From Trypanosoma brucei (lineage: Eukaryota): a stretch of DNA of 64,000 nt. Shown piece after piece: positions 1 through 64,000 of this stretch. The position numbers and the translations under genes are program-made. The stretch spans positions 3,008,001 through 3,072,000 of the forward strand of contig CH464491.1 of the NCBI GenBank assembly GCA_000002445.1, given 5' to 3'. The number at the start of each line of letters is the position of its first letter. The stretch's first letter is position 1. The notes beneath the pieces were generated by a model. That model searched no databases and had not been told where the DNA came from. It saw nothing but the letters and a program-made list of their open reading frames with translations.

Positions 1-1335
1 ATACGGCAAGCAACAATTGAGTGGTTTCATACCAATCAGCGCCGCGACCTACCGTGGCGACAGACATTTTCCGACACAGATGCGTGTCATCCGGTGGTAC
101 CCGTTGTTACTCCTCTGACTGATCCCTATCATGTGTGGGTCTCAGAGGTGATGTCGCAGCAAACGCAGATGGACACTGTCATTCCCTACTTCAAGCGATG
201 GATAGCGGTCTTTCCGGATATTGCCACTTTGGCTCGAGCCACAGAGGCGTCTGTCATGGCGGTTTGGTCGGGCATGGGCTATTACCGCCGCGCGCTGTAC
301 TTGAAAAAAGGCGCAGAACATGTCATGAAGCACTTTGGGGGCTCATTGCCAACTACTGCGGCTCAGCTACGTGCAATCCCTGGTATTGGCCTCTACACTT
401 CGGCGGCTATTGCTTCCATTTGCTTTCGTGAAAGAATTATTTCAGTGGACGGTAATGTTGTGCGTGTTTTGAGTCGGTTGCGCTGCGAGAGAAATTTTGA
501 CCCCAAGTCCGCCAAGAGTATCAAAGAAGTATTCCACTGGGGGCAGGAAATTATGGGGGAGGGTCCTTGTGACCGCCCCGGGGACTTCAACCAAGGCTTA
601 ATGGAGATTGGAGCGAGGGTATGCAAACCGTCCGGCAGGCCGCTTTGTGAGGAGTGCCCGCTTCACCGTTATTGTGGGGCATACGCCGCAATGCAGAGCG
701 GTGAGATACCTTCCATTGAGGGCGTCATTCCACTGAGAGCGAAAACACTCAAAAAGAAGAAAGAGCATGTTTTTTGCTTAGTTCATGAATTTCGAGAGAA
801 AACGGCGGGTGACAGTGCGTTGAAGCGGCGCTTCATTGTTGTACGGCGTCCAGAAGAAGGGCTCTTGGGCGGTATGTTGGAATTCCCCTCCAGGACGTAT
901 GTTTCTTCACCTGATGGTGGTACTGACATAAAAGGGAGCAGAGACGTTACCGATGAGTTGCGCAAGAAACTTGCTGCTGGACACAAAAATGTAGTGGAGG
1001 TCGGGCATGTTCAGCACATATTTTCCCACATTGATATGCGTGTGCTGGTCTATCACGCTGTCTGGGATGGGCCGTCGTTAGATTGTGGTGGCTACACGAG
1101 GGGCACGGACCCCAGAGTTGCTGCTCGACGCCCTTCCGAAGAAAAGATATGCAACGCCCTGAGAAGAGAGCTTTGTCTGGACTCTTCACGCATTTCCGTG
1201 AAGACGGAGGAGGAGATAAAGGGTGCTGCTGCTAGTCGCTTGTTGCTGAAAATACTTGACAAGCTAACTCCACTTAATTCCGAAGGGAGGGTGCGAAAAC
1301 CATCAACGAGGAAACGACCTAGATTGGCCGGATAG
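1..1335 (+). CDS. A/G-specific adenine DNA glycosylase (MutY/MUTYH family), 5'-partial. The reading frame is open from base 1, so the N-terminus lies upstream of the window.
   Basis: Frame 1 is open from nt 1 and translates to IRQATIEWFHTNQRRDLPWRQ, the MutY N-terminal signature. HhH-GPD motifs follow: VWVSEVMSQQTQ, LRAIPGIGLYTSAAIASI and ISVDGNVVRVLSRL. There is a 4Fe-4S cysteine loop CKPSGRPLCEECPLHRYC. A C-terminal MutY/NUDIX-like domain carries GLLGGMLEFPS. Confidence 0.85.
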   Translation: MRQATIEWFHTNQRRDLPWRQTFSDTDACHPVVPVVTPLTDPYHVWVSEVMSQQTQMDTVIPYFKRWIAVFPDIATLARATEASVMAVWSGMGYYRRALYLKKGAEHVMKHFGGSLPTTAAQLRAIPGIGLYTSAAIASICFRERIISVDGNVVRVLSRLRCERNFDPKSAKSIKEVFHWGQEIMGEGPCDRPGDFNQGLMEIGARVCKPSGRPLCEECPLHRYCGAYAAMQSGEIPSIEGVIPLRAKTLKKKKEHVFCLVHEFREKTAGDSALKRRFIVVRRPEEGLLGGMLEFPSRTYVSSPDGGTDIKGSRDVTDELRKKLAAGHKNVVEVGHVQHIFSHIDMRVLVYHAVWDGPSLDCGGYTRGTDPRVAARRPSEEKICNALRRELCLDSSRISVKTEEEIKGAAASRLLLKILDKLTPLNSEGRVRKPSTRKRPRLAG

Positions 1336-1520
1336 GAGTTTCCAATCAATTTGGCCGAACCGGCTTCTGTGGGAGGATATGTCGGAGCGGCGGTACTCCA
1401 CCTGTGTTGCACGCACACAGAAGAAAAGGAAGACGTATACGCATGAGCTGTAGTGCCCGCTGTGGTGCCGTTGGTGGATAGTGAGTCATTGTACTATTTA
1501 TGTAAAATGGGAGACTTGCC

Positions 1521-1600
1521 TTCACCTCTTTTTTTTTCTTTTCACCGTTTATGTTTGTCCACTTAGTTGCCGTTGTTTTCCTGCCTCCAACGAGCAAAAT
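1521..1600 (+). promoter_or_regulatory. Polypyrimidine tract followed by AG; candidate trans-splice acceptor / polyadenylation-guiding region between MutY and the Kelch gene
   Basis: The run cctcttttttttttcttttcaccgtttatgtttgtcc...cgttgttttcctgcctcc lies immediately upstream of the first plausible ATG at 1604. Kinetoplastid mRNA processing is directed by such tracts (established knowledge). Confidence 0.4.
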
Positions 1601-1603
1601 AGT

Positions 1604-3652
1604 ATGCAGGCATGGTACCAATTCGGATACGACGGTTTCCCGTCTGGGGACGCACGGCGTCGCTTCTACTGCCAACGTGACGACCCGTGTGATAGCGAGG
1701 AGGAGCAAGAGGGGTACGACGGCAACGACCGACCAATCTACTACTATCCTATGCGTGACAGCGAGGAGGCTTCAATCGCAAGCGCCCCAATAGCGGAAGA
1801 GGAGGAGGATGCGTTACTACAGCAACTCCCTACAAGTCCGTTTCCGATTAATATATCTGTCTGCAATGAAATTTTGGGTAGGTGTGGTGCTGATGTTGTG
1901 CCACTAAGGACGATTTGCGGTGACACTAGTGCGGGGGAGGAGGTTTACTTCTTCGTGCATGGCGGTGCGTTAACAGCAACCGGACGCGTTACGAATGCAT
2001 CGGAGGTGGTTCGTATCAAGGGATGCACGGGCGGCAAGGAATCGGGTGAAGCGGTGACTTCCGTGGCCACGGATGCTTCACTGGCGGAAGTTATTTTTTC
2101 GGTGTGTGGAGGCAATCCCATTTTTCACGAGTTGTACATGGGTACCAGTTCCTCCTCCTCACCGCCAGCGCGTTTTGGGCACTGCACGGTTGGCATCCAA
2201 GCCCCTCCTTGGGTTGAAGCGCTTTCTTCCCGTTGCCGCAGCGATTGTGAGTTGTATTTATCGTTAGTCATTGGTGGTGCCTTTGTTGACCAGGTTCCGA
2301 AGTCTTTCCACGATGTTATTGCACGTGATTCTGTGCTGTGCGAACCATGGTTATGCGCAACAGTCCTTAAAGGTAACCTGGGCTCCCCGGGGGCCGATGG
2401 GATCCGCGAAAAGAGACAGCGGCCCTTGACTGAGGTATGTGAAGAACCTAAACAATACACACTGCATGCTCCCCTGCCTGGAATGACGGGACTCACCTCC
2501 ACACCGCGATTATTTGCCACTTTAACACCATGGCCAGTTGCCCATCGTGATCCAATTATTACCTCCTACGCGTATATGGGCGGTAGTCTTAACGGTTGGG
2601 ACCCGTTACCTTTATTTGGGCTGTGGTTGCTGCATGTTGACACTTTCAACTGGAGTGTTTCGGTTTCTTTGCTTGAGACGCTAGGCGAGGAACCACCTTC
2701 ACGCTTTGGACACTCCGCTACCCTTGTTAATGAAAAGGAAATATATGTGTTTGGTGGCATCGGCACCCGCCGCACTTACTTGAATGACCTCATGGTTTTA
2801 AACTGCACAACGAAGGTATGGCGGGAGGTGTACGCACCTTCTTGTTTCTCCATACCTCCCCGAGCATTCCATAGCAGCGCTTTGCTTCCGGGTAACTGCA
2901 CCGTAGTTATTGTTGGAGGTGAGGCAGAAGGTCGTCACGAATCTAGTGTCTGGAGGTACGATGTAACCCGTGGTGATTGGCGTTTGTTGTCATTCCCATT
3001 ACTTGAGCGTGCTTTGCGCCCCCCTCGTGGGGCATGTGGTGCTTCCCAAACGGGCTGCACTGTCTCAGCCACCCGGTTGCTGTGCGAGCGGGAGCGACTA
3101 ACATCAGAGGGGAAAAATTCACTCGACGACGCACGGCAAATACGCGTGGATCATTCTGATATGAGTTCGTCCAACCGACCCAGCAGTGGTGAAATGCCAC
3201 GGTCGACGACATCGGGCGTGCATGTGACTAGCCGCACATTCTGTTCCTCTGGACCGTCGATGGGTGGAGATACCCCCAACTCCCCTCTAGGTGTCTACTA
3301 TTTCGCAGCCATGCATGGGTCTCAGCCCCAGGTGTTTACTGTAAAGGATGGCACGTTGGTGCTGGGTGGCACGAAGTCTCCCGGCGTAGCTTCGCTTAGC
3401 TGGATTCCAGCACGGACCTACTCGCTTAAGGAGTGCGCAGCTCTATGGATTTGCACTCATCGGGAGGGATTTTTGGAGGAAGCGGGGTGCCGGCTCCGAT
3501 CACCCTGTGATGAGGTTAGCCAATCTGAGGCATGCCACTACGGTAAGAGTCCGGTTGAGGGGTGCTGCGCTTCGTTAGTGGACCGCTCGCTTGCGGAGGA
3601 TCAGCTTGACAAATGGCAACGTAGCGCCCGGAAGCGACTTCGTGGCCAATGA
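1604..3652 (+). CDS. Kelch-repeat (beta-propeller) domain protein, hypothetical. The listed ORF starts at 1481, but the stretch 1481-1603 is pyrimidine-tract read-through.
   Basis: The 723-aa ORF has repeated Kelch-like strands with double-Gly motifs (FGHSATLVNEKEIYVFGGIG, AFHSSALLPGNCTVVIVGG, YFFVHGGAL). An internal in-frame ATG at 1604 (MQAWYQFGYDG) follows the poly-Y tract. Confidence 0.55.
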   Translation: MQAWYQFGYDGFPSGDARRRFYCQRDDPCDSEEEQEGYDGNDRPIYYYPMRDSEEASIASAPIAEEEEDALLQQLPTSPFPINISVCNEILGRCGADVVPLRTICGDTSAGEEVYFFVHGGALTATGRVTNASEVVRIKGCTGGKESGEAVTSVATDASLAEVIFSVCGGNPIFHELYMGTSSSSSPPARFGHCTVGIQAPPWVEALSSRCRSDCELYLSLVIGGAFVDQVPKSFHDVIARDSVLCEPWLCATVLKGNLGSPGADGIREKRQRPLTEVCEEPKQYTLHAPLPGMTGLTSTPRLFATLTPWPVAHRDPIITSYAYMGGSLNGWDPLPLFGLWLLHVDTFNWSVSVSLLETLGEEPPSRFGHSATLVNEKEIYVFGGIGTRRTYLNDLMVLNCTTKVWREVYAPSCFSIPPRAFHSSALLPGNCTVVIVGGEAEGRHESSVWRYDVTRGDWRLLSFPLLERALRPPRGACGASQTGCTVSATRLLCERERLTSEGKNSLDDARQIRVDHSDMSSSNRPSSGEMPRSTTSGVHVTSRTFCSSGPSMGGDTPNSPLGVYYFAAMHGSQPQVFTVKDGTLVLGGTKSPGVASLSWIPARTYSLKECAALWICTHREGFLEEAGCRLRSPCDEVSQSEACHYGKSPVEGCCASLVDRSLAEDQLDKWQRSARKRLRGQ

Positions 3653-3904
3653 GGAGTCGACTTATCCCCTCCTTCGGTCATTTGTTTTTTCCACCTTGCT
3701 ATCACCCGTTTTCTTTACCGTTAACGCACTATGGACATGGAGTGGGTCTATTTCCCCCCGCTTGTTGAAGCAGAGCTTCGCCTGTTCTACCCTTCAACGA
3801 TTTTATGTTTCCATCTGCTTTACGCTGCCGTTTGCATTGGTTCGTACTATGCCTCTTTCCCCCCCTTTCTGACGACATCACAAGAGAAAACAACACACAC
3901 AGAC

Positions 3905-5776
3905 ATGTCTAGTGACGCCACTGCTGCCGCAGTTAACTGGTCCCAGGGTGACGAGGGCGATACAGCTCTGGAGATATGCGTGCCAATTGTCCTCCCACAG
4001 TCGGGGCGTGCGAAGGAACTCACTGTAGAAGTGAAAGATCTCGCTGTTCTGCGGGTGTCACACCGCGACACGATCATCTTACAGTGGCGCCTCTACGAAC
4101 CAGTGGCGGAAGAGGTCGAGTGGCGCGTGGAGAATGAGGGCTCCCTTCTAATCATGGACATGGTGAAACGGAGCTGCGCCGTGTGGCCCTGTTTGCTTGA
4201 CCTCCCAATGCGTGCTGATGATAAGTTGCTCCGTTCAACAGCGGAACTTGACAATCTTTTCCGTGAGCACCACCCGCCACTTCCACCCGACCCTTCTTTG
4301 GAACGCAAAGGGGCTGGAGCTGCCGCCGTCGACAAGGTGGATGGTAACGGCGGTGAGGCAGGCACGGCTGCTGTGGGTGGGGAGGACGACCTCGAACGCC
4401 TTTTGGAGGAGGCCGCCGAAGAGGTTGTGGGAGAGGGTGCCGCCACTGAAGAAAATAACGACAGGGAATTCATCAACGCGGAGCTGGAAAACTGTAGGAC
4501 AGAGATTGAGGAAATACAGAAGAAACTCGACGAAGTTATGAAGACTCTAGAGGATGGCGCCGATGGAGAAGCCAAACAACAGGCTCTGAAGCAGAAGACG
4601 ATTCTGGAGGAGATGCTAAGGTTACACTTTGAAATTTGTGAGAAACGCCGCTTGCCATCCAGCCTTTCTGGCTTTATTGAAATTACCCAGCTCGACATAC
4701 GTAAGTCGCGCGTTAATGTGGGTGAGCTGTCGGAGGAAGAAAGGGAGGAGTATGCTTCTGATGAGGAGCGCGCAATGACTGCCCACGAGCTCATGACAAG
4801 GGGCCTGCAGCATTTTGAGCAGCAGGAGATACAACCGGCTCTTCATTTCCTTCGTCTTGCGGCTCTTCATCACAACCATGACCAGAGTACTATAATCCTC
4901 CACAGCATTTACTCTCAGCTCAACTCACCTCGTGGTGCGTTCATTCTTCTGAGACGTGCCCTGCAGGACGATAACATCAGCAGCACTGCGAACCTGAAGG
5001 TTGCCGAACAATTTGACGTAGGTGCCCGTCACTTCCTTCCTATGTTTCCCGCAGCGCTGTACTTCTATCAGCGCGCTGCAAAGGCTGGCTGCGTCAGTGC
5101 GATGCTTGCAATTGCTCAACTGTATTTGCGTGGTTGTACCTCATCCACAATGCTTTCCGCCAAGCAGATTGAAAGGCTAAGAAACACTGATATGTACCAA
5201 GAGTGGTTACAACGTGCTATTGATCGAGGATGTGGATCTGCAAACTTTGTGAAGGGCTGCGCACATCTCAAGGGTGAGCACGGCTGTGTGAAGTCGTATA
5301 AATTGGCCAAAGAATATTTGGATAGGGCTACTGCAGCCCAACCTAAAATTGCACAGCGGGCTCCACAGGTCTACGTTATGCTGGAAAAGTTACGACAGGA
5401 GGAGGAGGGGGTGGCCTCACTGAGCGCATCTACATCGCTCTCGCTATCGAAGGGTAATTATGCCAATGGCCGAGCCGGTACAAATGGTGACGGTGACGCC
5501 GTTTGTGTGACCTCATCCGTCGAAAGACTGAACAACATGACATCAAAGCCGTATGCCTCAGCGTCCGCTGGGCCGGGGAGACTAAAGAAGGGCAATCAAA
5601 GGTCGGGTGCAAAAGCATTCTGGGAGGGTGCGGTCACGACCGGGCTGACACTCTACAGTCTATACACGTTGGCCTTCCCCGTGCGCCTGCTGATCCTTCC
5701 TCACATCTACACACTGTTGAGTCATGTAGTTGACCGCGTTCCATGGCTCGCCGCCTCACAACCTCTCCAGTTCTGA
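3905..5776 (+). CDS. Hypothetical protein with an acidic coiled-coil segment and Sel1/TPR-like repeats. The listed ORF starts at 3731, but 3731-3904 is pyrimidine-rich and is probably 5' UTR.
   Basis: ORF of 681 aa. Sel1-like repeats: YFYQRAAKAGCVSAMLAIAQLYLRGC, EWLQRAIDRGCGSANFVKGCAHL and AKEYLDRATAAQP. The E-rich central coiled coil includes ELENCRTEIEEIQKKLDEVMKTLEDG. In-frame ATG at 3905 (MSSDATAAAV). Confidence 0.5.
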   Translation: MSSDATAAAVNWSQGDEGDTALEICVPIVLPQSGRAKELTVEVKDLAVLRVSHRDTIILQWRLYEPVAEEVEWRVENEGSLLIMDMVKRSCAVWPCLLDLPMRADDKLLRSTAELDNLFREHHPPLPPDPSLERKGAGAAAVDKVDGNGGEAGTAAVGGEDDLERLLEEAAEEVVGEGAATEENNDREFINAELENCRTEIEEIQKKLDEVMKTLEDGADGEAKQQALKQKTILEEMLRLHFEICEKRRLPSSLSGFIEITQLDIRKSRVNVGELSEEEREEYASDEERAMTAHELMTRGLQHFEQQEIQPALHFLRLAALHHNHDQSTIILHSIYSQLNSPRGAFILLRRALQDDNISSTANLKVAEQFDVGARHFLPMFPAALYFYQRAAKAGCVSAMLAIAQLYLRGCTSSTMLSAKQIERLRNTDMYQEWLQRAIDRGCGSANFVKGCAHLKGEHGCVKSYKLAKEYLDRATAAQPKIAQRAPQVYVMLEKLRQEEEGVASLSASTSLSLSKGNYANGRAGTNGDGDAVCVTSSVERLNNMTSKPYASASAGPGRLKKGNQRSGAKAFWEGAVTTGLTLYSLYTLAFPVRLLILPHIYTLLSHVVDRVPWLAASQPLQF

Positions 5777-5917
5777 TGATCAAGGAGAGGATAGGCATTT
5801 GTCGCACTGCCACTTTTCACATGCGCTATTGCCCTCATAACATTGTGCATACCTGGTCTACCTGTTTGTACAAAGCGGGAGTGGGCGAGGAGGATACTGG
5901 TGTTACCAGCGGCTGAT

Positions 5918-5930
5918 CCCCCCCCCCCCC
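5918..5930. repeat. C13 homopolymer in an intergenic region
   Basis: gctgatccccccccccccctacaacgg. Confidence 0.9.
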
Positions 5931-6632
5931 TACAACGGAGGCAAGGGGCAACGACAACAATCAGGGAGCATTTCCGCATCTCCCTCTTTTACCACCATCA
6001 CTATCATCAGCGACAACATCACACTCATTCTAGCCTGACGCTGAGGAGTATGAATGATTGACGAAAGTCAAGGTAGTGATAACCGGAGGGGGGTAGCAAA
6101 GAAAAAAAATAATTCGTTAGCTTTAAAAGGGGCTACCAGGCAAGAACGGACGTGAGTTGGTGATAAAACGTGTTAGTCGGAGGAAGTAAATAAGGATGCG
6201 ATTTGACACTTTTTTCTTTTTTAATTATTGTTAGGTAACAGTTATCAGCGCGAGAACGTCCCCGGGAATGGGCACAATATTTAGCTGCGTCAAACATATG
6301 AGGTCTGATCCAGGGAGTTTGCACTGGCGACGACAGGAGGGGTAGCGACTGGTCGTGTTGTTGTGCTGCGTGTGCTTTCTCTTTCAATATGGAAAGTGCC
6401 CGTGAAGCCCATAGGGCGGTGTGAGTGCAATCTGATGGGTCATGAGATCACAATGGTTTTCCCACGGAAGCGTGTAGGAGTGAATCAGTCTTTGCTTGTT
6501 TAGCTCTTTACACCCCTAAGGCGTGCTACTTTATTAAGTTGTTTCTTTTTTTCCTTCCAGAAAACAAATAAAAGAATATGTGGATTATCTGCTGTCCTGA
6601 TTCGTGCATGATCTTGCCCGTTCTTACGGCAT

Positions 6633-6748
6633 CTCTTTTCCTTTGCGTGATTGCTATTTTTCGTTTTGTCTCCCTTACTTACCTTCCTCTCTGTGGGTCC
6701 TGCGGCTGAGAGGGTGCTGCAAGCCGCTTTTTTTTTTCTTTACGACGC
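6633..6748 (+). promoter_or_regulatory. Polypyrimidine tract upstream of the 6752 ORF (candidate splice-acceptor region)
   Basis: ctcttttcctttgcgtgattgctatttttcgttttgtctcccttacttaccttcctctctgtgggtcc...cttttttttttctttacgacgcc. Confidence 0.4.
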
Positions 6749-6751
6749 CAA

Positions 6752-7600
6752 ATGCGTCGTTTCTGCACTGCTCGTGTAAGTAGTTATGTTAAGCGTGCGC
6801 CACTCCTGCTTCCCCGTGGTGGGCGGCGCTGGAGATCGGGGGCAGGAACCACTGCGGATGGCGGTGGGGAAAAAGAATACATAGCGGACTCTTTTGAATC
6901 CACTGCCGGTTCTAATGCGTATGCCGCGATGGAATTAGCTGCTGAGGCTCGGAGGGAGATTCACGAACTGTGGCTGTCGGCCGAAACAGCACTTGAGAGG
7001 GAGAAACGTGTTCAGCAGGTGGCGGCACTTATCGAAAAATACAAGTTAGACCCCTCTACACCGCGGGAGGCAGATGTGAGCCGGGGATTAGGTGATGCTT
7101 TTGATCGACTGCTCCTCTTGTGTCTGCCCCTTGGCAAAACAGACGCTAAAGGAACTGATAACTTGGAGCGACTTATGCACCTAGCTGGGAGGAATGGTAG
7201 GGAGCTTTCTGTGCGGACGATTCAACATTTGTTTGCTCGTACGGACTCATTCGCGGAAGCGCTCGCTGTTTTCTACACCATGCGGCGATGCCATGTGGCA
7301 ATGAATATGGAGGCTTATTATTCCATGCTTTACTCTTTGCAACGGCTCGAGGAGGAAGGGTGGGGGCAACACTTTCGCAACGAGTATGAGGAAAATGGAG
7401 CCCCTTCTGAGCAAGCGATGGACTTCATAGTGAAGGGCATCAGTAACGCTTTATTGCCGGAAAACAAGCCGTGGCTTGGTCGTGTGATGTTCCAGGACCG
7501 GAATGTGCCAGATCGAAGGTATGACACGCGTGACTTCGATGAGCTGGACACAGCATGGACACAACGCTATAAAAGTGGTACGCCTGCCGGTGCCCATTGA
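6752..7600 (+). CDS. Hypothetical protein with an N-terminus that looks like a mitochondrial presequence
   Basis: 282-aa ORF in the same orientation as its neighbours. The N-terminus MRRFCTARVSSYVKRAPLLLPRGGRRWRS is Arg-rich and amphipathic. No recognisable catalytic motif. Confidence 0.45.
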   Translation: MRRFCTARVSSYVKRAPLLLPRGGRRWRSGAGTTADGGGEKEYIADSFESTAGSNAYAAMELAAEARREIHELWLSAETALEREKRVQQVAALIEKYKLDPSTPREADVSRGLGDAFDRLLLLCLPLGKTDAKGTDNLERLMHLAGRNGRELSVRTIQHLFARTDSFAEALAVFYTMRRCHVAMNMEAYYSMLYSLQRLEEEGWGQHFRNEYEENGAPSEQAMDFIVKGISNALLPENKPWLGRVMFQDRNVPDRRYDTRDFDELDTAWTQRYKSGTPAGAH

Positions 7601-8002
7601 TTTCCGTTTGCCATAGGATGATTGAATTGGATGGAGCCGATAAGGCAGGGGAGGCACTTCGAGATTGTGGCGTTCAAATGTTTTATCGTGTGCTCGTCTG
7701 TGTAAGCGTTTCTGCACATAAGTATGACACTCAGTCAACGCATGCACACCCATTAATTTCATACGTCTGCGAGTAAACAACTTTTCTGTATGGGCCCGGG
7801 CCACCGCATATAGTTAAGTTACAAAAAACAAAAAGTAGTTCGAACTTTGTTGGATATGGCTGCGCTTCGCTCTCAACGTCTTCGCTGACATCGCCTCCCC
7901 GAACTTTGTTTGCATCTTTTCCCTTGTTTGCCCACTTTTGGAAATTACAGCGTAACCAAGCCTCCTGCTTAGTAGCAGCACAAAGCAAAAGGAAGTAGAC
8001 AA

Positions 8003-8176
8003 ATGGGTCACCTCCACCAATGGCGCTCCCGCCAAAAGATTGGCATGGGCAAAGGATCCCGCCACTGCGTCATTTGCTCCAACCAAAAGGCTCTCATCCG
8101 CAAGTATGAACTGAACGTCTGTCGTCAGTGCTTCCGTGAGAATGCCGAGAACATTGGTTTCGTCAAGCTGCGTTAA
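8003..8176 (+). CDS. RPS29: 40S ribosomal protein S29 (eS29). It is only 57 codons, so it is absent from the >=60-aa ORF track.
   Basis: Translation is [57 protein letters not shown]. This has the C4 zinc knuckle CxxC...CxxC and the LIRKYxLNxCRQCFRE signature of eS29. Confidence 0.85.
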
Positions 8177-9838
8177 GATCGCTGACACGTCATCGAATGA
8201 TGAGCGAAATGGAGGGACTGACGACTCCCGTGACTGGCTGTATGGAAGGCCCTTCTCTTTTTGTCTTTTCTTTCACTGATAGGGGTACGCAACTTACGTG
8301 CTTTTTTCCTCTTTTTTTTTCTTGGGGATGAGCACCGTTTCTGGTCTGTTCTCTCGTTCTTAAATTATTTTTTCCGTTTGACCTCCCACTACTACCTACT
8401 CGTGTCGTTTGCTCGTTTATCTGTTCAACGGACCCCTGTAACTGAGCAGCTGCAGAACCAGGGACAGAGGGAACGGAAGGCGGAGGCATGGGGTGGTAGA
8501 AGAAACTGCGCTGTCTACGATGCTTTTGTGTCCCTGAGTTTTTTGTGTTTAAAAATTACTGCAGCATTTCCCCCTTTTTTTCTTTCCTTGTGCTTCCACA
8601 ATTCGTCAATATTTTTGTTCAGGCGAAGGTAAACGCCGTAAGTAGTTCAAAGGCGACTACTCGAAGGGAAAGGGGAGGTAAGTACCTCTGAAGAAAGACT
8701 GGCGGTGGTTAAGTGAGGGGAGCGAAGGAATGTGCCATAGGTGAGGACGCTGTAGCTGAGGTGACATAAGGTAGCAGTTAGAGTATTCGGCACAGGGGGT
8801 TGGACTTCCCATTTACGTTTTGTTTGTGTGCCTTCCCGAAGATGTCACTGATGCGTGTGCTTTGCTGGTGGCATCGCCATTTTGTAGGTACTACGATCCT
8901 GAAGCTGGTTGTCGTCGATTGGAGTACCCTTACTCCCGGTGGTCTCAAGGTGTGAGTACGGCGGTGTTAGGTGTCTCGAATAGCTTGCCCGTAGAGAGGC
9001 TATGCTTGTTAATAAAATTAAGAAGTGGTGCAACTTCAGTTGCCAATAGCACAGGCGACACTTGGTGTAGAGCAGTGGAAAAGAAGGATGAAAATATCCC
9101 TGAGTGTGTCGACATGCAGGTATGTGTTGGACCCAAGCGGTTAACTTTGCACGGACGAAGAGGCAAGGGGGAGGAATTTGCATGATGTGTTCTGAGGGAT
9201 GAACCAAGGAATGAGTAAAAGTACGCGCGGTGGATTGGGTGCTGGTCAGCAGGCGATGCAAGAGGAGCTTCAAGTGGGAATTTGTTCGCTATTTCTTCGT
9301 ACTTTTGTCTTCTTGTATCGTTTGTAGTCTCATATGGCTGGTTGGCAGGCTGCACCGCCGATTTGAACAAGGGCTCTGCGCTTGTGTGTACACATGCCCA
9401 TAAACTTACATTTACATTTACTGATTTGTGTTTTCCAGTAGCCTCAGAGTGGGTTGTGGGGGCACCTTTCCACTGTAACTTGAGTAGTTGCAGCCTCTTA
9501 GTGCTGTGTTGCCGTAAAGTCACACTTACTGCTATTTATTTCTGTCTTTCTGTCCTGTGCTGCTTTTCATCGTTCCACGGGAGGTGCATTAGCACAAGCA
9601 AGTGAAATAATCAGCAATAACACCACTGTCAAAGGATTAGTAGTAAATAAACGCAAGTCCTGGAGCTGCTTGTTTTTCTCGTACCTCTTTCCCCCTTTGT
9701 CGTTACCTGTTCTTGTTTTCATTTGGTTACACAGGAGAGACCGCTTACGACCTGTACCACTGCAAGTGGTCTAATAGGCGTTTGTTTACCCGAATTTATT
9801 GTCATTTTCATCTGCTGTGATTTGCTTCCCGCCTTCAC

Positions 9839-11815
9839 ATGCCTGACAGCGAGGGTGCAGCTTCCATTCACGATGAGCGTCCTTCTGAAGTTCCAGAGGG
9901 CGGCTCTCCACTCGGTGAAGCAGCTATCACTTCAACGGCTAACGGCCATTCCAAGGTGAAGAGACGACGGATTCTTCAAAGGGAGATAGACAAATTCCGG
10001 CAGCAGAGTATTGAAAACGCGAAACAAACTGTAAGCAGAATAAAGGCGAGCGAAGTCGAGGTGAAGAGACGACGTGAACAGGATGCTGAGACGAGGGCAA
10101 AAAGGGCTGAAGATGTGAAGAAATCTTTGGAGGAGGAGCGTCTTTTTCTACAAAAGGTGCGTGAAAGGGAGGAGCAACGCAAGGTTGCCCAGGTTAAACT
10201 CCTTCGGACAAGCACTCCGCCACGCGAAGAGGTTAGAAGACGTATCGAGGAAGACCGCAGGAAAAACCGAGAGCGTGTACAAGCTGAGAGTGAGAAACTT
10301 CTGGCTGCTGCACGTGAGGAGGAGGAGAGGCGAATGGAGATGATCCTTAAGAGGAAGCAAGAGGAGGAGGAGGCCCCACGGAAACAGCGAAATGCTGAGC
10401 TGGAAAGGAAGGCAAAGGAGCTTGAGAACCTCAAGAAATCGTTGGAAAGGGACCGCCAGGCTATTCGGAAAGCACGTGAGGAGGAGGAGCGACGCAAAGC
10501 GCGGGAGGTGCGGATACTTCGCAGGATTGAAAAAGACTGGTGCGCGGAGGCTGTGAAAGAGTCTTTGGAGCATCGGCGAAAGATCAAAGAGCGTGTACAA
10601 GCTGAGAGTGAGAAACTTCTGGCTGCTGCACGTGAGGAGGAGGAGAGGCGAATGGAGATGATCCTTAAGAGGAAGCAAGGTGAGGAGGATGGCCCACGAC
10701 GGGTGCAAGAGTCTGAGCTTGAGAAGCAAAGGAAGGCAAAGGAGCTTGAGAACCTCAAGAAATCTTTGGAGGAGGAGCGTCTTTTTCTCAGAAAGATGCG
10801 CGAAGAGGAGGAGCAACGCAAGGTTGCCCAGGTTAAACTCCTTCGGACAAGCACTCCGCCACGCGAAGAGGTTAGAAGACGCATCGAGGAAGACCGCAGG
10901 AAAAACCGAGAGCGTGTACAAGCTGAGAGTGAGAAACTTCTGGCTGCTGCACGTGAGGAGGAGGAGAGGCGAAGGAAGATGATCCTTCAGAAAAAACAAG
11001 GGGAGGAGGAGGCCCCACGGAAACAGCGAAACGCTGAGCTGGAAAGGAAGGCAAAGGAGCTTGAGAACCTCAAGAAATCGTTGGAAAGGGACCGCCAGGC
11101 TATTCGGAAAGCACGTGAGGAGGAGGAGCAACGCAAGGTTGCCCAGGTTAAACTCCTTCGGACAAGCACTCCGCCACGCGAAGAGGTTAGAAGACGCATC
11201 GAGGAAGACCGCAGGAAAAACCGAGAGCGTGTACAAGCTGAGAGTGAGAAACTTCTGGCTGCTGCACGTGAGGCAGAGGAGAGGCGAATGGAGATGATCC
11301 TTAAGAGGAAGCAAGGTGAGGAGGATGGCCCACGACGGGTGCAAGAGTCTGAGCTTGAGAAGCAAAGGAAGGCAAAGGAGCTTGAGAACCTCAAGAGGCG
11401 TCTGGAGAAGGATCGTCTTGCCCTGCAGAAGATTCGTAAGGAGGACGACAGCGTTGACGAGACCGCATTGGCGGAGAATGGAATCGTGGAACTGCTTGAA
11501 GTCGCCCACGCTGTCGTCGAGGAAGGGGAAAAGGTTCTGCTGCAAAGAAAGCATACCACCAGGGAGGCCAGCACGCCGAGGCGCATGGAAGTGGAGAAGA
11601 AGAAAGCGAAGGCAGTGGAGGATATAAAGAAAGCCCTTGAGGAAGAGCGCTTGGCTCGGCAGAAGGAACGTGAGCAGGAGGTCCAACGCAAGGCGGAGCA
11701 GGTTCGACTGTTACGCGAGAAGATGAAGCAGCGACGCGAGGACCTGCTGAGGGCGCAGGAGGAAAAAAGGAAAAAGGCAGCTGAGGGCATTTGGGAGTTC
11801 GTGCCCGTTTCGTAG
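9839..11815 (+). CDS. Charged (E/K/R-rich) coiled-coil protein with internal tandem repeats
   Basis: 658-aa ORF. The motifs ERVQAESEKLLAAAREEEERRMEMILKRKQ, KAKELENLKKSLE and QRKVAQVKLLRTSTPPREEVRRRIEEDRRKNR recur four times. Confidence 0.7.
   Translation: MPDSEGAASIHDERPSEVPEGGSPLGEAAITSTANGHSKVKRRRILQREIDKFRQQSIENAKQTVSRIKASEVEVKRRREQDAETRAKRAEDVKKSLEEERLFLQKVREREEQRKVAQVKLLRTSTPPREEVRRRIEEDRRKNRERVQAESEKLLAAAREEEERRMEMILKRKQEEEEAPRKQRNAELERKAKELENLKKSLERDRQAIRKAREEEERRKAREVRILRRIEKDWCAEAVKESLEHRRKIKERVQAESEKLLAAAREEEERRMEMILKRKQGEEDGPRRVQESELEKQRKAKELENLKKSLEEERLFLRKMREEEEQRKVAQVKLLRTSTPPREEVRRRIEEDRRKNRERVQAESEKLLAAAREEEERRRKMILQKKQGEEEAPRKQRNAELERKAKELENLKKSLERDRQAIRKAREEEEQRKVAQVKLLRTSTPPREEVRRRIEEDRRKNRERVQAESEKLLAAAREAEERRMEMILKRKQGEEDGPRRVQESELEKQRKAKELENLKRRLEKDRLALQKIRKEDDSVDETALAENGIVELLEVAHAVVEEGEKVLLQRKHTTREASTPRRMEVEKKKAKAVEDIKKALEEERLARQKEREQEVQRKAEQVRLLREKMKQRREDLLRAQEEKRKKAAEGIWEFVPVS
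10130..11400 (+). repeat. Intragenic tandem repeat of about 4 units of 315-321 bp (~106 aa). Two alternating subtypes give a higher-order period of ~637 bp.
   Basis: The anchor agagcgtgtacaagctgagagtgagaaacttctggctgctgcacgtgagg recurs at 10270, 10588, 10909 and 11224. Confidence 0.75.
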
Positions 11816-13875
11816 AATATCTTCCGTTCGTACTCTCGTGAATGTTGGGACACTTTCTCGTTTTATTTTTGCTTTTTCTACTTGCTTTATCCACACTTTC
11901 TTTCCATGGGTGGATATTCCTTTTTATTTTTGTGCGGTGGTCTAAAAAGATGCTGAGTGGGAAAAGTTGCTGTTATTACTGAAAGTATATGTTTATGTTG
12001 AAACAAAAAAAAAAGAGGCAACAATTAAAATGTCTCATTTTTTCCATGAAGGCCTCTTTTACGAGAAGAAAGGATATATAACTGGCGGTTGAGGTCGTGT
12101 GCCTCAACCCCGGACGGTTTCTGTTTTTTGTTTTTAATCCCTTTTTGGTCACCAACGTGATCATTGTATCTGCTCGTCGTTGGTGCCGTGGTGATAAAAG
12201 TACGTTTAGGTGATGCGAAGCACGATGTAGGGAAGATGTGGTGGTGGCTGCGCTTGTATATGGACGTTGGGTTGAGGTTTTGCCGAATATACATATTTTT
12301 TTTTTCTACCGTTGCCCCCCCCCTCCCCACCACTTCTGAAATATTGGGAAGGCGAAAGTGTGAAGTGTTTGAGAAGTGGAGGATTGTGCCATGGCAGGCT
12401 TGTAATTTTGCGGTAGCCACGGCAGGTGAGTTGCTGCTGTGGGCGTGGGCGTGGGCGTGTGTATGTTGCTCGTACAATTGTTCTCTTGTTATTTTACGTG
12501 AGAGCATCTGCAGAGCACTAGCTCACGTCCAACCTTCTTCACTCCATGTAATGCTTAAGTTTTAATTTCACTCCTTTTTCTTTGTCAAAACCTACCCTGT
12601 TTTCACACGTCTTTACGCATCTCTTCCTTCTTTTCGAATTCGGTGTAATTTGTCTGTGTTGCTGTTTTACCTTCTTTTGGGGAATAACTTCTCAAATAAC
12701 TAAACAGGGAAGGAGGAGACGACATGAGGAAAGAACTCTGCAGGGCAAATGTGTAGAATCTCTGTTATACGTACGCCAAAAGACTTGTTCGTACAGAGCC
12801 AGAGGGGGTGATGATAAATTTTCTTGAAGATAGAGGAGAGTTAATGCATTTTTCATCTCATCCCTTTCCTTTTTCATCCCTCGTTTTTCCTCCTATTTGA
12901 TGTTTTCCTCCGCGGTGTTTCCGTAGCCGAACATGTCGTGTGGTGTGTGAAGGGGTGCGATCCTTTTCCCCATCATCAACAATGAAACAAGAGGAATGTG
13001 AAAAAGATAGGTGAAAGAACAGAGAGGAAAAGGGTGAGAAAACTGTGAGGGGGGGCCGTTTGGGCCAAGCAGCCCGTCTCATCGTGCCTTTCATACCTAT
13101 CGAATGTGGTGGTGTACCCCCTATCTTTTCTGTTTCTGTAAGGGGAATCTGACGGTACCCCTCTCTCTCTCTGTATGTGTGTGTGTAATTTCCTTTTGCC
13201 CTGCTTCCTGAGCCACAGCGGCCTCGAGGTGTAACTGAGCGTGATGTCTCTGCCTTCCCCTAGGCGGGGTCGGATGTAACTTTATGTGGAGAAAGAGATA
13301 GCCGATCGACTGATTTTGAAAGAAAAGAAGCCTTACCTCCATGTCTCGGAATTAGGGATGTGCCTGTACACGTATCTATGTATTTAAATGTAGTTGTGTT
13401 TAACATGGAGGGAAGAAAAGGAGGGAACAATGAAAGGACAGCAGACGGTGAGGGTAATGTGACACAATGTGATTGTAGGCACTCACTTGTACGGTAAGTG
13501 GAAGTGTTAGGTAGCAGATACGGATAAACATTTGCTGCCGGAGGAAGCAGTTTGGGGTTGTGGTGACTTTTCTTCTTTCTTTCTATTTTTTCTCTATTTT
13601 GCTGTTGTGGTTGTCAATGAAAAATGGTAGGAGAAGGTGCCGCTGCGCGCACTTTTTTGTTTCTCTTGTTATTTGGCTTTCAGATTTTATACCATATCTG
13701 TACTCTCACTGCAGCGGTTGCCTGTATTCTGTTGCACACCCTGTGGCACAAAGTCGCCCAAAACAACGGGAAACATTGCTTTGTGCATGCTACGGACGGG
13801 TAAAGTTTCGATAATACCATTTCGTACCTCACTGTTCCGTAAGCTTCAGGCACAGCCACCAGGATATTTGACACC

Positions 13876-13912
13876 TATCATTTTTTTATATTTCTTTTTT
13901 TTTTCCAATTTC
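13876..13912 (+). promoter_or_regulatory. Polypyrimidine tract upstream of the GGCT-PGM fusion gene
   Basis: tttttttatatttctttttttttttccaatttc lies immediately 5' of the ATGs at 13928 and 13940. Confidence 0.4.
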
Positions 13913-13927
13913 AAAAGCGTCAACTTC

Positions 13928-16030
13928 ATGAGGAATGCGATGGCGGATGCGACGAGCAGCCACTTGGAAGGACCCACCACTCTTGTGTTTGTCTATGGTA
14001 CTCTCCAGCGTGGAGAGAACAACTACCCCTGGTGGTTGGCCAACCCACGGCATGCCGCCTTCATTACTGTGGCGATAACTAGGAGGCGGTATCCATTATT
14101 TGTCAACCTGCTTCCTGGGAGCAGTTCCTGTTCGCCCTGTTTACTCAACCTTCCGGAAGAAGGGGAGGAAGATTTTCCCGAAGGTAGTTTTGCAGGTGTT
14201 GATAGTGACGGTCGTGTGACGGCGCATCATGTCGTGGGTGAATTGTTTGCGGTCACGGAAACTATGAAACGGTGGCTTGATGTGCTGGAGGACGTGGAAA
14301 CAGGGTTATATAGCGTTGGTACCATAGATGTTGTTCCCCTCGGCAACGCGCAGTTTGTAGAGAGAGTACTGCTTGTCGGGGAGGGCGAGGCGATACGTGC
14401 GCTGGTTTACTTCCGTGAAAGGGATTATTCAGAGGACTGGAGGAGCCCTAGTCCCAAGTGCGGCTCGACGTTGTTGAGGCGATTTTCAGCATCGGAATGC
14501 GTGCGGATTTATGGTCACCGTTTCACTGGGTCGCCTGCCCACCTCCGGGGGGCGGTGGGGTTGAGGGAAGGCCTTGAGCGGATTGGTCACCGGAGTCCCA
14601 CAGCTACCCCCGTCAACCCGAAGCCCATCGTACTATTCATTATTGACGGGATTGGGGACGTCTCATATCCGGGGTTGGGTCATCGCACCCCTCTTGAGGT
14701 CGTCTCCGGTTGTCCCTCCCGTGGCGAGGGTAGTGGCGGCACTGGTCAAGGCGACGATGAAACATTCGATAAATTTGTAGCCCCTGGAATCAATGTGGTG
14801 ACACGACATGGTGTCAGTGGTGTCATGGATGTTTTTGAAGCTGGTGTCACTTGCGGCAGCGATACGGCACACTTGTCAATTTTCGGCTATCCCCCCCAGC
14901 AGTATTACAGGGGTCGCGGAGCATATGAAGCCTTGGGAGCGGGGTTGCACCTCGATGAGGGTGATATCGCCTTCAAATGTAATTTTTCTGTTTTAGATGA
15001 GAAGACAGGCATCGTGCTGAAGCGGCGCTGCGATCGCGACTTCACACGTGAGGGACCAATTCTTTGCGAGTTCCTTGACGGTCTGGTCGTTGAAGTCGAG
15101 CCCGAACACGAGATAGGCGAAGTGAAGACCCACACGCTGAAGGTGCGCTACGCGACAGAGCACCGCTGCGGTGTGGCCATCACTGGTAACGGCCTCTCAC
15201 ATAAGATCACAGGGACAGATCCTCTCGCTGATGATCGTCCGCTGCTTCACTGCAAACCGACTGTGTCACCTGGCCACGAGGAGTACGAGGCGGCACTTTA
15301 CACTAGCCGTGTTGTCAATGCGGCATCGGAGCGTGTGAACGAGTTACTGCGGTGCCACCCAATTAACGAAACCCGGCGCGTAGAAGGGAAACAAGTTGCA
15401 AATATTGTTCTTTTCCGCGGTGCCTCAAACAAGGGATGGGTTCCACCGTTTACGGTACGCCATGGACTTAACGGCTTCATCGTGAGTCCCACATGCATCA
15501 TAAAAGGATTAGGCATCTGTTGTGGACTAAGCTCCGTGGATGCGGAGGGGGCTACTGGCGATTGGGACACAAATGTCAACGCCAAAGTGGATGCCGTACT
15601 AAAGGAACTGGGAGTTGCGAATTTGTTGGAGAAAGGTAGCGGTGATAATACCGAAGAAATCACTGCATCTCCATACAATTTTGCTGTGCTCCATGTGAAG
15701 GGTGTCGATGACGCTGGGCATGAGTGCAGTTTAACGCACAAATTGGTGATGCTGAAGAAGTGTGGTGATGCCATGCAGCGGTTGTGGGATGCCCTTCCGA
15801 CCGGAAGCACAATGGTAGTGTTGGCAGACCATTCCACACCAATTTCGCTAGGGGACCACAGCTGTGAACCGGTGCCCGTTTCTCTGGCAACTAAGGGGTC
15901 TGAAATCACGGATGGTGTGCAGTTCTATAGCGAGGTCGAATGTGTTGCAGGAGCTCTCGGACGGTTCCGCGGTGAGGTTCTAATGGACGTTGTCAAGCGT
16001 GCGCACCATTGGTATCACTACCGCCAGTAA
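13928..16030 (+). CDS. Fusion protein: an N-terminal gamma-glutamyl cyclotransferase (AIG2/GGACT-like) domain and a C-terminal archaeal-type 2,3-bisphosphoglycerate-independent phosphoglycerate mutase (apgM) domain of the alkaline-phosphatase-like metalloenzyme superfamily. The listed ORF starts at 13637.
   Basis: The N-terminus has LVFVYGTLQRGENNYPWW and the GELF...LDVLEDVETGLYSV pattern of the AIG2/GGACT fold. The C-terminal half has apgM-like motifs: PIVLFIIDGIGD, GHRTPLEVV, APGINVV, GSDTAHLSIFGYPP, RGRGAYEALGAGL, DIAFKCNF, LHVKGVDDAGHE and VLADHSTPISLGDHSCEPVP. The ORF stretch upstream of 13928 is pyrimidine tract. Confidence 0.75.
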   Translation: MRNAMADATSSHLEGPTTLVFVYGTLQRGENNYPWWLANPRHAAFITVAITRRRYPLFVNLLPGSSSCSPCLLNLPEEGEEDFPEGSFAGVDSDGRVTAHHVVGELFAVTETMKRWLDVLEDVETGLYSVGTIDVVPLGNAQFVERVLLVGEGEAIRALVYFRERDYSEDWRSPSPKCGSTLLRRFSASECVRIYGHRFTGSPAHLRGAVGLREGLERIGHRSPTATPVNPKPIVLFIIDGIGDVSYPGLGHRTPLEVVSGCPSRGEGSGGTGQGDDETFDKFVAPGINVVTRHGVSGVMDVFEAGVTCGSDTAHLSIFGYPPQQYYRGRGAYEALGAGLHLDEGDIAFKCNFSVLDEKTGIVLKRRCDRDFTREGPILCEFLDGLVVEVEPEHEIGEVKTHTLKVRYATEHRCGVAITGNGLSHKITGTDPLADDRPLLHCKPTVSPGHEEYEAALYTSRVVNAASERVNELLRCHPINETRRVEGKQVANIVLFRGASNKGWVPPFTVRHGLNGFIVSPTCIIKGLGICCGLSSVDAEGATGDWDTNVNAKVDAVLKELGVANLLEKGSGDNTEEITASPYNFAVLHVKGVDDAGHECSLTHKLVMLKKCGDAMQRLWDALPTGSTMVVLADHSTPISLGDHSCEPVPVSLATKGSEITDGVQFYSEVECVAGALGRFRGEVLMDVVKRAHHWYHYRQ

Positions 16031-16601
16031 CGGTGCAGCTGCCACAACTAATAAGCATGCGGGGGAAGAAAAATTTTCTTCTTGTGGATGCTTATCGGAT
16101 GCTCATCGCACACCGTTGGAAGAGTCAGGGTCGCTGGGGCGGTGCCTCCCGTGTAACTTCCACCGCGAGTCGGTTCCTCGTATATGCACTCGTAAATACG
16201 CTTTCTGTACTGTTTCCCCCTGAATCAGCACCTGTAAGTACTGTAGTTACCGCCATCTGCCGTCTTCTTTTTCTTATTTCGTGTGACTACTGATGTTTCC
16301 AGCCGGGGGCAACGAGCTTGCTTATATTTTTTTTTGCCAGGAGACTCTTCAGTAGGGGCGAAGGTTAATCAGGTATAGGAAAGAGAAAGCATATATTCCC
16401 TATCTGTTGTTTTGTACTCGATTCCGTGCCGAAGGTGCTAGCAAACTTTAAGTAAAGCGCGCACTGGTGCTGTTTGCTCCTTTGCCCTCGCGGCCGACGT
16501 CACCGTAATAGGAACTGCCCAGGAAGGAGCAGAGATCGGCCTGGGAAGCGTCAAAATCCCAACCCCAGCGGACTGTTTGCCGAGATGTAAACAACTCTGC
16601 G

Positions 16602-18392
16602 GTGGCAGGGGATGAGGAAGATGGGGGCGAGGAGGTTGGCGGAGATGGCAGTAGTGGTAGTAGAGACAGTAGTTATAATCAACCGCCTAATACTATTATG
16701 AACGATCTGTCCGCAGTCGGCGACCGCAGCAGCAGCGCAGTGACGGAAGGTAGTGCAATCTCTAGTGGCTCTGGTGGCACCGCGGCGGCTACAAGCAGCG
16801 ATTGTACTCCAACCACCTCCCGTGCTCGAAGTGTGGTTCAGGAGCAGCTGTCTCGGACAACTTCACTTCTTGAAGATGTCCATCCGTGTGTGCAGGCAAC
16901 TGGTGGTGACCTTGGTAAGGACTCGACGAGTGACCTGGGTTGCCCCTATGCGGTTACAGTCGGAAGGACGCCCCACCGGGAGCTGGGGCCGCCCCCCTCA
17001 GGGGGGGGTTCGGCGACGACGCTAAACACTGGGAATTCTGAAGTCCCTGCGGCGACGCATCTCCCCCAACAAGGCGGGGAGCATGAGCTGAACCTCGATG
17101 CGTGCATTCATCCCAAACAAGTGGCCTTTCTCACTGGAATCGGGGAAATGGTACGGCAGCATGCTCGTCAGCACAGGCAGCAGAACCGCGCCACCAGGAG
17201 ACGTGACGACGCCTCGGCATGCAGCAGCTCCTGTTCCGACACAGAACGTCATGCAGCCCGACTTTCTGTTGGAGCACTGATTAGCGCTGAAGGACAGCGC
17301 GTTCGCATGCATCTTGTGCAGGCAGCAGCTTCGGCGTCGTCATCTGGTTGCCAAGCGGACAGCAGTAGCTCCGAAAAACGGAGTTGCGAGGGAATTTGTG
17401 GCCGCTATCAGACAGCCTTCAGTCTTTGCACAATTATTTCTGCCTTTCAACCCCGTAAGGCTTCCTATTGGCAGGATGACCACCTTGTGGAGCCCTATCA
17501 CGGCGAAAGTTATGGACCCATTGCACAGCGCTCTCGTTTCAATAAAAGCGATGACAACAGCGTTAGTGGGGAAAGGGACGATGATGTTAACAGAAGTGGT
17601 CCCGCGGCCGACGGTGGCCTTCTGTGCAATGCCGCGTCCTCCGCGGAGAACGGCGACTATAACGATGAGAACTTTGAACCAGCAGACGGCGCACCGAGCG
17701 ATGTTGCGGATGATGATCGTGCGATGAGATCCTACGGCAAGATGCTGATCCACAATGGTTGTCGCAGCGACAATGTCTTTAGTGACGCCTTTTTCCTCGA
17801 TAAGGGCAACATTACCGGTGGAGAGCGACGCAAGAAGCTGATCGTTTTGCACTCCTACCGTGCCTCTGTTATCTCTTTTGTTGACAAAAAAGTTCTGAAG
17901 AAGGACATCAACAATCACTTCTACGTTCAGCACCCAGAGTTGGAGGTTCGTGAAATCAAGCTAACTCACATGCGAGCTATACGCACGGATTTGCTGAATC
18001 TCGCGTTGGAAGAGAATTCTCCAGTTGAATTAGCCACCGTGGCGTATGCAAACTGGTACTTTGAGCGGCTTATCATGCGCGGAATGGTTGGTAAGCGGAA
18101 CCGTCGTCTTGCGCTTGCCGTCTGTCTTTTGTTGGCAATCAAATTTGTCGAGACAGGTGATGTACACCGCAAGATACAGTATCTGAAGGCGCGCATTCGG
18201 CACGACGACGCATTCAAGGGGGTGACGTGGCAGAAAACACAAGAGTGGGAGTTCTGTGCGTACGTTGGGCTCGAGTTTACACTTCTTCCTTCCCCCGGAA
18301 ACCGTGTTGTCGAAACTCACCTGGAGCGGTTACTTGCTCAAGTGAACTTGACATCCCAAGAGTATTACAGTAAGAAGTTTGCGTGGCCCTAA
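16602..18392 (+). CDS. Cyclin-box protein (PHO80-like or other cyclin) with a long low-complexity N-terminal extension
   Basis: In the 596-aa ORF, the C-terminal ~180 aa resemble a cyclin fold: MRAIRTDLLNLALEENSPVELATVAYANWYFERLIMRGMVGKRNRRLALAVCLLLAIKFVE. The N-terminal 380 aa are S/A/G-rich. Confidence 0.55.
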   Translation: MAGDEEDGGEEVGGDGSSGSRDSSYNQPPNTIMNDLSAVGDRSSSAVTEGSAISSGSGGTAAATSSDCTPTTSRARSVVQEQLSRTTSLLEDVHPCVQATGGDLGKDSTSDLGCPYAVTVGRTPHRELGPPPSGGGSATTLNTGNSEVPAATHLPQQGGEHELNLDACIHPKQVAFLTGIGEMVRQHARQHRQQNRATRRRDDASACSSSCSDTERHAARLSVGALISAEGQRVRMHLVQAAASASSSGCQADSSSSEKRSCEGICGRYQTAFSLCTIISAFQPRKASYWQDDHLVEPYHGESYGPIAQRSRFNKSDDNSVSGERDDDVNRSGPAADGGLLCNAASSAENGDYNDENFEPADGAPSDVADDDRAMRSYGKMLIHNGCRSDNVFSDAFFLDKGNITGGERRKKLIVLHSYRASVISFVDKKVLKKDINNHFYVQHPELEVREIKLTHMRAIRTDLLNLALEENSPVELATVAYANWYFERLIMRGMVGKRNRRLALAVCLLLAIKFVETGDVHRKIQYLKARIRHDDAFKGVTWQKTQEWEFCAYVGLEFTLLPSPGNRVVETHLERLLAQVNLTSQEYYSKKFAWP

Positions 18393-18662
18393 TGACAGTT
18401 AGACGAGGAAAAGTAGGAGTAGTGAAGGCATAAGGAGATAACACGGTTTGGAGTAGGAAGTACAGATATAAAGCACGAGAGAAAGAAGGAAAAAACCATT
18501 GGCAGAGATAAACCTTGGGATACAGGAAGTGCTTGTTGACGTGTTAAGGGAGACGACTCTTCCGTTACTATACTATGCAGTCAAGGTTACTAGTGGAAAC
18601 AAGGAGAGGTAATTTTTTTTTTTGAATCTGCGGCGATGGCTGCGCTTGACTTCTAATTCTTC

Positions 18663-18673
18663 GGGGGGGGGGG
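18663..18673. repeat. G11 homopolymer in an intergenic region
   Basis: tcggggggggggggagtagag. Confidence 0.9.
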
Positions 18674-19758
18674 AGTAGAGGGAGAAAGGATAAAAGAAGG
18701 GTGTAGCAAGGACGGTTCAAAATAGCAGCTCCCCGCCCCTGTATTCACAGCCTGCCCGTCCGGAACGTATATGACTGCATGTCAGTATCTGTGTGAGTTT
18801 CTCGTGACATGAAAGATGGGGCTGGGCGGAAGTTGCTGTAGCACCACGTGAACCGTGGGTGAGAAAGACAAAAACAGCTCAGTATCGCCCGACTGGCTTC
18901 CGGATCCTCCGCATCTCGGTTGTCATTCATTTTTTTTATTTTTATTTGTTTTCCATCGGCAGACGCTAGAGAGAGATTTGTGAGGATTGTAGAAGCGAAG
19001 GGAGAGGAGCGATGGTACATTTCCAAGTATTAACGACTGCGTGGGTGGTGGTAAATGACAGTGAGGCTCCATGGGTTGAGGAGAAAAAGAGAGAACATGG
19101 AAAAGTGCTAGTTGTAGTTGAGCTATGGAGAGCACATTCTCAAGTGTTACGCACGTTTAGCCGCGTAAACTTTTGTTGTTTTAGAGTACGCATGCTTCGC
19201 TTCCATCACTTCCGCAGTCATCGCTTTCTTTGCCTTTTGTTGCACAGCTTCATTTGTTGATTTTGCGACTGCAAATAATGTGTAACTCAGCGGACGCGTC
19301 GTCCAAAGGAAAAAAAAACAACAACAACTCAGGGGCGCAAGAAAGCGAGACTCGCTGCCGTTTTCGTTGGTGTGCGGTGGATTGAATAAACTCTTTGCAA
19401 TCAGGAAGGTGTGTGTATCAGTCTCAGTTTTATCCTCCTCACTACATGCTCATGTAGAGCTATTGCTTCGGTGTTTCGGGAGGGGGTAATGTTTTATTCT
19501 CCCTTTTGGCGTTGTTCTGGTTTCCAATCTGCAGAGAGAATCTTTTGTTGCCGCAACCGTTAACGATCTTTGATTCGCATGAATATTACCGATGAACGGT
19601 GATACATTCGTAGTTGTTTGTTCTTTTATGTGTTTCATACTGAGAGCAGGTACCTATGAATTGCTTACAGCTAAGAGTAGTGTCAATTCGCAACGAAAGG
19701 GTGTAGTCGGTGGAAAATAAAGCGTGGGTAGCTCGTTTGGTTTGGGAAGGACTCGCCG

Positions 19759-20640
19759 ATGGCAAACTGTACGACTCAGGCATCCGATGAGGAGAATGGT
19801 TTGGCGTTTCTGTGTTGGCGTCGTTGCTTGTCGCTGCTCCTTCCCTCCCACTGCGCAGTGCAAGGGAAGACCGTTGACGAGATGTGGATGCGGTACATTT
19901 TTGACCGATACACGGAGCCACAAAGGTACTATCACACAATGGCACATGTTGAAGAGATGTTGAATTACTTTCTTCAATACCAGAAGGGAACCCGCCCAGA
20001 TCATAGGCTGCCAGAGGACGGTGCGAGGTGTCTCGCTTTGGAACTTGCGGTACTGTTCCATGATGTTGTGTACGACCCGAAGCGCGGTGACAACGAGGAG
20101 TGCAGCGCAGATTGGTTCTCTGCCTTCTGGGAGGAGTGCCGAGAATTGGCTGTTTCATGGGAAACTAAGATGACAAGTGGAGACGATCGGTTACAGCAGC
20201 AGCAGAGGGAGAAGTTGATATGGCACAACGCCAAGGCCGCTATGGACATTAAGATGACAGTGGTGGATTTTATTCTCCGTACGAAGCACCACATGTCTGT
20301 CGAACCGTGTTACAGGAGAGACTTGCCTGGCGGGGGCGAGGGCGCTTTGGAGACGGGAAACCCACCACCGGATCTTCATTTGTTTCTTGACCTCGACTTG
20401 GCAATCCTTGGAAGTGAAGCCGACAGGTACATGCGGTATGCGAGTGATGTGAGACGAGAATACGCGTGGTACAGCGATGAAGAATTTTCGCGGGGTCGCA
20501 TTGCCTTTTTACAAGGGTTTCTGAATTACCCGCAGTGGTACAAAACTAAATATTTTTGCGATGCGATGGAGGAAACGGCGAGAGCCAACGTAACGGCAGA
20601 GCTAAAGTTGTTGGAGGAACGGCTTGGGAGAACCGCGTAA
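19759..20640 (+). CDS. HD-domain metal-dependent phosphohydrolase-like protein
   Basis: 293-aa ORF. His/Asp ligand motifs are spaced as in the HD superfamily: YHTMAHVEEML ... LELAVLFHDVVYDPKRGDNEECSA ... LDLAILG. Confidence 0.55.
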   Translation: MANCTTQASDEENGLAFLCWRRCLSLLLPSHCAVQGKTVDEMWMRYIFDRYTEPQRYYHTMAHVEEMLNYFLQYQKGTRPDHRLPEDGARCLALELAVLFHDVVYDPKRGDNEECSADWFSAFWEECRELAVSWETKMTSGDDRLQQQQREKLIWHNAKAAMDIKMTVVDFILRTKHHMSVEPCYRRDLPGGGEGALETGNPPPDLHLFLDLDLAILGSEADRYMRYASDVRREYAWYSDEEFSRGRIAFLQGFLNYPQWYKTKYFCDAMEETARANVTAELKLLEERLGRTA

Positions 20641-21095
20641 TTCCTTGTGTTCATTTCGTCTGTGCGCGTGGGCTAGGGTTTGCTCCTGCGTTTCGTCAGT
20701 TATTTTCCCACAGCCCTGCCACTTGCATCAAAACAGAACCCATTCAGTTTGGTGACTTATTTTACCTCGTTATGCTTGACTTTTGGCTCTAACGCGTTAT
20801 CTTTGCATTGCGTTGTAGTAATTGTGGCTTCTCGTTGCCCTCTTCCAGGCGTTTCTGCGCAGCGTGTAGCTCGTGATGTAGGGCGCAAGCTTTCGATCCC
20901 TCCCACACATCTGTCTGTTTCTTCATAACGGCTTCTTACAATTATATGCTCTCGTTCTCCTTTGTCTACATTCCCCCCCCCATTGCTAACTCATTGCCGT
21001 CGTTTGATGATAACCACCGTCCTGTCCACCATCTTTATTGTGATGCGTGGGGAAATAGACTCCATTAACGCACAATTGTATTCGATAACAGCAGT

Positions 21096-21752
21096 ATGTC
21101 TGAGTTCCAAAGGTTTGTTAAGCTTCTTGAGCAGACAGATGGCCGCGACAAGATTCTAAAGGCATTTTCTGGTGTCTTTAAGGCACTTGGCTCCCTCGAC
21201 ACCTGTCAGAGCCGCTCAAGTGCGTTTGGCGCCGTCGGGAAGTCTATTGGAGACGCCCGTTGTCTCCTTCGTATGGCGAAGTGGGTGGGTGATGTGCCCA
21301 AGATGCAGAATACCATTCAGGATTGCAGGGCAAAGGGCAAGGTCAACATGAAAGAGGTCTTGAAGTTCCTCCGCGTGCTGTGCAACTTCCTCTATGTGCT
21401 CGGCGACAATGTGGCCTTCGTCGCCCGCTACAATTTGTTGGCTTTGCGGCACAAGAGCATCCACCTAAAGGCAAAAACAGCGCAATTCTGGGGATTCTTC
21501 CTTGCCGCTGTGCTTGATGTTGTTGCCCTTTACGGTGCGCTTCAGAAGCGTGCGAGTGACCCCGCCACAAGCAAGAAGGAGATGAAGGCAGCACTTATCA
21601 GTTTCGTAAAGGATGCCTCGGACACCCTCGTAACAATGGCCTTTGTTGGTTACCTCCGTGAAGTCTGGCGACCCAGCGCGACAACTTCTGGAGCTCTCAC
21701 TGCAGTTGCTGGTGGTGTTGCAACGTATTTGAACTGGAACAAGATCAAATAG
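21096..21752 (+). CDS. PEX11: Peroxisomal/glycosomal membrane protein PEX11
   Basis: Starts MSEFQRFVKLLEQTDGRDKILKAFSGVFKALG, which carries the conserved PEX11 N-terminal GRDK-containing amphipathic helix. At 218 aa it has the typical PEX11 size, with a hydrophobic C-terminal segment (ALTAVAGGVATYLNW). Confidence 0.8.
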   Translation: MSEFQRFVKLLEQTDGRDKILKAFSGVFKALGSLDTCQSRSSAFGAVGKSIGDARCLLRMAKWVGDVPKMQNTIQDCRAKGKVNMKEVLKFLRVLCNFLYVLGDNVAFVARYNLLALRHKSIHLKAKTAQFWGFFLAAVLDVVALYGALQKRASDPATSKKEMKAALISFVKDASDTLVTMAFVGYLREVWRPSATTSGALTAVAGGVATYLNWNKIK

Positions 21753-21947
21753 ACAAGGGTCACAGGCTGCCAGCCGCCGGAAACTGGCTGCTGCGCGATG
21801 TGAAAAGGAGAGAAGAAAAGTGAAAAAAACATAAAGGAAGAAAGGGTTATTGATAGCGGCAATACGCGTTCACGCCAATTTGCAAGTAGGTGCTAGGCAC
21901 TGGAGGGGGTGAATAAACGGGTGAGAAAGCAGCAAAGAGACAATGTT

Positions 21948-21966
21948 TATATATATATATATATAT
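21948..21966. repeat. (TA)n microsatellite
   Basis: tatatatatatatatatat. Confidence 0.9.
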
Positions 21967-23504
21967 GTTCATCATCCCGAGTTGTGATGCAACGCCTAGA
22001 GGAAAGGATGAGGTGGAAGTGTCCGCTCGCATGCGCATATTTATTTACTCATTTTTTTTATAATTAACTTAAACAAGAGAAGGGATCCCCCGTTCATTCT
22101 CCAAATATATTTGGAGTGGGGTCTGGTCATGAGAGAGTGCTTTTCTCACTGTTTTGTTCATTTTTCTTTACCCACTCTTGGCTGACTCCAAAAAAAAAAC
22201 TTGGAGCGAGGAGAAAGAAAAAGAGGGGGGTGATAGGGGATAGTGGGGGGAAGAGAGTAAAATGTGCAGTGAGAAGGCCACCAGAACCGAAATGAGTAAT
22301 GTAAAGGAGAGACCTGTGGAGTGTGGGAATGGGGTACTCCACACAGATAGATAAGTGGCCACAGACCGGCCACTCGTCGGTGTGTGCGGGTAGTGTATGA
22401 TATGCCGCTGCAGGCAAACTGAAAGCAAAAAAATTAACGGAGATATCCCAATAAGGACAAATATGGAAACAACGACATCTTCTTTTTCCTTTCCTTTACT
22501 TCTAAGAAGCTGCGAAGGTATGCAAGGATAGTTATGAACGAGAAGGGAAGGTTCTCAAGGTGCGACATCTATGTGTCTAATATCATTCCATCATGCGCGC
22601 AGCTTCGCAGGTAAACGTTGGGAGAGGGAGAAGTGAGGCTATGGGAGAACGGTGCAGCTCCAGCAACTGCTGGAGCTGCAGTGTATGTGCTTGCATCTTT
22701 GATCCTTCGTGTTTCCGTGTAACGCTGCGAAACTTTTCTCGGTACCCCACCCTTTTTTTTGTTGTTGTACCGGCTTCATTAAGGTTGCGTGCTGAAGACC
22801 TCTTAAGTTTTGAGATGTGGAAACTGGACGGCGTGCTCGGCAATTGGCGGTATTGCCTCCAGCACGCGGCCAGCTTTATGCATTGGCTCCCTCCTCCTCT
22901 ATCATCACCATCTTTATGGCTAACACTTTTGGAGATTGCGTGTTAATGATGTTCTTGTCCTTTTGGTTGCCTCTTAGTGCTGGCCGCTTATTCTGTCGGT
23001 TGATGCAATTTCGTACATGCTTTATTATTGTGGTGATGTTAGTGGAAGTACTTCCCACGCCGGTTGCCGGTTAACTTTAAATGCCCCATTCCTCTTCCTG
23101 TTCATATTGTTATCTTTACATCATCGTTTTGCTTTCGTATTTTTTTGTTCGTAGGACCGCTGTCTGGTAAGTACAGATTAATTCGAGCGAACGTGGGGGC
23201 GACAACGGGTGGGTCGGGGCTATGTAAGGCCAGGTGCTAGACTTCTCCGCATCGGCAGTGTGTTAAAGAGCACGGTTTCTTACATCGTGGAAGGATGTGG
23301 GATTGTCGCTACCCTTGTTAATGAATTTCATCTTGCACACAGTTTTTTCGAAGTTGTTTTGTTAACCTTTCTTACGTATATTCGGCCGCAATCTTTTTAA
23401 AAAGTGTTTTCCACTCCCTCCACCGCCTTCATTCATTTCTCCACGCCCACCGGCAACATAGCTGTAGCGGTTTTGTGATCGGAGGTTGAGAGTTCTGTTG
23501 CCTA

Positions 23505-25340
23505 GTGGATGCGAGAGGTTGCGCAATGGCGTCGTTAGCAGCAAAAAAAGACGGAGGTGACATCAATGGGGGCCCGTCTGAGGAAGAGGATCAGCTCCAA
23601 CAACTCTTAGGGACTTCTTGTTGTGTTAATCTCAGCGACTCCACGGTGAAGCGTGGTTTTCTGTTGGAAGTGCGATACCTCTGGCTGCCCAGGTTGCTAA
23701 GTGGTAACGGCACTACTGGTGTAGCTCCACAACTCTATGGGTTTGTGCGCATAAAGGACGCGGACCACCGTATTAGTGGCTGGTTCCCCATTGACTGTAT
23801 TGACCTTAAGGAAACTGGAGGGGCTAATGGAGCTACGAGTTGCGGCAGCAGCTACCCTACGAACAGCGCAGCTTACAACTCAATGGTGGTAGCAAAGAGC
23901 AAAATCACGCATCCCATAATTAGTCCGGTATACCGGGAGGTTACACCGGGAATGGTACGGACCCGCCGTGAGGGGAAGCAGCTCGACTTCTTTGAGGAAC
24001 GCCTCCTCCGCGACTGCCGGACTCCCACCACAGTGCGATACTTCATATACCTGTGTAAGTTTGCCTTTCCTCCCTGGTACTATGCGCCTTATGGTATGCT
24101 GAATCGCGAATACGATCCTTTAGCACCTTTAAGCGACGCAGAGCGGGAGGCGTTGCGTTTCACTGAGGGGAGCACCAATGAAAGCATTGATACTAACCCT
24201 TTCATTCGAGATGCTTACCTTTGCCCGTTCTCCCTCCGTATATATAGTACCTTCGAGCAGATGCAGCACGAAACCCTAAGATATCGCGCTGGTCACTTGC
24301 ACCCCCCCGGACTTGAGATTTATCGGGACGACACCCGTGGGTTTTCCATGTTCGAGGTGAATGGGAGTCGTCACGTCACGTACTGCCGTCACTTGTTCTT
24401 GTTAGGGAAGTCGTTCCTTGAGAACAAGTTGGCCGGACATGACGTACACAACTACTACTTTTATGTTGTGTGCCTTCATCATCGGCACTATCCACACTAC
24501 ACGGATGACACCTCCGCTATGTATTTTGTTGGGTATTTCACATGGGAGAAGCAGGTGACTGACAACAATCTGGCATGCATCGTCACTTTACCATACTTTA
24601 TGGGTGGGGGAGCCTCATCGGGACAACAGAATGACTTAAGCGATGATCGCGGCCCAGTTGGGGCAGACACTGCCTCCCGTGAAGGGGACACACCCAAATT
24701 AGGTCATTTTGGGCAATTCATGATCGCTGCGAGCTACGAACTGGCTTACAGGAGGAAGAATGTTGGCTCCCCAGAAAAACCACTCACAGACTTGGGAGCA
24801 GCTGCCTACGACCGCTACTGGAAACGTGTTCTCATAAAGTGGATGCACACGTTACTGGAGGGTAACGCCGCAGCAATTACCGTTGACGACGACGCCGGTG
24901 ATGATGGTCAGTCTGTAACGATTGTGGTGGCCCATGAGAACGAGGCGAAAATGGCGGCCCCGGGGGCCTTAAAGCGACCGCGTCCCGGCACCACTGATGG
25001 GAGCGGCTGCGCGGAGGCGGTGCGGGGTGCACGTGTGGCCGAGGGAGACACCCTGGTGGACACAACCGTTCGGAGTATAGCCAAGCAAGTACGGTTGGAA
25101 GAGGCGGATGTGCTGCGAACTTTGTTACAAATGGGTGTTCTTCACCTTAATGCAGAGGATAGAAGTATGCGCGTCGTCATCCCCGTCTCTTTTGTCAACA
25201 GAGAGTACGGTAAAATGAAAAAGTGGGCACATGACATGACGCGCGCTGAATTTGACCCCAAACTGCTCACTGGCCGTGGCGGGCCTGCCTGGCTTGTTAA
25301 CACACCATCGCCGCGTCGGCACAATCAGCACCAGAGCTGA
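23505..25340 (+). CDS. MYST-family histone acetyltransferase
   Basis: Contains HLHPPGLEIYRD and FEVNGSRHVTYCRHLFLLGKSFLENKL. An acetyl-CoA-binding region is also present, with NNLACIVTLPYFMG ... GHFGQFMIAASYELAYRR ... PEKPLTDLGAAAYDRYWKRVLIKW. Confidence 0.8.
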   Translation: MDARGCAMASLAAKKDGGDINGGPSEEEDQLQQLLGTSCCVNLSDSTVKRGFLLEVRYLWLPRLLSGNGTTGVAPQLYGFVRIKDADHRISGWFPIDCIDLKETGGANGATSCGSSYPTNSAAYNSMVVAKSKITHPIISPVYREVTPGMVRTRREGKQLDFFEERLLRDCRTPTTVRYFIYLCKFAFPPWYYAPYGMLNREYDPLAPLSDAEREALRFTEGSTNESIDTNPFIRDAYLCPFSLRIYSTFEQMQHETLRYRAGHLHPPGLEIYRDDTRGFSMFEVNGSRHVTYCRHLFLLGKSFLENKLAGHDVHNYYFYVVCLHHRHYPHYTDDTSAMYFVGYFTWEKQVTDNNLACIVTLPYFMGGGASSGQQNDLSDDRGPVGADTASREGDTPKLGHFGQFMIAASYELAYRRKNVGSPEKPLTDLGAAAYDRYWKRVLIKWMHTLLEGNAAAITVDDDAGDDGQSVTIVVAHENEAKMAAPGALKRPRPGTTDGSGCAEAVRGARVAEGDTLVDTTVRSIAKQVRLEEADVLRTLLQMGVLHLNAEDRSMRVVIPVSFVNREYGKMKKWAHDMTRAEFDPKLLTGRGGPAWLVNTPSPRRHNQHQS

Positions 25341-25510
25341 TGTGTCGTCCCTCCCACAATATAAATGGTCTTTTATTTCTAACTTACCTTTCCCAGAGTC
25401 AGTGCTTCTGCGGTTTCTGTCTTACTCGTGGGTGTATGACTGCCTCTGTGTGACCTCCATTTCCCACACAAATTATTGCGGCTGCGTTGCACCCCTTTTA
25501 TAAATTACAT

Positions 25511-25590
25511 TTATGCCATCCGTGTCCTTCTTTTTATCAATGTCCCTACCTCACTCTTCTATTCACTATTGTTTCATTCCTTGCGGTAGC
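25511..25590 (+). promoter_or_regulatory. Polypyrimidine tract upstream of the topoisomerase II gene
   Basis: ttatgccatccgtgtccttctttttatcaatgtccctacctcactcttctattcactattgtttcattcc. Confidence 0.4.
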
Positions 25591-25933
25591 ATCGTCAGAT
25601 TTTGCACTAGTGTAAAAAGAAAAATAACACAAATTTATTACCGGCAAGAAGGCTTACAAAATCCGGTGCACACCGCTTCTTAATTAAAAAAAATACTCAT
25701 ATAGATATATCCAGAGGGGTTCTACGAACCATACACATCATATACACAACCCTCATCAGTATAAACAAAAAAATTACTAAGAACCAACCGAAACAGAGTT
25801 ACTACGTCAGACATAAATATTCAGACAAAGTACCACATTAAGTGTTGGGAGTGCTCAGTTGGGGAGGCAACTGAGTTTCTTCCAGCCGTGTGACGCGTGG
25901 GAGGAGGAAATCGGAACCGGGCCCGAAAGCACA

Positions 25934-28900
25934 ATGTCGGGTCGCACCGTTGAGGAAATATACCAAAAGAAAACGCAGCATGAACATATCCTTGCCCGAC
26001 CTGATATGTACATTGGTACAATCGAGCCTGTAACGGAGGATGTGTGGGTGTACGACGAGGCGGACAATGTGATGAAGCTACGGAAATGCACATGGACACC
26101 TGGTCTGTATAAAATATTCGACGAGATACTCGTTAATGCTGCAGACAATAAGGTACGTGATCCCCATGGGCAGACGACCATCAAAGTGTGGGTTGATGCC
26201 GCGAGGGGACTAGTGCGTGTGTACAACAATGGTGAGGGTATTCCCGTACAACGCCACCGGGAGCATGACTTATGGGTACCAGAGATGATATTTGGTCACC
26301 TGCTGACTTCGTCAAATTACGATGACACAGAGGCAAAGGTGACGGGTGGGAGGAACGGGTTTGGTGCGAAGCTGACGAACGTGTTTTCCACACGCTTTGA
26401 GGTGGAAACAGTTCACTCCCGGTCGCGTAAGAAGTTCTTTATGCGGTGGCGAAATAACATGCTGGAGAACGAGGAGGCTGTAATCACCCCTTGTGATGGT
26501 CCTGACTATACTGTTGTGACTTTCTACCCGGACTTCGAGAAGTTCAATTTGGAAGGTTTCACGGAGGACATGGTTCTCATCATGCAGCGTCGTGTGTATG
26601 ATATAGCAGGCTGCACAGACAAGTCGTTGTGCTGCTACCTTAATGATACACGGATTGCATGCAGGTCCTTTCCCGAGTACGTAGATTTATATCCCACGAT
26701 GGGTGAGGAACGTAAACCTTCTAGCTACTCCCGAGTAAATGACCGATGGGAAGTTTGTGTGCGTGTCTCAAATGTTGGGTTCCAGCAGGTGAGCTTCGTC
26801 AATTCGATTGCAACGACACGTGGCGGGACGCACGTGAAGTACATCGTGGATCAGATTATTGCTAAGGTGACAGATCAAGCGATGCGTAAAAGCAAGACGG
26901 AGGTGAAACCACACATGATCCGACCGCATCTTTTCATTTTCGTCAATTCACTAATTGAGAACCCCAGTTTTGATTCCCAAACAAAGGAGACGCTGAACAC
27001 ACCTAAAGCACGCTTCGGTTCTACTTGTGATCTCCCTGCGTCTTTGATTGACTGCGTGCTGAAGTCGAGTATCGTGGAGCGTGCGGTGGAGATGGCGAAC
27101 AGCAGACTGAACCGTGAGATGGCCATGAAAATGCGCAACACGAATCGTAAACAGATATTGGGAATACCTAAGTTGGACGATGCGAATGAAGCTGGTGGAA
27201 AGTACAGCCAACGTTGCACCCTGATACTTACTGAGGGAGATTCCGCCAAGGCTCTCTGTACTGCTGGGCTGGCTGTTGAAAATAGAGACTATTTCGGTGT
27301 CTTCCCCTTGCGCGGTAAGCCACTCAATGTTCGTGATGCTTCAGTAAAGAAAGTGATGGGATGTGCTGAATTTCAAGCGGTAAGTAAGATCATGGGCCTT
27401 GATCTCAGCCAGAAGTATACGAGCACCGAAGGACTGCGGTATGGGCACCTGATGATTATGTCTGATCAGGATCACGATGGGTCACACATTAAGGGTCTCA
27501 TCATCAATATGATTCATAATTATTGGCCTGACCTGCTGAAAGTGCCTGGCTTCCTCCAGCAGTTCATAACTCCCATTGTGAAGGCGCGCAAGAAGGGAAG
27601 AGGGAACAATGACGAAGGTACTATTTCCTTCTTTTCCATGCCTGACTATTTTGAGTGGAAAAATGCGGTTGGTGAGGGCATCAAGAATTATGAGCTGAGG
27701 TATTACAAGGGTCTTGGTACCTCCGGTGCAAAGGAGGGTCGTGAGTACTTTGAGAACATTGACCGTCACCGACTAAACTTTGTATATGAAGATAGAAAGG
27801 ACGATGATGACATTGTGATGGCCTTCGCGAAGGACAAGGTTGACGAGCGTAAGCGGTGGATTACCGAATTTAAGGCAAATACGAACATTAATGAGTCCAT
27901 GAACTATAACGTCCGGAACGTATCCTACTCTGAATTTGTTCACAAAGAGCTTATTCTTTTCTCTGTCGCAGATTGTGAGCGGTCTATTCCCAGTGTTGTG
28001 GATGGTTTAAAACCTGGGCAGCGGAAGATAATGTTTTCAGCGTTTAAGCGTAATCTTGTTCGATCGCTTAAGGTGGCTCAGCTTGCTGGTTACGTCTCAG
28101 AGCACGCTGCATATCACCACGGCGAGCAGTCATTGGTTCAAACCATTGTTGGACTTGCACAGGATTACGTGGGTGCAAACAATGTCCCACTCCTCTACCG
28201 TGATGGTCAATTTGGTACAAGACTACAGGGAGGTAAGGACCATGCTGCGGGACGTTACATTTTCACCCGTCTCACTGACATTGCGCGTCGCATTTACCAT
28301 CCCTCCGATGATTTTATTGTAGAATACAGGGATGACGATGGTCTTTCTGTGGAACCTTTTTACTATGTTCCTGTGATTCCTATGGTGCTTGTGAACGGGA
28401 CTGCTGGTATTGGCACTGGTTTTGCTACGAACATACCCAACTATTCTCCCCTTGATGTCATTGACAACCTAAACCGTCTGCTCTCTGGGGAGGAATTGCA
28501 ACCAATGAAACCATGGTATTTTGGATTCACCGGTACGATTGAGGAACGGGAGAAGGGTAAATTTGTGTCGTCTGGGTGTGCGACTGTGCGTCCTGATGGG
28601 GTGGTACACATCACGGAGCTTCCTATCGGCACGTGGACGCAGCAATATAAGAAGTTCTTGGAGGACCTTCGTGAACGCGAGATTGTTATACAGTACCGTG
28701 AGCACAATACAGATGTGACAGTTGACTTCGAAGTGTTCATTCATCCTGAAGTGCTGCGGCAGTGGGTAGCACAGGGGTGTGTGGAGGAACGTTTGCAGCT
28801 ACGGGAATACATCCATGCGACGAACATCATTGCATTTGACCGAGAAGGGAAGATTACGAAATACCTTGATGCTGAGTCTGTACTGAAGGAGTTCTACCTG

Positions 28901-30208
28901 GTTCGTCTCGAGTACTACGCTCGCCGTCGTGAGTTCTTGCTGGAGCAATTGCAACGCGCGGCACTCAAGCTTGAGAATATGGTTCGTTTTGTGAATGAGG
29001 TTATTGATGGCACATTTATTGTTACACGGAGGAGCATGAAGGATGTGTTGAAGGACTTAAAGCAACGTGGATACACTCCCTTCCCCCCGCAGCAAAAGAA
29101 GAAGATGAGCTCCACCACTATCGTTGATGAGGAGGATAACGATGGTGCGCGTAAAATATTACCCGATGTTTTTGAGTTTGAAAGTGTTCCGTTGTGCGAG
29201 CAAGTAATTGGAAAAATCTTATGCACAGCTGAGCCGGAAGAGATTAATATGTGGAAAGGGGTCTTAGTTGAATACGACTACCTGCTCAGTCTAAGGATGG
29301 TGGACTTAACAGTGGAAATGGCTATGTACTTTCGTACAAAGAGGGAACAAATGCTGAATAAGCATAATTTTGTGCTGTCTGCTTCCTCGAAGGACTTGTG
29401 GCGTGAGGACTTGGATCTCCTGCGGTCCGATATTGAAAAACTTTTTGACGAACGGAGAAGAGAGATTGCGCTGATCCAATGTAAGAAACTTGAGAAGAGG
29501 CAGTTTTTTGATGTTTCGCGGTTGCGTGTACCTCTGCTGTCGGATGCGGCGCGGAAAGCTGATCGTAGTTTAGCACTTCGACAGTCGAACTGTAAGCGTG
29601 AAATGTCTAGCAAATGTGCCAGTGAAAGTTTTGCCCTTTTGGTCGATGCGGGTGTTCGGGTTAGCGGGTTAACTGAAGGTTCTTCGATCTGTGATATAAA
29701 CGAGGCAAGGAGGAAATATGGACACTCAGTCGCTGGAGGTAAAAGGAGGTTGGTGCGTCATGATGAGGTTAGTAAGCGTGGGAAATTTTCTTCCTGTGGG
29801 GATCAAAGACATGTTTCCCTTTCAGATGGCTCTGATACGGATGATTGTAGCATTGGGGCGCCGAGTGTTTCACCCTCCGATGCGACCCCGGCGACTCAAA
29901 AATCGAGGAAAATATCCGATTCTTCTTATGGGTTCGGTATCGAGGGCGAAGTGGATATATTTTTTGAAGATACCGTCGGGGAAGATTTTTCGGAGCCAGC
30001 GACGCAGGCTAACATTGTGCGTTCCAAGTCAGAATCACCAGTCCTCGACTTTTCAGCAGAATATGCAACCGAACCAAAAAGCAGGAAACGACCCCGTAGC
30101 ATTGAGGACAACGATGAAAACACGTGTCCCTTTTACGTTGACGTGGTTGGTGAAGACGTGGAATATGACTCAGATCAATGCATTGGGTTTGATGCCTGCG
30201 TATTTTGA
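25934..30208 (+). CDS. TOP2: DNA topoisomerase II. The listed ORF opens at 25859; the start is more likely the in-frame ATG at 25934.
   Basis: Three segments are recognisable:
- The GHKL ATPase domain has RTVEEIYQKKTQHEHILARPDMYIGTIE, IFDEILVNAADNK, GRNGFGAKLTNVFS and QTKETLNT.
- The TOPRIM domain has LILTEGDSAK, GKPLNVRDAS and IMSDQDHDGSHIKGL.
- The DNA-gate/WHD region has the active-site tyrosine context LAQDYVGANNVPLL ... AAGRYIFTRL.
A D/E-rich C-terminal tail follows. Confidence 0.9.
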   Translation: MSGRTVEEIYQKKTQHEHILARPDMYIGTIEPVTEDVWVYDEADNVMKLRKCTWTPGLYKIFDEILVNAADNKVRDPHGQTTIKVWVDAARGLVRVYNNGEGIPVQRHREHDLWVPEMIFGHLLTSSNYDDTEAKVTGGRNGFGAKLTNVFSTRFEVETVHSRSRKKFFMRWRNNMLENEEAVITPCDGPDYTVVTFYPDFEKFNLEGFTEDMVLIMQRRVYDIAGCTDKSLCCYLNDTRIACRSFPEYVDLYPTMGEERKPSSYSRVNDRWEVCVRVSNVGFQQVSFVNSIATTRGGTHVKYIVDQIIAKVTDQAMRKSKTEVKPHMIRPHLFIFVNSLIENPSFDSQTKETLNTPKARFGSTCDLPASLIDCVLKSSIVERAVEMANSRLNREMAMKMRNTNRKQILGIPKLDDANEAGGKYSQRCTLILTEGDSAKALCTAGLAVENRDYFGVFPLRGKPLNVRDASVKKVMGCAEFQAVSKIMGLDLSQKYTSTEGLRYGHLMIMSDQDHDGSHIKGLIINMIHNYWPDLLKVPGFLQQFITPIVKARKKGRGNNDEGTISFFSMPDYFEWKNAVGEGIKNYELRYYKGLGTSGAKEGREYFENIDRHRLNFVYEDRKDDDDIVMAFAKDKVDERKRWITEFKANTNINESMNYNVRNVSYSEFVHKELILFSVADCERSIPSVVDGLKPGQRKIMFSAFKRNLVRSLKVAQLAGYVSEHAAYHHGEQSLVQTIVGLAQDYVGANNVPLLYRDGQFGTRLQGGKDHAAGRYIFTRLTDIARRIYHPSDDFIVEYRDDDGLSVEPFYYVPVIPMVLVNGTAGIGTGFATNIPNYSPLDVIDNLNRLLSGEELQPMKPWYFGFTGTIEEREKGKFVSSGCATVRPDGVVHITELPIGTWTQQYKKFLEDLREREIVIQYREHNTDVTVDFEVFIHPEVLRQWVAQGCVEERLQLREYIHATNIIAFDREGKITKYLDAESVLKEFYLVRLEYYARRREFLLEQLQRAALKLENMVRFVNEVIDGTFIVTRRSMKDVLKDLKQRGYTPFPPQQKKKMSSTTIVDEEDNDGARKILPDVFEFESVPLCEQVIGKILCTAEPEEINMWKGVLVEYDYLLSLRMVDLTVEMAMYFRTKREQMLNKHNFVLSASSKDLWREDLDLLRSDIEKLFDERRREIALIQCKKLEKRQFFDVSRLRVPLLSDAARKADRSLALRQSNCKREMSSKCASESFALLVDAGVRVSGLTEGSSICDINEARRKYGHSVAGGKRRLVRHDEVSKRGKFSSCGDQRHVSLSDGSDTDDCSIGAPSVSPSDATPATQKSRKISDSSYGFGIEGEVDIFFEDTVGEDFSEPATQANIVRSKSESPVLDFSAEYATEPKSRKRPRSIEDNDENTCPFYVDVVGEDVEYDSDQCIGFDACVF

Positions 30209-31011
30209 AAATTAATTTTTTTCTTTTTTACACGAATGTCTGTGTCCCCTCTCTTTTTTTCTTTTTTGGGAAGAGGATGTGAAAGAATAATTAACTACCT
30301 TTTGTTTTACCTATTCGGGTCTTTTTCTTTTCTTTTTTTTTTATAATTGTAAATTGAGCCCTTGAGTCTGGGTCGCAACCGGTTGTGTGCGCACGAGACA
30401 TCAACTTATATGTGATGGCAAAACCGGGGCGTATGACCGAGGGTATAAAGGGGTATGATCTCGGAGGCTCCCAAAGGTAGGGATTTTTCCGGAGACTAAA
30501 TATGTTTATTTTTGTGCTGTTTTGCTAGATTTTGGCTTCTTTTCTCTTTTTAATGTTTTTTCTTTGGTATTTTTCGTTTTTTGGGTTTTTTAATTTTGAG
30601 TACTTTCTATTTGGCCGTCTCTCACGGTGCATTTAGTAACTGCTCAGTTGCTGGTGCGCAGTGATCAATAACATTTTGTCCTCTGGAAACGGCAGTCGCT
30701 TCTTTTTTCTGTTCTCCTTTCTCTCTCTCTATATATATGTATATTTCTCTCTTTTTTTTTTTAATATACTTTTACTGCTTATCCATAATTTTTTTGCTGG
30801 TTCTTCCTGAGAGTCGCGTCATCCACTTCCCATTGCTGCGTGGAGAGTGGACTGAACAGGTTACCGAGCGTTTGGTGCTAACACGGACTCAGTAGGAACT
30901 TTAAGCAGAGGAATAGCTTAGCAATACTAAGGAGCCAGCAAAAAGGTGTGTGTGTGTGGGGACTGCGTTGGAGAGGAGAGGTATCGCCTGTGCAGGAGGT
31001 AGAGGATATAA

Positions 31012-33465
31012 GTGAGCGCTGAGACTGATATTGTTGCAACAGCCTCACACGAGAACGCGAAGATGGACATATCAGCCACGCGCCGTGGGGCAGATGCGGG
31101 TCGGAGGCGCCATGGCCCCCGGTTTCCTGTCATAATAGTTGGTGAGGTGTTTACGAATGCATCTGCACCGGTTCACCCTCTCTTTCCCGTGGCGCCCTCC
31201 GGAAAGTTGCCGTTCGCACTTCTACCCATTTGCAACACGCCCATAATTGACTACATTCTGGAGAACCTAGCAGAGAATGGAGTAGACGAAGTGTTTATTC
31301 TCTTTAACAGTGAATCAGTACCTCTCGTGCATTCTCATCTAAAGAACAACCGTACAGTGCGCGGCCGACCGTGGCTAGAATGCAAGGACATGAAGGTCCG
31401 CGTTGTAGAAAGCGTGCGCACAATGACACGCCTTTGTGACGTTACAGCAGAAATTGTGGAGCAAAACCTTGTTGAGCAGAACTCGTCTTTTCTCTTCGTT
31501 CCAATTGACTCCGTGGCAGTTTTCACCAACCTTCGCGGCCTCTTTCACATGCATTTGGAGCGTTCGCGGAACATAAAAAGCTACGCCGCCACTCTTGTCT
31601 GTACATCAGTTAAGGCTGCTCTCGAGGAGACTCTTCACAATGTGCTCGTCAACAATGCAGACAACACGGGGACTTCAGCTACACAGCAGCAACGGGAGCC
31701 ATCGCCGGGTGGCGGATTCGGGCTCTACGCGTTAGAGCGTCGTCCCCTCCCGGCCCCAGCGCTCCCACCGAGTCCACTGACAATGTTTGCGATCCAGCAG
31801 TCAACAGGTGTGGTGCGAAGTATGACTCGACTCGAGCCGGCTGGGGAAACGTCAGAGCCAGTCCGAATGGAGTTCAGTAGCCGTGACCGCATTTCAGTGC
31901 GCAGCGACCTCGTACCAACAGGATTTTTATTCTGTTCGGGAGGGGCGTTATCCCTCTTCTCGTTTCCGATGGCTGACCAGCACGCGTTCCTAGTGGATTT
32001 ACTCGCGAAGCACGAACTTTGGGGTAACGTCTTTGGTGTCGCGGAGGCGGTCGCACCAATGAGCGTTGTGCAGCCCATCAATAGCCTTCGGACGTATATT
32101 CAGGCAAATATCGATGTGTGTAACCGCCGATTTTTTCCACTTACACGGGAATATAGGTTCGTTGAGGATCGTGAATTATATGCTGCCTCCCCCCATCTCC
32201 CCAGTGTCTACTTGCATCAGTTAGGTGCCAAAGTGTTGGCAAACACCTGTGGTCCATGCGTAGTAGTGGGTGAGCATGTTGTTGTGCCGCCCAATGCCGT
32301 GGTGCGTGGTGCGGTACTGGGTAAGGGTGTTTCCATTGGAGATGGGGCGATAGTTGTTGGCTGCGTTCTTCTTGATGGTGCGGTAGTTGGCCGGAATTGC
32401 GTACTACGAAACTCACTCATTGGGCACAATACCAGGGTATCAGACAGGGCAGAAGTGCTGAATTGTATTGTCGGCGATGACTGTATTATCGGGAGTGCTG
32501 ATGAAACTCATAAGGTTGTCGCGATCACTAGTAGCAGTAGCGACAGCAAAAATGAGGACAGCGCTAGTGTTAACACCGACGGAAGGTGTAGGAGCAATAC
32601 GAATGGTGTCTACACCGCTCACCTTGCTGGAGATCAGGGAATTGTGCTTCATGACGTTGTTGTTGCGGTCTGTTCTGCTGTGGATACTGACGAGCGTGTT
32701 GTTGGTCGCGGGGGGCTTGGAAGGGTACTGCAGGGGCAGCACATTAACAGCATTGTCCCAACATCTGAACTCTTCTTGCGGGACCCCATTCCACGTAACG
32801 CGGATGATAGTGACGTTGGCGATTCGGAAACGGACGATGACGATGATGACGGTGAAGGGACATTTGGTGAGGTGGTTCGTAATTTGTTAGACCAAGCGAT
32901 AGGCCAACCGTCTCGCATGGAACACTGTGTGTTCCAAATGAAGAACAGTCGCCTCACCTTTGGTAGGAAAAATCGTGACCTCTGCTATATCGTAACAGAG
33001 CAATTGTTAAAACATGCAATGGGGCAAAACACCGGTGACACGAATGTGTTGATGCAGTCGGTCCGGGACCTTTTTGGCCAGTGGTGTCGTGCGCTTTACA
33101 CCGATGTGGTTACAGGCGATGACGAGATGCAGGCGGTATTGGAAGCTGTGTGCTGCAGCGTTGCGGATCCGGCTTGCCCGCTGCACAAATGTGGCCCTAT
33201 GCTGCTAGAATGCATCTATAATGACTGTGATGAAGACCTATACGAGGAACGTGGCTATTGTATCGTCAGCGGTGAGTCACTCGTAGAATTTGGTACAAGG
33301 ATGGCAAGGCTAGCAGAGCAGCGATGTAATGAGAGCGATGAAGAAGATGAAGAGGAGGAGTTGGATTCTCGTAAGGAGGGTATGTTGCGTGTGGCTCTCA
33401 CTTGCCAGAAATTTATAGCTGATGTGCGCTTCTTCCTCGAAGAAGAAGAGGAGGGAATGTTTTGA
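31012..33465 (+). CDS. Translation initiation factor eIF2B epsilon subunit (candidate)
   Basis: N-terminal nucleotidyltransferase-like fold: PFALLPICNTPIIDYILENLAENGVDEVFILF. Next come left-handed beta-helix hexapeptide repeats: VVRGAVLGKGVSIGDGAIVVGCVLLDGAVVGRNCVLRNSLIGHNTRV. A C-terminal W2 domain carries acidic/aromatic boxes (ESDEEDEEEELDS ... EEEEGMF). Confidence 0.7.
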   Translation: MSAETDIVATASHENAKMDISATRRGADAGRRRHGPRFPVIIVGEVFTNASAPVHPLFPVAPSGKLPFALLPICNTPIIDYILENLAENGVDEVFILFNSESVPLVHSHLKNNRTVRGRPWLECKDMKVRVVESVRTMTRLCDVTAEIVEQNLVEQNSSFLFVPIDSVAVFTNLRGLFHMHLERSRNIKSYAATLVCTSVKAALEETLHNVLVNNADNTGTSATQQQREPSPGGGFGLYALERRPLPAPALPPSPLTMFAIQQSTGVVRSMTRLEPAGETSEPVRMEFSSRDRISVRSDLVPTGFLFCSGGALSLFSFPMADQHAFLVDLLAKHELWGNVFGVAEAVAPMSVVQPINSLRTYIQANIDVCNRRFFPLTREYRFVEDRELYAASPHLPSVYLHQLGAKVLANTCGPCVVVGEHVVVPPNAVVRGAVLGKGVSIGDGAIVVGCVLLDGAVVGRNCVLRNSLIGHNTRVSDRAEVLNCIVGDDCIIGSADETHKVVAITSSSSDSKNEDSASVNTDGRCRSNTNGVYTAHLAGDQGIVLHDVVVAVCSAVDTDERVVGRGGLGRVLQGQHINSIVPTSELFLRDPIPRNADDSDVGDSETDDDDDDGEGTFGEVVRNLLDQAIGQPSRMEHCVFQMKNSRLTFGRKNRDLCYIVTEQLLKHAMGQNTGDTNVLMQSVRDLFGQWCRALYTDVVTGDDEMQAVLEAVCCSVADPACPLHKCGPMLLECIYNDCDEDLYEERGYCIVSGESLVEFGTRMARLAEQRCNESDEEDEEEELDSRKEGMLRVALTCQKFIADVRFFLEEEEEGMF

Positions 33466-34340
33466 AGGGATGGTAGATGCTTACAAACCATATTAGGGTG
33501 TGGACGTGTGGTTGGCAGCGACGGGTAAGGTTCATATGATCTATTGGCAGGTCGCTTGAGACCTTGACAAGCTAACCCAAAGTCTAAGTGATCATAAACG
33601 AAATATTTTATGGATACCCGTTTAAGGTAGGCATCGAAAAACTGGGGAAGAGGAAAGATGAGCAAATAAGATATAAAAGGAGCGAGATCTAGTGGAGCAG
33701 GACACTTAAGCAGCAGCGTCTGGTTTTTATGTGATGCTCCGCCTCGGGAAACGAATCCGAAGTCGGAGCGATTTATCGCAAAGGAAAATACAGTAATTGC
33801 ATCTGCTTCGTTTTTTTTTTTGTAATATCCCTGCGGCGCCTGCGAGCGGTACGGGGAGTGTTATCTCTGTTGCCGGTTTTCCGTTTTTGTGTGCTTAACC
33901 GAGCCGAACACAACTAACATAAGTAGGCAACCCAATTACGTTATGCTCCTCCCCATATGCGTACGCGTGCCTCCTCCTCTTTGTGGTGGCTGTTTTAGTG
34001 GCATTTTTATTTTATGAAATATCACCTTCTGTTGGATGTTCTTCTTGTATATTTAAAAGAGAAAAAAAAAGCGGATTGGTGTTGGTGCTGGACGGTGCTG
34101 TGTCGTCCTGTCTCGAGTTTGAGGTCCCTCGTGCTTGCTCGAAATCGACTATAGGTAGCGTTTCAAGCGAACCGAAGGGAGGAGCGAGGTTACATCGATC
34201 TGCACAGATACGGCACGGGGGTTGTGAAGATATATCGCCATTGTAAGTCGCTTGAGGTTTGACTTCATCTGTACGTGGAATCTGTCACGTTAAGAATCAC
34301 ATTGAGTTAAATCACCTTCAGCATAGGCTCTACTTATTAA

Positions 34341-35603
34341 ATGGACTTTGACACGTCAACTACGTCTGTCACGTCAGCCATGCTCGAGGCACAACAGAAG
34401 ATTAATTCCCTTCGCGAAGATAAGGAATTGTACGCGACCTTGGAAGCGAAGGCCAGCGCGAACTTTGAGCGTCACCGGTCAGAGCTGACGCTATTGTTAC
34501 AGAAGGAACGCGCTATACATGCGGCAGCGGAGGACCGTCTGCGTGCGCAGCTTCAGCAACTGCTTCAGGAGAACGAGGCGGCCCAGGCAGAACTTCAGTG
34601 CGTTCGCGCAGAGCGAGATAACCGCTGCTGCGAGGAGGTGCAACGGCAGCGGCAACAGCGTGAACAACACGAAGAGACGATGCGTCGGGAAGCACTAGAA
34701 CTGCGTGATGCGTTAGCAGTCATTCGAGACGACGTTGAAGTTGCGCAGAAGGAAAAGCACTGGCATGAGATGCAGCTACATGAGGCGCTCACGCTTCAGC
34801 AGGCGCTTCATGCTGACTTCAGAAAGGTTCGTCAGGAGGCTGACGAACTCTCTGCAACGGAGCTCCAGAAAGGGCAACCACAGAAATCGGGAAGGGAAAA
34901 GGTTTTTCTTCCCTGTGGCCCTGCGGATAAGACTTGCCCGGTGAAACCCGCTTCCCACCACATTGCTGCGATTGTGTCCACAGTAGAGCGTAACAACTAC
35001 TATTGGCCACGCCTCTACTACCGTCGTAGGGGTATTCCCTCGCCGCTGGATAGCAGAAGAGAATCCGCGCCGCGTTGCCGGAGCAACAGCAGCAACCCCG
35101 CGGTGGATATCCATAGAAATTCTTCCATAGAGCCATGCCAGGCAACACAACTTGTGGCGTCTCCCATCTTGCCGAAACCCGCGACGGCCGTGCCGGCTAC
35201 GACTGCCTCTCTTTCAATTACCCCTGTAACAGCGCTGGCGGCTGACACTAGCGCAACCTCAACGGTGGCGGCAAAGGTGGACCCCCCTGTAACGTATAGC
35301 GCTCGGAATCTCGACGCAATCTGCCGTTCATTGCTGCGTGAAATACTGCAAATGCGTAAAGAGTACCAGGAGTGTACAGCAGCGCTTAATGACCCTACTT
35401 CAGACACTGTGGAACTCAGTCGCCGCATGCGCAACCTGATGTGTACCTTGGACCGCAAGGTTCACCAACTTCGCAGTCTGCGCCAGCAACAAGCGAAGGT
35501 AGAGGACAAACTGCGAATGCATGATATGCTAATGGAAATCGCAGAGGAAAACAATTACTGCCGGAGTGTTTACAGCGACCTACTGGAGCTTATTCGTTCA
35601 TGA
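34341..35603 (+). CDS. Hypothetical coiled-coil protein
   Basis: 420-aa ORF on the + strand. The N-terminal ~200 aa are heptad-like Q/E/R-rich (LRAQLQQLLQENEAAQAELQCVRAERD). Then a Ser/Pro/Ala-rich linker. A C-terminal helical segment includes LRQQQAKVEDKLRMHDMLMEIAEEN. Confidence 0.5.
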   Translation: MDFDTSTTSVTSAMLEAQQKINSLREDKELYATLEAKASANFERHRSELTLLLQKERAIHAAAEDRLRAQLQQLLQENEAAQAELQCVRAERDNRCCEEVQRQRQQREQHEETMRREALELRDALAVIRDDVEVAQKEKHWHEMQLHEALTLQQALHADFRKVRQEADELSATELQKGQPQKSGREKVFLPCGPADKTCPVKPASHHIAAIVSTVERNNYYWPRLYYRRRGIPSPLDSRRESAPRCRSNSSNPAVDIHRNSSIEPCQATQLVASPILPKPATAVPATTASLSITPVTALAADTSATSTVAAKVDPPVTYSARNLDAICRSLLREILQMRKEYQECTAALNDPTSDTVELSRRMRNLMCTLDRKVHQLRSLRQQQAKVEDKLRMHDMLMEIAEENNYCRSVYSDLLELIRS

Positions 35604-36166
35604 CAAACTTTACACTGTACCACCATATGTTGTCCATGGTATTTGTTTTGTATTTCCCCCTACTGTAATTTTTCTTTCTTTCCATGCACAATTTTGACAC
35701 CGCGAACACCATCCGACGACTCGTTCATACCTTCGTTTGTGGGTGGCCTTTGTAATCTTTAGTCCTTTTCCCTTCACATGTGCATATGATGTCGCACCTT
35801 GTTGGAAAAGGGATATCAACTGACGGGACGGAGGAAAGGCAACAGCCCCTCAGGTTCTGCATTCAATAGACTATAGATAATGAAGCATATGCGTAAGCAT
35901 ACACATACACGCGCGTAAAGCAGTAAAAATTAATGAGTCTACGTACGCACACCCACACACGCACATATATATATAAGTTGTGTATACTTGCATACATATC
36001 TGTATATGCCTGAAGGGGCGTAAGGACGGAGCAGGAAAGAATGAACTGAAGGTGGAGGGAATGGGAAGATGGGATTAGCTGTATATGGTGGTAATGAGAA
36101 GGCATGATGCTAAAGAAGCAGAGACCACTTAGCATAGTTGCTGCAGTGTAGAGTTTGTGCGCGAGG

Positions 36167-36190
36167 TGTGTTTGTTTGTTTGTTTGTTTG
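36167..36190. repeat. (GTTT)n microsatellite
   Basis: gtgtttgtttgtttgtttgtttgcg. Confidence 0.9.
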
Positions 36191-36697
36191 CGTGTTACCG
36201 TTGTTAAGGGTATGAAGTCCTACGTTCGTGATTTTTTTACCCATTGTTATATTGGTTTTTCGTTAGTTTTCTTTTGTGTATGTCTCCGCGGATACTGATT
36301 ATAGATTGCTTAACCTGAGTTGTATGCGTTTGAGTAGGAGCATTCCCAGACCTTTCTGAGAATTTTACCCTGTTTTTTTTTCGACCTTTTCCCGTCCACC
36401 CACCGGTGTCGTGCTGTGGAATCGAAAGGGGAAAAGCACACTCTGGCAGCGGGAAAGGGAAAAAGATTTACATATATTAGAAGGTAGTGAGATACGTGAA
36501 GAAGGAAAGCTGAAACTAACAAAGTTAACGAGAACAAAATAACAGGTAATAATAATTCGATTCTTAAGGGATATCATCAGACTAACACGCAGGGGCATCC
36601 ACCAGAGAAGGAAACACAAACACACAAACACATACATACGAAGAGAAAAAAAAGGCGCAATACAATAAATATCTCTGCAAGACAATAACGCAGATCT

Positions 36698-37948
36698 TTG
36701 AGCACGATGACTGAAATGCTGAGCTGTTTGGTGCCGTACCTTGATAAGCACTTGGTACTTGGCCTCCTCTATTTTTACGATGATCAGGGTGTCGATGTGG
36801 GTGATGCCCTCCGATTCGTGCAGGCGACCACGGCGCTGACGCCGGAGGGTGAAGTGTCCCTCGAGCAGGAGAACAAAATTCGTGAGACCGCCGAGCGCGC
36901 TCGCCCAGCACTTGACATGTTTTTTGAGCAGAACGTTTCGGACAACTGCACATACCAGTTGTGCCTCACGGAGAGTCGGATTGACGAATTGCGAGGTAAA
37001 GGAGAGTTGTCTCGTGGTTTCCTTGAGAAGGAGGGTATTACCCCCAAGGTTATGACCGCCGTGATGGATTTGGCCTTTTTGTACTACGACGCGGCGCGGT
37101 ACGGGGACGCATCTGAACTACTTTCCTTGTTACAGTGTGTTACGGGATACGAGCTTGGCGAAAGCAAGTTACTATGGGGAAGGCTGGTGTGTGATACGTG
37201 CTCATGCAGATGGCCGTCTGCGATCGCGGCAGCGGAGAAACTGTGGAAACAGCAAGGTGCAGACGGGTCAGAGAACAAGTCAGGAAAGACAACACTCCGC
37301 GGCGACAATGGAACCTCCGTAACGGAGCGAGTGTGGTTGTTGCATTGGGCTCTCTTCCCGTTCTTCAAGGGTGGTAACCAGTACTCCACACATCTGTTGA
37401 ACATTGTCTTTGACAACAAGACGGATTCCATATACCAGTGTGTTGTAGAGACGGTGTGCCCACACTATCTGCGCTACATCTGCGCGGCTGCTATTCTCAA
37501 CACACACCGTCGCTCCGCCCTTCGTAGAGCTGCCGAGATGGTGGGAAGAATTTATGAATATTCCGACCCGCTCACGCAACTTGTGAGGGAAATCACGAAT
37601 TACCGCTCCTTCGAGGACACCCTTGAGCTACTGCCGAAGGTAAGCGAGCTGGCACAAGGTGACTATTTCCTCAATCTGCACGCTGATAATTTGGTCGAGA
37701 ACGCGAAGCGGCTTATTTTCACCCAGTATGTGGTAACCCACAGTGTAGTGTCAATACCATACATGGCGGAAAGGCTAGAAATGAGTGCGGCAGGGGCCGA
37801 GGTGTGGCTAGCTGATCTCATCAGCGAGACAAAGCAGCGTGCAAAGATCGATGCCGTAACAGGTCAAATGTTTGTTGGCTCGCAGGTTCGTTCCGTCCAT
37901 CAAACGGTGCTTGACAGGTTGGAGCCGGTTGACCACGGTCGGCGCTGA
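36698..37948 (+). CDS. EIF3E: Translation initiation factor eIF3 subunit E (INT6-like, PCI domain)
   Basis: The N-terminus LVPYLDKHLVLGLLYFYDDQG matches the eIF3e N-terminal signature (compare DRHLVFPLLEFL). The C-terminal PCI/winged-helix region has IFTQYVVTHSVVSIPYMAERLEMS. The 416-aa length is appropriate. Confidence 0.7.
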   Translation: MSTMTEMLSCLVPYLDKHLVLGLLYFYDDQGVDVGDALRFVQATTALTPEGEVSLEQENKIRETAERARPALDMFFEQNVSDNCTYQLCLTESRIDELRGKGELSRGFLEKEGITPKVMTAVMDLAFLYYDAARYGDASELLSLLQCVTGYELGESKLLWGRLVCDTCSCRWPSAIAAAEKLWKQQGADGSENKSGKTTLRGDNGTSVTERVWLLHWALFPFFKGGNQYSTHLLNIVFDNKTDSIYQCVVETVCPHYLRYICAAAILNTHRRSALRRAAEMVGRIYEYSDPLTQLVREITNYRSFEDTLELLPKVSELAQGDYFLNLHADNLVENAKRLIFTQYVVTHSVVSIPYMAERLEMSAAGAEVWLADLISETKQRAKIDAVTGQMFVGSQVRSVHQTVLDRLEPVDHGRR

Positions 37949-38854
37949 TAGAATGGAAAAAGTAGGGGAGCCATGAAGCCGCGTTCAGTGAAGGTTGCGC
38001 GCCGAGGCTACGGTGAGATCGATTCGTGTGCTTGAGGTTTTTCCTTCCGCAAGCAGCGCAAAGGATTATGAGCAGTGGGGGATCGAATATTGTTCGTTCA
38101 GTAATAAAGCGTGAAAGGGAAGGAGGGTGCGAGTGTGTGGAGAATGCGAAAATGGGCATGGGATTATTGAATGGGATATTACGAGTTACCGTCACGTAAA
38201 CGGACATGAGGTGTAAGTGGTGTAGCTTTATACATTGTTGGGGTCCCCCTTTTTAATGTGTTTCTGCATTTCCTACATTTTGGGTGCGTGGGGCTCAGTC
38301 CCATTGGAAACGCAGTTTTGTGGTGAGGATGTTGTTGTTGTGGAGCGCTGCTCCCTTTTGTAAGAACGACACAAGGCTGGTTGTCACTTTCTCCACTGTT
38401 AGGATAGTTGCCTTACTTTCATTTCGGACGGCCTCTTTCGTTAACTTCCCTCTTTCAAGCAATCCTTACACGTATGTTCAAATTCCACCGTTAGCGGGAG
38501 AAGAGTAAGGAAAAAGTTACTTTTTAAATACTCACACATCCAAATAAGAGGGTGAGGTTTTGCATTTGTGTGTTTGCGCGTAAGTGTATGTGCCCACTGG
38601 CATGCAAATGATAGGCCTCCTCCCTGGGGTATGAGGTGCGGGGGATGGAAATGTTTTCTCTGGAGCTGCGACCTCGTCCATGTAGTTTTCTCTCATTTCC
38701 TTCCTAACGGTCTTATCTCCTCCAAAAGGCAAGCGTAAGTTGCCGAGGGGCTCATATTAGATTAGTGACCAATATACTTGTGTCCAAGTTTAGACCTATA
38801 GGAAGTCCTCGCGGGTAACGGGACGCACTGAATAGGTGAACACCACAAAATAAG

Positions 38855-41800
38855 ATGCTTTCAGTTTACAAACCGCGCTTTCTTACGGGAGAAAAGGGAC
38901 GTGGAGACGGACGGGGAGGAAAACACGGAAGGCAAACTTTACTGGGTCCACCGTCCCGGGGAGCCGTATGGCCAGCAGTTGCAGGAGGGGGAGCATGGCC
39001 CATAGCTGCACCGGTGCACCTCAGCCCACTTCCTGTGCCGGTGGCAACGTCGCATTGGGCGCTCTCCGGCTGTCGATTGCCGGCTACCATTCCGACAGGG
39101 AAGCGTTTGATTGGGTCCTGTGTCAATGAGATGAGCAACCTCAACGATTCTGAGAAAGCGATATGTGAGCTCATGGTTGGCTTTTTGGAGCACAAATCTG
39201 CAACTGAGGCCGAGTGTATCATGTCGGAGGTGGACGAAATGGTTTGTTCCCGTCGCTTGCTCTCACAGTACAGTGGTGTGTACGCTAGTAAATGCCCCGG
39301 TGACGCAAATGGAGGGAAAGACGAACCGTTGCGTGGAAAAACTCAGCTTATTCGCTTCCTTCGGCAGCAGCAAGAGGAAAAGGAGGAGCGGGAGAAGAAC
39401 TGGGAGCAGAGGCGGCGCCAGCGCATCGCCAGGGAAGCAGCGGAGAGAAGAGAATCACGAGAGAGGTGGAAGAAAATGTTTCTGCACAACGTAGAGGGAA
39501 AAAGCAAAAGGGAAGCCCTTCCAAAAACAGCTAAGAGAAAGGCACAAATTGGAAGGTGTATCGACAAAGAAGCTGCCAATATAAAACACAAACAACGACG
39601 GTGTGAAGACGAGGACTTTAGATTAACATCTCTAAGCGATTCCACTTTCACTGACTCTTTATGCGGCTACCCACAACATGTGCCGAACGTGGCAAGGCCC
39701 ATCAGAGTGCCAGCTGCAACCGAGCGATTCGCTAATGCAAGCGAAAAACTCACTAGGGAGGTGGCAGGTGCGCAATATATACGAGTCCCAAGGGAAATGC
39801 CGACAAGCATACGCGTCGCTTCTTCTGACAGCGAGAATACGGAAGATATTATCGAAAAAACAGATAAGTTGGTGGGGGACAGGTTAGAGGTGTTCAAACA
39901 ACGGCAAAACACAAACGACACGAGATCCAAAGAATCATTTATTGCAGCAATTCAGAAAAGTTATAGCGCACAGGGTGATGAAAGACCACTCACGACAACA
40001 GAAAACCAGCAGCAAATGACAAAAAAAGATAATCAACTGAGAAGCACAGAAGTGGAGAAAAAAACCCAGGACCCAACATCAATTACAGCTACCATCCGAT
40101 ACACCAAACAGGAGGATGACATCAAAAATAAACAAAACGCCATTTCAGAAAGAGGACTCAGTACATCAACGAACCAAAAACAAACAGAAACATTAATTAC
40201 TTCTAACAATCAACATTCAGTTGATGAGCGCCACCAATCAGACGATCGACAGCACTCCAAACGTTCTGAATCCAAGAAGGAGTTGCAGGAATCATTGCAT
40301 TCCAACAAGTCTGCAGTGAAGGATGGTGAACCTGAACTTGAGGCTTCTCAAGGTTCGAAGAAGTCACAGCGGTCCCGTGAGTCTATTCGTGAGGGTTTTG
40401 CTGATGATTTGCAATCACAGGGTTCTCAACATTCTAAACGTTCTGAATCCAAGAAGGAGTTGCAGGAATCACTACATTCCAACAAGTCTGCAGTGAAGGA
40501 TGGTGAACCTGAACTTGAGGCTTCTCAAGGTTCGAAGAAGTCACAGCGGTCCCGTGAGTCTATTCGTGAAGGTCTTGCTGATGATTTGCAATCACAGGGT
40601 TCTCAACATTCTAAACGTTCTGAATCCAAGAAGGAGTTGCAGGAATCACTACATTCCAACAAGTCTGCAGTGAAGGATGGTGAACCTGAACTTGAGGCTT
40701 CTCAAGGTTCGAAGAAGTCACAGCGGTCCCGTGAGTCTATTCGTGAGGGTTTTGTTGATGATTTGCAATCACAGGGTTCTCAACATTCTAAACGTTCTGA
40801 ATCCAAGAAGGAGTTGCAGGAATCACTACATTCCAACAAGTCTGCAGTGAAGGATGGTGAACCTGAACTTGAGGCTTCTCAAGGTTCGAAGAAGTCACAG
40901 CGGTCCCGTGAGTCTATTCGTGAAGGTCTTGCTGATGATTTGCAATCACAGGGTTCTCAACATTCTAAACGTTCTGAATCCAAGAAGGAGTTGCAGGAAT
41001 CACTACATTCCAACAAGTCTGCAGTGAAGGATGGTGAACCTGAACTTGAGGCTTCTCAAGGTTCGAAGAAGTCACAGCGGTCCCGTGAGTCTATTCGTGA
41101 GGGTTTTGCTGATGATTTGCAATCACAGGGTTCTCAACATTCTAAACGTTCTGAATCCAAGAAGGAGTTGCAGGAATCACTACATTCCAACAAGTCTGCA
41201 GTGAAGGATGGTGAACCTGAACTTGAGGCTTCTCAAGGTTCGAAGAAGTCACAGCGGTCCCGTGAGTCTATTCGTGAGGGTCTTGCTGATGATTTGCAAT
41301 CACAGGGTTCTCAACATTCTAAACGTTCTGAATCCAAGAAGGAGTTGCAGGAATCACTACATTCCAACAAGTCTGCAGTGAAGGATGGTGAACCTGAACT
41401 TGAGGCTTCTCAAGGTTCGAAGAAGTCACAGCGGTCCCGTGAGTCTATTCGTGAGGGTTTTGTTGATGATTTGCAATCACAGGGTTCTCAACATTCTAAA
41501 CGTTCTGAATCCAAGAAGGAGTTGCAGGAATCATTGCATTCCAACAAGTCTGCAGTGAAGGATGGTGAACCTGAACTTGAGGCTTCTCAAGGTTCGAAGA
41601 AGTCACAGCGGTCCCGTGAGTCTATTCGTGAGGGTTTTGTTGATGATTTGCAATCACAGGGTTCTCAACATTCTAAACGTTCTGAATCCAAGAAGGAGTT
41701 GCAGGAATCATTGCATTCCAACAAGTCTGCAGTGAAGGATGGTGAACCTGAACTTGAGGCTTCTCAAGGTTCGAAGAAGTCACAGCGGTCCCGTGAGTCT

Positions 41801-44800
41801 ATTCGTGAGGGTTTTGTTGATGATTTGCAATCACAGGGTTCTCAACATTCTAAACGTTCTGAATCCAAGAAGGAGTTGCAGGAATCACTACATTCCAACA
41901 AGTCTGCAGTGAAGGATGGTGAACCTGAACTTGAGGCTTCTCAAGGTTCGAAGAAGTCACAGCGGTCCCGTGAGTCTATTCGTGAGGGTTTTGTTGATGA
42001 TTTGCAATCACAGGGTTCTCAACATTCTAAACGTTCTGAATCCAAGAAGGAGTTGCAGGAATCATTGCATTCCAACAAGTCTGCAGTGAAGGATGGTGAA
42101 CCTGAACTTGAGGCTTCTCAAGGTTCGAAGAAGTCACAGCGGTCCCGTGAGTCTATTCGTGAGGGTTTTGTTGATGATTTGCAATCACAGGGTTCTCAAC
42201 ATTCTAAACGTTCTGAATCCAAGAAGGAGTTGCAGGAATCATTGCATTCCAACAAGTCTGCAGTGAAGGATGGTGAACCTGAACTTGAGGCTTCTCAAGG
42301 TTCGAAGAAGTCACAGCGGTCCCGTGAGTCTATTCGTGAGGGTTTTGTTGATGATTTGCAATCACAGGGTTCTCAACATTCTAAACGTTCTGAATCCAAG
42401 AAGGAGTTGCAGGAATCACTACATTCCAACAAGTCTGCAGTGAAGGATGGTGAACCTGAACTTGAGGCTTCTCAAGGTTCGAAGAAGTCACAGCGGTCCC
42501 GTGAGTCTATTCGTGAAGGTCTTGCTGATGATTTGCAATCACAGGGTTCTCAACATTCTAAACGTTCTGAATCCAAGAAGGAGTTGCAGGAATCATTGCA
42601 TTCCAACAAGTCTGCAGTGAAGGATGGTGAACCTGAACTTGAGGCTTCTCAAGGTTCGAAGAAGTCACAGCGGTCCCGTGAGTCTATTCGTGAGGGTTTT
42701 GTTGATGATTTGCAATCACAGGGTTCTCAACATTCTAAACGTTCTGAATCCAAGAAGGAGTTGCAGGAATCACTACATTCCAACAAGTCTGCAGTGAAGG
42801 ATGGTGAACCTGAACTTGAGGCTTCTCAAGGTTCGAAGAAGTCACAGCGGTCCCGTGAGTCTATTCGTGAGGGTTTTGTTGATGATTTGCAATCACAGGG
42901 TTCTCAACATTCTAAACGTTCTGAATCCAAGAAGGAGTTGCAGGAATCATTGCATTCCAACAAGTCTGCAGTGAAGGATGGTGAACCTGAACTTGAGGCT
43001 TCTCAAGGTTCGAAGAAGTCACAGCGGTCCCGTGAGTCTATTCGTGAGGGTTTTGTTGATGATTTGCAATCACAGGGTTCTCAACATTCTAAACGTTCTG
43101 AATCCAAGAAGGAGTTGCAGGAATCACTACATTCCAACAAGTCTGCAGTGAAGGATGGTGAACCTGAACTTGAGGCTTCTCAAGGTTCGAAGAAGTCACA
43201 GCGGTCCCGTGAGTCTATTCGTGAGGGTTTTGTTGATGATTTGCAATCACAGGGTTCTCAACATTCTAAACGTTCTGAATCCAAGAAGGAGTTGCAGGAA
43301 TCACTACATTCCAACAAGTCTGCAGTGAAGGATGGTGAACCTGAACTTGAGGCTTCTCAAGGTTCGAAGAAGTCACAGCGGTCCCGTGAGTCTATTCGTG
43401 AAGGTCTTGCTGATGATTTGCAATCACAGGGTTCTCAACATTCTAAACGTTCTGAATCCAAGAAGGAGTTGCAGGAATCACTACATTCCAACAAGTCTGC
43501 AGTGAAGGATGGTGAACCTGAACTTGAGGCTTCTCAAGGTTCGAAGAAGTCACAGCGGTCCCGTGAGTCTATTCGTGAGGGTTTTGTTGATGATTTGCAA
43601 TCACAGGGTTCTCAACATTCTAAACGTTCTGAATCCAAGAAGGAGTTGCAGGAATCATTGCATTCCAACAAGTCTGCAGTGAAGGATGGTGAACCTGAAC
43701 TTGAGGCTTCTCAAGGTTCGAAGAAGTCACAGCGGTCCCGTGAGTCTATTCGTGAGGGTTTTGTTGATGATTTGCAATCACAGGGTTCTCAACATTCTAA
43801 ACGTTCTGAATCCAAGAAGGAGTTGCAGGAATCACTACATTCCAACAAGTCTGCAGTGAAGGATGGTGAACCTGAACTTGAGGCTTCTCAAGGTTCGAAG
43901 AAGTCACAGCGGTCCCGTGAGTCTATTCGTGAAGGTCTTGCTGATGATTTGCAATCACAGGGTTCTCAACATTCTAAACGTTCTGAATCCAAGAAGGAGT
44001 TGCAGGAATCACTACATTCCAACAAGTCTGCAGTGAAGGATGGTGAACCTGAACTTGAGGCTTCTCAAGGTTCGAAGAAGTCACAGCGGTCCCGTGAGTC
44101 TATTCGTGAGGGTTTTGTTGATGATTTGCAATCACAGGGTTCTCAACATTCTAAACGTTCTGAATCCAAGAAGGAGTTGCAGGAATCATTGCATTCCAAC
44201 AAGTCTGCAGTGAAGGATGGTGAACCTGAACTTGAGGCTTCTCAAGGTTCGAAGAAGTCACAGCGGTCCCGTGAGTCTATTCGTGAGGGTTTTGTTGATG
44301 ATTTGCAATCACAGGGTTCTCAACATTCTAAACGTTCTGAATCCAAGAAGGAGTTGCAGGAATCATTGCATTCCAACAAGTCTGCAGTGAAGGATGGTGA
44401 ACCTGAACTTGAGGCTTCTCAAGGTTCGAAGAAGTCACAGCGGTCCCGTGAGTCTATTCGTGAGGGTTTTGTTGATGATTTGCAATCACAGGGTTCTCAA
44501 CATTCTAAACGTTCTGAGTCCAAGAAGGAGTTGCAGGAATCACTACATTCCAACAAGTCTGCAGTGATGACTAATGGCTTCTCTGTTGATGTTAGGAATT
44601 CTGGTGGTTGTCGACAGGAAAAGAACTTTTCGGATTGTGTTGGACCGTTGTTTTCCTCGAGGTCGCATTTGTCTGTTCACATGGATACACGTGGTGATGT
44701 TGATGTTTCTCCTCCTTTTCATGATATTTCTAGTGCTGGTGCTGGTGCTGAAGCTCCGCTGTCAATGGGACAGTCTGTTTCTTCTTTAGATGCTTTACCG

Positions 44801-44833
44801 ATGCCGGAGTTTGTTGGGCCGCTTAAAGGTTAA
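38855..44833 (+). CDS. Large repeat protein of 1992 aa. It has a unique basic/acidic N-terminal region of ~460 aa, then 24 tandem 59-aa repeats, then a unique C-terminal ~90 aa. An alternative start is at 39131 (MSNLNDSEKA).
   Basis: Uninterrupted ORF through the repeat array. The unit is QSQGSQHSKRSESKKELQESLHSNKSAVKDGEPELEASQGSKKSQRSRESIREGF(A/V)DDL. Confidence 0.75.
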   Translation: MLSVYKPRFLTGEKGRGDGRGGKHGRQTLLGPPSRGAVWPAVAGGGAWPIAAPVHLSPLPVPVATSHWALSGCRLPATIPTGKRLIGSCVNEMSNLNDSEKAICELMVGFLEHKSATEAECIMSEVDEMVCSRRLLSQYSGVYASKCPGDANGGKDEPLRGKTQLIRFLRQQQEEKEEREKNWEQRRRQRIAREAAERRESRERWKKMFLHNVEGKSKREALPKTAKRKAQIGRCIDKEAANIKHKQRRCEDEDFRLTSLSDSTFTDSLCGYPQHVPNVARPIRVPAATERFANASEKLTREVAGAQYIRVPREMPTSIRVASSDSENTEDIIEKTDKLVGDRLEVFKQRQNTNDTRSKESFIAAIQKSYSAQGDERPLTTTENQQQMTKKDNQLRSTEVEKKTQDPTSITATIRYTKQEDDIKNKQNAISERGLSTSTNQKQTETLITSNNQHSVDERHQSDDRQHSKRSESKKELQESLHSNKSAVKDGEPELEASQGSKKSQRSRESIREGFADDLQSQGSQHSKRSESKKELQESLHSNKSAVKDGEPELEASQGSKKSQRSRESIREGLADDLQSQGSQHSKRSESKKELQESLHSNKSAVKDGEPELEASQGSKKSQRSRESIREGFVDDLQSQGSQHSKRSESKKELQESLHSNKSAVKDGEPELEASQGSKKSQRSRESIREGLADDLQSQGSQHSKRSESKKELQESLHSNKSAVKDGEPELEASQGSKKSQRSRESIREGFADDLQSQGSQHSKRSESKKELQESLHSNKSAVKDGEPELEASQGSKKSQRSRESIREGLADDLQSQGSQHSKRSESKKELQESLHSNKSAVKDGEPELEASQGSKKSQRSRESIREGFVDDLQSQGSQHSKRSESKKELQESLHSNKSAVKDGEPELEASQGSKKSQRSRESIREGFVDDLQSQGSQHSKRSESKKELQESLHSNKSAVKDGEPELEASQGSKKSQRSRESIREGFVDDLQSQGSQHSKRSESKKELQESLHSNKSAVKDGEPELEASQGSKKSQRSRESIREGFVDDLQSQGSQHSKRSESKKELQESLHSNKSAVKDGEPELEASQGSKKSQRSRESIREGFVDDLQSQGSQHSKRSESKKELQESLHSNKSAVKDGEPELEASQGSKKSQRSRESIREGFVDDLQSQGSQHSKRSESKKELQESLHSNKSAVKDGEPELEASQGSKKSQRSRESIREGLADDLQSQGSQHSKRSESKKELQESLHSNKSAVKDGEPELEASQGSKKSQRSRESIREGFVDDLQSQGSQHSKRSESKKELQESLHSNKSAVKDGEPELEASQGSKKSQRSRESIREGFVDDLQSQGSQHSKRSESKKELQESLHSNKSAVKDGEPELEASQGSKKSQRSRESIREGFVDDLQSQGSQHSKRSESKKELQESLHSNKSAVKDGEPELEASQGSKKSQRSRESIREGFVDDLQSQGSQHSKRSESKKELQESLHSNKSAVKDGEPELEASQGSKKSQRSRESIREGLADDLQSQGSQHSKRSESKKELQESLHSNKSAVKDGEPELEASQGSKKSQRSRESIREGFVDDLQSQGSQHSKRSESKKELQESLHSNKSAVKDGEPELEASQGSKKSQRSRESIREGFVDDLQSQGSQHSKRSESKKELQESLHSNKSAVKDGEPELEASQGSKKSQRSRESIREGLADDLQSQGSQHSKRSESKKELQESLHSNKSAVKDGEPELEASQGSKKSQRSRESIREGFVDDLQSQGSQHSKRSESKKELQESLHSNKSAVKDGEPELEASQGSKKSQRSRESIREGFVDDLQSQGSQHSKRSESKKELQESLHSNKSAVKDGEPELEASQGSKKSQRSRESIREGFVDDLQSQGSQHSKRSESKKELQESLHSNKSAVMTNGFSVDVRNSGGCRQEKNFSDCVGPLFSSRSHLSVHMDTRGDVDVSPPFHDISSAGAGAEAPLSMGQSVSSLDALPMPEFVGPLKG
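40253..44567 (+). repeat. Perfect-to-near-perfect tandem array of 24.4 units of 177 bp (59 codons, in frame), inside the CDS
   Basis: The anchors cactccaaacgttctgaatccaagaagg at 40253 and cattctaaacgttctgaatccaagaagg at 40430 give a period of 177. The few variant sites (ttt/ctt, gct/gtt, cta/ttg) define three unit subtypes. Confidence 0.95.
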
Positions 44834-45163
44834 ATTTTTTGTCGTTTAATTTTTTCTCTGTCCCTAAAATTCTAACAATTTTTATATACGTTGTGTTGCT
44901 ATAATATTAGTCTGCTTGTTGTTGTTCCTTTATTATTTGATTGAGAAATATTTCGTTGAGTTTATTTTGATTATATGTGGATCTGTTTCAACGGGATTGT
45001 TTGCTTTTGTTGTGTTTATACTTTCCCCCTGTTGTTATCGTTTCTTTGTCCGATTTATTATACAATATAAAGTTGCTTAGTTCTCTTTAATATTCACTTA
45101 CCTTTCCTGCTACGTATGTATTTTCCTTTTTGTGATATGTAAGTTATGTCTATGCACTACGTG

Positions 45164-45181
45164 GTGTGTGTGTGTGTGTGT
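45164..45181. repeat. (GT)9 microsatellite
   Basis: gtgtgtgtgtgtgtgtgt. Confidence 0.9.
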
Positions 45182-45647
45182 CTTGCTGGGGCATGTGGTT
45201 GTCCCTACTTTTGTCTTTGGAGAGGGGAGTTGTAAGTGGTGAATTAGAGATTCTGAAGCTCTCGTGGGCCGTGCCTCATGTCGGTCGCGTGGCTGTAACT
45301 TTGTCTTAGTGGTTTGCTTCTGCGCTTACTTTTCATCCCCTGTGTTGCAACGGTGTCAGTGTATGCCTGCATATGTATTTTCGTTTTCATACTTATATAT
45401 ATATACAAGACTTCGGGAGTTTGCTTGCACCCGAGATGCTGTTGCTAGTGTCGTCGTAGTGGCGGGTTCTATTCTACTAGGGGCTCGTCTCCTTTTTGTT
45501 ATTCATGAACCTCAATCCGTGTTTTTAACGGGGAGCTCAGTCATTTCTACCGTCTCTCCCCGCCTTGTTTTGTGTATATGCCCAGAGGGGACAACAGGAC
45601 ACACAGGTAGGTGCTGTTCTTTTGCTTGGTGAGTATTTCGTTGCAAC

Positions 45648-47366
45648 ATGTTTAAACGCACCCGAGGTGAAGATGAAGTAGTTGAGGTGTACGCAACTCT
45701 ACTACGGCAGAGTGGGGCTCGTGCCATTGAGCGTATACGTCAGCGACGTGGCAGCGGTACCAACAGCGTCATGCCGATTGATGCCCTCGTCATTCGTTAC
45801 GCTATGTGGTTTCTTGATACGTCCGCGTTCCCCGCTGTCAGTTATGTAACGCAAGCGCAGCGGGTCGTGACGGAGGCGATTGAGCGCGTTTCGTACCCAC
45901 AACATTTCAGTTTTATTCCACTTTCGACGCTTGTGGAATGTCTTGTGTCAGAGAACACAGCAGAGGTTATGCAACAGACAGTCGTCTCCATTGAAGAATT
46001 TATTGATGCTCGAGATGCGTTGGGAAGGTGGATTGACGAAAATATTGGTAACGCAGGCGGGGAACGGTACGAACGATACAACCATTACAGCGGCGGCGAA
46101 AAAGATGAAGAGGCTGAGATTGCTCTTGAGCGGGCGGGCATACTGTGGCGCAGTGCGTTGTACTGGGTGGCGGTATTTGAATACATTGAGGCCCTCTCGC
46201 TCAGCAGTGCTAAGGTAAATGTCTTCGCATTACGACCCAGGTATGAACAGGAGTTAATGAATCTGCTCAACTCTATTGCAGCACCCAAAGACTCGGTGTA
46301 CTGGAAACGGCAACAGGGTGTGAATGCCCCTACCGACAATCTTTCGATGCTGCCATTAAGCGCGAGTGCCACTACCCGTGACGGTGGCGAAATAGCTGAT
46401 AGCTCAACCGAAGGAGAGGACACGGAGAGGATGCAAGCAGACGGCGGTGACAACACTTCGTCTCGTGCAACAGAGCCGACTACGGCAACAAAGGAGGCGG
46501 ATCCTAATGAGGTTGGTAGTGACGCCACTGATGGGATTGGCAAGCTTTTGGTCGATCTTATAGCACTTGTGAACTGTCCTTCTGAGACCCCTGGGTCTGG
46601 TACTAGAATAAACCCAATGTTTTACACCATGGTTCATGCACGGCTGAATGTTATTGCGGCCTGTGAACGCCTTAACCGCTTTGGTAGCTCTGCGCGTGTC
46701 GCTCCCCCGCCGCTCACCGCGTCATTGCAGTCGCTTCAATCTCAGCGTGAGGCTCTCAATGCTGGTCGGCATCGGCGTGATGCTCACTTAGAAACCAGTG
46801 GGGAAATTGGACTTCCGTTGGATTTTGTGCCAAGTGAGGCGTACCTGCGGGCGGCACTGGAGAGGGAAAATATCACGCTTGAGGAGGACGAGGAGCTTTT
46901 CAAGGATGAGATTGTAGACTACTATAAGCGTCAGCAACAGCATCAACATGCCCCACCACGCGATAGGAGTGGCCCAAAGGAGCCCACCGTCTTGATGAAA
47001 CCGCATCGTTTCTGCAAGGTGAAGACAGGCTACACATGGACTCAGTACAATCGCACGCATTATGATGTACGCTCGAATCCCCCACCCCGAAGTGTGCTGT
47101 GGTATGAGTTTACCCTTTTTTACCCGGCACTCGCTAGCACGAAACGCGACATGAGCCGAATCTACCACATTGAAGACACATCCAGAGGATCCAAGGATGA
47201 TTACTGTGTGTTGGTGTTCTCAGTGGGGCCACCGTATGCGGATGTGGCCTATCAAATTGTTCGAAAGCAGTGGGACCCACGCCCGGGAGGGGTTCGCGCA
47301 AGTTTTGACAGCAGCGGTACTTATCGGCTTTTCTTCCGCTTTACCAACAGCAATTATCGACGGTAG
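45648..47366 (+). CDS. Cactin homolog (spliceosome-associated protein). Only the conserved C-terminal domain is recognisable.
   Basis: The C-terminus FCKVKTGYTWTQYNRTHYDVRSNPPPRSVLWYEFTLFYPAL matches the cactin C-terminal signature (KTGYEWNKYNQTHYD..NPPPK.VQGYKFNIFYPDL). Confidence 0.7.
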   Translation: MFKRTRGEDEVVEVYATLLRQSGARAIERIRQRRGSGTNSVMPIDALVIRYAMWFLDTSAFPAVSYVTQAQRVVTEAIERVSYPQHFSFIPLSTLVECLVSENTAEVMQQTVVSIEEFIDARDALGRWIDENIGNAGGERYERYNHYSGGEKDEEAEIALERAGILWRSALYWVAVFEYIEALSLSSAKVNVFALRPRYEQELMNLLNSIAAPKDSVYWKRQQGVNAPTDNLSMLPLSASATTRDGGEIADSSTEGEDTERMQADGGDNTSSRATEPTTATKEADPNEVGSDATDGIGKLLVDLIALVNCPSETPGSGTRINPMFYTMVHARLNVIAACERLNRFGSSARVAPPPLTASLQSLQSQREALNAGRHRRDAHLETSGEIGLPLDFVPSEAYLRAALERENITLEEDEELFKDEIVDYYKRQQQHQHAPPRDRSGPKEPTVLMKPHRFCKVKTGYTWTQYNRTHYDVRSNPPPRSVLWYEFTLFYPALASTKRDMSRIYHIEDTSRGSKDDYCVLVFSVGPPYADVAYQIVRKQWDPRPGGVRASFDSSGTYRLFFRFTNSNYRR

Positions 47367-47850
47367 GGTGATTGGCCCCTGGGTTTCTGTTTCTTTATTT
47401 CCCCATGCGGGTGCCGTTGGCGATTGGTTCCCGAGACCCAAAGGTAAGTGCGTCTGTGCGTGGTGGGGATATGCATGCGGTGACACAACAGTACCTGACT
47501 CGTACAAAGATGTCACTAATGCTGGGGTTGTTTTTTGAATGCCAATATGTGTGGCATCTCCGTGTGTGCAGAGTACCACCACTGCGCCCTCTCTATTTCT
47601 TTTCCTCTCCTCCACCCTTCCAGTCAGCAGCAAACCGAATTGACTGTTTTGGCCTCCGATCGCTCGCCTGCTCATATTTTTTTCTTGCTTCTACCTCTCC
47701 ACGGTTCTATTTGCACACATTGAGATCGAGACAACTTGATCTGAGCTTAGTTTTCCGGGAGGGACCTAAGCTCCCTTCCGCTCAGTCCATATAAGTAGAT
47801 ATATCTACACGAAATACGTTAGCGCGTTCGTCTAGCGGATCGAGGAAAAG

Positions 47851-48567
47851 ATGACCATTCTCCACAATCCCGGTCTTCCACGTGTTCTCAATCGCATCAC
47901 TCCACAGCGGCTTGAGCTAACGCTCATGCTGATAAAGGAGCGGAAAAAGAAACTGCGGTACCTTGGAAGTTACCTTCAGCACTACAACGATCGCACGTTT
48001 CTCTACAATGCCATGGGTGGCCTCAACGGCACGAAGTTTATCATTGAGAGGCACCACCACCGTGCACAGTACTGTCATCCAACACTTCACAATGAGCGGT
48101 ATTCTGTTCGCACCATAAAGATGAAGGGTGCTCAGTTTGATCAAGTAGGGAACTTTACCCGCAACACATGGGATTGCTCTGTGGCGACGACAAATTTGTT
48201 CCAGGACGCCACATTTCGCCGTCACCTCAGTGCCATTCATAAGGACGAGGCGATTGCGCTGCTGGAAGGATGGGGTGTGAAGTATGTCCTGCTCGACGAG
48301 GTTCGCAAGCCGTCTGTTCAGGACAGTATTTATGTTCGGCATAACCTCTACATCCACAAGTTTCCACATATCCCCGATCCGGTCACTAATGTGTATCACG
48401 GTGATGCCGATTGGAAGTGGAAGGGAGATGAAAAGATTGATTATACCTCATACGGAGCGTCGACCAAAGATGAACGCAACACATTTCAGAGTCTGTGGTC
48501 AGCAGCTGTTAGAGAGTCCAAAGATTCAGGTGTAGCGAAGACGGTGCAGGCAGGGAAAAAGTTGTAG
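47851..48567 (+). CDS. Hypothetical protein (238 aa), basic
   Basis: ORF in the same orientation as its neighbours, with good local spacing from them and no internal stops. No motif that I can assign. Confidence 0.45.
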   Translation: MTILHNPGLPRVLNRITPQRLELTLMLIKERKKKLRYLGSYLQHYNDRTFLYNAMGGLNGTKFIIERHHHRAQYCHPTLHNERYSVRTIKMKGAQFDQVGNFTRNTWDCSVATTNLFQDATFRRHLSAIHKDEAIALLEGWGVKYVLLDEVRKPSVQDSIYVRHNLYIHKFPHIPDPVTNVYHGDADWKWKGDEKIDYTSYGASTKDERNTFQSLWSAAVRESKDSGVAKTVQAGKKL

Positions 48568-49375
48568 AAGCCAGTGTTTGATCGGATAGCAATTGAGGCA
48601 TTTATAGGGAGGGTGTGGTATAAGTTAGGACGGTTGCAATAGCGACAATAGTAGTCTCTGTGTATGTGTGTTACTTGCCGGTCGCTGAGGCGACAGGAAA
48701 GGTTCAAAATGCGACTGTGGACGTACTGGGGATCGGGTGAGTAGCTTGTAAGAAAGAAGGCGGCCCGTCCGTACGGCGCTGCTGGTGCCGATATGTTAAT
48801 GTTAGCGAAGGGTGGGGGCGTATGCACGGGATCGTGAGCGTCGTCAGCATTTCTGTTGCGATCGAGTATGTTACATTATTGTTAGTTTTAATCCGTTCTT
48901 ATTACCGTTGCTCAGGTGTGTGTGGGTGTGGGTATACTTGTCTATATATTGGCTAGTGTTTACAAACGTCGAGTGTTTCGTTTACGTTTCGTGTTTGGGC
49001 CATCCCTGCATTCATTTCTTTGCAGGTAGGAGCTCATTTAATTTCTTTGTTCAAAAACGGAAGCACTTGTCTCTTTTCTCTACACGCACCCCTCTACGTA
49101 AAGTGTTTTGACCCCGATGCTCCAGTGGCCAGCTCTCATGCCCGTCAATGTAGCGATTCTGTGGAGGAGAACATCGAAGTACGTTGTAGTGAGTTAGGTG
49201 GATTACAAAATAGGGGAAGGGGGACGATGGAGGAGGTTGCATTTGGAGTGTGTTGGGCACCTCTTTTTCCCCTTTCACTTGATTCTTTCCCCTGTCTCCC
49301 CATTTTTTCTTTCGTGCCTTTTGAGTGAAGACCTGTAGGACAGAAACAGCTGCTATTTAGTTTTACATCTTAGCA

Positions 49376-50104
49376 ATGTTGCGTGGCACTCGTGGGTTTT
49401 TGGCGGTCTCGCCGGGCGTTGGGATCGCCCCGGAGACAACTCCCGTGAAATATACTCCGATGATGCTGAACATACAGAACATGATGTGGTGGAATGGGAA
49501 GCGCAACCTCTATCGTGCCACGTATCGGGAGAAAACGTGGTATGAGATAAGCCGCACAGGTGCATTCACCAAAGGACGGCGGCCAGTAATGAGGCAGAAA
49601 TATTCGCGTGAGGCGTTACAAGCGGCCCTAGCAATGGTGCCACCAGGGTTTGAGGTAGCTGATGTGCCACGGCCTCCGCAGAGGATTTTGGCGCAGTCAG
49701 AGGGTATCGTTGGTCGGTGGTATAGTAATTACTGGACTCTACATTCTATGAGGTATCAGTGCTTACTCGCCGGCGTAGAGTGGCCCCTCGGTGAGCGACA
49801 GCGACCGCGTACGAATTACGACGAACCGTTTTTCTTCGCAGACTTTGAGGAGAGCAAAGCAATACAGGACTACAGGAGTCGTTGGATCAACGTAAACCGG
49901 AGCCTGGTTGGTATGACGAAGCGTATGAAGGAGGCGGAGGAGGAGGCGCGCTACATGCAGTTCAGAAAATTGCAGGACACATTTTGGTCCAACCGCAAAG
50001 TTCTGGTTAACCGCGTGAAGTCGATGTATAATCAAGGTGCGAGAACCTCGGCTAAGGACATGCCCATCAAAACGATAAATATCAAGGCGTTTCTTTCGGA
50101 ATAA
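49376..50104 (+). CDS. Hypothetical protein (242 aa) with a basic N-terminus that looks like a mitochondrial targeting sequence
   Basis: MLRGTRGFLAVSPGVGIAPETTPVKY... is an Arg-rich amphipathic start. No assignable motif. Confidence 0.45.
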   Translation: MLRGTRGFLAVSPGVGIAPETTPVKYTPMMLNIQNMMWWNGKRNLYRATYREKTWYEISRTGAFTKGRRPVMRQKYSREALQAALAMVPPGFEVADVPRPPQRILAQSEGIVGRWYSNYWTLHSMRYQCLLAGVEWPLGERQRPRTNYDEPFFFADFEESKAIQDYRSRWINVNRSLVGMTKRMKEAEEEARYMQFRKLQDTFWSNRKVLVNRVKSMYNQGARTSAKDMPIKTINIKAFLSE

Positions 50105-50868
50105 GACAGTCAGTGTGAGTTTTGGGAAGGTAATACAACACGGTGGGTAAATGCGCAGTGTTGAGGAGGAGAGTTAACGCCAGAACCATCCTTCCTCCTT
50201 TTGACCGCGGTGCAAACCACACAAGCCTTCGCTTCTCACCGTTGTTTCTGTTTCGCAAAGCCATTGAGGATCAGTGCGGGGCTTTTCGTATCTGTTGTTG
50301 TTGACATTGTGTTCCTCAACATCGTGGAGGCTGCGTAATGTGTTTGCACAGCTGGTATGTGAAGTGCACCCTCAAAGGATTATGTGACCGCTTGACTTCT
50401 AGCCTGTTGCCGTGCTTGCGGTAACTCTATAGGGACCAGAGGTTTCGTCAACTTCGCTCAAATCCCACCTTCCCAAGCGTCCTCTTCAGGGCCTCTCGTT
50501 CAGTGGAGTTAGTCAGCCGTCCTTTCCCTCTTCCTTTATACCGTCAGGAATCCCTAGTGATTGCAATACATGAGAACCTACTGTGTATCGAGTGTAGGAC
50601 TTTGGCGCGGGTGATGCGTAGGGATTGTTTGCGTATGTTTGCCACTTGGCAACTCGAAGCGGGGCCAACTTTCTTCGCTTCGTGTGATGAAGTTACTAAA
50701 GTAGTGGCAGATTTCATGTCACTGGCTTGCGTGAAATCCTCTTGCTGAGTGTTCGACAACCCTTGCATCCTACCGCTATTTCTTATTGACCTCACTGCTT
50801 CTTTTCTTGGTCTGCCGTCTCTTTTGTTTGTACGCATAAAGGGACGGCGCGGCTGCCGACTGTAGGGG

Positions 50869-50871
<3 letters not shown>

Positions 50872-50903
<32 letters not shown>
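50872..50903. repeat. (TA)16 microsatellite
   Basis: atatatatatatatatatatatatatatatat, located immediately upstream of the MCM gene. Confidence 0.95.
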
Positions 50904-50906
<3 letters not shown>

Positions 50907-50984
50907 CACAGAAGCGAAGGATAGCTCATAGTATTAACGGTAGGGGTGGAAGTGCTAAGGCCGAACTAGCAAACGTGCGTTTTT

Positions 50985-53591
50985 ATGGACCTCGTGCCAA
51001 CAGGTGATGCCGCGGTCCCTCGTGAGGAGGTACCAGCATTTGTCGAAGTGGACGATTATGGTAACCGGGTGCGGGATATTGTGTACATCTTCCTTGGTCG
51101 ACTAATCGATCCGTCTTTGCGGCCACCAGGGGCTACAGACCCCGATGCGTTAGAAAGGTTGCAGTATATCGTCCGACAGCTAGAACGTATCAGCACTTGC
51201 ACTGACTGGTCTACATGCGTGGTGCGGTGGAATGACTTTCGTCTCTTCGATGAGGATGCTAGCTCCACCATTGAGGAAAACTATCAACGCTTCTCGCCCT
51301 TCATGGACGCTGCACTGCATCAGGTCCTATCGCAGTATTATGCGGAGGACTATGTGAACCGCGGCAGGTGTAGCCCCAATCTTGTCTTTTCTTACGTTCC
51401 GCGTTGTTTAAGTGTTCGCATTCTGCGTGCATCGCTTGTGGGGCAGTTGTGCTCTATCAAAGGTGTAGTCACGCGTACGTCACAGGTTCGTCCCGAGCTT
51501 CTTGTGGGTGTGTTCCGTTGTAATGATTGTGGAACTGAGAGTAGTGCGATCCCCCAGCAGTTTCACTACACGGAACCTCCAGCATGCCGAAATCCCCAAT
51601 GCGAAAACAAAAACCGTTTTCAGTTGCTTCCAACACATCCGCAAACAAAGTTTGGCGATTGGCAGAAAATCCGTTTGCAGGAGGATACAAACAATATCCC
51701 CGCAGGTTGCATGCCACGCACGATGGAGCTCATCGCCCGCAACGATGCTGTGGAAGTAGCGAAGCCCGGTGACCGGATTGTGGCCGTGGGATGCCCCATC
51801 GTCGTACCGGAAGTGATGAAACTGTTCAACCAGGCGAACCGACGCGAGGTCCAGCGCGAGATGTCTAGCACTCAACGTGCTCATCAGGAGGCACAGCAGA
51901 ATCTGGAGGGTGCCACCGGCCTTCGCGCACTTGGTGTTCGTGAACTCAACTACCGCATGTGTTTTTTAGCTACTACCATAACAAGCGCCAATGGAGATGA
52001 TCGCAAGATGACGGAGGCGATTAAGGATTCCGGAGATGGTGCTGCAGAGCGAGAACAGGTTAGTCTCACTGCTGCTGAGATGCAGAAGGTGCAGTTGATG
52101 CGTGGTAGTGCCAACCTTCTGAAAGCGCTCACGGGTTGCATTGCACCGAATATCTTCAAGCATGACGTTGTGAAACTAGGACTCCTGCTTCAAATGGTTG
52201 GTGGTGTTTCCAAGAACACGGTGGAGCGGATCGGGTTGCGCGGTGACATCAATGTTTGCATTGTTGGGGACCCATCTACTGCCAAATCTCAATTCTTGAA
52301 GTGGGTAGCAAGTAATGTCACGCGCGGTGTGTACACTAGCGGTAAAGCCTCCACGGCCAGTGGTCTGACGGCAACAGTTACACGGGACGCAGACACAGGT
52401 GACCGTACCATTGAGGCTGGCGCGCTTATGCTTAGTGACCGCGGTGTTTGCTGCATTGATGAATTTGACAAGATGGACGTGAAGGATCAAGTAGCGATAC
52501 ACGAAGCGATGGAGCAGCAGACAATTTCCATAGCCAAAGCCGGTATCAAAGCGACTCTTAGCGCGAGGACGTCGCTCCTTGCAGCCATGAACCCTATTGG
52601 TGGAAAGTACGACCGCCGGAAGCCGCTGCAGAAGAACGTGGCGATGACAGCGCCAATTATGTCGCGTTTTGACCTAATGTTTGTGATAGTTGACGAGTCC
52701 AGCGACGATGCAGATTTCGCCATTGCGGACCAACTTCTGCGTCTGCATCGATTTGGCGATAGCGCCGTTCGTCCACCCTTTTCGACTGAAGACTGTCAGC
52801 TCTACCTTCGTTATGCGCGCTCCCTTACCCCACGCCTAAAGGAGGAGGCGGTTCACCTCATTGTGGCAGCGTACCGTGATATGCGTCTGCAAGATTCGCT
52901 CTCGAACCGTAGTAAAGTATACCGCGTTACCACACGTTTGCTAGAGAGTATGATCCGACTCTCGGAGGCCACAGCAAAACTGTACCTGAGTGAGGATGTT
53001 GAAGAAGCGCATGTGGAAGTGGCACTCGAGCTGATGCGACAGTCATTATCGACGCTTGATATGACGGAAGTAGAGCTTGTTGGTACCGTAGAACCGTTTG
53101 ATGTGGCAGCTGTTGGGATTAAGCCTGAACCACACGAAGAGCAGCAGCCGCAGCAGCAGCCAGAACCACGATTGGATTCCACTCGTGGGGATGATGGGGC
53201 TGGGCAACGGACCATAGCGCGGCGGAAGGGTAAGAAAGGTGTCTCGGCATCGACTGCCGAGAGAGGTGTTAGCGGTGGAGTCCCTGGCCAAGCCCCTCAG
53301 AAGACTGTGATTAGCGCAGACCACTACTATGGAATCGTCAACCGCATTGTGACGAGGATTCAGGCCCTTGGGGAATCCAATCCCCCATCCCGTGCGGAAC
53401 TGGTAGCGTGGTATATGGAGCAGGTTCACTCACTTAACAAATCGCAGTTGGAAGCAGAGCTTCGTTATGTGAATCTTGTTATCCAGAAGATGCTGAAAGA
53501 CGGCAATCTTCTTGAGGTTGAGCTGAATGACGGAGAGGGGAGCAAAATCTTTCTTGACCCAAACTATAACCCAGATATTACGAAGCAGTAG
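50985..53591 (+). CDS. MCM6: MCM replicative helicase subunit, most similar to MCM6
   Basis: - C4 zinc finger: CNDCGTESS...CRNPQCENKN.
- Walker A: IVGDPSTAKSQFLKWV.
- Walker B: GVCCIDEFDKMD.
- MCM box: DQVAIHEAMEQQTISIAKAGIKATL.
- Arginine finger: SRFDLMFV.
The GDPSTAKSQFLK / CCIDEFDKMDV.DQVAIHEAMEQQTISI.KAG.KATL stretch matches MCM6 as I recall it. Confidence 0.8.
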   Translation: MDLVPTGDAAVPREEVPAFVEVDDYGNRVRDIVYIFLGRLIDPSLRPPGATDPDALERLQYIVRQLERISTCTDWSTCVVRWNDFRLFDEDASSTIEENYQRFSPFMDAALHQVLSQYYAEDYVNRGRCSPNLVFSYVPRCLSVRILRASLVGQLCSIKGVVTRTSQVRPELLVGVFRCNDCGTESSAIPQQFHYTEPPACRNPQCENKNRFQLLPTHPQTKFGDWQKIRLQEDTNNIPAGCMPRTMELIARNDAVEVAKPGDRIVAVGCPIVVPEVMKLFNQANRREVQREMSSTQRAHQEAQQNLEGATGLRALGVRELNYRMCFLATTITSANGDDRKMTEAIKDSGDGAAEREQVSLTAAEMQKVQLMRGSANLLKALTGCIAPNIFKHDVVKLGLLLQMVGGVSKNTVERIGLRGDINVCIVGDPSTAKSQFLKWVASNVTRGVYTSGKASTASGLTATVTRDADTGDRTIEAGALMLSDRGVCCIDEFDKMDVKDQVAIHEAMEQQTISIAKAGIKATLSARTSLLAAMNPIGGKYDRRKPLQKNVAMTAPIMSRFDLMFVIVDESSDDADFAIADQLLRLHRFGDSAVRPPFSTEDCQLYLRYARSLTPRLKEEAVHLIVAAYRDMRLQDSLSNRSKVYRVTTRLLESMIRLSEATAKLYLSEDVEEAHVEVALELMRQSLSTLDMTEVELVGTVEPFDVAAVGIKPEPHEEQQPQQQPEPRLDSTRGDDGAGQRTIARRKGKKGVSASTAERGVSGGVPGQAPQKTVISADHYYGIVNRIVTRIQALGESNPPSRAELVAWYMEQVHSLNKSQLEAELRYVNLVIQKMLKDGNLLEVELNDGEGSKIFLDPNYNPDITKQ

Positions 53592-53945
53592 GTGCACGGG
53601 CGATCTGCGCATGCTGTCCGCTTATTCGTTGTGTGCTTGCACGTGTGCCACGGTCAGCTATTGGTGCTTGACGACCCATAGAAAAGTGAAGCGTCATTGG
53701 AGAAAATATAGAACATGTCAACTCATAGTGGTTTAACCTCCTGTATCCCGTCATTCTTCATCCTTGTGCGTCTCTTTGTGGACCGCTTGACTCTCCACAC
53801 TTCTTTGATACTTGCACCGTGAACCGCGTTTCATCCCTCAAATGTCTTCTTTTTTTAGCGGGGGGGGCAAGCGTAGTTCCACCACGTAGTGCAGAGGGTT
53901 AGTAGCATCCCTCTATTCCTTACCGTTTTTGTTACTCGGCTGAGA

Positions 53946-56900
53946 ATGGGGGAGCCAGGGGTTGTCATACCAAAAGTAGGTGAGAGATTTGTTGGTGAAG
54001 ATGGGTCCGTTTCTGTGGTCCTTGCTGACACTGTAGATGAGGACTATGTGCCAACGCAGGAGGAAATAGAGGGATTTGCTGAGTGGATGGGGATGAACCT
54101 GCCGGAAGATAATGAGTTTCTTCACATTGCTGTTGAGGGTCTGAAGGCGCCGCTTCCAAAAAACTGGCGCCCTTGTCGTACCGAGGATGATGAGGTGTAC
54201 TACTTCAACTTCAAAACTGGCGAAAGCACCTGGTGTCATCCAATGGATGAGGTACATCGAGAGAGATTTCGAAAGGCGAAGGAGCAAAAACAAAACTTAG
54301 GTGTGGGGGGTACCACGAGTAGGGACAGAAGTGCCAACATTGTGAGCGGTACGTCAACGACGGCGCAGAGGGGTGCTATGGGGAACGCAGTGGGGAGTGC
54401 ACTGGCCACCCCTACTAACTTACAGGGAGGAAGGCTGGAAAAGCTATCGCCCGCGTTAGGGACAAAGTACGCACCACTACGTTCTCCACCGCTATCCGGT
54501 GGCGCGACTACGTCGTCATTCCTCAGTAGTAATATAACCACTGGAGGCACCGCTGCTGGAGGGCCGTTGGATCGCGGTAGTGAGAGTGGTGGCACCGGCG
54601 GTGGTAAGCGGCGGTTTGTTTCGGAGACGGAAGAAGCCCTTGAAAAAAGGATCCGTCAGGAGCGGGAGGAAGCGTTCTTGGAAGAACAGAAGAAGGCCGA
54701 AGCGACGATACAAGAGCGTCGGATGAACATGCAGCGTTCCCACGAAGAAGAGGTGAAGAAACTTCGAGCCGAGACGGAGGCAAAACTGGCGGAGCTGCGT
54801 GCCAACAGGCCTAATAATGGTGCAGAAGCAGTAAAGAAAAAGGAGATGGAGGCATTGTGGACGGAGCGTCTTGACGAGGTGAAAAGAGAGGGAGAGGGTC
54901 TTGAGAAGAAGTTGGCCTCACTTCGTGAGGAAAATGAACAACGTATTGCAGCGGAGGTAAAGAAAATTGAGGCAAAAGCTTCCGCAGATTTGGAGGCCAA
55001 GGTGAAACGCATCGAGGCAGATGGGGCTGCGGCTCTAGAGAAGGCGAAACGAGAGGCGCAGGCGGCACTCTCCGCGAAGAAGAATGAGCTGCAGAAAAAA
55101 GCACGAGAAGAGCTTGAAAAGCTTAAAAAAGAGGTTGAAAAGCAACACAGTGATGACATGGCGGCACTTGAACGGAAATTCTCTTCTGACGGACATCAGT
55201 CTCAAGTCAAGTCGGCCGCATCCACGGCAGCGCCTTCTCATGCCACCGATGTGGAGTCACGCATCGCCGCCATTCGTGAGAAGGAGAAGCAGGAAGTTTC
55301 TGCCATTCAGAAGCGCTCGGAGGAGGAAAAGGCTGCCTTGCGCCGTTCTATGGATGAGGCCATTGGTGCTTTACGTCGGGAGATACACGACATTCAACAG
55401 GCTGCCGCTTCCGAAGCCGTACCTGCAGCCAGAAATTCCGGTCCAAGCAGTGTGGAGCTTGAAGAGGTACGACGCCGTTGGCGAGCGGAGGAGGCACGAC
55501 GGATGCAACTTCTTGCTGAGGACCGCCGCGCAAAGGTTTTAGCGCAGGAAAAGTCTTTGGAGACATCCTCTTCGCTTCCAAAATCGTCGGCGGCACAGGA
55601 GGTAACGGCAGACCAATCGCTAAAGATGCGTGCGATACTGACAGCAAAAGAGAAGGAGCATCAGGAAACGGAGGCGCTTCTCCGTTCGACTCTGCAAGAA
55701 GAACTTACGCGCACTAGTTTGTCTCTGGACGCACAACTTGAAGCGGCCGTCGCCGATGCATTTAAGGTATTTGTTAGGTCTACTGAGGTGTCACGCCGAT
55801 TCGAGAAGGAGGACTTTGAGCGTCGGAGGGCTAGTAATTCTGTGGCACAAGTTGCGAAGGAGGGAAAAGGCATGGATAGTAAACCGAAGGTGAGTGAGGG
55901 TGCGTCCTTTGATGCAGAAGAATTGCTCCAAAAGAAGGTGGAAGAAGCAGTTGGTGAGGCTCTGCAAAATATGAGGGCAGACCATGAAAATGCGTTGCGC
56001 CGGCTGAGGCAGCGGTACGAGGAGGAGCGTAGGATGCTCATTGCCTCAGTAGATGAAGAAGTGAGCACAATGGAAGAAAAGGAACGTCAACAGATCGACC
56101 AGAAGTTGAAGGGTCAAACAAGAGATTATGAGCCAGGAGCAGGAAACGCGACAACAAGGACCGCTGGAGGGACATCCACCTCAATCGGTGTTCCCCTGGG
56201 GTTATTGCAGCAGCGTCTTACGTCTATTGAGGCTGCGTACTCCAACCAAATCCAAGACTTAGAGGCTGATCTCATGTCGCTTAATTCAGCGATACGTATG
56301 ATGGATGAGCTGCCCAACTTCCTGGGTCAGAGAGCATCTAAGAATCAAGAGACAGATTTCACGCGCTGTGGCAGTCATATGGAACCAGGAAACAGTTTCA
56401 GGTACGTCCCGTCAACAGGGAAACATGCTCTACCCACTGGAAAGGGAGGAGCTTCACCCTCCACCATGTTTTCTTCTGAGGCTCGTCTCTTTCTTGCTGG
56501 TCAGTTCCGAGATTTCTCTGCGCGCCGGGACGCGCTTCAGGCAGCTCGTGAAGAGTGGTACGCCAACGCTATGGAAGCTGCAGCACCTGTTCCCGCCGTT
56601 GGTAGCGGCCCGCTAGCTGACACAGCGGGGTTAAGTGACGTGCACACGCATATGATCAGCCTCATTGGCTCCCTGGGTGGTCGCCTGGAGCGCATAATGC
56701 GTCGTGTGAATGCACTTCAGGCGTACACAGAAGGAAAGCGCTTATCCCCACCTCGTCAACGGCGGCGGATGCGTCACGGCTCAGCGGCCCGCCATGACAA
56801 AAAAACCAAGTCGACCCACAAAAAGCATCGGCACGCTAAGGCGCCCACGGGTCATCCGCACGGTAGTCTTATTCAGAAATGGAGCCGCATTCTCTCCGAA

Positions 56901-56966
56901 CTTTCCTCTCCACCAGTCACTGGCGGGGAGCTTTCAGCATTTCTTCGGCACTTGGGAAGGGACTGA
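53946..56966 (+). CDS. WW-domain protein with a long coiled-coil region. The listed ORF starts at 53889; the ATG at 53946 (MGEPGVVIPKV) is more likely.
   Basis: WW domain: LPKNWRPCRTEDDEVYYFNFKTGESTWCHP. It is followed by ~700 aa of E/K/A-rich heptad sequence (EEQKKAEATIQERRMNMQRSHEEEVKKLRAETEAKLAELR...). The C-terminal tail is basic (KKTKSTHKKHRHAKAP). Confidence 0.6.
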   Translation: MGEPGVVIPKVGERFVGEDGSVSVVLADTVDEDYVPTQEEIEGFAEWMGMNLPEDNEFLHIAVEGLKAPLPKNWRPCRTEDDEVYYFNFKTGESTWCHPMDEVHRERFRKAKEQKQNLGVGGTTSRDRSANIVSGTSTTAQRGAMGNAVGSALATPTNLQGGRLEKLSPALGTKYAPLRSPPLSGGATTSSFLSSNITTGGTAAGGPLDRGSESGGTGGGKRRFVSETEEALEKRIRQEREEAFLEEQKKAEATIQERRMNMQRSHEEEVKKLRAETEAKLAELRANRPNNGAEAVKKKEMEALWTERLDEVKREGEGLEKKLASLREENEQRIAAEVKKIEAKASADLEAKVKRIEADGAAALEKAKREAQAALSAKKNELQKKAREELEKLKKEVEKQHSDDMAALERKFSSDGHQSQVKSAASTAAPSHATDVESRIAAIREKEKQEVSAIQKRSEEEKAALRRSMDEAIGALRREIHDIQQAAASEAVPAARNSGPSSVELEEVRRRWRAEEARRMQLLAEDRRAKVLAQEKSLETSSSLPKSSAAQEVTADQSLKMRAILTAKEKEHQETEALLRSTLQEELTRTSLSLDAQLEAAVADAFKVFVRSTEVSRRFEKEDFERRRASNSVAQVAKEGKGMDSKPKVSEGASFDAEELLQKKVEEAVGEALQNMRADHENALRRLRQRYEEERRMLIASVDEEVSTMEEKERQQIDQKLKGQTRDYEPGAGNATTRTAGGTSTSIGVPLGLLQQRLTSIEAAYSNQIQDLEADLMSLNSAIRMMDELPNFLGQRASKNQETDFTRCGSHMEPGNSFRYVPSTGKHALPTGKGGASPSTMFSSEARLFLAGQFRDFSARRDALQAAREEWYANAMEAAAPVPAVGSGPLADTAGLSDVHTHMISLIGSLGGRLERIMRRVNALQAYTEGKRLSPPRQRRRMRHGSAARHDKKTKSTHKKHRHAKAPTGHPHGSLIQKWSRILSELSSPPVTGGELSAFLRHLGRD

Positions 56967-57278
56967 GTGCCAGATGAATAGAAAGGGGGTGCCCAGTTGA
57001 GAGGGCTTAGAAAAAATGTGGATTTGCTCTCTGATTATAACTCCTCTCGTTCTATTTTGCGTAATCATCACCCTTGGCACTTTCAATGCATGTGCGTTTG
57101 GCGGTGCTCCTTGTTTGGTCGGCTGCGGTTAGTGTCTGACAATTCACGTAGGGTCGTGCAAAAAGAAACTAACCTCGGCAGCTTTTTGCAGTAACGACTT
57201 CTGCAACTGGTCCAAGGAGTTGGTTTCCAATCATTGGCCCATGCACACTTTATGGAAAAAAAAAGAGGGCAGTCGAAG

Positions 57279-57392
57279 CCCTTCTTCCTCTCTTCTTCTT
57301 CACTTTCCCGTTCTTGTATCACACCAACGGCAAAATATCATTCTTCTTGGCACCCTGTGCCCCCATTTCTTCTTACGATTCTTCTTTGCCAC
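57279..57392 (+). promoter_or_regulatory. Polypyrimidine tract upstream of TRM61
   Basis: cccttcttcctctcttcttcttcactttcccgttcttgtatc...ttcttcttggcaccctgtgcccccatttcttcttacgattcttctttgcc. Confidence 0.4.
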
Positions 57393-57416
57393 TATACGAA
57401 ACCAGGCAGCCAACAC

Positions 57417-58505
57417 ATGCTAGCACCTAGAGGCTCTGTCGCAAAGGAAGGAGACGTCGTGTTGCTCTTCCGCGGTCACCTTCAATTTACACCATTACTC
57501 CTGCAGCGCGGGGCGATGCTGCACTGCAAGGATGGGAAGTTCATGCACGATGACATTATTGGCTGCCCGTTGGGAACACGTGTCATGGGTCGGAGCAACT
57601 TGAAGAATGACCCCCGTGGGGCGCCCAGTGTGCTTGTGATGCAGAACTGCGCAGACCTGTGGACAGTTGCGGTGCCTCACCGCACACAAATAATCTACGA
57701 CACAGATATTGCCGTCATCGTGTTCAACCTGCGGCTGCGACCGGGCCATCGTGTAGCCGAAGCAGGAACTGGAAGTGGTTCGCTCACTCATTCCTTAGCC
57801 AGGACTGTTGCTCCGGACGGTATTGTGTATACGTATGATTTTCACAAGAAACGGTGTCTCGAGGCACTGCAGGAGTTCCGCCGTAATGGTTTGCCAGCGT
57901 CTCTTGTGCGTTGCAACTGGCGGGACGTATGTGTTACAGCGAGTGGATCGGATGAAAGTGTAATGACCGGTATGCAGCTGCCTGACGCAGCCCAAAGTGA
58001 GAACAAAGGAGAGGATAAAGAGGAGCCAGAACCGGGCTACGGTCTTCCGAAGCATCATGTTGACGCTGTCTTTCTCGATGTTCCGTCGCCATGGCTGGCG
58101 ATTGACAATGTGCTGCACGTACTTCGACCTGGTGGGATGCTTTGCACATTTTCACCATGCATTGAACAGACGCAGCGCACAGCCCAGCGGCTGCGGCAGG
58201 CACCACAGGAGTTCATTGACATACGCACGGTCGAGGTTGTACGGAAGTTTATTAATCCCGTTTGCAGGAAGCGCAATCATTCAGAGGGAACTGAGGGGGA
58301 AAGTAACAACAAGCCAACATGTCGCTTTAAGTTCCGCCCTGCACTGGTGTCGATGGGTCACACGGCGTACCTCACGTTCGCCCGGCGGCGGCTGGAGCGC
58401 ATTCCAGTGGTAGACACGGTGGAGGCATCTGCCGCGGCAACCAACACGGCCTCCTCCTCTCAGGACGTTACCGCTGGTGGTGGTGTGAACACTGGTACAA
58501 TCTAA
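57417..58505 (+). CDS. TRM61: tRNA (adenine58-N1)-methyltransferase catalytic subunit TRM61/GCD14. The listed ORF starts at 57234.
   Basis: Starts MLAPRGSVAKEGDVVLLFRGH...GAMLHCKDGKFMHDDIIGCPLG, which is the TRM61 N-terminal beta-domain pattern. The SAM-binding motif I is VAEAGTGSGSLTHSLARTV, and DAVFLDVPSPW is also present. The 5' part of the ORF (57234-57416) is pyrimidine tract. Confidence 0.8.
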   Translation: MLAPRGSVAKEGDVVLLFRGHLQFTPLLLQRGAMLHCKDGKFMHDDIIGCPLGTRVMGRSNLKNDPRGAPSVLVMQNCADLWTVAVPHRTQIIYDTDIAVIVFNLRLRPGHRVAEAGTGSGSLTHSLARTVAPDGIVYTYDFHKKRCLEALQEFRRNGLPASLVRCNWRDVCVTASGSDESVMTGMQLPDAAQSENKGEDKEEPEPGYGLPKHHVDAVFLDVPSPWLAIDNVLHVLRPGGMLCTFSPCIEQTQRTAQRLRQAPQEFIDIRTVEVVRKFINPVCRKRNHSEGTEGESNNKPTCRFKFRPALVSMGHTAYLTFARRRLERIPVVDTVEASAAATNTASSSQDVTAGGGVNTGTI

Positions 58506-58710
58506 AAGTAACTGTACCGTTGTTAACGTGATGTGCTTCCTGGTTTCTGGTGCTGAAAGCTAACAGCATTGGGTGGTAAGCCAAAGATCCTCCAGTTACT
58601 CTTCAAATGTTTCCTCTCTTTCATGGGGCACAACAACGCCTGCACGATTACGTTTAGCCTCTAGTTAAAGGAGCTGGGCGAAGGTTAGTAGCAGCAGCTG
58701 TACCTTTGGT

Positions 58711-60510
58711 GTGATGGACTTCAAACGACAGCTGGCCTCTGCGTTGGTGCTGAACGTGGTGCTAAAGGTTTTCACCTTCCTTCTAACTGCTGGCGTCACA
58801 CGACAACTTGCACCAAATGAAAACGGCGTCAATTTCTCTTTTCAATTGTACTTCAATACCGTGCTTTTTCTCGCAAGAGAGTCGGTGCGTAGTGTAAACG
58901 CACGACACAATCTGCGTGAAAAGTCAGGAAGTGGTGGGGCAGCTCTAAAAGTAATGAACTGTGCGGCTATTTCGCTTCCTCTCGGCCTCCTAGTGGTCCT
59001 CGTGCTGGAGCTCCTACACGGTTTCCGCATTACACTGTTTCCCTCTTTGGCTGCCCTTGCGAACGTTGGGAGTGTGTCTGCTGCATCTGCAGAGGCACAA
59101 GGCCCCGGGATGGACGGGGGCACATTGGGGTTACCTGAGGTGGTACAGGTGATAAGTGTCATTGCCGCGCTGTCTATTGAACCTTGCTTAGCCGTTGCTC
59201 AGTCACTTGATAATGTTCGGACAGTTGTCACCTCGGAGTTTTGGGCGTTACTGGCGCGACTTACAGCAACAATTTCAATTTTGTGGTGGTATGGTTCCTT
59301 AAGTGGGCATCCGTGGATAACGCGAATGTGTTTTTCAGTTGCGAATCTCTCCGATGCTTTGGCCACAGTGGCGTACTTTCTTTGCCTATGGAATGCTCCT
59401 AACCAAGAAAGGGGTCGCAAAGCCGCCGGTGGTGGTGGTTGTGAGGGGGACGAAGATGGTGAGGCGGCCACATCCATGTACCAGGTGCGAGTCATTGCGG
59501 CGCGTGTCTTATGGGGAGATACGGTCCAGACGAAAACGAGTGCGCGGTCGCACCCATTGCGTGAATGCCTACCTTGGTGTTATCTTTCCCTTCATTCGAT
59601 GCATGATGTGTTGCTGCGTGAGTTCCGCCTGTTTCTTCAATTTTTTCGAGAAAGTTGCCTGCGACTTCTACTGACTGAGGGAGAGCACTTTGCCCTCGCT
59701 GCAATGGGCTCGGCCGCAGCTGTAGGCCAATACAGTGTTGTCACAAATTTGGGCTCACTTATCGTCCGCCTTGTTTTCCGGGTGTGGGAGACGGCTTGCT
59801 TTGCCAGGTGGAGCCGAGACATTGCTGCTGGTCGCATGGCTGATGCCTCGGTGCTCCTGTTTGTTATGCTTCGTGTGTCGCTGTACTTTGGCGCTGTTGC
59901 AATACTTCTGGGGCCACCACTGGCGGAACTGGTTCTTCTTCGACTTTTCACGCGGCGTTGGGCCACGGCAGAAACTGTTCGGGCGTTACAGTTGTACTGC
60001 TACCAGCTCCCCCTGATGGGTTGGTACGGCTTGCTCGATGCCTTTGTAAGGGCCACAGCGTCTCCGCGAGTACTACGATTAGCACAACAGGTACTGGTCG
60101 TTCAGGCAGCAGTATACGTTGCGTTTTGCTTTGCGGCGTTGCGACTGCATTGGGTCGGCGATCCAGTGGCAGGGCTTATCGTTGCCAACGGTATCAGTAC
60201 CGGATTGCGCTGCGCCACATCTCTCTGGATGATTATCAAAACCCCCGGGAGACCTCAGCAAGAAAGTCGTCGTTTCGAAGTACAATTGCGGGACTTTTCA
60301 GCGGTATTCGACTCGCGAATTGCAACTGTTTGGTTTCTTCTTTTTGGGTGTACGAGGATGCTCCTGCCGTTCATCTCTTTGACGACCTCGGGTGTGGTTA
60401 GTGTTGTATTGTTTTTTCCACTCTTTGCCGCATCCGTCCTTCGATGGGATCCCGAAACCCGCGTCGTGGTGAAGGCGCTGGTTCTCAGCTCAAAAAGAAG
60501 CGGCGAGTAG
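58711..60510 (+). CDS. Polytopic membrane protein, RFT1-like (oligosaccharide-lipid translocation-associated), candidate
   Basis: 599 aa with ~12 predicted hydrophobic helices. The N-terminus ALVLNVVLKVFTFLLTAGVTRQLAPNENGVNFSFQLYFNTVLFLARESVR resembles the RFT1 N-terminal region. Assignment by recollection only. Confidence 0.5.
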   Translation: MMDFKRQLASALVLNVVLKVFTFLLTAGVTRQLAPNENGVNFSFQLYFNTVLFLARESVRSVNARHNLREKSGSGGAALKVMNCAAISLPLGLLVVLVLELLHGFRITLFPSLAALANVGSVSAASAEAQGPGMDGGTLGLPEVVQVISVIAALSIEPCLAVAQSLDNVRTVVTSEFWALLARLTATISILWWYGSLSGHPWITRMCFSVANLSDALATVAYFLCLWNAPNQERGRKAAGGGGCEGDEDGEAATSMYQVRVIAARVLWGDTVQTKTSARSHPLRECLPWCYLSLHSMHDVLLREFRLFLQFFRESCLRLLLTEGEHFALAAMGSAAAVGQYSVVTNLGSLIVRLVFRVWETACFARWSRDIAAGRMADASVLLFVMLRVSLYFGAVAILLGPPLAELVLLRLFTRRWATAETVRALQLYCYQLPLMGWYGLLDAFVRATASPRVLRLAQQVLVVQAAVYVAFCFAALRLHWVGDPVAGLIVANGISTGLRCATSLWMIIKTPGRPQQESRRFEVQLRDFSAVFDSRIATVWFLLFGCTRMLLPFISLTTSGVVSVVLFFPLFAASVLRWDPETRVVVKALVLSSKRSGE

Positions 60511-60856
60511 TCTAAGGTGGGAATAATGAAGCAGTACACCAGCTATTCATCTTATACACGCTAACCACCGTGTTTGTGTGGCAGACGCCAACCAGTAAGT
60601 ATAACTTGTAGGAAAATATTACTGTGTCTTGCACATGCATATACATATATATGTACATATACTTTTTTTCTTGTGCTTTCTCTCGAAACAACCGGATAGT
60701 TTATTTAAGCCTAAATACGCCCACATACGCACGTAGTAATAAATTACAGCTAAGTTGAGGTAAAACAAGAAAGGTACTGAGGGAAATACGGGAAGAGTCA
60801 GCTCACGTAAGATCCCATAGCTACTTTTTAAATTGAACGCAAACAACTCGCGCAAA

Positions 60857-62008
60857 ATGCTCCGTCGTTTGGCCACTCATGGACTCCAAGCTACGTGCCT
60901 GACTTCGGAGAAGTTGGCGTACCGCTACTGCCTCAGCATTTGTGTCCCCACTATTGCCGAGTCCATCAGCAGTGGGAAGGTTGTGGGATGGACTAAGAAG
61001 GTTGGTGACGCTGTTGCCGAAGATGAGATTATTTGTCAAATTGAGTCGGACAAACTCAATGTGGATGTACGCGCCCCTGCCGCGGGTGTGATCACGAAGA
61101 TAAACTTCGAAGAGGGCACTGTTGTCGATGTTGGCGCCGAGCTTTCAACCATGAAGGAAGGTGAGGCCCCCGCCGCCAAGGCCGAAACAGCCGACAAACC
61201 GAAGCAGAATGCACCGGCGGCGGCAGCACCTCCCAAAGCTTCCCCAACTGAAGCCGCGCCAAAGCCAGCGCCCGCGGCTGCTCCCGTCACCTCACGTGGG
61301 GCGGACCCGCGCGTACGTAGCGTTCGCATCTCCTCCATGCGGCAGCGCATTGCGGATCGGCTGAAGGCAAGCCAGAACACGTGTGCCATGCTCACGACAT
61401 TCAACGAGATTGATATGACCCCTCTTATCGAGTTGCGCAATCGTTACAAGGATGATTTCTTCAAGAAGAACGGGGTGAAACTTGGATTCATGTCGCCATT
61501 CGTGAAGGCCTGTGCTATTGCACTTCAGGACGTTCCTATTGTCAACGCATCCTTCGGCACTGACTGCATCGAATACCACGACTACGTGGACATCAGTGTT
61601 GCCGTATCCACACCGAAAGGTCTTGTTGTGCCGGTCCTTCGTGACGTGCAGAACTCCAACTTTGCCCAAATTGAAAAGCAAATCGCAGACTTTGGTGAGC
61701 GCGCCCGCTCGAACAAGCTGACCATGGCGGAGATGACCGGTGGCACATTCACTATTAGCAACGGCGGCGTGTTTGGCTCGTGGATGGGGACACCTATCGT
61801 CAACCCACCACAGAGCGCTATTCTTGGTATGCACGCCACGAAGAAGAAGCCGTGGGTTGTGGGCAACTCCGTCGTCCCGCGTGACATAATGGCGGTTGCC
61901 CTCACGTACGATCACCGTCTCATCGACGGCAGTGACGCCGTAACATTTCTCGTTAAGGTGAAGAACCTCATTGAGGATCCCGCACGTATTGTGCTCGACC
62001 TCGCCTAA
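60857..62008 (+). CDS. Dihydrolipoamide succinyltransferase, the E2 component of 2-oxoglutarate dehydrogenase. The ORF opens at 60833; a mitochondrial presequence follows the ATG at 60857.
   Basis: - Single lipoyl domain with lipoyl-lysine in IESDKLNVDV.
- Ala/Pro-rich linker.
- 2-oxoacid dehydrogenase acyltransferase catalytic domain: ISNGGVFGSWMGTPIVNPPQSAILGMHA ... YDHRLIDGSDA. Confidence 0.85.
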   Translation: MLRRLATHGLQATCLTSEKLAYRYCLSICVPTIAESISSGKVVGWTKKVGDAVAEDEIICQIESDKLNVDVRAPAAGVITKINFEEGTVVDVGAELSTMKEGEAPAAKAETADKPKQNAPAAAAPPKASPTEAAPKPAPAAAPVTSRGADPRVRSVRISSMRQRIADRLKASQNTCAMLTTFNEIDMTPLIELRNRYKDDFFKKNGVKLGFMSPFVKACAIALQDVPIVNASFGTDCIEYHDYVDISVAVSTPKGLVVPVLRDVQNSNFAQIEKQIADFGERARSNKLTMAEMTGGTFTISNGGVFGSWMGTPIVNPPQSAILGMHATKKKPWVVGNSVVPRDIMAVALTYDHRLIDGSDAVTFLVKVKNLIEDPARIVLDLA

Positions 62009-64000
62009 ATTGACGCACTTTGTTTGGATAAGGTAAATAAGCAAAGGCATTTTCTTCTCCCCCCCCTATTGTTGTTGTTACTAATATGAATGGGGCGGTG
62101 GCGGTGGCGGGAGGAATTAAGGGGTATAAACTCAAGTGCGTGCACACGCCGGTGTGTCTGCAATGGAAGAGGAGAGAAAATAAATAAAATGAAATCAGAA
62201 GAATGATCACTGACACTCGTGAAGGTGATGTGTGTTTCAACATCGAGTGACCCAACGAACTATTTTATTTGTTGTTTTATTTTTCCCCGATACGATAGCG
62301 GTTTCTTATTTTAGTTTTACTTTACTTCAAATTCTTACTCTCTCTCTCTGTGGGTGTGTGTGTTTTTTACGAATGAGCGAATAGGGAGGAGGAGGAGGCG
62401 GGTGAAAGTTAGTGTAAGCAAGCAACAGCAAGAAAGAAATTTGGTTACACGGAGAACAACAGCACCAAAATAAAGACGTAACGATACTTTAAAAAAAAAA
62501 GAAAGGGAAGAAATTATTTAATTCCGATCGGGGGAAAAGAGGGAGGGAGGGAGGGGAGGGGGTGACAAGGTTAAGTAAGGGTGTAGCAGCACTTTATTTG
62601 TTGTGTATGTTTTAATATTCACATGAGCGCAAACGACGGGATATGTAGCAATTTTCTTTGAATAATAAAAAAAAAAGAGTGACCGCCATTTCCTCCTCCT
62701 CCTCCTGCCGCATCAATGAACGGATACGGGATGGGATATACGGTTTTTATTTATTTATTTTTTGGAGTACCTTTTTTTCTTTTTTCTTTGGTTTCTTTTT
62801 CCATCCTAAATATATATATATATATTTTTTGTATCGCTGGTGTTTCTTTCATCTGTTATCACTTCCCTCACCCACGACCCTCTGTTTCTTTTTTTTTGGT
62901 CCTTTCCGTGTCTGCAGCTGGGAACGAAAAGTAAAAAAACAAAACAAAAAGAAAGAAAGAAAGAGGAATGGATTGCGATGAACCGAAGGCTGCGGAGGAG
63001 TTGGGGCGGGTAGTGGAATGCGATTGGTAAAAGAAGATAATAAAATAAAAAAAAGAAAATATGAAACAAAACGAAGAAATGGAGAAAAATGCGGAATGAT
63101 GACTGCGGGGGTGGGGGCGCGTGCGTTCGTATGAGTTTCGTAACAGAACGAACTGAAAAACTAAGCAGAAAAAAGGAGGAGTAAATCAAAATGAGGAAGA
63201 AAAAAAATAATAACGCAGGATGGGGGGGGGGTGCAATGGGAAGGGGAAGAGTTTGACGCTGTGGAAGAAGAGGATCTCTTTTTCTTATTTTACGCCTTTG
63301 TTTTTTTTTCTTTTTTATCTTTCCGATTTTGTTACCTATCTCTTTTCAGTTTTTATTTCAGTTCACGTTTGGTTTTCCCCTTTGTTTATTTTTTTATTTT
63401 TTTCGTCTCGTGCGTCAAGCTGTGGTGGATTACCCGTCTGCTCGTTTTTATCCATTTTCCTTCCTCTTTTGCGTTTTCAGTGTTTCTGTTTCTGTTTTTT
63501 TTGTTTTTTTTCTCTTCGTGTTTTCCTCCTATTCCTCAATTACACGTGTTATCACTTCTTTACATGAAATTATTTCGTTTTTCTTTTCTCATTTTTTAAA
63601 AATCTTATTTCGGTGTGTTATTGTTTCGTTCTCCCTCTGTTATTTTCCTGTACATAACACTTGAAAAGACAAGTCACAGCGTGAAGGGGAGCAAAGAGCG
63701 AATTCAAGGGGGAAACTGAAACTTAAAAAAAAAGACAAAGAAAAGAAAAGGGAGAGGTGGCGAAGGTTGGGTAATATAAGGCGTTCGTTCCCACCTTTGA
63801 TGAGATAAGTTCACTTCCTCCTCAACATATTCCATTTTTCTGCGGATGCCAGTACATGACTCATTTCCTTTCTTTTTTACTTTAATTCCCACTTCTTGTG
63901 CCATATGTCATGATGTAACTTTGTTTCACCTGCGTGTCACCCTTTAAAATACATAAATAGGTTTACCCACATAAATAAGAGATACGCACCAAATGGGCGG

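Follow-up and report, generated by a model that had tools for sequence, protein, structure and literature searches.

A GGACT-ApgM fusion protein conserved across kinetoplastids

A fused open reading frame in Trypanosoma brucei

GGACT/AIG2-like domains and ApgM-type phosphomutases are normally separate proteins. In the 64,000-nucleotide stretch of T. brucei DNA analyzed here (the window), one open reading frame (ORF) joins the two. A first-pass annotation, made from the sequence alone, read this unusual fusion either as a second phosphomutase-like enzyme with an appended GGACT-like domain or as two adjacent genes merged by a frameshift or assembly error. Which of these readings holds, and what would such a protein do?

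The ORF is complete (Table 1), and its translation is identical to a T. brucei group database protein, SCU68759.1/XP_067079852.1. By synteny, it is probably Tb927.11.11490; the Leishmania ortholog is LmjF.28.2220. All of the motifs quoted in the first-pass annotation are present in the translation. As it had anticipated, Pfam searches placed GGACT at aa 20 to 171 and PhosphMutase plus Metalloenzyme at aa 232 to 687.

Table 1. Features of the GGACT-ApgM locus (window positions; aa numbering from the ATG at 13928)
Feature	Position	Strand	Remarks
In-frame 5' extension	13787..13927	+	Part of 747-aa TREU927 gene model, upstream ATG
Polypyrimidine tract	13891..13906	+	Followed by AG at 13916, 12 nt 5' of ATG
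Complete CDS	13928..16030	+	700 aa + stop; GGACT-like domain, helical linker, ApgM-like phosphomutase domain
GGACT/AIG2-like domain	13976..14452	+	aa 17-175
YGTL motif	13994..14005	+	aa 23-26; substrate-carboxylate-binding motif of GGCT-fold enzymes
E121 in LDVLED	14288..14290	+	Equivalent to catalytic E82 of human GGACT
Structured inter-domain linker	14453..14623	+	aa 176-232; helices 188-198, 204-207, 209-218
ApgM-type (archaeal-type, cofactor-independent) phosphomutase-like domain	14624..16006	+	aa 233-693; alkaline-phosphatase/metalloenzyme superfamily
DGIGD	14645..14659	+	aa 240-244; metal-ligand motif, first beta-strand
S311 in CGSDTAHL	14858..14860	+	Predicted phospho-enzyme nucleophile; invariant
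RRCDR	15023..15037	+	aa 366-370; cap-domain basic motif
KGVDDAGHE	15698..15724	+	aa 591-599; metal ligands D594, H598
ADHSTP...H644	15824..15859	+	aa 633-644; metal ligands D634, H635, H644

The locus is predicted to encode a single polypeptide

The polypyrimidine tract just upstream of the start codon, together with the AG that follows it, is a candidate trans-splice acceptor signal. Farther upstream there is a second tract (13567 to 13600), and the next one 3' of the ORF (16263 to 16280) precedes the downstream gene. No polypyrimidine tract of at least 12 nt was found within the ORF. The in-frame extension included in the TREU927 gene model resembles a presequence but runs through the proximal tract, and ortholog gene models begin at the position equivalent to 13928; judged from these features, the extension is probably 5' UTR rather than coding sequence. 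Spliced-leader sequence was sought in the short public ortholog contigs (L068 to L077) and was not found there; these contigs look genomic.

The same three-domain protein is present in T. congolense, T. cruzi, T. rangeli, Leishmania, Leptomonas, Lotmaria, Novymonas, and the free-living Bodo saltans. The fusion is unbroken in more than 25 independent orthologs, that of Bodo among them, and every named kinetoplastid species recovered carries it. Fused proteins were also found in metagenomes (P0021 to P0029 and P0130); two of these, P0022 and P0130 (~1,200 aa), carry long insertions within the fusion. Only kinetoplastid-type sequences were seen to have this architecture; the mammalian host lacks it. 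The fusion is thus unusual only outside Kinetoplastea, where its two parts are normally separate proteins, and within the group it has already been annotated.

AlphaFold gave one compact model for the full-length protein (pTM 0.90), in which the linker is helical and structured. The block at aa 181 to 230 had pLDDT values of 90 to 96 in this model, while aa 181 to 225 reached only 53 to 78 when the N-terminal 225 aa were folded alone. This gain is consistent with packing of the linker on the C-terminal domain. Linker identity among orthologs ranges from 22 to 51%.

These data bear directly on the possibility that adjacent genes were joined by a frameshift, an assembly error, or read-through annotation. 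Nothing was found in favor of such a merger; the one related irregularity in annotation is the TREU927 model of 747 aa. Independently assembled genomes of many species, and metagenome contigs as well, contain the fusion uninterrupted, the linker is conserved as well as structured, and the ORF lacks an internal polypyrimidine tract. A merger artifact is therefore barely conceivable, and we set that part of the first-pass annotation aside: positions 13928 to 16030 are a single gene predicted to encode a single GGACT-ApgM fusion polypeptide.

The C-terminal domain belongs to a eukaryotic ApgM clade

The C-terminal domain matched Pfam PhosphMutase (PF10143, E = 1.8e-43) and Metalloenzyme (PF01676, E = 1.4e-22). 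The top-scoring NCBIfam families were the ApgM models PRK04024 (315.3 versus a cutoff of 489) and TIGR00306 (279.3 versus 320), both scores lying below the curated cutoffs. Homoserine-kinase-like, PhpG, and other models scored at most 184, far under the ApgM models, and identity as a homoserine-kinase-like protein or PhpG was rejected on this basis. Phosphopentomutase (DeoB) was likewise rejected (PRK12383, 11.7 bits versus a cutoff of 254).

Archaeal ApgM proteins (PH0037, PDB 2zkt; Thermoplasma acidophilum 3idd/3kd8) have the same fold (Foldseek E, 1e-28 to 1e-30) but lack the N-terminal GGACT domain and linker. For 2zkt the sequence E value was 3e-50 and the Foldseek TM score 0.85, and PH0037 is 35% identical to the C-terminal domain in the alignment. 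Fifty-nine positions are common to the fusion and prokaryotic ApgM, including those of DGxGD, GSDTAH, RGRG, RRxxR, HR, HPIN, DxxGH, and DHSTP...H. All 47 full-length eukaryotic sequences have D240, G241, and D244, which 63 prokaryotic ApgM sequences also conserve; across the 47, none of the 28 active-site and motif residues checked varies. The C-terminal two thirds of the protein looks like the conserved catalytic core of the fusion.

The eukaryotic proteins nevertheless differ from prokaryotic ApgM in a consistent way. At 24 eukaryote-invariant positions, among them K350, D369, C309, E411, T430, D435, and P521-T522, they are unlike the prokaryotic majority. Of the positions with at least 90% conservation in prokaryotic ApgM, 13 are altered in the eukaryotic clade; among these changes are R to K350, G to D369, A to C309, and R to V245. 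The Asp at 369 never varies in eukaryotes, whereas 100% of the sampled prokaryotic sequences have Gly there, and V245 stands in place of the prokaryote-conserved Arg of DGxGDR. Near-invariant prokaryotic ApgM residues served as a proxy for substrate specificity; since K350, D369, C309, and V245 fall at such positions, phosphoglycerate may not be the substrate. In a scan of 185,579 prokaryotic species genomes, no ApgM relative carried the eukaryotic motifs CGSDTAH[LM]S or GDIAFK[SC]N.

Stand-alone ApgM-like proteins of plants (~495 aa) and Mucoromycota (~425 aa) are 40 to 48% identical to the C-terminal domain. All 28 motif residues are identical in these proteins, apart from single conservative changes in the fungal sequences P0041 and P0074. 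They differ from the kinetoplastid protein in having no GGACT domain and in carrying RRADR where kinetoplastids have RRCDR. The C-terminal domain is thus a member of a eukaryotic ApgM clade common to plants and Mucoromycota. A published phylogeny (PMC11976288) infers an Asgard-archaeal origin for this clade and places it as ancestral to eukaryotes.

The glycolytic iPGAM of trypanosomatids (GpmI; T. brucei 3nvl, L. mexicana 3igy) belongs to the same alkaline-phosphatase-like metalloenzyme superfamily and shares its general chemistry. Its match to the fusion is partial, however, at 11 to 16% identity, the cap domain is different, and Pfam iPGM_N had no match in the fusion protein. As the first-pass annotation had held, the glycolytic enzyme is a different protein and only a remote superfamily relative; the fusion gene is distinct from the iPGAM gene and is not a recent paralog. 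What stands of the proposed second phosphomutase-like enzyme with an appended GGACT-like domain is therefore its architecture and its non-GpmI identity.

The N-terminal domain is a GGACT-family member with a variable catalytic Glu

The N-terminal domain matched Pfam GGACT (PF06094) with 38.0 bits against a gathering threshold of 22.8 (E = 2.9e-9) and has the GGCT beta-barrel fold. It is a genuine member of the GGACT family. Human and mouse GGACT/A2LD1 (PDB 3jub, 3juc, 1vkb, 2kl2) are stand-alone proteins of ~150 aa, whereas the window domain is fused and has a lineage-specific insertion: an acidic segment specific to Trypanosoma lies at approximately aa 77 to 99 and has low pLDDT. The C-terminal GGCT-fold domain of allophanate hydrolase/urea amidolyase (PDB 4iss, 5i8i; Pfam AH_C) is only 14 to 15% identical; its partner is an amidase-signature enzyme, and the domain order is unlike that of the fusion.

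The equivalence of E121 with E82 was assigned by profile alignment, from a comparison of wild-type 3jub (LDDFES) with the E82Q entry 3jud (LDDFQS). This Glu is kept in the window protein but replaced in 8 of 27 fused orthologs, and Y23 of the YGTL motif is lost in 5 of the 27; L. major and L. tarentolae have C at this position, and Porcisia has H. The N-terminal domain is conserved as much as the C-terminal domain, and orthologs without the catalytic Glu showed no relaxed constraint on it. A second Glu, E105 in GELF, is invariant and could serve as an alternative catalytic residue, in which case orthologs without E121 might stay active.

The label "cyclotransferase" is thus unsafe family-wide, although YGTL and the Glu are present in the window protein. 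With both features retained, the T. brucei group domain may still cyclize gamma-glutamyl amines, yielding 5-oxoproline. Because the Glu is dispensable in the family as such while the domain is strongly constrained, the conserved role of the domain is most likely structural, ligand binding, or regulatory and not that of a canonical cyclotransferase. The recurrent loss of this Glu under maintained constraint would then be a clear natural example of a catalytic domain becoming a noncatalytic module.

Proposed function and alternatives

On balance, we favor a reading in which one fused polypeptide has an ApgM-type catalytic core and a GGACT domain that is mostly accessory, and we regard it as reasonably probable. 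The C-terminal domain, descended from the eukaryotic ApgM lineage that is stand-alone in plants and Mucoromycota, would act as an ApgM-type cofactor-independent phosphotransferase or mutase of the alkaline-phosphatase superfamily. D240, S311, D594, H598, D634, H635, and H644 are all invariant, and we infer that they form a binuclear metal center at which phospho-Ser311 would be the intermediate. The nucleophile is assigned by analogy with the superfamily (compare Ser62 of Bacillus stearothermophilus iPGAM; S62A entry 1o99). An Arg/Lys/His-rich cap (R328, R330, K350, R366, R367, R370, H412, R413, H477, R483, and R497) would hold the substrate, presumably a small anionic phospho-compound such as 3PG/2PG or a related phospho-acid. 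The N-terminal domain would play a structural, ligand-binding, or regulatory part for the mutase domain.

Archaeal ApgM, the closest characterized family, has phosphoglycerate mutase (PGAM) activity, so the fusion might instead be a redundant or back-up glycolytic enzyme converting 3PG to 2PG, with a functionally irrelevant N-terminal domain. The top NCBIfam and PDB matches are to ApgM, the Arg/His cap residues are common to ApgM, and a published phylogenetic survey takes eukaryotic ApgM as isofunctional with other PGAMs (PMC11976288). We nevertheless judge this role very unlikely: the scores fall under the curated equivalog cutoffs, the 13 highly conserved prokaryotic positions are changed, and an irrelevant N-terminal domain would not match the conservation of the C-terminal domain. 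Plant genetics, like the eukaryote-specific changes in active-site motifs, speaks against a role in bulk glycolysis.

A different possibility is a bifunctional "Rosetta stone" enzyme whose GGACT and ApgM domains catalyze two consecutive steps on one metabolite; for example, an amine or 5-oxoproline would be freed from a phosphate-bearing gamma-glutamyl conjugate, and the phosphoryl group would then be transferred or removed. Loss of the Glu in 8 of 27 orthologs under unrelaxed constraint speaks against such an enzyme, and in plants and fungi members of this ApgM clade share the residue signature exactly and have no fused GGACT. Among 66 prokaryotic apgM loci (mostly archaeal), none had a GGACT-like ORF within 6 kb, although the positive control L001 was recovered, and no candidate substrate is at hand. 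We consider this reading unlikely. In its boldest form, which strikes us as quite unlikely, the ancient eukaryotic ApgM clade of kinetoplastids, plants, and Mucoromycota would be non-glycolytic and would act with a GGACT activity on an amine-bearing or gamma-glutamyl-linked phospho-metabolite in a previously undescribed pathway of two steps, which might be one of metabolite repair or of polyamine/gamma-glutamyl turnover; in Leishmania, the cyclotransferase half would later have turned into a regulatory pseudo-enzyme domain.

Both halves of the protein come from well-known enzyme families, and their covalent arrangement has been kept from Bodo to Trypanosoma and Leishmania. The fusion is a useful lead for parasite biochemistry and no new kind of system. 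A full-text literature search by gene identifiers and by domain and family names found no paper about the fusion protein; PMC5098729 was rejected, its subject being the unrelated histidine-phosphatase "PGM-like" fold. The gene is named "iPGAM-like protein, putative" in the databases. If the C-terminal domain is not a glycolytic PGAM, that annotation would be misleading in every trypanosomatid genome, and the same would hold for the orphan plant and fungal ApgM-like genes with the shared residue signature. One Leishmania record is titled [quoted passage not shown]

One gene encodes a GGACT-family domain fused to an ApgM-type domain

Three Pfam matches to the 700-aa protein are significant, PF06094 at the N terminus and PF10143 and PF01676 at the C terminus, as the first-pass annotation had anticipated; the five motifs that it quoted were all found where it had placed them. 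The translation is identical to SCU68759.1/XP_067079852.1, a deposited T. brucei-group protein, and shares 99% identity with T. b. gambiense CBH18171.1. In TREU927, gene model EAN80102.1 (747 aa) takes an earlier in-frame ATG as its start, adding window positions 13787-13927. Its 47 extra residues start MLRTGKVSIIPFRTSLFRKLQ and are presequence-like but then run through a polypyrimidine tract; this extension is missing from orthologue models.

Features of the fusion gene, its protein, and the downstream locus (nucleotide positions in the window; aa, residues of the 700-aa protein)
Feature	Position	Strand	Remark
Fusion ORF	13637-16030	+	First ATG 13928; TAA stop 16028-16030; 700-aa protein
GGACT (PF06094)	aa 20-171		E 2.9e-9; 38 bits vs gathering threshold 22.8
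Metalloenzyme (PF01676)	aa 232-687		E 1.4e-22
PhosphMutase (PF10143)	aa 293-480		E 1.8e-43
YGTL	aa 23-26		Located in translation
DGIGD	aa 240-244		Located in translation
GSDTAHL	aa 310-316		Located in translation
KGVDDAGHE	aa 591-599		Located in translation
ADHSTP	aa 633-638		Located in translation
C309	14852-14854		Cys of CGSDTAH
C368	15029-15031		Additional kinetoplastid Cys, in RRCDR
C414	15167-15169		Cys of EHRCG
C523	15494-15496		Cys of PTCII
Cyclin-box ORF	16602-18392	+	Weak match; downstream neighbor
293-aa ORF	19759-20640		No Pfam match; after cyclin-box ORF
PEX11	21096-21752	+	Downstream neighbor
MOZ/SAS histone acetyltransferase	23505-25340	+	Downstream neighbor

The three-domain architecture (precomputed or visible) was found in T. 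congolense, T. cruzi, T. conorhini, T. rangeli, Lotmaria, Novymonas, and Leptomonas, and likewise in several Leishmania species, free-living Bodo saltans, and metagenome proteins; every named kinetoplastid species recovered carries the fusion. An exhaustive N-domain profile search gave only eight 50%-identity clusters with E < 1e-30; seven are fused proteins, and the remaining one, P0131, has two GGACT domains and stands alone. Across orthologues, identity over the linker (aa 176-232) ranges from 22 to 51%. The linker helices have block pLDDT values of 90 to 96 in the full-length model (aa 181-230) and just 53 to 78 without the C domain (aa 181-225), which suggests that the linker is packed against the mutase domain. 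Polypyrimidine tracts of at least 12 nt flank the coding sequence on both sides, upstream at 13567-13600 and 13891-13906 (the latter followed by an AG at 13916) and downstream at 16263-16280, and there is none within positions 13928-16030. Spliced-leader sequence was not found in short public contigs with orthologues, which look genomic. Because the fusion recurs in orthologues, its linker is conserved and helical, and no tract interrupts the ORF, the proposal that a frameshift or assembly error merged two genes is rejected, and an artefact has almost no probability. The protein is a real fusion of a GGACT-family domain with a eukaryotic ApgM-type phosphomutase.

The N-terminal domain is conserved with or without its predicted catalytic Glu

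Apart from fused orthologues and P0131, the top named profile matches of the N domain are animal GGACT proteins (oyster and copepod, the latter named 'gamma-glutamylaminecyclotransferase C-like') and protist sequences; by sequence, these matches identify it as a genuine eukaryotic GGACT-family domain. Human catalytic E82 aligns with E121, the Glu of LDVLED (3jub wild type, LDDFES; 3jud E82Q, LDDFQS), and invariant E105 (GELF) is the counterpart of human E66, not E82. Neither E121 nor YGTL is altered in T. brucei, T. congolense, T. cruzi, T. conorhini, T. rangeli, Leptomonas, Lotmaria, Novymonas, or Bodo. L. major keeps E121 with Y23 changed to Cys, as it also is in L. tarentolae; Porcisia has His there. 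Position 121 is Gln in L. martiniquensis, L. orientalis, and L. utingensis, Lys in Porcisia, Leu in L. tarentolae, Phe and Tyr in related proteins P0028 and P0029, and His in P0006, presumably T. vivax from its accession. The Leishmania N-domain/C-domain identity ratio is 0.94 to 1.01 regardless of this residue. Because constraint equals that on the C domain whatever occupies position 121, selection appears to keep the N domain for a role independent of the canonical catalytic Glu. Canonical catalysis has very probably been lost in several Leishmania lineages; for the window's own protein, the chances of cyclotransferase activity are about even.

In P0132, a 1,703-aa ENA metagenome protein with no Pfam match, 23 separate stretches match the N-domain/linker profile, all at profile positions 136 to 193, directly after the GGACT core. 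This pattern suggests a repeat protein whose unit resembles the linker.

The C-terminal domain belongs to a distinctive eukaryotic ApgM clade

The C domain is ApgM-like, though under curated NCBIfam thresholds, because ApgM models score best: the archaeal equivalog PRK04024 gave 315 bits (cutoff, 489) and subfamily TIGR00306 gave 279 (cutoff, 320). Homoserine-kinase-like, PhpG, and other paralogous models scored at most 184. A phosphopentomutase identity was rejected at just 11.7. The closest non-fused relatives are plant (~495-aa) and Mucoromycota (~425-aa) 'metalloenzyme domain' proteins, at 40 to 48% identity. The trypanosomatid glycolytic iPGAM (3nvl, 3igy) is merely a distant superfamily relative, in agreement with the earlier statement that it is a different enzyme.

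We compared 28 motif residues (D240, G241, D244, S311, D312, H315, R328, R330, K350, R366, R367, D369, R370, E411, H412, R413, D431, D435, H477, R483, R497, D545, K591, D594, H598, D634, H635, and H644) across 48 eukaryotic sequences. Among the 47 full-length sequences there is next to no variation at these positions: T. vivax-like P0006 and two fungal sequences each show a single conservative change. The final seven of the 28 are missing from the partial Angomonas model P0060.

Against 63 ApgM proteins recovered from prokaryotic genome contigs, 59 positions are common to both groups, among them every metal ligand, the Ser, and the Arg/His residues of the cap domain, while 24 eukaryote-invariant positions depart from the prokaryotic majority; examples are D369 (Gly in 100%), K350 (Arg in 100%), C309 (Ala in 94%), E411, T430, D435, and P521-T522. 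A change is seen at 13 positions with at least 90% conservation in prokaryotic ApgM, including the Arg of DGxGDR (V245). No ApgM relative with the eukaryotic motifs CGSDTAH[LM]S and GDIAFK[SC]N was found in 185,579 prokaryotic species genomes. The eukaryotic clade has (nearly) invariant Cys residues beside catalytic motifs, in CGSDTAH, EHRCG, and PTCII; prokaryotic ApgM has mostly Ala at the C309 and C414 positions. A redox switch or an additional metal site is a possible role for these Cys residues. A published phylogeny places eukaryotic ApgM in the last eukaryotic common ancestor, Asgard derived and patchily retained (PMC11976288), and does not mention the GGACT-ApgM fusion.

An ApgM catalytic core with a docked accessory module is the best-supported reading

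The ApgM domain would be the conserved catalytic core and, we infer, a competent phosphotransferase, with a metal center and a phospho-Ser311 intermediate in metal-dependent phosphoryl transfer. Its substrate would be a small phospho-acid, perhaps 3PG/2PG, though this is not certain. As for the GGACT domain, it would dock as an accessory module and may still be catalytic in Trypanosoma.

That the protein is instead a true sequential bifunctional enzyme seems unlikely. If both domains served one pathway, GGACT-like genes might adjoin prokaryotic apgM; a GGACT-like ORF lay within 6 kb at 0 of 66 loci, with the positive control recovered, and because this sample is skewed to Thermococci and other archaea, the absence is weak evidence against a shared pathway. 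A back-up glycolytic phosphoglycerate mutase is more improbable still: the active-site motifs of eukaryotic ApgM are more acidic than those of prokaryotic ApgM, and plant genetics at two loci, which we take to be ApgM-type, also argues against a bulk glycolytic role.

Locus and other features of the window

By synteny, the fusion gene is probably Tb927.11.11490; its cyclin-box neighbor would correspond to Tb927.11.11500, a CABLES-like cyclin-box protein (PMC7876812). The plausible downstream genes (cyclin-box ORF, PEX11, and MOZ/SAS) are all on the + strand. The gene is already annotated in databases, as '2,3-bisphosphoglycerate-independent phosphoglycerate mutase-like protein, putative'; the Leishmania orthologue carries the tag LmjF.28.2220, and one Leishmania record bears the name 'Gamma-glutamyl cyclotransferase, AIG2-like/Metalloenzyme superfamily'. 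A full-text literature search found no paper treating the fusion protein.

ORF 9839-11815 (+) contains a 315-bp (105-aa) tandem repeat (3.9 copies, 78% match; 10168-11396), is strongly purine skewed (GC and AT skews of 0.295 each), and is overlapped by long spurious antisense ORFs. By synteny it may be Tb927.11.11480, listed in the literature among quorum-sensing pathway genes. A 177-bp (59-aa) tandem repeat (24.3 copies, 98% identity; 40259-44567) fills most of the very large ORF 38855-44833 (+, 1,992 aa). GC content is 0.386 at the window's end (62001-64000), versus about 0.45 to 0.54 elsewhere.

Follow-up and report, generated by a model that had tools for sequence, protein, structure and literature searches.

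The window, a stretch of 64,000 nucleotides, lies on chromosome 11 of T. brucei brucei TREU927, and a protein look-up matched six adjacent proteins exactly to TREU927 entries. The gene order, with all members in the same direction, is eIF3e with its PCI domain (36698-37948), the array-bearing gene studied here (38855-44833) and cactin (45648-47366). eIF3e and cactin carry the identifiers Tb927.11.11590 and Tb927.11.11610, respectively (PMC4320536, PMC8682746), and by its position the gene between them is Tb927.11.11600. It consists of a complete open reading frame (ORF) of 5979 nt on the plus strand (38855-44833), which encodes a protein of 1992 amino acids (221 kDa, pI 8.6) and is the sole ORF across the whole array. 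Because its translation contains neither a signal peptide nor a membrane anchor, the protein is probably intracellular. Tb927.11.11600 is not among the entries in the searched portions of four proteomics and localisation supplements, several of which do list its neighbor Tb927.11.11610.

The bulk of the ORF is an array of 24 full 177-bp (59-codon) units with the sequence HSKRSESKKELQESLHSNKSAVKDGEPELEASQGSKKSQRSRESIREG(F/L)(V/A)DDLQSQGSQ, located at 40253-44500 on the plus strand and delineated with Tandem Repeats Finder and by unit-by-unit comparison. Tandem Repeats Finder reported the repeat at 40259-44567 with a period of 177, 24.3 copies, 98% matches, 0% indels and a score of 8338. Unit starts are in reading-frame register from 40253 onwards, all 24 spacings measure exactly 59 codons, and +0 is the only stop-free frame of the unit. 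The last full unit is followed by a partial 25th unit of 67 nt (22 codons; 44501-44567, plus strand), found by unit comparison to correspond to the consensus except for a change at unit position 17 that is private to it; unique sequence takes over at 44568. An initial sequence-only reading had described an in-frame array of 24 units of 177 bp in a 6-kb ORF with unique N- and C-terminal flanks, and both points were borne out: the 24 full units and the partial one are free of indels, and the non-repeat flanks comprise 466 amino acids on the N-terminal and 88 on the C-terminal side in the translation. The unit peptide had been quoted correctly, except that position 48 also varies (F/L) besides the V/A exchange at position 49. 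The estimate of about 3 nucleotide differences per unit was right in its order of magnitude but slightly high. The kinetoplastid origin assumed in that reading proved correct. TREU927 units are ~99% identical to the consensus with 0-5 differences each (mean 1.7), seven of them being identical to it, and the mean pairwise difference among units is 2.38 nt. Seven out of 177 columns are variable, two of these in unit 1 only, and the units fall into six haplotypes.

The unique N-terminal flank comprises three parts. The N-terminal extension (aa 1-92; 38855-39130, plus strand) was delimited by alignment with four orthologues. Its start in T. brucei (M-x5-PR..TGE(K/R)) resembles the MPxCRxPRRPxxxGxRR of the orthologues, and M1 is therefore favored over M93 as start codon. 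The start codon of the T. b. gambiense orthologue CBH18182.1 matches the ORF start in TREU927, and when the sequence was read by eye, no ATG was found upstream of M1 after the polypyrimidine tract and AG at ~38640-38725. TREU927 and IVM-t1 differ in this extension at one synonymous and no nonsynonymous site. The extension is followed by a conserved trypanosome-specific domain (aa 93-215; 39131-39499, plus strand; SEKAICELMVGFLEHKS...SRRLLSQYSGVYA...TQLIRFL...RWKKMF), defined by HMMER, alignment and AlphaFold2, with 28 invariant columns over five species in the alignment. The domain pattern SICxLM..L.HK..EA..I..EV....RRLL..YSGVY ... LIR.L is present in Tb927.11.11600, and phmmer E-values against four species range from 6.6e-20 to 6.2e-8. 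The AlphaFold2 model of the domain (pLDDT 75) contains helices at positions 6-21, 24-47 and 66-119, and the predicted fold is a helical hairpin that leads into a long charged helix; no match was found in Pfam, PDB sequences or PDB folds. The third part is a fast-evolving, charged, low-complexity linker (aa 216-466; 39500-40252, plus strand), which aligns poorly with the orthologues and shows seven nonsynonymous and three synonymous differences between TREU927 and IVM-t1. On the far side of the array, the translation ends with a unique C-terminal tail of 88 amino acids (pI 5.0) and the stop codon (44568-44833, plus strand). For the protein regions flanking the array, pN/pS is ~0.5, and neither the unique parts of the gene nor the repeat contain a Pfam domain.

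A HMMER scan of 1.84 billion representative proteins (phmmer, with the N-terminal region and one unit), a check of the kind outlined in the sequence-only reading, returned only five proteins, all of them orthologues: one each from T. b. gambiense, T. grayi, T. melophagium, T. c. marinkellei and T. rangeli. No relatives of the 59-aa unit were detected beyond these orthologues, and the unit itself is missing from the non-brucei ones. The T. b. gambiense orthologue CBH18182.1 (1520 aa) contains 16 full repeats and a partial one. The other four (T. grayi KEG08337.1, T. melophagium KAH9600252.1, T. cruzi marinkellei EKF38367.1 and T. rangeli ESL09257.1), all annotated as 'hypothetical protein', have the N-terminal helical domain in common with T. 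brucei (36-49% identity over ~120 aa) but differ from it in their length of 436-550 aa and in being free of the array. The order eIF3e-orthologue-cactin was confirmed for T. melophagium and T. c. marinkellei, i.e. in two of the four non-brucei species, and is the same in DAL972; no long-period repeat was found in the T. melophagium gene. As judged from these orthologues, the gene is older than its array. Among the genomes examined, the 59-aa unit was detected in Trypanozoon genomes only. The HMMER library covers annotated proteins, and a repeat-bearing orthologue of T. congolense or T. vivax that is collapsed or lacks an annotation would escape it, so that the unit can be called 'Trypanozoon-specific' only provisionally.

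The arrays of TREU927, DAL972 and IVM-t1 were compared unit by unit using per-unit variant tables. The sequence-only reading had proposed that homogenisation is ongoing, and the distribution of variants supports this: alleles 42C and 140G are present in 14/24 and 19/24 TREU927 units, respectively, versus 0/16 in DAL972 and 0/24 in IVM-t1, and no unit haplotype of TREU927 is shared with either of the other two arrays. Allele 130A was found in IVM-t1 only (5/24 units). As 42C is also carried by the sole recovered T. equiperdum OVI unit, it is a marker of a haplotype group that extends beyond TREU927. Within-array distances (2.38 in TREU927, 1.66 and 2.0 in the other two) were smaller than between-array distances (3.08-3.15). 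Variants 2C and 5C are confined to unit 1 (40253-40429, plus strand) and are present there in all three Trypanozoon arrays, as would be expected if homogenisation does not reach a unit at the edge. IVM-t1 contains a duplicated block of six units (lag-6 match 9/18, P=0.0004), and in DAL972 identical units form clusters (P=0.03); no block duplication was seen in the TREU927 array. This comparison of sequenced arrays showed a repeat that is kept nearly uniform by concerted evolution, with variants spreading within the array of one strain and a distinct edge unit. As in other concertedly evolving coding minisatellites, similarity is higher within an array than between strains, variants spread, the edge unit escapes, the assemblies differ in copy number and one of them (IVM-t1) has a duplicated multi-unit block; we found no unusual feature in what is a textbook case. 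Indels are absent from the TREU927 and DAL972 arrays, the IVM-t1 assembly having 1-bp indels in the gene, and the variable columns comprise six synonymous and six nonsynonymous ones versus an expected ratio of ~1:3. Synonymous excess and indel-free arrays fit coding constraint, albeit weakly, given the small counts and the fact that homogenisation by itself eliminates indels.

Full units number 24 in TREU927, 24 in IVM-t1 (a count that includes the duplicated and possibly misassembled 6-unit block) and 16 in DAL972, and an assembly error is possible for each of these values. Copy number had been expected to vary between strains and does differ between these assemblies, with the caveat that the 16 units of DAL972 could reflect a collapse, since RefSeq flags the protein of that assembly as low quality. 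The array had also been suspected to be a trouble spot for assembly, in agreement with the short-read data of T. equiperdum OVI, in which two contigs end and begin at the array edges, 140 nt into unit 1 and 28 nt before the last partial unit. Gene length in the annotation is unreliable across assemblies, affecting T. b. gambiense, IVM-t1 and OVI alike; the T. b. gambiense gene model includes a frame-shifted patch and IVM-t1 has no gene call at the locus. In TREU927, the 24 copies and the order of the unit variants rest on a Sanger-era assembly. With units this similar, six haplotypes alone were available to anchor reads, and together with the broken OVI contigs and the flagged, shorter DAL972 array this would be compatible with a true TREU927 array that is substantially shorter or longer, or with an artefactual unit order. 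We regard such an artefact as rather unlikely. The independent IVM-t1 assembly, a PacBio/MiSeq hybrid (methods in PMC6395869) of another Trypanozoon strain, likewise contains 24 full units and a partial one and was not copied from the reference, because its variant order differs; the lack of block duplication in TREU927 also argues against it.

The unit peptide consists of 37% charged residues with a net charge of 0, a pI of ~7, a charge-mixing index (kappa) of ~0.2 and 76% disorder-promoting residues; by composition, it classifies as a neutral, well-mixed polyampholyte. AlphaFold2 modeled each unit as one helix of ~43 residues and a linker of ~16 residues (pLDDT 58), a model of low confidence obtained from single-sequence input.

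The explanation we favor, and consider probable, is that of a genuine coding minisatellite under concerted evolution in an older gene, homogenised by exchange and acting as a spacer or scaffold. Homogenisation would proceed by unequal sister-chromatid or allelic exchange and by gene conversion between misaligned units. The array would add ~1400 residues to the protein in the form of a neutral, highly charged polyampholyte rich in Ser and Gln, and this chain is probably extended and flexible or made up of successive marginal helices; the repeats are unlikely to form a globular domain. Most likely, the array would serve as a spacer of variable length or as a multivalent scaffold by which the conserved N-terminal domain is kept at a distance from the short C-terminal tail, and antigenicity, if any, would be a by-product.

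Large coding repeat arrays are a well-known trait of trypanosomatid genomes, and for this reason the Tb927.11.11600 array does not change the picture but is an ordinary example of them. The closest parallel is GM6/ClpGM6 (Tb11.57.0008), a flagellum-attachment-zone protein with a 68-aa tandem repeat present in 60 copies in T. b. brucei, 11 in T. vivax and 9 in T. congolense (PMC3808341). Both are very large chromosome 11 proteins of T. brucei with dozens of near-identical in-frame repeats of ~60-70 aa and differing copy number, between species in GM6 and between assemblies here. The two differ in that no relative of the 59-aa unit could be detected outside Trypanozoon and that the unique parts of the protein lack a Pfam domain. 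GM6 is a diagnostic antigen (PMC3808341), and tandem-repeat B-cell antigens of trypanosomatids include T. cruzi and Leishmania TR proteins according to the work of Goto et al., as cited in PMC3808341. Tb927.11.11600 resembles this class in its long array of identical hydrophilic units within an otherwise unremarkable, probably intracellular protein; the class, however, is defined by seroreactivity and not by homology.

The sequence-only reading had taken the composition of the unit to be typical of immunodominant antigens or cytoskeleton-associated repeat proteins; with its net charge of zero and no homology detected to any other protein, the unit lends support to neither. A role of the array as an immunodominant B-cell antigen, or antigenicity as its main point of interest, would be compatible with the spacer explanation; identical epitopes in many copies would then provoke strong antibody responses. 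The many identical, hydrophilic, charged units as well as the GM6 precedent speak for such a role. We nevertheless hold it to be somewhat unlikely, given that no known antigen is homologous to the unit, that the protein is probably intracellular and that the searchable literature contains no match to the gene IDs, accessions or unit peptide. About equally doubtful is a functionless, selectively neutral expansion, produced by replication slippage and unequal exchange and tolerated within a disordered region of a protein that evolves fast. It would account for the absence of the array from 4/4 non-brucei orthologues, the apparently variable copy number, the fast evolution of the flanking protein as seen in its pN/pS and the orphan nature of the unit; the frame held over 4.3 kb without indels in two assemblies and the over-representation of synonymous changes among variable columns count weakly against it. 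Less likely still is a structural repeat protein of the cytoskeleton or flagellum, of the MARP, GM6 or FAZ1 type, whose repeats would bind microtubules or the flagellum attachment zone. Although the mass of 221 kDa, the long repeat region, the long helix predicted in the conserved domain and precedents in T. brucei itself fit this type, microtubule-binding repeats are usually basic, while the unit is neutral (net charge 0, pI ~7); it is also not similar to any other repeat protein among the 1.84 billion representatives, and the orthologues function without the array. The minichromosomes of T. brucei carry 177-bp repeats as well (PMC11739655), and the identical period is the one point in favor of a kinship with this satellite. 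The array has a GC content of ~45% and is coding in one frame only. The minichromosomal satellite, in contrast, is AT-rich and non-coding. Moreover, the TBR1 primer, taken here as 20 nt of satellite sequence, was not found anywhere in the window when ≤3 mismatches were allowed; with only the period coinciding, this kinship is effectively refuted and highly improbable.

For the coding minisatellite favored here, the array represents a clean, quantifiable case of concerted evolution in T. brucei, and possibly of flank mutagenesis. As an orphan sequence that is apparently confined to the brucei group, the unit is also a candidate group-specific antigen, provided that the gene is expressed. SNPs within 300 bp on each side of the array are ~6x more frequent than the background (16 versus 2.4 expected in comparison to DAL972, 14 versus 2.5 in comparison to IVM-t1). 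A more far-reaching proposal, which we consider improbable, would see the array as having arisen recently in the T. brucei group, where it was grafted onto a conserved trypanosome-specific protein and acts as a local recombination hotspot raising the mutation rate of its flanks. If true, the locus would offer a natural system in which to study, within a parasite, mutagenesis driven by repeats and the dependence of protein function on length, and it might also be a serodiagnostic target specific to Trypanozoon. In the comparisons with both DAL972 and IVM-t1, the SNP-dense zones are the last ~300 bp of the linker and the C-terminal tail.

The repeat array is genuine, lies in coding sequence and undergoes concerted evolution. 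Tandem Repeats Finder located it as a single block at 40259-44567, with a period of 177 and 24.3 copies (score 8338; 98% matches, free of indels), which is contained in one ORF on the + strand (38855-44833, 1992 aa). In reading-frame register the units start from 40253 with a spacing of exactly 59 codons throughout and comprise 24 complete units (40253-44500, +), followed on the same strand by a partial 25th unit; its first 67 nt match the consensus except for one private change at position 17, and divergence sets in at 44568. These data confirmed the claim of the sequence-only reading that 24 near-identical 177-bp units lie in frame inside an ORF of ~6 kb. Seven of the 177 columns vary in the TREU927 array, two of them in unit 1 only, and the distance of individual units from the consensus ranges from 0 to 5 positions (mean 1.7), seven of them matching it exactly. 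The earlier description of the unit held overall, its figure of about three differences per unit being slightly high and an F/L polymorphism having been missed. Read in all six frames, the unit is free of stops in only one. Degenerate units were not found upstream of the array, where four 177-nt blocks in register share 45-51 of 177 positions with the consensus, i.e. about the random level, and the TREU927 array has no higher-order periodicity at lags 1-8. The idea that the unit arose from part of an ancestral C-terminal region was rejected, as local alignments against the C-terminal halves of four orthologues scored no better than shuffled units (z -1.3 to -0.1). Kinship with the 177-bp minichromosomal satellite was likewise rejected, the common period being a coincidence.

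Comparison loci were obtained via invariant neighbour genes from DAL972 (T. b. gambiense, locus L002), IVM-t1 (T. b. equiperdum, locus L003) and two T. equiperdum OVI contigs (L001 and L009). Variants are named by nucleotide position in the unit and base. The synonymous variants 42C and 140G occur in 14 and 19 of the 24 TREU927 units, respectively, and in none of the 16 DAL972 and 24 IVM-t1 units, while 130A is found in five of 24 IVM-t1 units and is absent from the other arrays compared. TREU927 has no unit haplotype in common with DAL972 or IVM-t1, and the mean distances within the three arrays (2.38 nt in pairwise comparison of the TREU927 units, 1.66 and 2.0) are smaller than those between TREU927 and the other two (3.08-3.15). 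The homogenisation proposed from the TREU927 sequence was supported by alleles that are frequent in one array and absent from the other two, unshared haplotypes and within-array distances below those between arrays. In all three arrays unit 1, and no other unit, carries the variants 2C and 5C, as is classic for an edge unit that escapes homogenisation. Both F/L (position 144) and V/A (position 148) segregate among units in all three arrays. Identical neighbours cluster in the unit order of DAL972 (P=0.03), and in IVM-t1 units 7-12 match units 13-18 (L003 5672-7794), forming a duplicated six-unit block of 1062 bp (lag-6 match 9/18, P=0.0004) that arose either by true unequal exchange of several units or as an artefact of the hybrid assembly. 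Over the three arrays, six variable columns are synonymous and six nonsynonymous (expected ratio ~1:3), the synonymous excess being a weak sign of purifying selection.

The comparison of array length across assemblies, suggested together with the sequence-only reading, gave 24 full units in TREU927, 24 full units and a partial one in IVM-t1, and 16 full units and a partial one in DAL972; the counts differ, to be read with the possible misassembly of the IVM-t1 block and with the 'LOW QUALITY PROTEIN' label on the RefSeq copy of the DAL972 protein (CBH18182.1). The IVM-t1 sequence is a de novo assembly of PacBio RS II and MiSeq data, with TREU927 used only for chromosome construction and annotation (PMC6395869), and its order of unit variants differs from that of TREU927; its count of 24 is therefore independent. 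The IVM-t1 locus lacks a gene call because of two 1-bp deletions in the array and, in the C-terminal tail, at least one further indel that disrupts the frame (indel columns at window-equivalent 44691 and 44771). The OVI assembly is broken at both array edges, with L009 (CZPT02001543.1) ending after 140 nt of unit 1 and L001 (CZPT02001856.1) starting 28 nt upstream of the final partial unit, so that the gene is split between contigs and missing from the protein set of that assembly. The assembly trouble anticipated for the array has materialised, and difficulties that the array causes in both assembly and annotation are documented. DAL972 alone carries a 1-bp deletion at window-equivalent 39896; CBH18182.1 is read in another frame for ~46 aa and then returns to frame with no second indel in the DNA, and its annotated CDS has 4562 nt, one short of 1521 codons. 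This frame anomaly resembles a sequencing error that the annotation has patched over, in keeping with the RefSeq label.

All ORFs of at least 200 aa in the window that were judged real lie on the + strand, as in a kinetoplastid polycistronic unit. Exact look-ups assigned neighbouring proteins to entries of T. brucei brucei TREU927 that lie on a contig of 5.26 Mb, among them MCM6 (EAN80115), cactin (EAN80112) and a PEX11-like glycosomal membrane protein (EAN80105); the ATOM69 ORF matched a DAL972 entry exactly and clusters with TREU927 EAN80099. The gene upstream of the array gene encodes eIF3e according to Pfam. Since eIF3e is Tb927.11.11590 (PMC4320536) and cactin, which lies downstream, is Tb927.11.11610 / Tb11.01.3480 (PMC8682746; TrypTag supplement), we infer from its position between them that the array gene is Tb927.11.11600. 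An exact look-up of the full TREU927 protein from M1 or M93 returned no matching record; by accession order, the entry should be EAN80111 / Q383C0. The extreme N-terminal sequence of the ORF, MLSVYKPRFLTGEKGR, resembles MPxCRxPRRPxxxGxRR of the orthologues in the alignment and M1 is encoded by the first ATG that follows a polypyrimidine tract and AG, which together support the long gene model. No mention of Tb927.11.11600, Tb11.01.3470, the accessions or the unit peptide was found in the literature searched, nor was Tb927.11.11600 seen in the searched portions of the TrypTag, nuclear proteome, differentiation proteome and cell-cycle phosphoproteome supplements.

An exhaustive HMMER scan of 1.84 billion representative proteins with residues 93-525 (the unique N-terminal region and one unit) matched five proteins only. 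The best match was CBH18182.1 (1520 aa, 95% identical, 17 matched stretches); the others were the orthologues of T. grayi (500 aa), T. melophagium (550 aa), T. cruzi marinkellei (436 aa) and T. rangeli (436 aa), each annotated as 'hypothetical protein'. The conserved stretch, residues 93-215 of the T. brucei ORF, is common to these four orthologues with 28 invariant columns, and the 59-aa array is not present in any of them; the T. melophagium gene has no long-period repeat. The order eIF3e, orthologue, cactin was confirmed in T. melophagium and T. c. marinkellei. The array is probably a gain of the T. brucei lineage and sits within a conserved, uncharacterised trypanosome gene. None of the T. 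congolense proteins in the collection searched with HMMER matched, which is only suggestive, as the search would miss a gene that was unannotated or collapsed. The unit, for which a BLASTP/HMM search was put forward with the sequence-only reading, formed part of the HMMER query; it matched no protein beyond the orthologue set and is therefore an orphan sequence. A word-indexed protein search, unreliable for such a repeat-rich query, returned zero matches for the N-terminal region with two units, for the unique N-terminal region and for the five-species alignment of the conserved domain; we read these zeros as a limit of the tool rather than as absence because CBH18182.1, 95% identical and found by HMMER, represents a cluster of that very collection.

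The conserved N-terminal domain was predicted to form a helical hairpin and a long charged helix of ~55 residues (pLDDT 75) and has no Pfam, PDB-sequence or PDB-fold relative: the PDB sequence search gave only weak coiled-coil matches to MITF/TFE3 (E of at least 0.02) and Foldseek against the PDB gave no match at E <3. For the flank and four units, a single-sequence AlphaFold2 model (pLDDT 58, pTM 0.18) placed a helix of ~43 residues and a linker of ~16 residues in each unit and contained no globular repeat fold. The unit is 37% charged with a net charge of 0, a charge-mixing index (kappa) of ~0.2 and 76% disorder-promoting residues. Strong, well-mixed polyampholytes are expanded, flexible chains. 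By this view, the ~1400 array residues would form such a chain, from which we infer that the array may serve as a length-variable spacer or multivalent scaffold. A cytoskeletal repeat protein, as considered in the sequence-only reading, finds no support in homology, since no other repeat protein was hit among the 1.84 billion representatives, or in charge, since the unit holds 11 basic and 11 acidic residues beside 13 Ser (pI ~7). The closest known thing in kind is GM6, which has a 68-aa repeat in 60 copies in T. b. brucei, is associated with the flagellum attachment zone and is used as a diagnostic antigen (PMC3808341); in contrast to the array, the GM6 repeat is conserved across African trypanosomes, and GM6 belongs to the calpain superfamily. 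The class of tandem-repeat B-cell antigens is defined by serology, and the array gene would be a candidate member. The array is a new, unstudied example of a well-known type of feature.

Over the ~19 kb compared, ~0.4% of sites distinguish TREU927 from DAL972 and from IVM-t1. In the 300 bp on each side of the array (39953-40252 and 44568-44867), 16 SNPs were observed against DAL972 (2.4 expected, Poisson P ~1e-8) and 14 against IVM-t1 (2.5 expected, Poisson P ~4e-7), two comparisons that are not independent because one haplotype is common to both. This density, ~6x the local background, returns to background within ~500 bp. The excess could reflect relaxed constraint on fast-evolving low-complexity coding sequence (pN/pS ~0.5); it could also be due to recombination-associated mutagenesis or stem from old haplotypes. 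The OVI flanks are TREU927-like and those of IVM-t1 are DAL972-like. A possible, as yet unproven, reading is that the array represents a lineage-specific functional innovation and at the same time a hotspot that mutates the sequence flanking it.

Elsewhere in the window, a second coding tandem repeat at 10168-11396 (315 bp x 3.9 copies, 78% matches, 4% indels) sits in an ORF of 658 aa (9839-11815, +) with no Pfam match. This region has the strongest GC and AT skew of the window (both 0.295) and is overlapped by three long antisense ORFs, which are probably compositional artefacts. The 797-aa ORF at 13637-16030 (+) has an N-terminal AIG2/GGACT-like domain, of the gamma-glutamyl cyclotransferase family, together with a cofactor-independent phosphoglycerate-mutase/metalloenzyme domain, a pairing that looks unusual. 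At 62001-64000 the GC content falls to 0.386, compared with 0.44-0.54 in the rest of the window.

Follow-up and report, generated by a model that had tools for sequence, protein, structure and literature searches.

Unit variants and their order in a 24-unit coding minisatellite of a hypothetical gene of Trypanosoma brucei

Human hypervariable minisatellites are composed of interspersed unit variants, show polar variation along the array and can be read as variant-repeat (MVR) maps, and alpha-satellite is an example of higher-order repeats in satellite DNA. In T. brucei, the BRC array of BRCA2 is a recent, T. brucei-specific expansion whose copy number varies between alleles and strains, and variant-repeat mapping has been applied in this organism (PMC2408642). 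That study also had to verify that the array had been compiled correctly, and it counted 2 repeats in T. congolense TREU1457 where the IL3000 genome predicted 3 (PMC2408642). Concerted evolution has been proposed for low-complexity repeat proteins of trypanosomatids (Trypanosoma and Leishmania; PMC13309793), and is also described for tandem gene arrays of T. brucei (PMC1855330).

Here we analysed a tandem array in a 64,000-nt stretch of T. brucei chromosome 11 (the window). Tandem Repeats Finder returned a single array at 40259-44567, with a period of 177, 24.3 copies, 98% matches, 0% indels and a score of 8338. Units were counted from position 40253, the register used in the first-pass annotation of this DNA, and in this register the array claimed there at 40253-44567 is present with 24 full 177-bp units and a partial unit of 67 bp (Table 1). 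Its existence is far beyond chance. The features of a coding minisatellite were all found, i.e. a unit of 177 = 3 x 59 nt, head-to-tail arrangement, one open frame and 0% indels; the coding frame contains 0 stops over 4315 nt and the remaining five frames contain 25 to 217 stops each. The window has no N and the array no indels, and no degenerate founder units were found in either flank, where DNA and protein local alignments scored no better than shuffles. The array is an ordinary protein-coding tandem repeat, or minisatellite, in an uncharacterised T. brucei gene.

Table 1. Positions of the array, its gene and its internal duplications in the window
Feature	Position	Strand	Basis
Array-carrying ORF, 1992 codons	38855..44833	+	open reading frame; chromosome-11 polycistron
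Polypyrimidine tract then AG, candidate spliced-leader acceptor region	38660..38730	+	read from sequence
Conserved N-terminal region, including long charged helix	39140..39484	+	invariant columns L96 to F209 of the ORF
Full 177-bp (59-residue) units, n = 24, all in frame	40253..44500	+	TRF and unit extraction
Partial unit 25, 67 bp; array stops abruptly mid-unit	44501..44567	+	unit extraction
5' zone, units 1-6, FA LA FV LA FA LA	40253..41314	+	subtype calls, permutation test
3-unit tandem duplication (cFV tFV tFV) x2, units 7-12	41287..42516	+	exact 531-bp periodicity over 1230 bp
2-unit tandem duplication (tFV cFV) x2, units 14-17	42554..43261	+	exact match
3-unit tandem duplication (LA cFV tFV) x2, units 18-23	43130..44365	+	exact 531-bp periodicity over 1236 bp

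The neighbours of the array gene are eIF3e (Tb927.11.11590) and cactin (Tb927.11.11610), and interpolation between these numbers would make it Tb927.11.11600, a hypothetical protein. The polypyrimidine tract upstream of the first ATG is likely its spliced-leader acceptor region. In T. b. gambiense DAL972 the ortholog (P0001) is 95% identical and has the same annotated start, and orthologs in four other Trypanosoma species (T. grayi, T. melophagium, T. cruzi marinkellei and T. rangeli) are 436-550 aa long, have only the N-terminal region in common with it and carry no array. An exhaustive HMMER scan matched only five Trypanosoma hypothetical proteins, no Pfam match at E <= 0.01 was obtained for the N-terminal region, the repeat unit or the C-terminus, and the gene index holds no record of the exact window protein. 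In a single-sequence AlphaFold2 model, whose mean pLDDT of 53.6 is too low for a fold search, a helix is predicted at residues 66-124 counted from the ATG at 39131 (block-mean pLDDT 90-97 over 71-120), and block-mean pLDDT is mostly below 55 in the repeat part. The unit itself is very hydrophilic, with 13 Ser, 8 Glu, 7 Lys and 6 Gln per 59 residues. Main texts of the literature gave no matches for Tb927.11.11600 or for the guessed old identifier Tb11.01.3470, and the gene was found neither in the accessible part of the supplement of PMC13309793 nor among the entries listed in the accessible part of the TrypTag supplement of PMC9981465, the place to look for a flagellar or cytoskeletal localisation, a lead taken from PMC13309793 for repeat proteins of trypanosomes.

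Compared with the BRC array of BRCA2, the array described here is likewise T. brucei-specific, recent and in frame, and is built of a near-identical unit (132 bp for BRC, 177 bp here; PMC2408642). Both lie in a conserved gene that in other trypanosomes contains the unit in few copies or not at all, both differ in copy number between subspecies and have a divergent edge unit, and for both a count taken from genome sequence calls for independent checking. In contrast, the BRC unit binds RAD51, whereas the 59-residue unit matches no known domain, and allele-level variation was measured for the BRCA2 array. It also resembles the repeat proteins for which concerted evolution was proposed in having large near-perfect repeats in a lineage-restricted protein (PMC13309793).

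Seven of the 177 unit positions are variable, with five synonymous changes and two conservative replacements (F/L and V/A). The FA, LA and FV subtypes and the synonymous Leu codon switch named in the first-pass annotation were all recovered, both by motif count and by unit extraction: within the array GGTTTTGCT occurs 2 times, GGTCTTGCT 6 times and GGTTTTGTT 16 times, and the Leu-codon motifs TCATTGCAT and TCACTACAT occur 10 and 15 times, partial unit included. That annotation had missed a third synonymous site at unit position 141 (GAG/GAA), which is A in five of the six LA units and G elsewhere (5 A and 19 G among 24), as well as two private synonymous changes of unit 1, at its positions 3 and 6. 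At site 43, 14 units have C and the other 10 have T. Altogether six full haplotypes were distinguished, TGGTT in nine units, CAGTT in seven, CAACC in five, and three singletons. Within the window, sites 43 and 149 are found in every one of the four possible combinations, and so are sites 145 and 149 when the window and the gambiense genome are taken together, which points to conversion or recurrent mutation. Moreover, sites 43, 45, 141, 145 and 149 are variable in both genomes; since the same five positions vary among the units of an independent T. b. gambiense assembly, the variants are real.

Extraction of all 24 units reproduced the order reported before exactly, i.e. FA LA FV LA FA LA FV FV FV FV FV FV LA FV FV FV FV LA FV FV LA FV FV FV. 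The non-randomness of this order is only marginal, as the order statistics all lie at p 0.03-0.05, some of the tests were post hoc and the sample is 24 units. Ala-type units are concentrated in units 1-6 (p = 0.034, best-split test, permutation-corrected), and this 5' zone is heterogeneous, containing all three singleton haplotypes and an LA unit at every even position. Polarity of this kind is a better-supported signal than block duplication of 4 units. Exact multi-unit duplications in the array are restricted to two of 3 units and one of 2 units: units 7-12 contain a 699-bp exact repeat at a 3-unit shift, with 0 mismatches between blocks, and units 18-23 contain a 705-bp exact repeat at the same shift. 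The two 3-unit duplications have a p of about 0.05 for the whole array and of 0.13 within units 7-24, lag-3 autocorrelation is not significant over the whole array (p = 0.2), and the 2-unit duplication of units 14-17 is expected by chance (p = 0.65). The exact duplication of 3-unit (531 bp) blocks at two places is reminiscent of the higher-order repeats of alpha-satellite, but here there is no array-wide periodicity, each block has two copies only, and identity between blocks is not systematically above that between neighbouring units.

The array of T. b. gambiense DAL972, a capillary draft, has 16 units, compared with the 24 full units in the window. The DAL972 gene also has a 1-bp deletion at the place that corresponds to 39896 of the window, which, if real, would mean that gambiense has lost the protein. 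The first-pass annotation had proposed a comparison of subtype order with other strains or species. DAL972 has the order LA-FV-LA-FA-LA of units 2-6 in the same register (p about 0.03), and unit 5 is of the rare FA type in either array; this test of polarity has one comparator array, and synonymous sites differ within units 2-6 themselves. Because the order of units 2-6 recurs in gambiense, the 5' block is probably old and not a recent duplication. Unit 1 has a private signature (3C/6C/TTG) that is common to the window, DAL972 and T. equiperdum OVI, and the 3' part of the array, which is dominated by FV, differs between the window and DAL972. With a few interspersed variants, one end that seems stable across lineages while the remainder turns over, and an order usable as a lineage marker, the array is similar to MVR-mapped minisatellites; it differs from them in being coding, constrained to multiples of three nucleotides and composed of a long unit, and its polarity comes from a single comparison.

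All 16 gambiense units carry 43T and 141A, whereas the window has mixed 43C/43T and mostly 141G. Judged from these bases, the lineage-specific states read as a signature of concerted evolution, at two sites only, and as in other systems of concerted evolution the units are closer within than between genomes at sites 43 and 141. If units 2-6 are positional orthologs, homogenisation of sites 43 and 141 must have left sites 145 and 149 untouched. The latter lie only 4-8 bp from site 141, which is awkward for a conversion model.

The explanation that we regard as probable is that the array, a coding minisatellite of a hypothetical gene specific to Trypanosoma, evolves by unequal exchange and by conversion and is polar, with an older 5' edge. 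The array would have been born after the split from the non-salivarian trypanosomes, whose orthologs have no array. By exchange or repair out of register, involving sister chromatids or alleles, it would then gain and lose one to few units at a time, and short-tract conversion would act between units. The 5' edge (units 1-6) would be the older part, heterogeneous and with its subtype order kept across subspecies, and the remaining units would turn over, so that two synonymous FV versions, occasional LA units and small duplications of 2-3 units now prevail here. The hydrophilic segment is probably largely disordered or loosely helical, and such a segment would tolerate changes of copy number.

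In the first-pass annotation the order was instead explained by duplication of FA-LA-FV-LA blocks of about 4 units (~708 bp), together with amplification of single FV units, which we now consider very unlikely. At the level of the three subtypes FA-LA-FV does occur at units 1-3 and again at units 5-7, and the probability of finding LA and then FV after each of the two FA units is about 0.028 in a post hoc test, but no significant matching at lag 4 was seen for coarse subtypes, full haplotypes or sites (p = 0.19-0.34), the leading block and its supposed reiteration (units 1-4 and 5-8) differ at 10 sites, the best adjacent pair of 4-unit blocks anywhere in the array still has 6 mismatches, and the array has no exact 4-unit tandem duplication. 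Moreover, the subtype order of units 2-6 is shared with gambiense, whose unit 1 is LA, hence the pattern is older than the split of the two subspecies and did not arise by recent reiteration. The FV runs named there are not one amplified FV type but a mixture of two FV haplotypes (A and B), which with the Leu codon included read BAABAA / ABAB / BA / BAA. In these runs TTG and CTA versions alternate, and of the 23 pairs of adjacent units no more than 3 are identical, so amplification of single units does not describe them. An order without any structure, in which frequent exchange scattered the subtypes essentially at random and the patterns are post hoc, would account for the absence of significant autocorrelation at lags 1-12 (permutation tests at haplotype and site level), for a runs test and an LA-unit spacing test that both stay within permutation expectation, and for the p-values of the 3-unit duplications given above. 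We think this rather unlikely, as the clustering of Ala-type units survives correction for the choice of split point, the gambiense array matches over five units in the same register down to the rare FA unit, and the signature of unit 1 is kept in three genomes.

It is a real possibility, if a minor one, that the order is at least partly a product of assembly, arising from collapsed or expanded 3-unit blocks or from a mosaic of two alleles, and is unreliable as history. Two stretches of 1230 and 1236 bp have exact 531-bp periodicity, and reads shorter than these cannot count the blocks inside them. In the T. b. brucei 927 reference, chromosome 11 comes from shotgun sequencing that drew on the two homologues together, and the DAL972 genome is a capillary draft at 8x (PMC2854126). 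The OVI contigs of T. equiperdum stop at the array, with breaks within unit 1 and 28 bp ahead of the final partial unit, and the BRCA2 array sets a precedent for repeat counts that needed checking (PMC2408642). Against this stand the variation of the same five positions in an independent genome, which makes the variant sites real, the freedom of the window from N and of the array from indels, the recurrence of the 5' order in DAL972, and the unique overlaps that haplotype order provides outside the two periodic stretches. Unit order in either assembly may be partly wrong.

One further proposal is that LA-FV-LA-FA-LA at the 5' end was kept, despite synonymous homogenisation 4-8 bp away, by selection or by short-tract polar conversion. 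We hold this to be highly improbable; if true, it would mean selection on a position-specific F/L and V/A pattern, or highly polar conversion with very short tracts in T. brucei arrays, neither of which would amount to neutral drift of a minisatellite. In general, the array matters little beyond its own locus and opens no long-standing question. It adds a further example of T. brucei-specific expansion of near-perfect coding repeats in a conserved hypothetical protein, its variant map could serve as a marker of T. brucei strains or alleles, like other variant-repeat maps, and it makes a useful check on the quality of assemblies, since those built from short reads break there.

A word-indexed search for array fragments of other strains returned none, and it also missed the gambiense ortholog, with low-complexity words probably swamping the search. 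By look-up, the neighbouring eIF3e and cactin proteins were matched elsewhere only in DAL972 and T. equiperdum OVI, and the TrypTag primer 80-mers for cactin do not differ between the window, DAL972 and OVI.

Within its ORF the 177-bp array is in frame: over 4315 nt the coding frame holds no stop and the remaining five frames hold 25-217. The array, the motif counts and the order of FA, LA and FV units (named by the residues at sites 145 and 149) claimed in the first-pass annotation were all reproduced exactly. Sites 3 and 6 vary in unit 1 only; the other variable sites are 43 and 45 (Leu, TTG or CTA), 145 (TTT or CTT, F/L), 149 (GTT or GCT, V/A) and 141 (Glu, GAG or GAA), the last of which had been overlooked and carries A in five of the six LA units and G in all others. 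Over sites 43, 45, 141, 145 and 149 we defined haplotypes A (TGGTT, 9 units), B (CAGTT, 7 units), C (CAACC, 5 units), D (TGGTC, unit 1), E (CAGTC, unit 5) and F (CAGCC, unit 6), which follow each other as D C B C E F B A A B A A C A B A B C B A C B A A. Haplotypes B-E-F-C form a chain of one-mutation steps leading from FV to LA; its two intermediates, E and F, lie next to each other in the array, at units 5 and 6.

Features of the array locus and of other parts of the window (window coordinates)
Feature	Position	Details
In-frame tandem repeat	10168-11396	period 315 bp (105 aa), 3.9 copies, 78% identity, 4% indels; inside ORF 9839-11815 (+)
eIF3e-like PCI protein	36707-37948	neighbour of repeat gene
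ORF of repeat gene	38855-44833 (+)	
Charged helix QLIRFLRQQQEEKEEREKNWEQRRRQRIAREAAERRESRERWKKMF, predicted	39326-39502	residues 66-124 from ATG 39131
Array, first-pass register	40253-44500	24 full units, then 67-bp partial unit
Array, Tandem Repeats Finder	40259-44567	single array, period 177, 24.3 copies, 98% matches, 0 indels
Cactin	45648-47366	neighbour of repeat gene
(AT)16 microsatellite	50872-50903	perfect, between ORFs
Low-GC stretch	62001-64000	GC 0.386 vs ~0.5 elsewhere
21-bp A-rich repeat	63029-63079	within low-GC stretch

The observed order was compared with shuffled unit orders. Autocorrelation was never significant at lags 1-8 for haplotypes or lags 1-12 for single sites (p = 0.19-0.34 at lag 4), and the run count and the spacing of LA units match chance expectation. 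Ala-type (149C) units make up 5/6 of units 1-6 and 3/18 of the last 18; this polarity (nominal p 0.007, and 0.034 once the choice of split point is corrected) is the sole order signal surviving correction. Block duplication of ∼4 units (708 bp) had also been suggested, but besides the missing lag-4 signal, there are 10 differences in 708 sites between the leading two 4-unit blocks, the fewest differences in any adjacent 4-unit pair of the whole array are 6, and no exact 4-unit tandem duplication occurs in it. The data give no support to a higher-order repeat of four units. Exact duplications are shorter: two of three units, BAA BAA (units 7-12) and CBA CBA (units 18-23), which account for the longest exact repeats inside the array (699 and 705 bp, each at a 531-bp shift), and one of two units, AB AB (units 14-17). 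When the whole array is shuffled, two 3-unit duplications arise in 5% of cases, and when units 7-24 alone are shuffled, in 13%; as a signal of order they are only suggestive. Because identical neighbours are found in only 3 of 23 pairs, if anything below expectation (P = 0.135), single-unit amplification of FV is a poor description, and the FV runs do not consist of identical units.

In the T. b. gambiense DAL972 genome the array has 16 units, LA LA FV LA FA LA LA FV FV LV LV LV FV FV FV LA. Its variable positions are the same five as in the window, which excludes random sequencing error as the source of the variants; the subtypes are real. Units 2-6 (LA FV LA FA LA) stand in the same register in both arrays, including the rare FA at unit 5; with both arrays shuffled, a same-register run of at least five units has a probability of ∼0.03. 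Moreover, the private 3C/6C/TTG signature of unit 1 is common to the window, DAL972 and T. equiperdum OVI. Given this shared order and signature, the 5′ block would most simply be old, and a recent reiteration of the leading block is disfavoured. From unit 7 onward the two arrays are unlike in length and content, save for coincidental FV matches, and the fourth subtype, LV, occurs in gambiense only. All 16 gambiense units carry 43T and 141A, with Leu codons TTA or TTG, whereas the window has CTA or TTG and mostly G at site 141. TTG, TTA and CTA at unit positions 43-45 form a synonymous mutational series of three, whose one-step intermediate, TTA, is present in gambiense and in 0 of 24 window units. 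Such lineage-specific synonymous states, as read from the two arrays, point to concerted evolution.

We therefore regard the earlier observation as confirmed and its interpretation as borne out only in part. The array is an ordinary coding minisatellite, probably shaped by unequal exchange and conversion, with a conserved, probably old 5′ edge, a 3′ part that is unlike between the two genomes, and local duplications that are small, of two to three units at most. The structure is of a known kind; the gene has not been individually described in the literature searched.

Were units 2-6 positional orthologs, homogenisation would have reached site 141 yet left sites 145 and 149, only 4-8 bp away, undisturbed. 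Candidate explanations, any of which could suffice, are recurrent mutation, conversion tracts of very short length, selection acting on the amino-acid pattern and imperfect assemblies. In gambiense, adjacent identical pairs form significant runs (7/15, P = 0.014, vs 3/23 in the window), units 8-15 reading FV FV, LV x3, FV x3; either turnover dynamics differ or the draft assembly smoothed the repeats. DAL972 is an 8x capillary draft, and in the T. b. brucei 927 reference both homologues contributed to the shotgun sequence of chromosome 11 (PMC2854126). DAL972 also has a single-base deletion (FN554974.1) opposite window 39896: the deposited ORF stops after 394 aa, the array goes on in another frame, and RefSeq labels the product LOW QUALITY PROTEIN. 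Either the deletion is a sequencing error, or T. b. gambiense has truly lost the protein. The T. equiperdum OVI assembly lacks the array, CZPT02001543.1 ending at its 3′ side 140 bases into unit 1 and CZPT02001856.1 beginning 28 bases ahead of the last partial unit. Two exactly periodic window stretches (1230 and 1236 bp) are uncountable by shorter reads. The unit variants are solid; their order and the copy number of the 3-unit blocks stand as assembled only. The same concern arose for the T. brucei BRCA2 array and was settled there by variant-repeat PCR and cloning (PMC2408642).

Leaving aside those nested within longer + strand ORFs, all ORFs of at least 200 aa in the window are on the + strand. 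Tb927.11.11590 is T. brucei eIF3e (PMC4320536) and Tb927.11.11610 is cactin (PMC8682746); from its place between them we infer that the repeat gene is Tb927.11.11600, which is named nowhere in the literature searched. Its best protein match, a hypothetical protein of T. b. gambiense DAL972 (95% identity), sits on chromosome 11 (FN554974.1, ∼3.08 Mb), and alignments running from either flank into the array are ∼99% identical to DAL972. The window thus belongs to T. brucei sensu lato, though it is not from DAL972 itself. Pfam contains no family matching the protein. When 1.84 billion representative proteins were scanned exhaustively with HMMER, the only hits were DAL972 and four hypothetical proteins, from T. 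grayi (500 aa), T. melophagium (550 aa), T. cruzi marinkellei (436 aa) and T. rangeli (436 aa), all four of which lack the 59-residue repeat and share an N-terminal region, its invariant columns running from L96 to F209 of the ORF. Neither flank of the array contains a detectable degenerate founder unit.

Each 59-residue unit contains 13 Ser, 8 Glu, 7 Lys and 6 Gln (GRAVY -1.59). In a single-sequence AlphaFold2 model the long, highly charged N-terminal helix, possibly a coiled coil or a single alpha-helix, is the sole confident element; the repeats appear as short helices with coil between, mostly at block-mean pLDDT <55. Judging by this composition and the low-pLDDT model, the repeat segment is probably hydrophilic and flexible, a spacer or a multivalent stretch that is free to vary in length. 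An enrichment for flagellar proteins has been reported among the low-complexity repeat proteins of trypanosomatids (PMC13309793).

Elsewhere in the window, the 315-bp repeat is an older, decayed array, in contrast to the 98% identical 177-bp array. The (AT)16 microsatellite is a potential genotyping marker, and the low-GC stretch with its A-rich repeat could represent a strand-switch region or a long stretch between genes.
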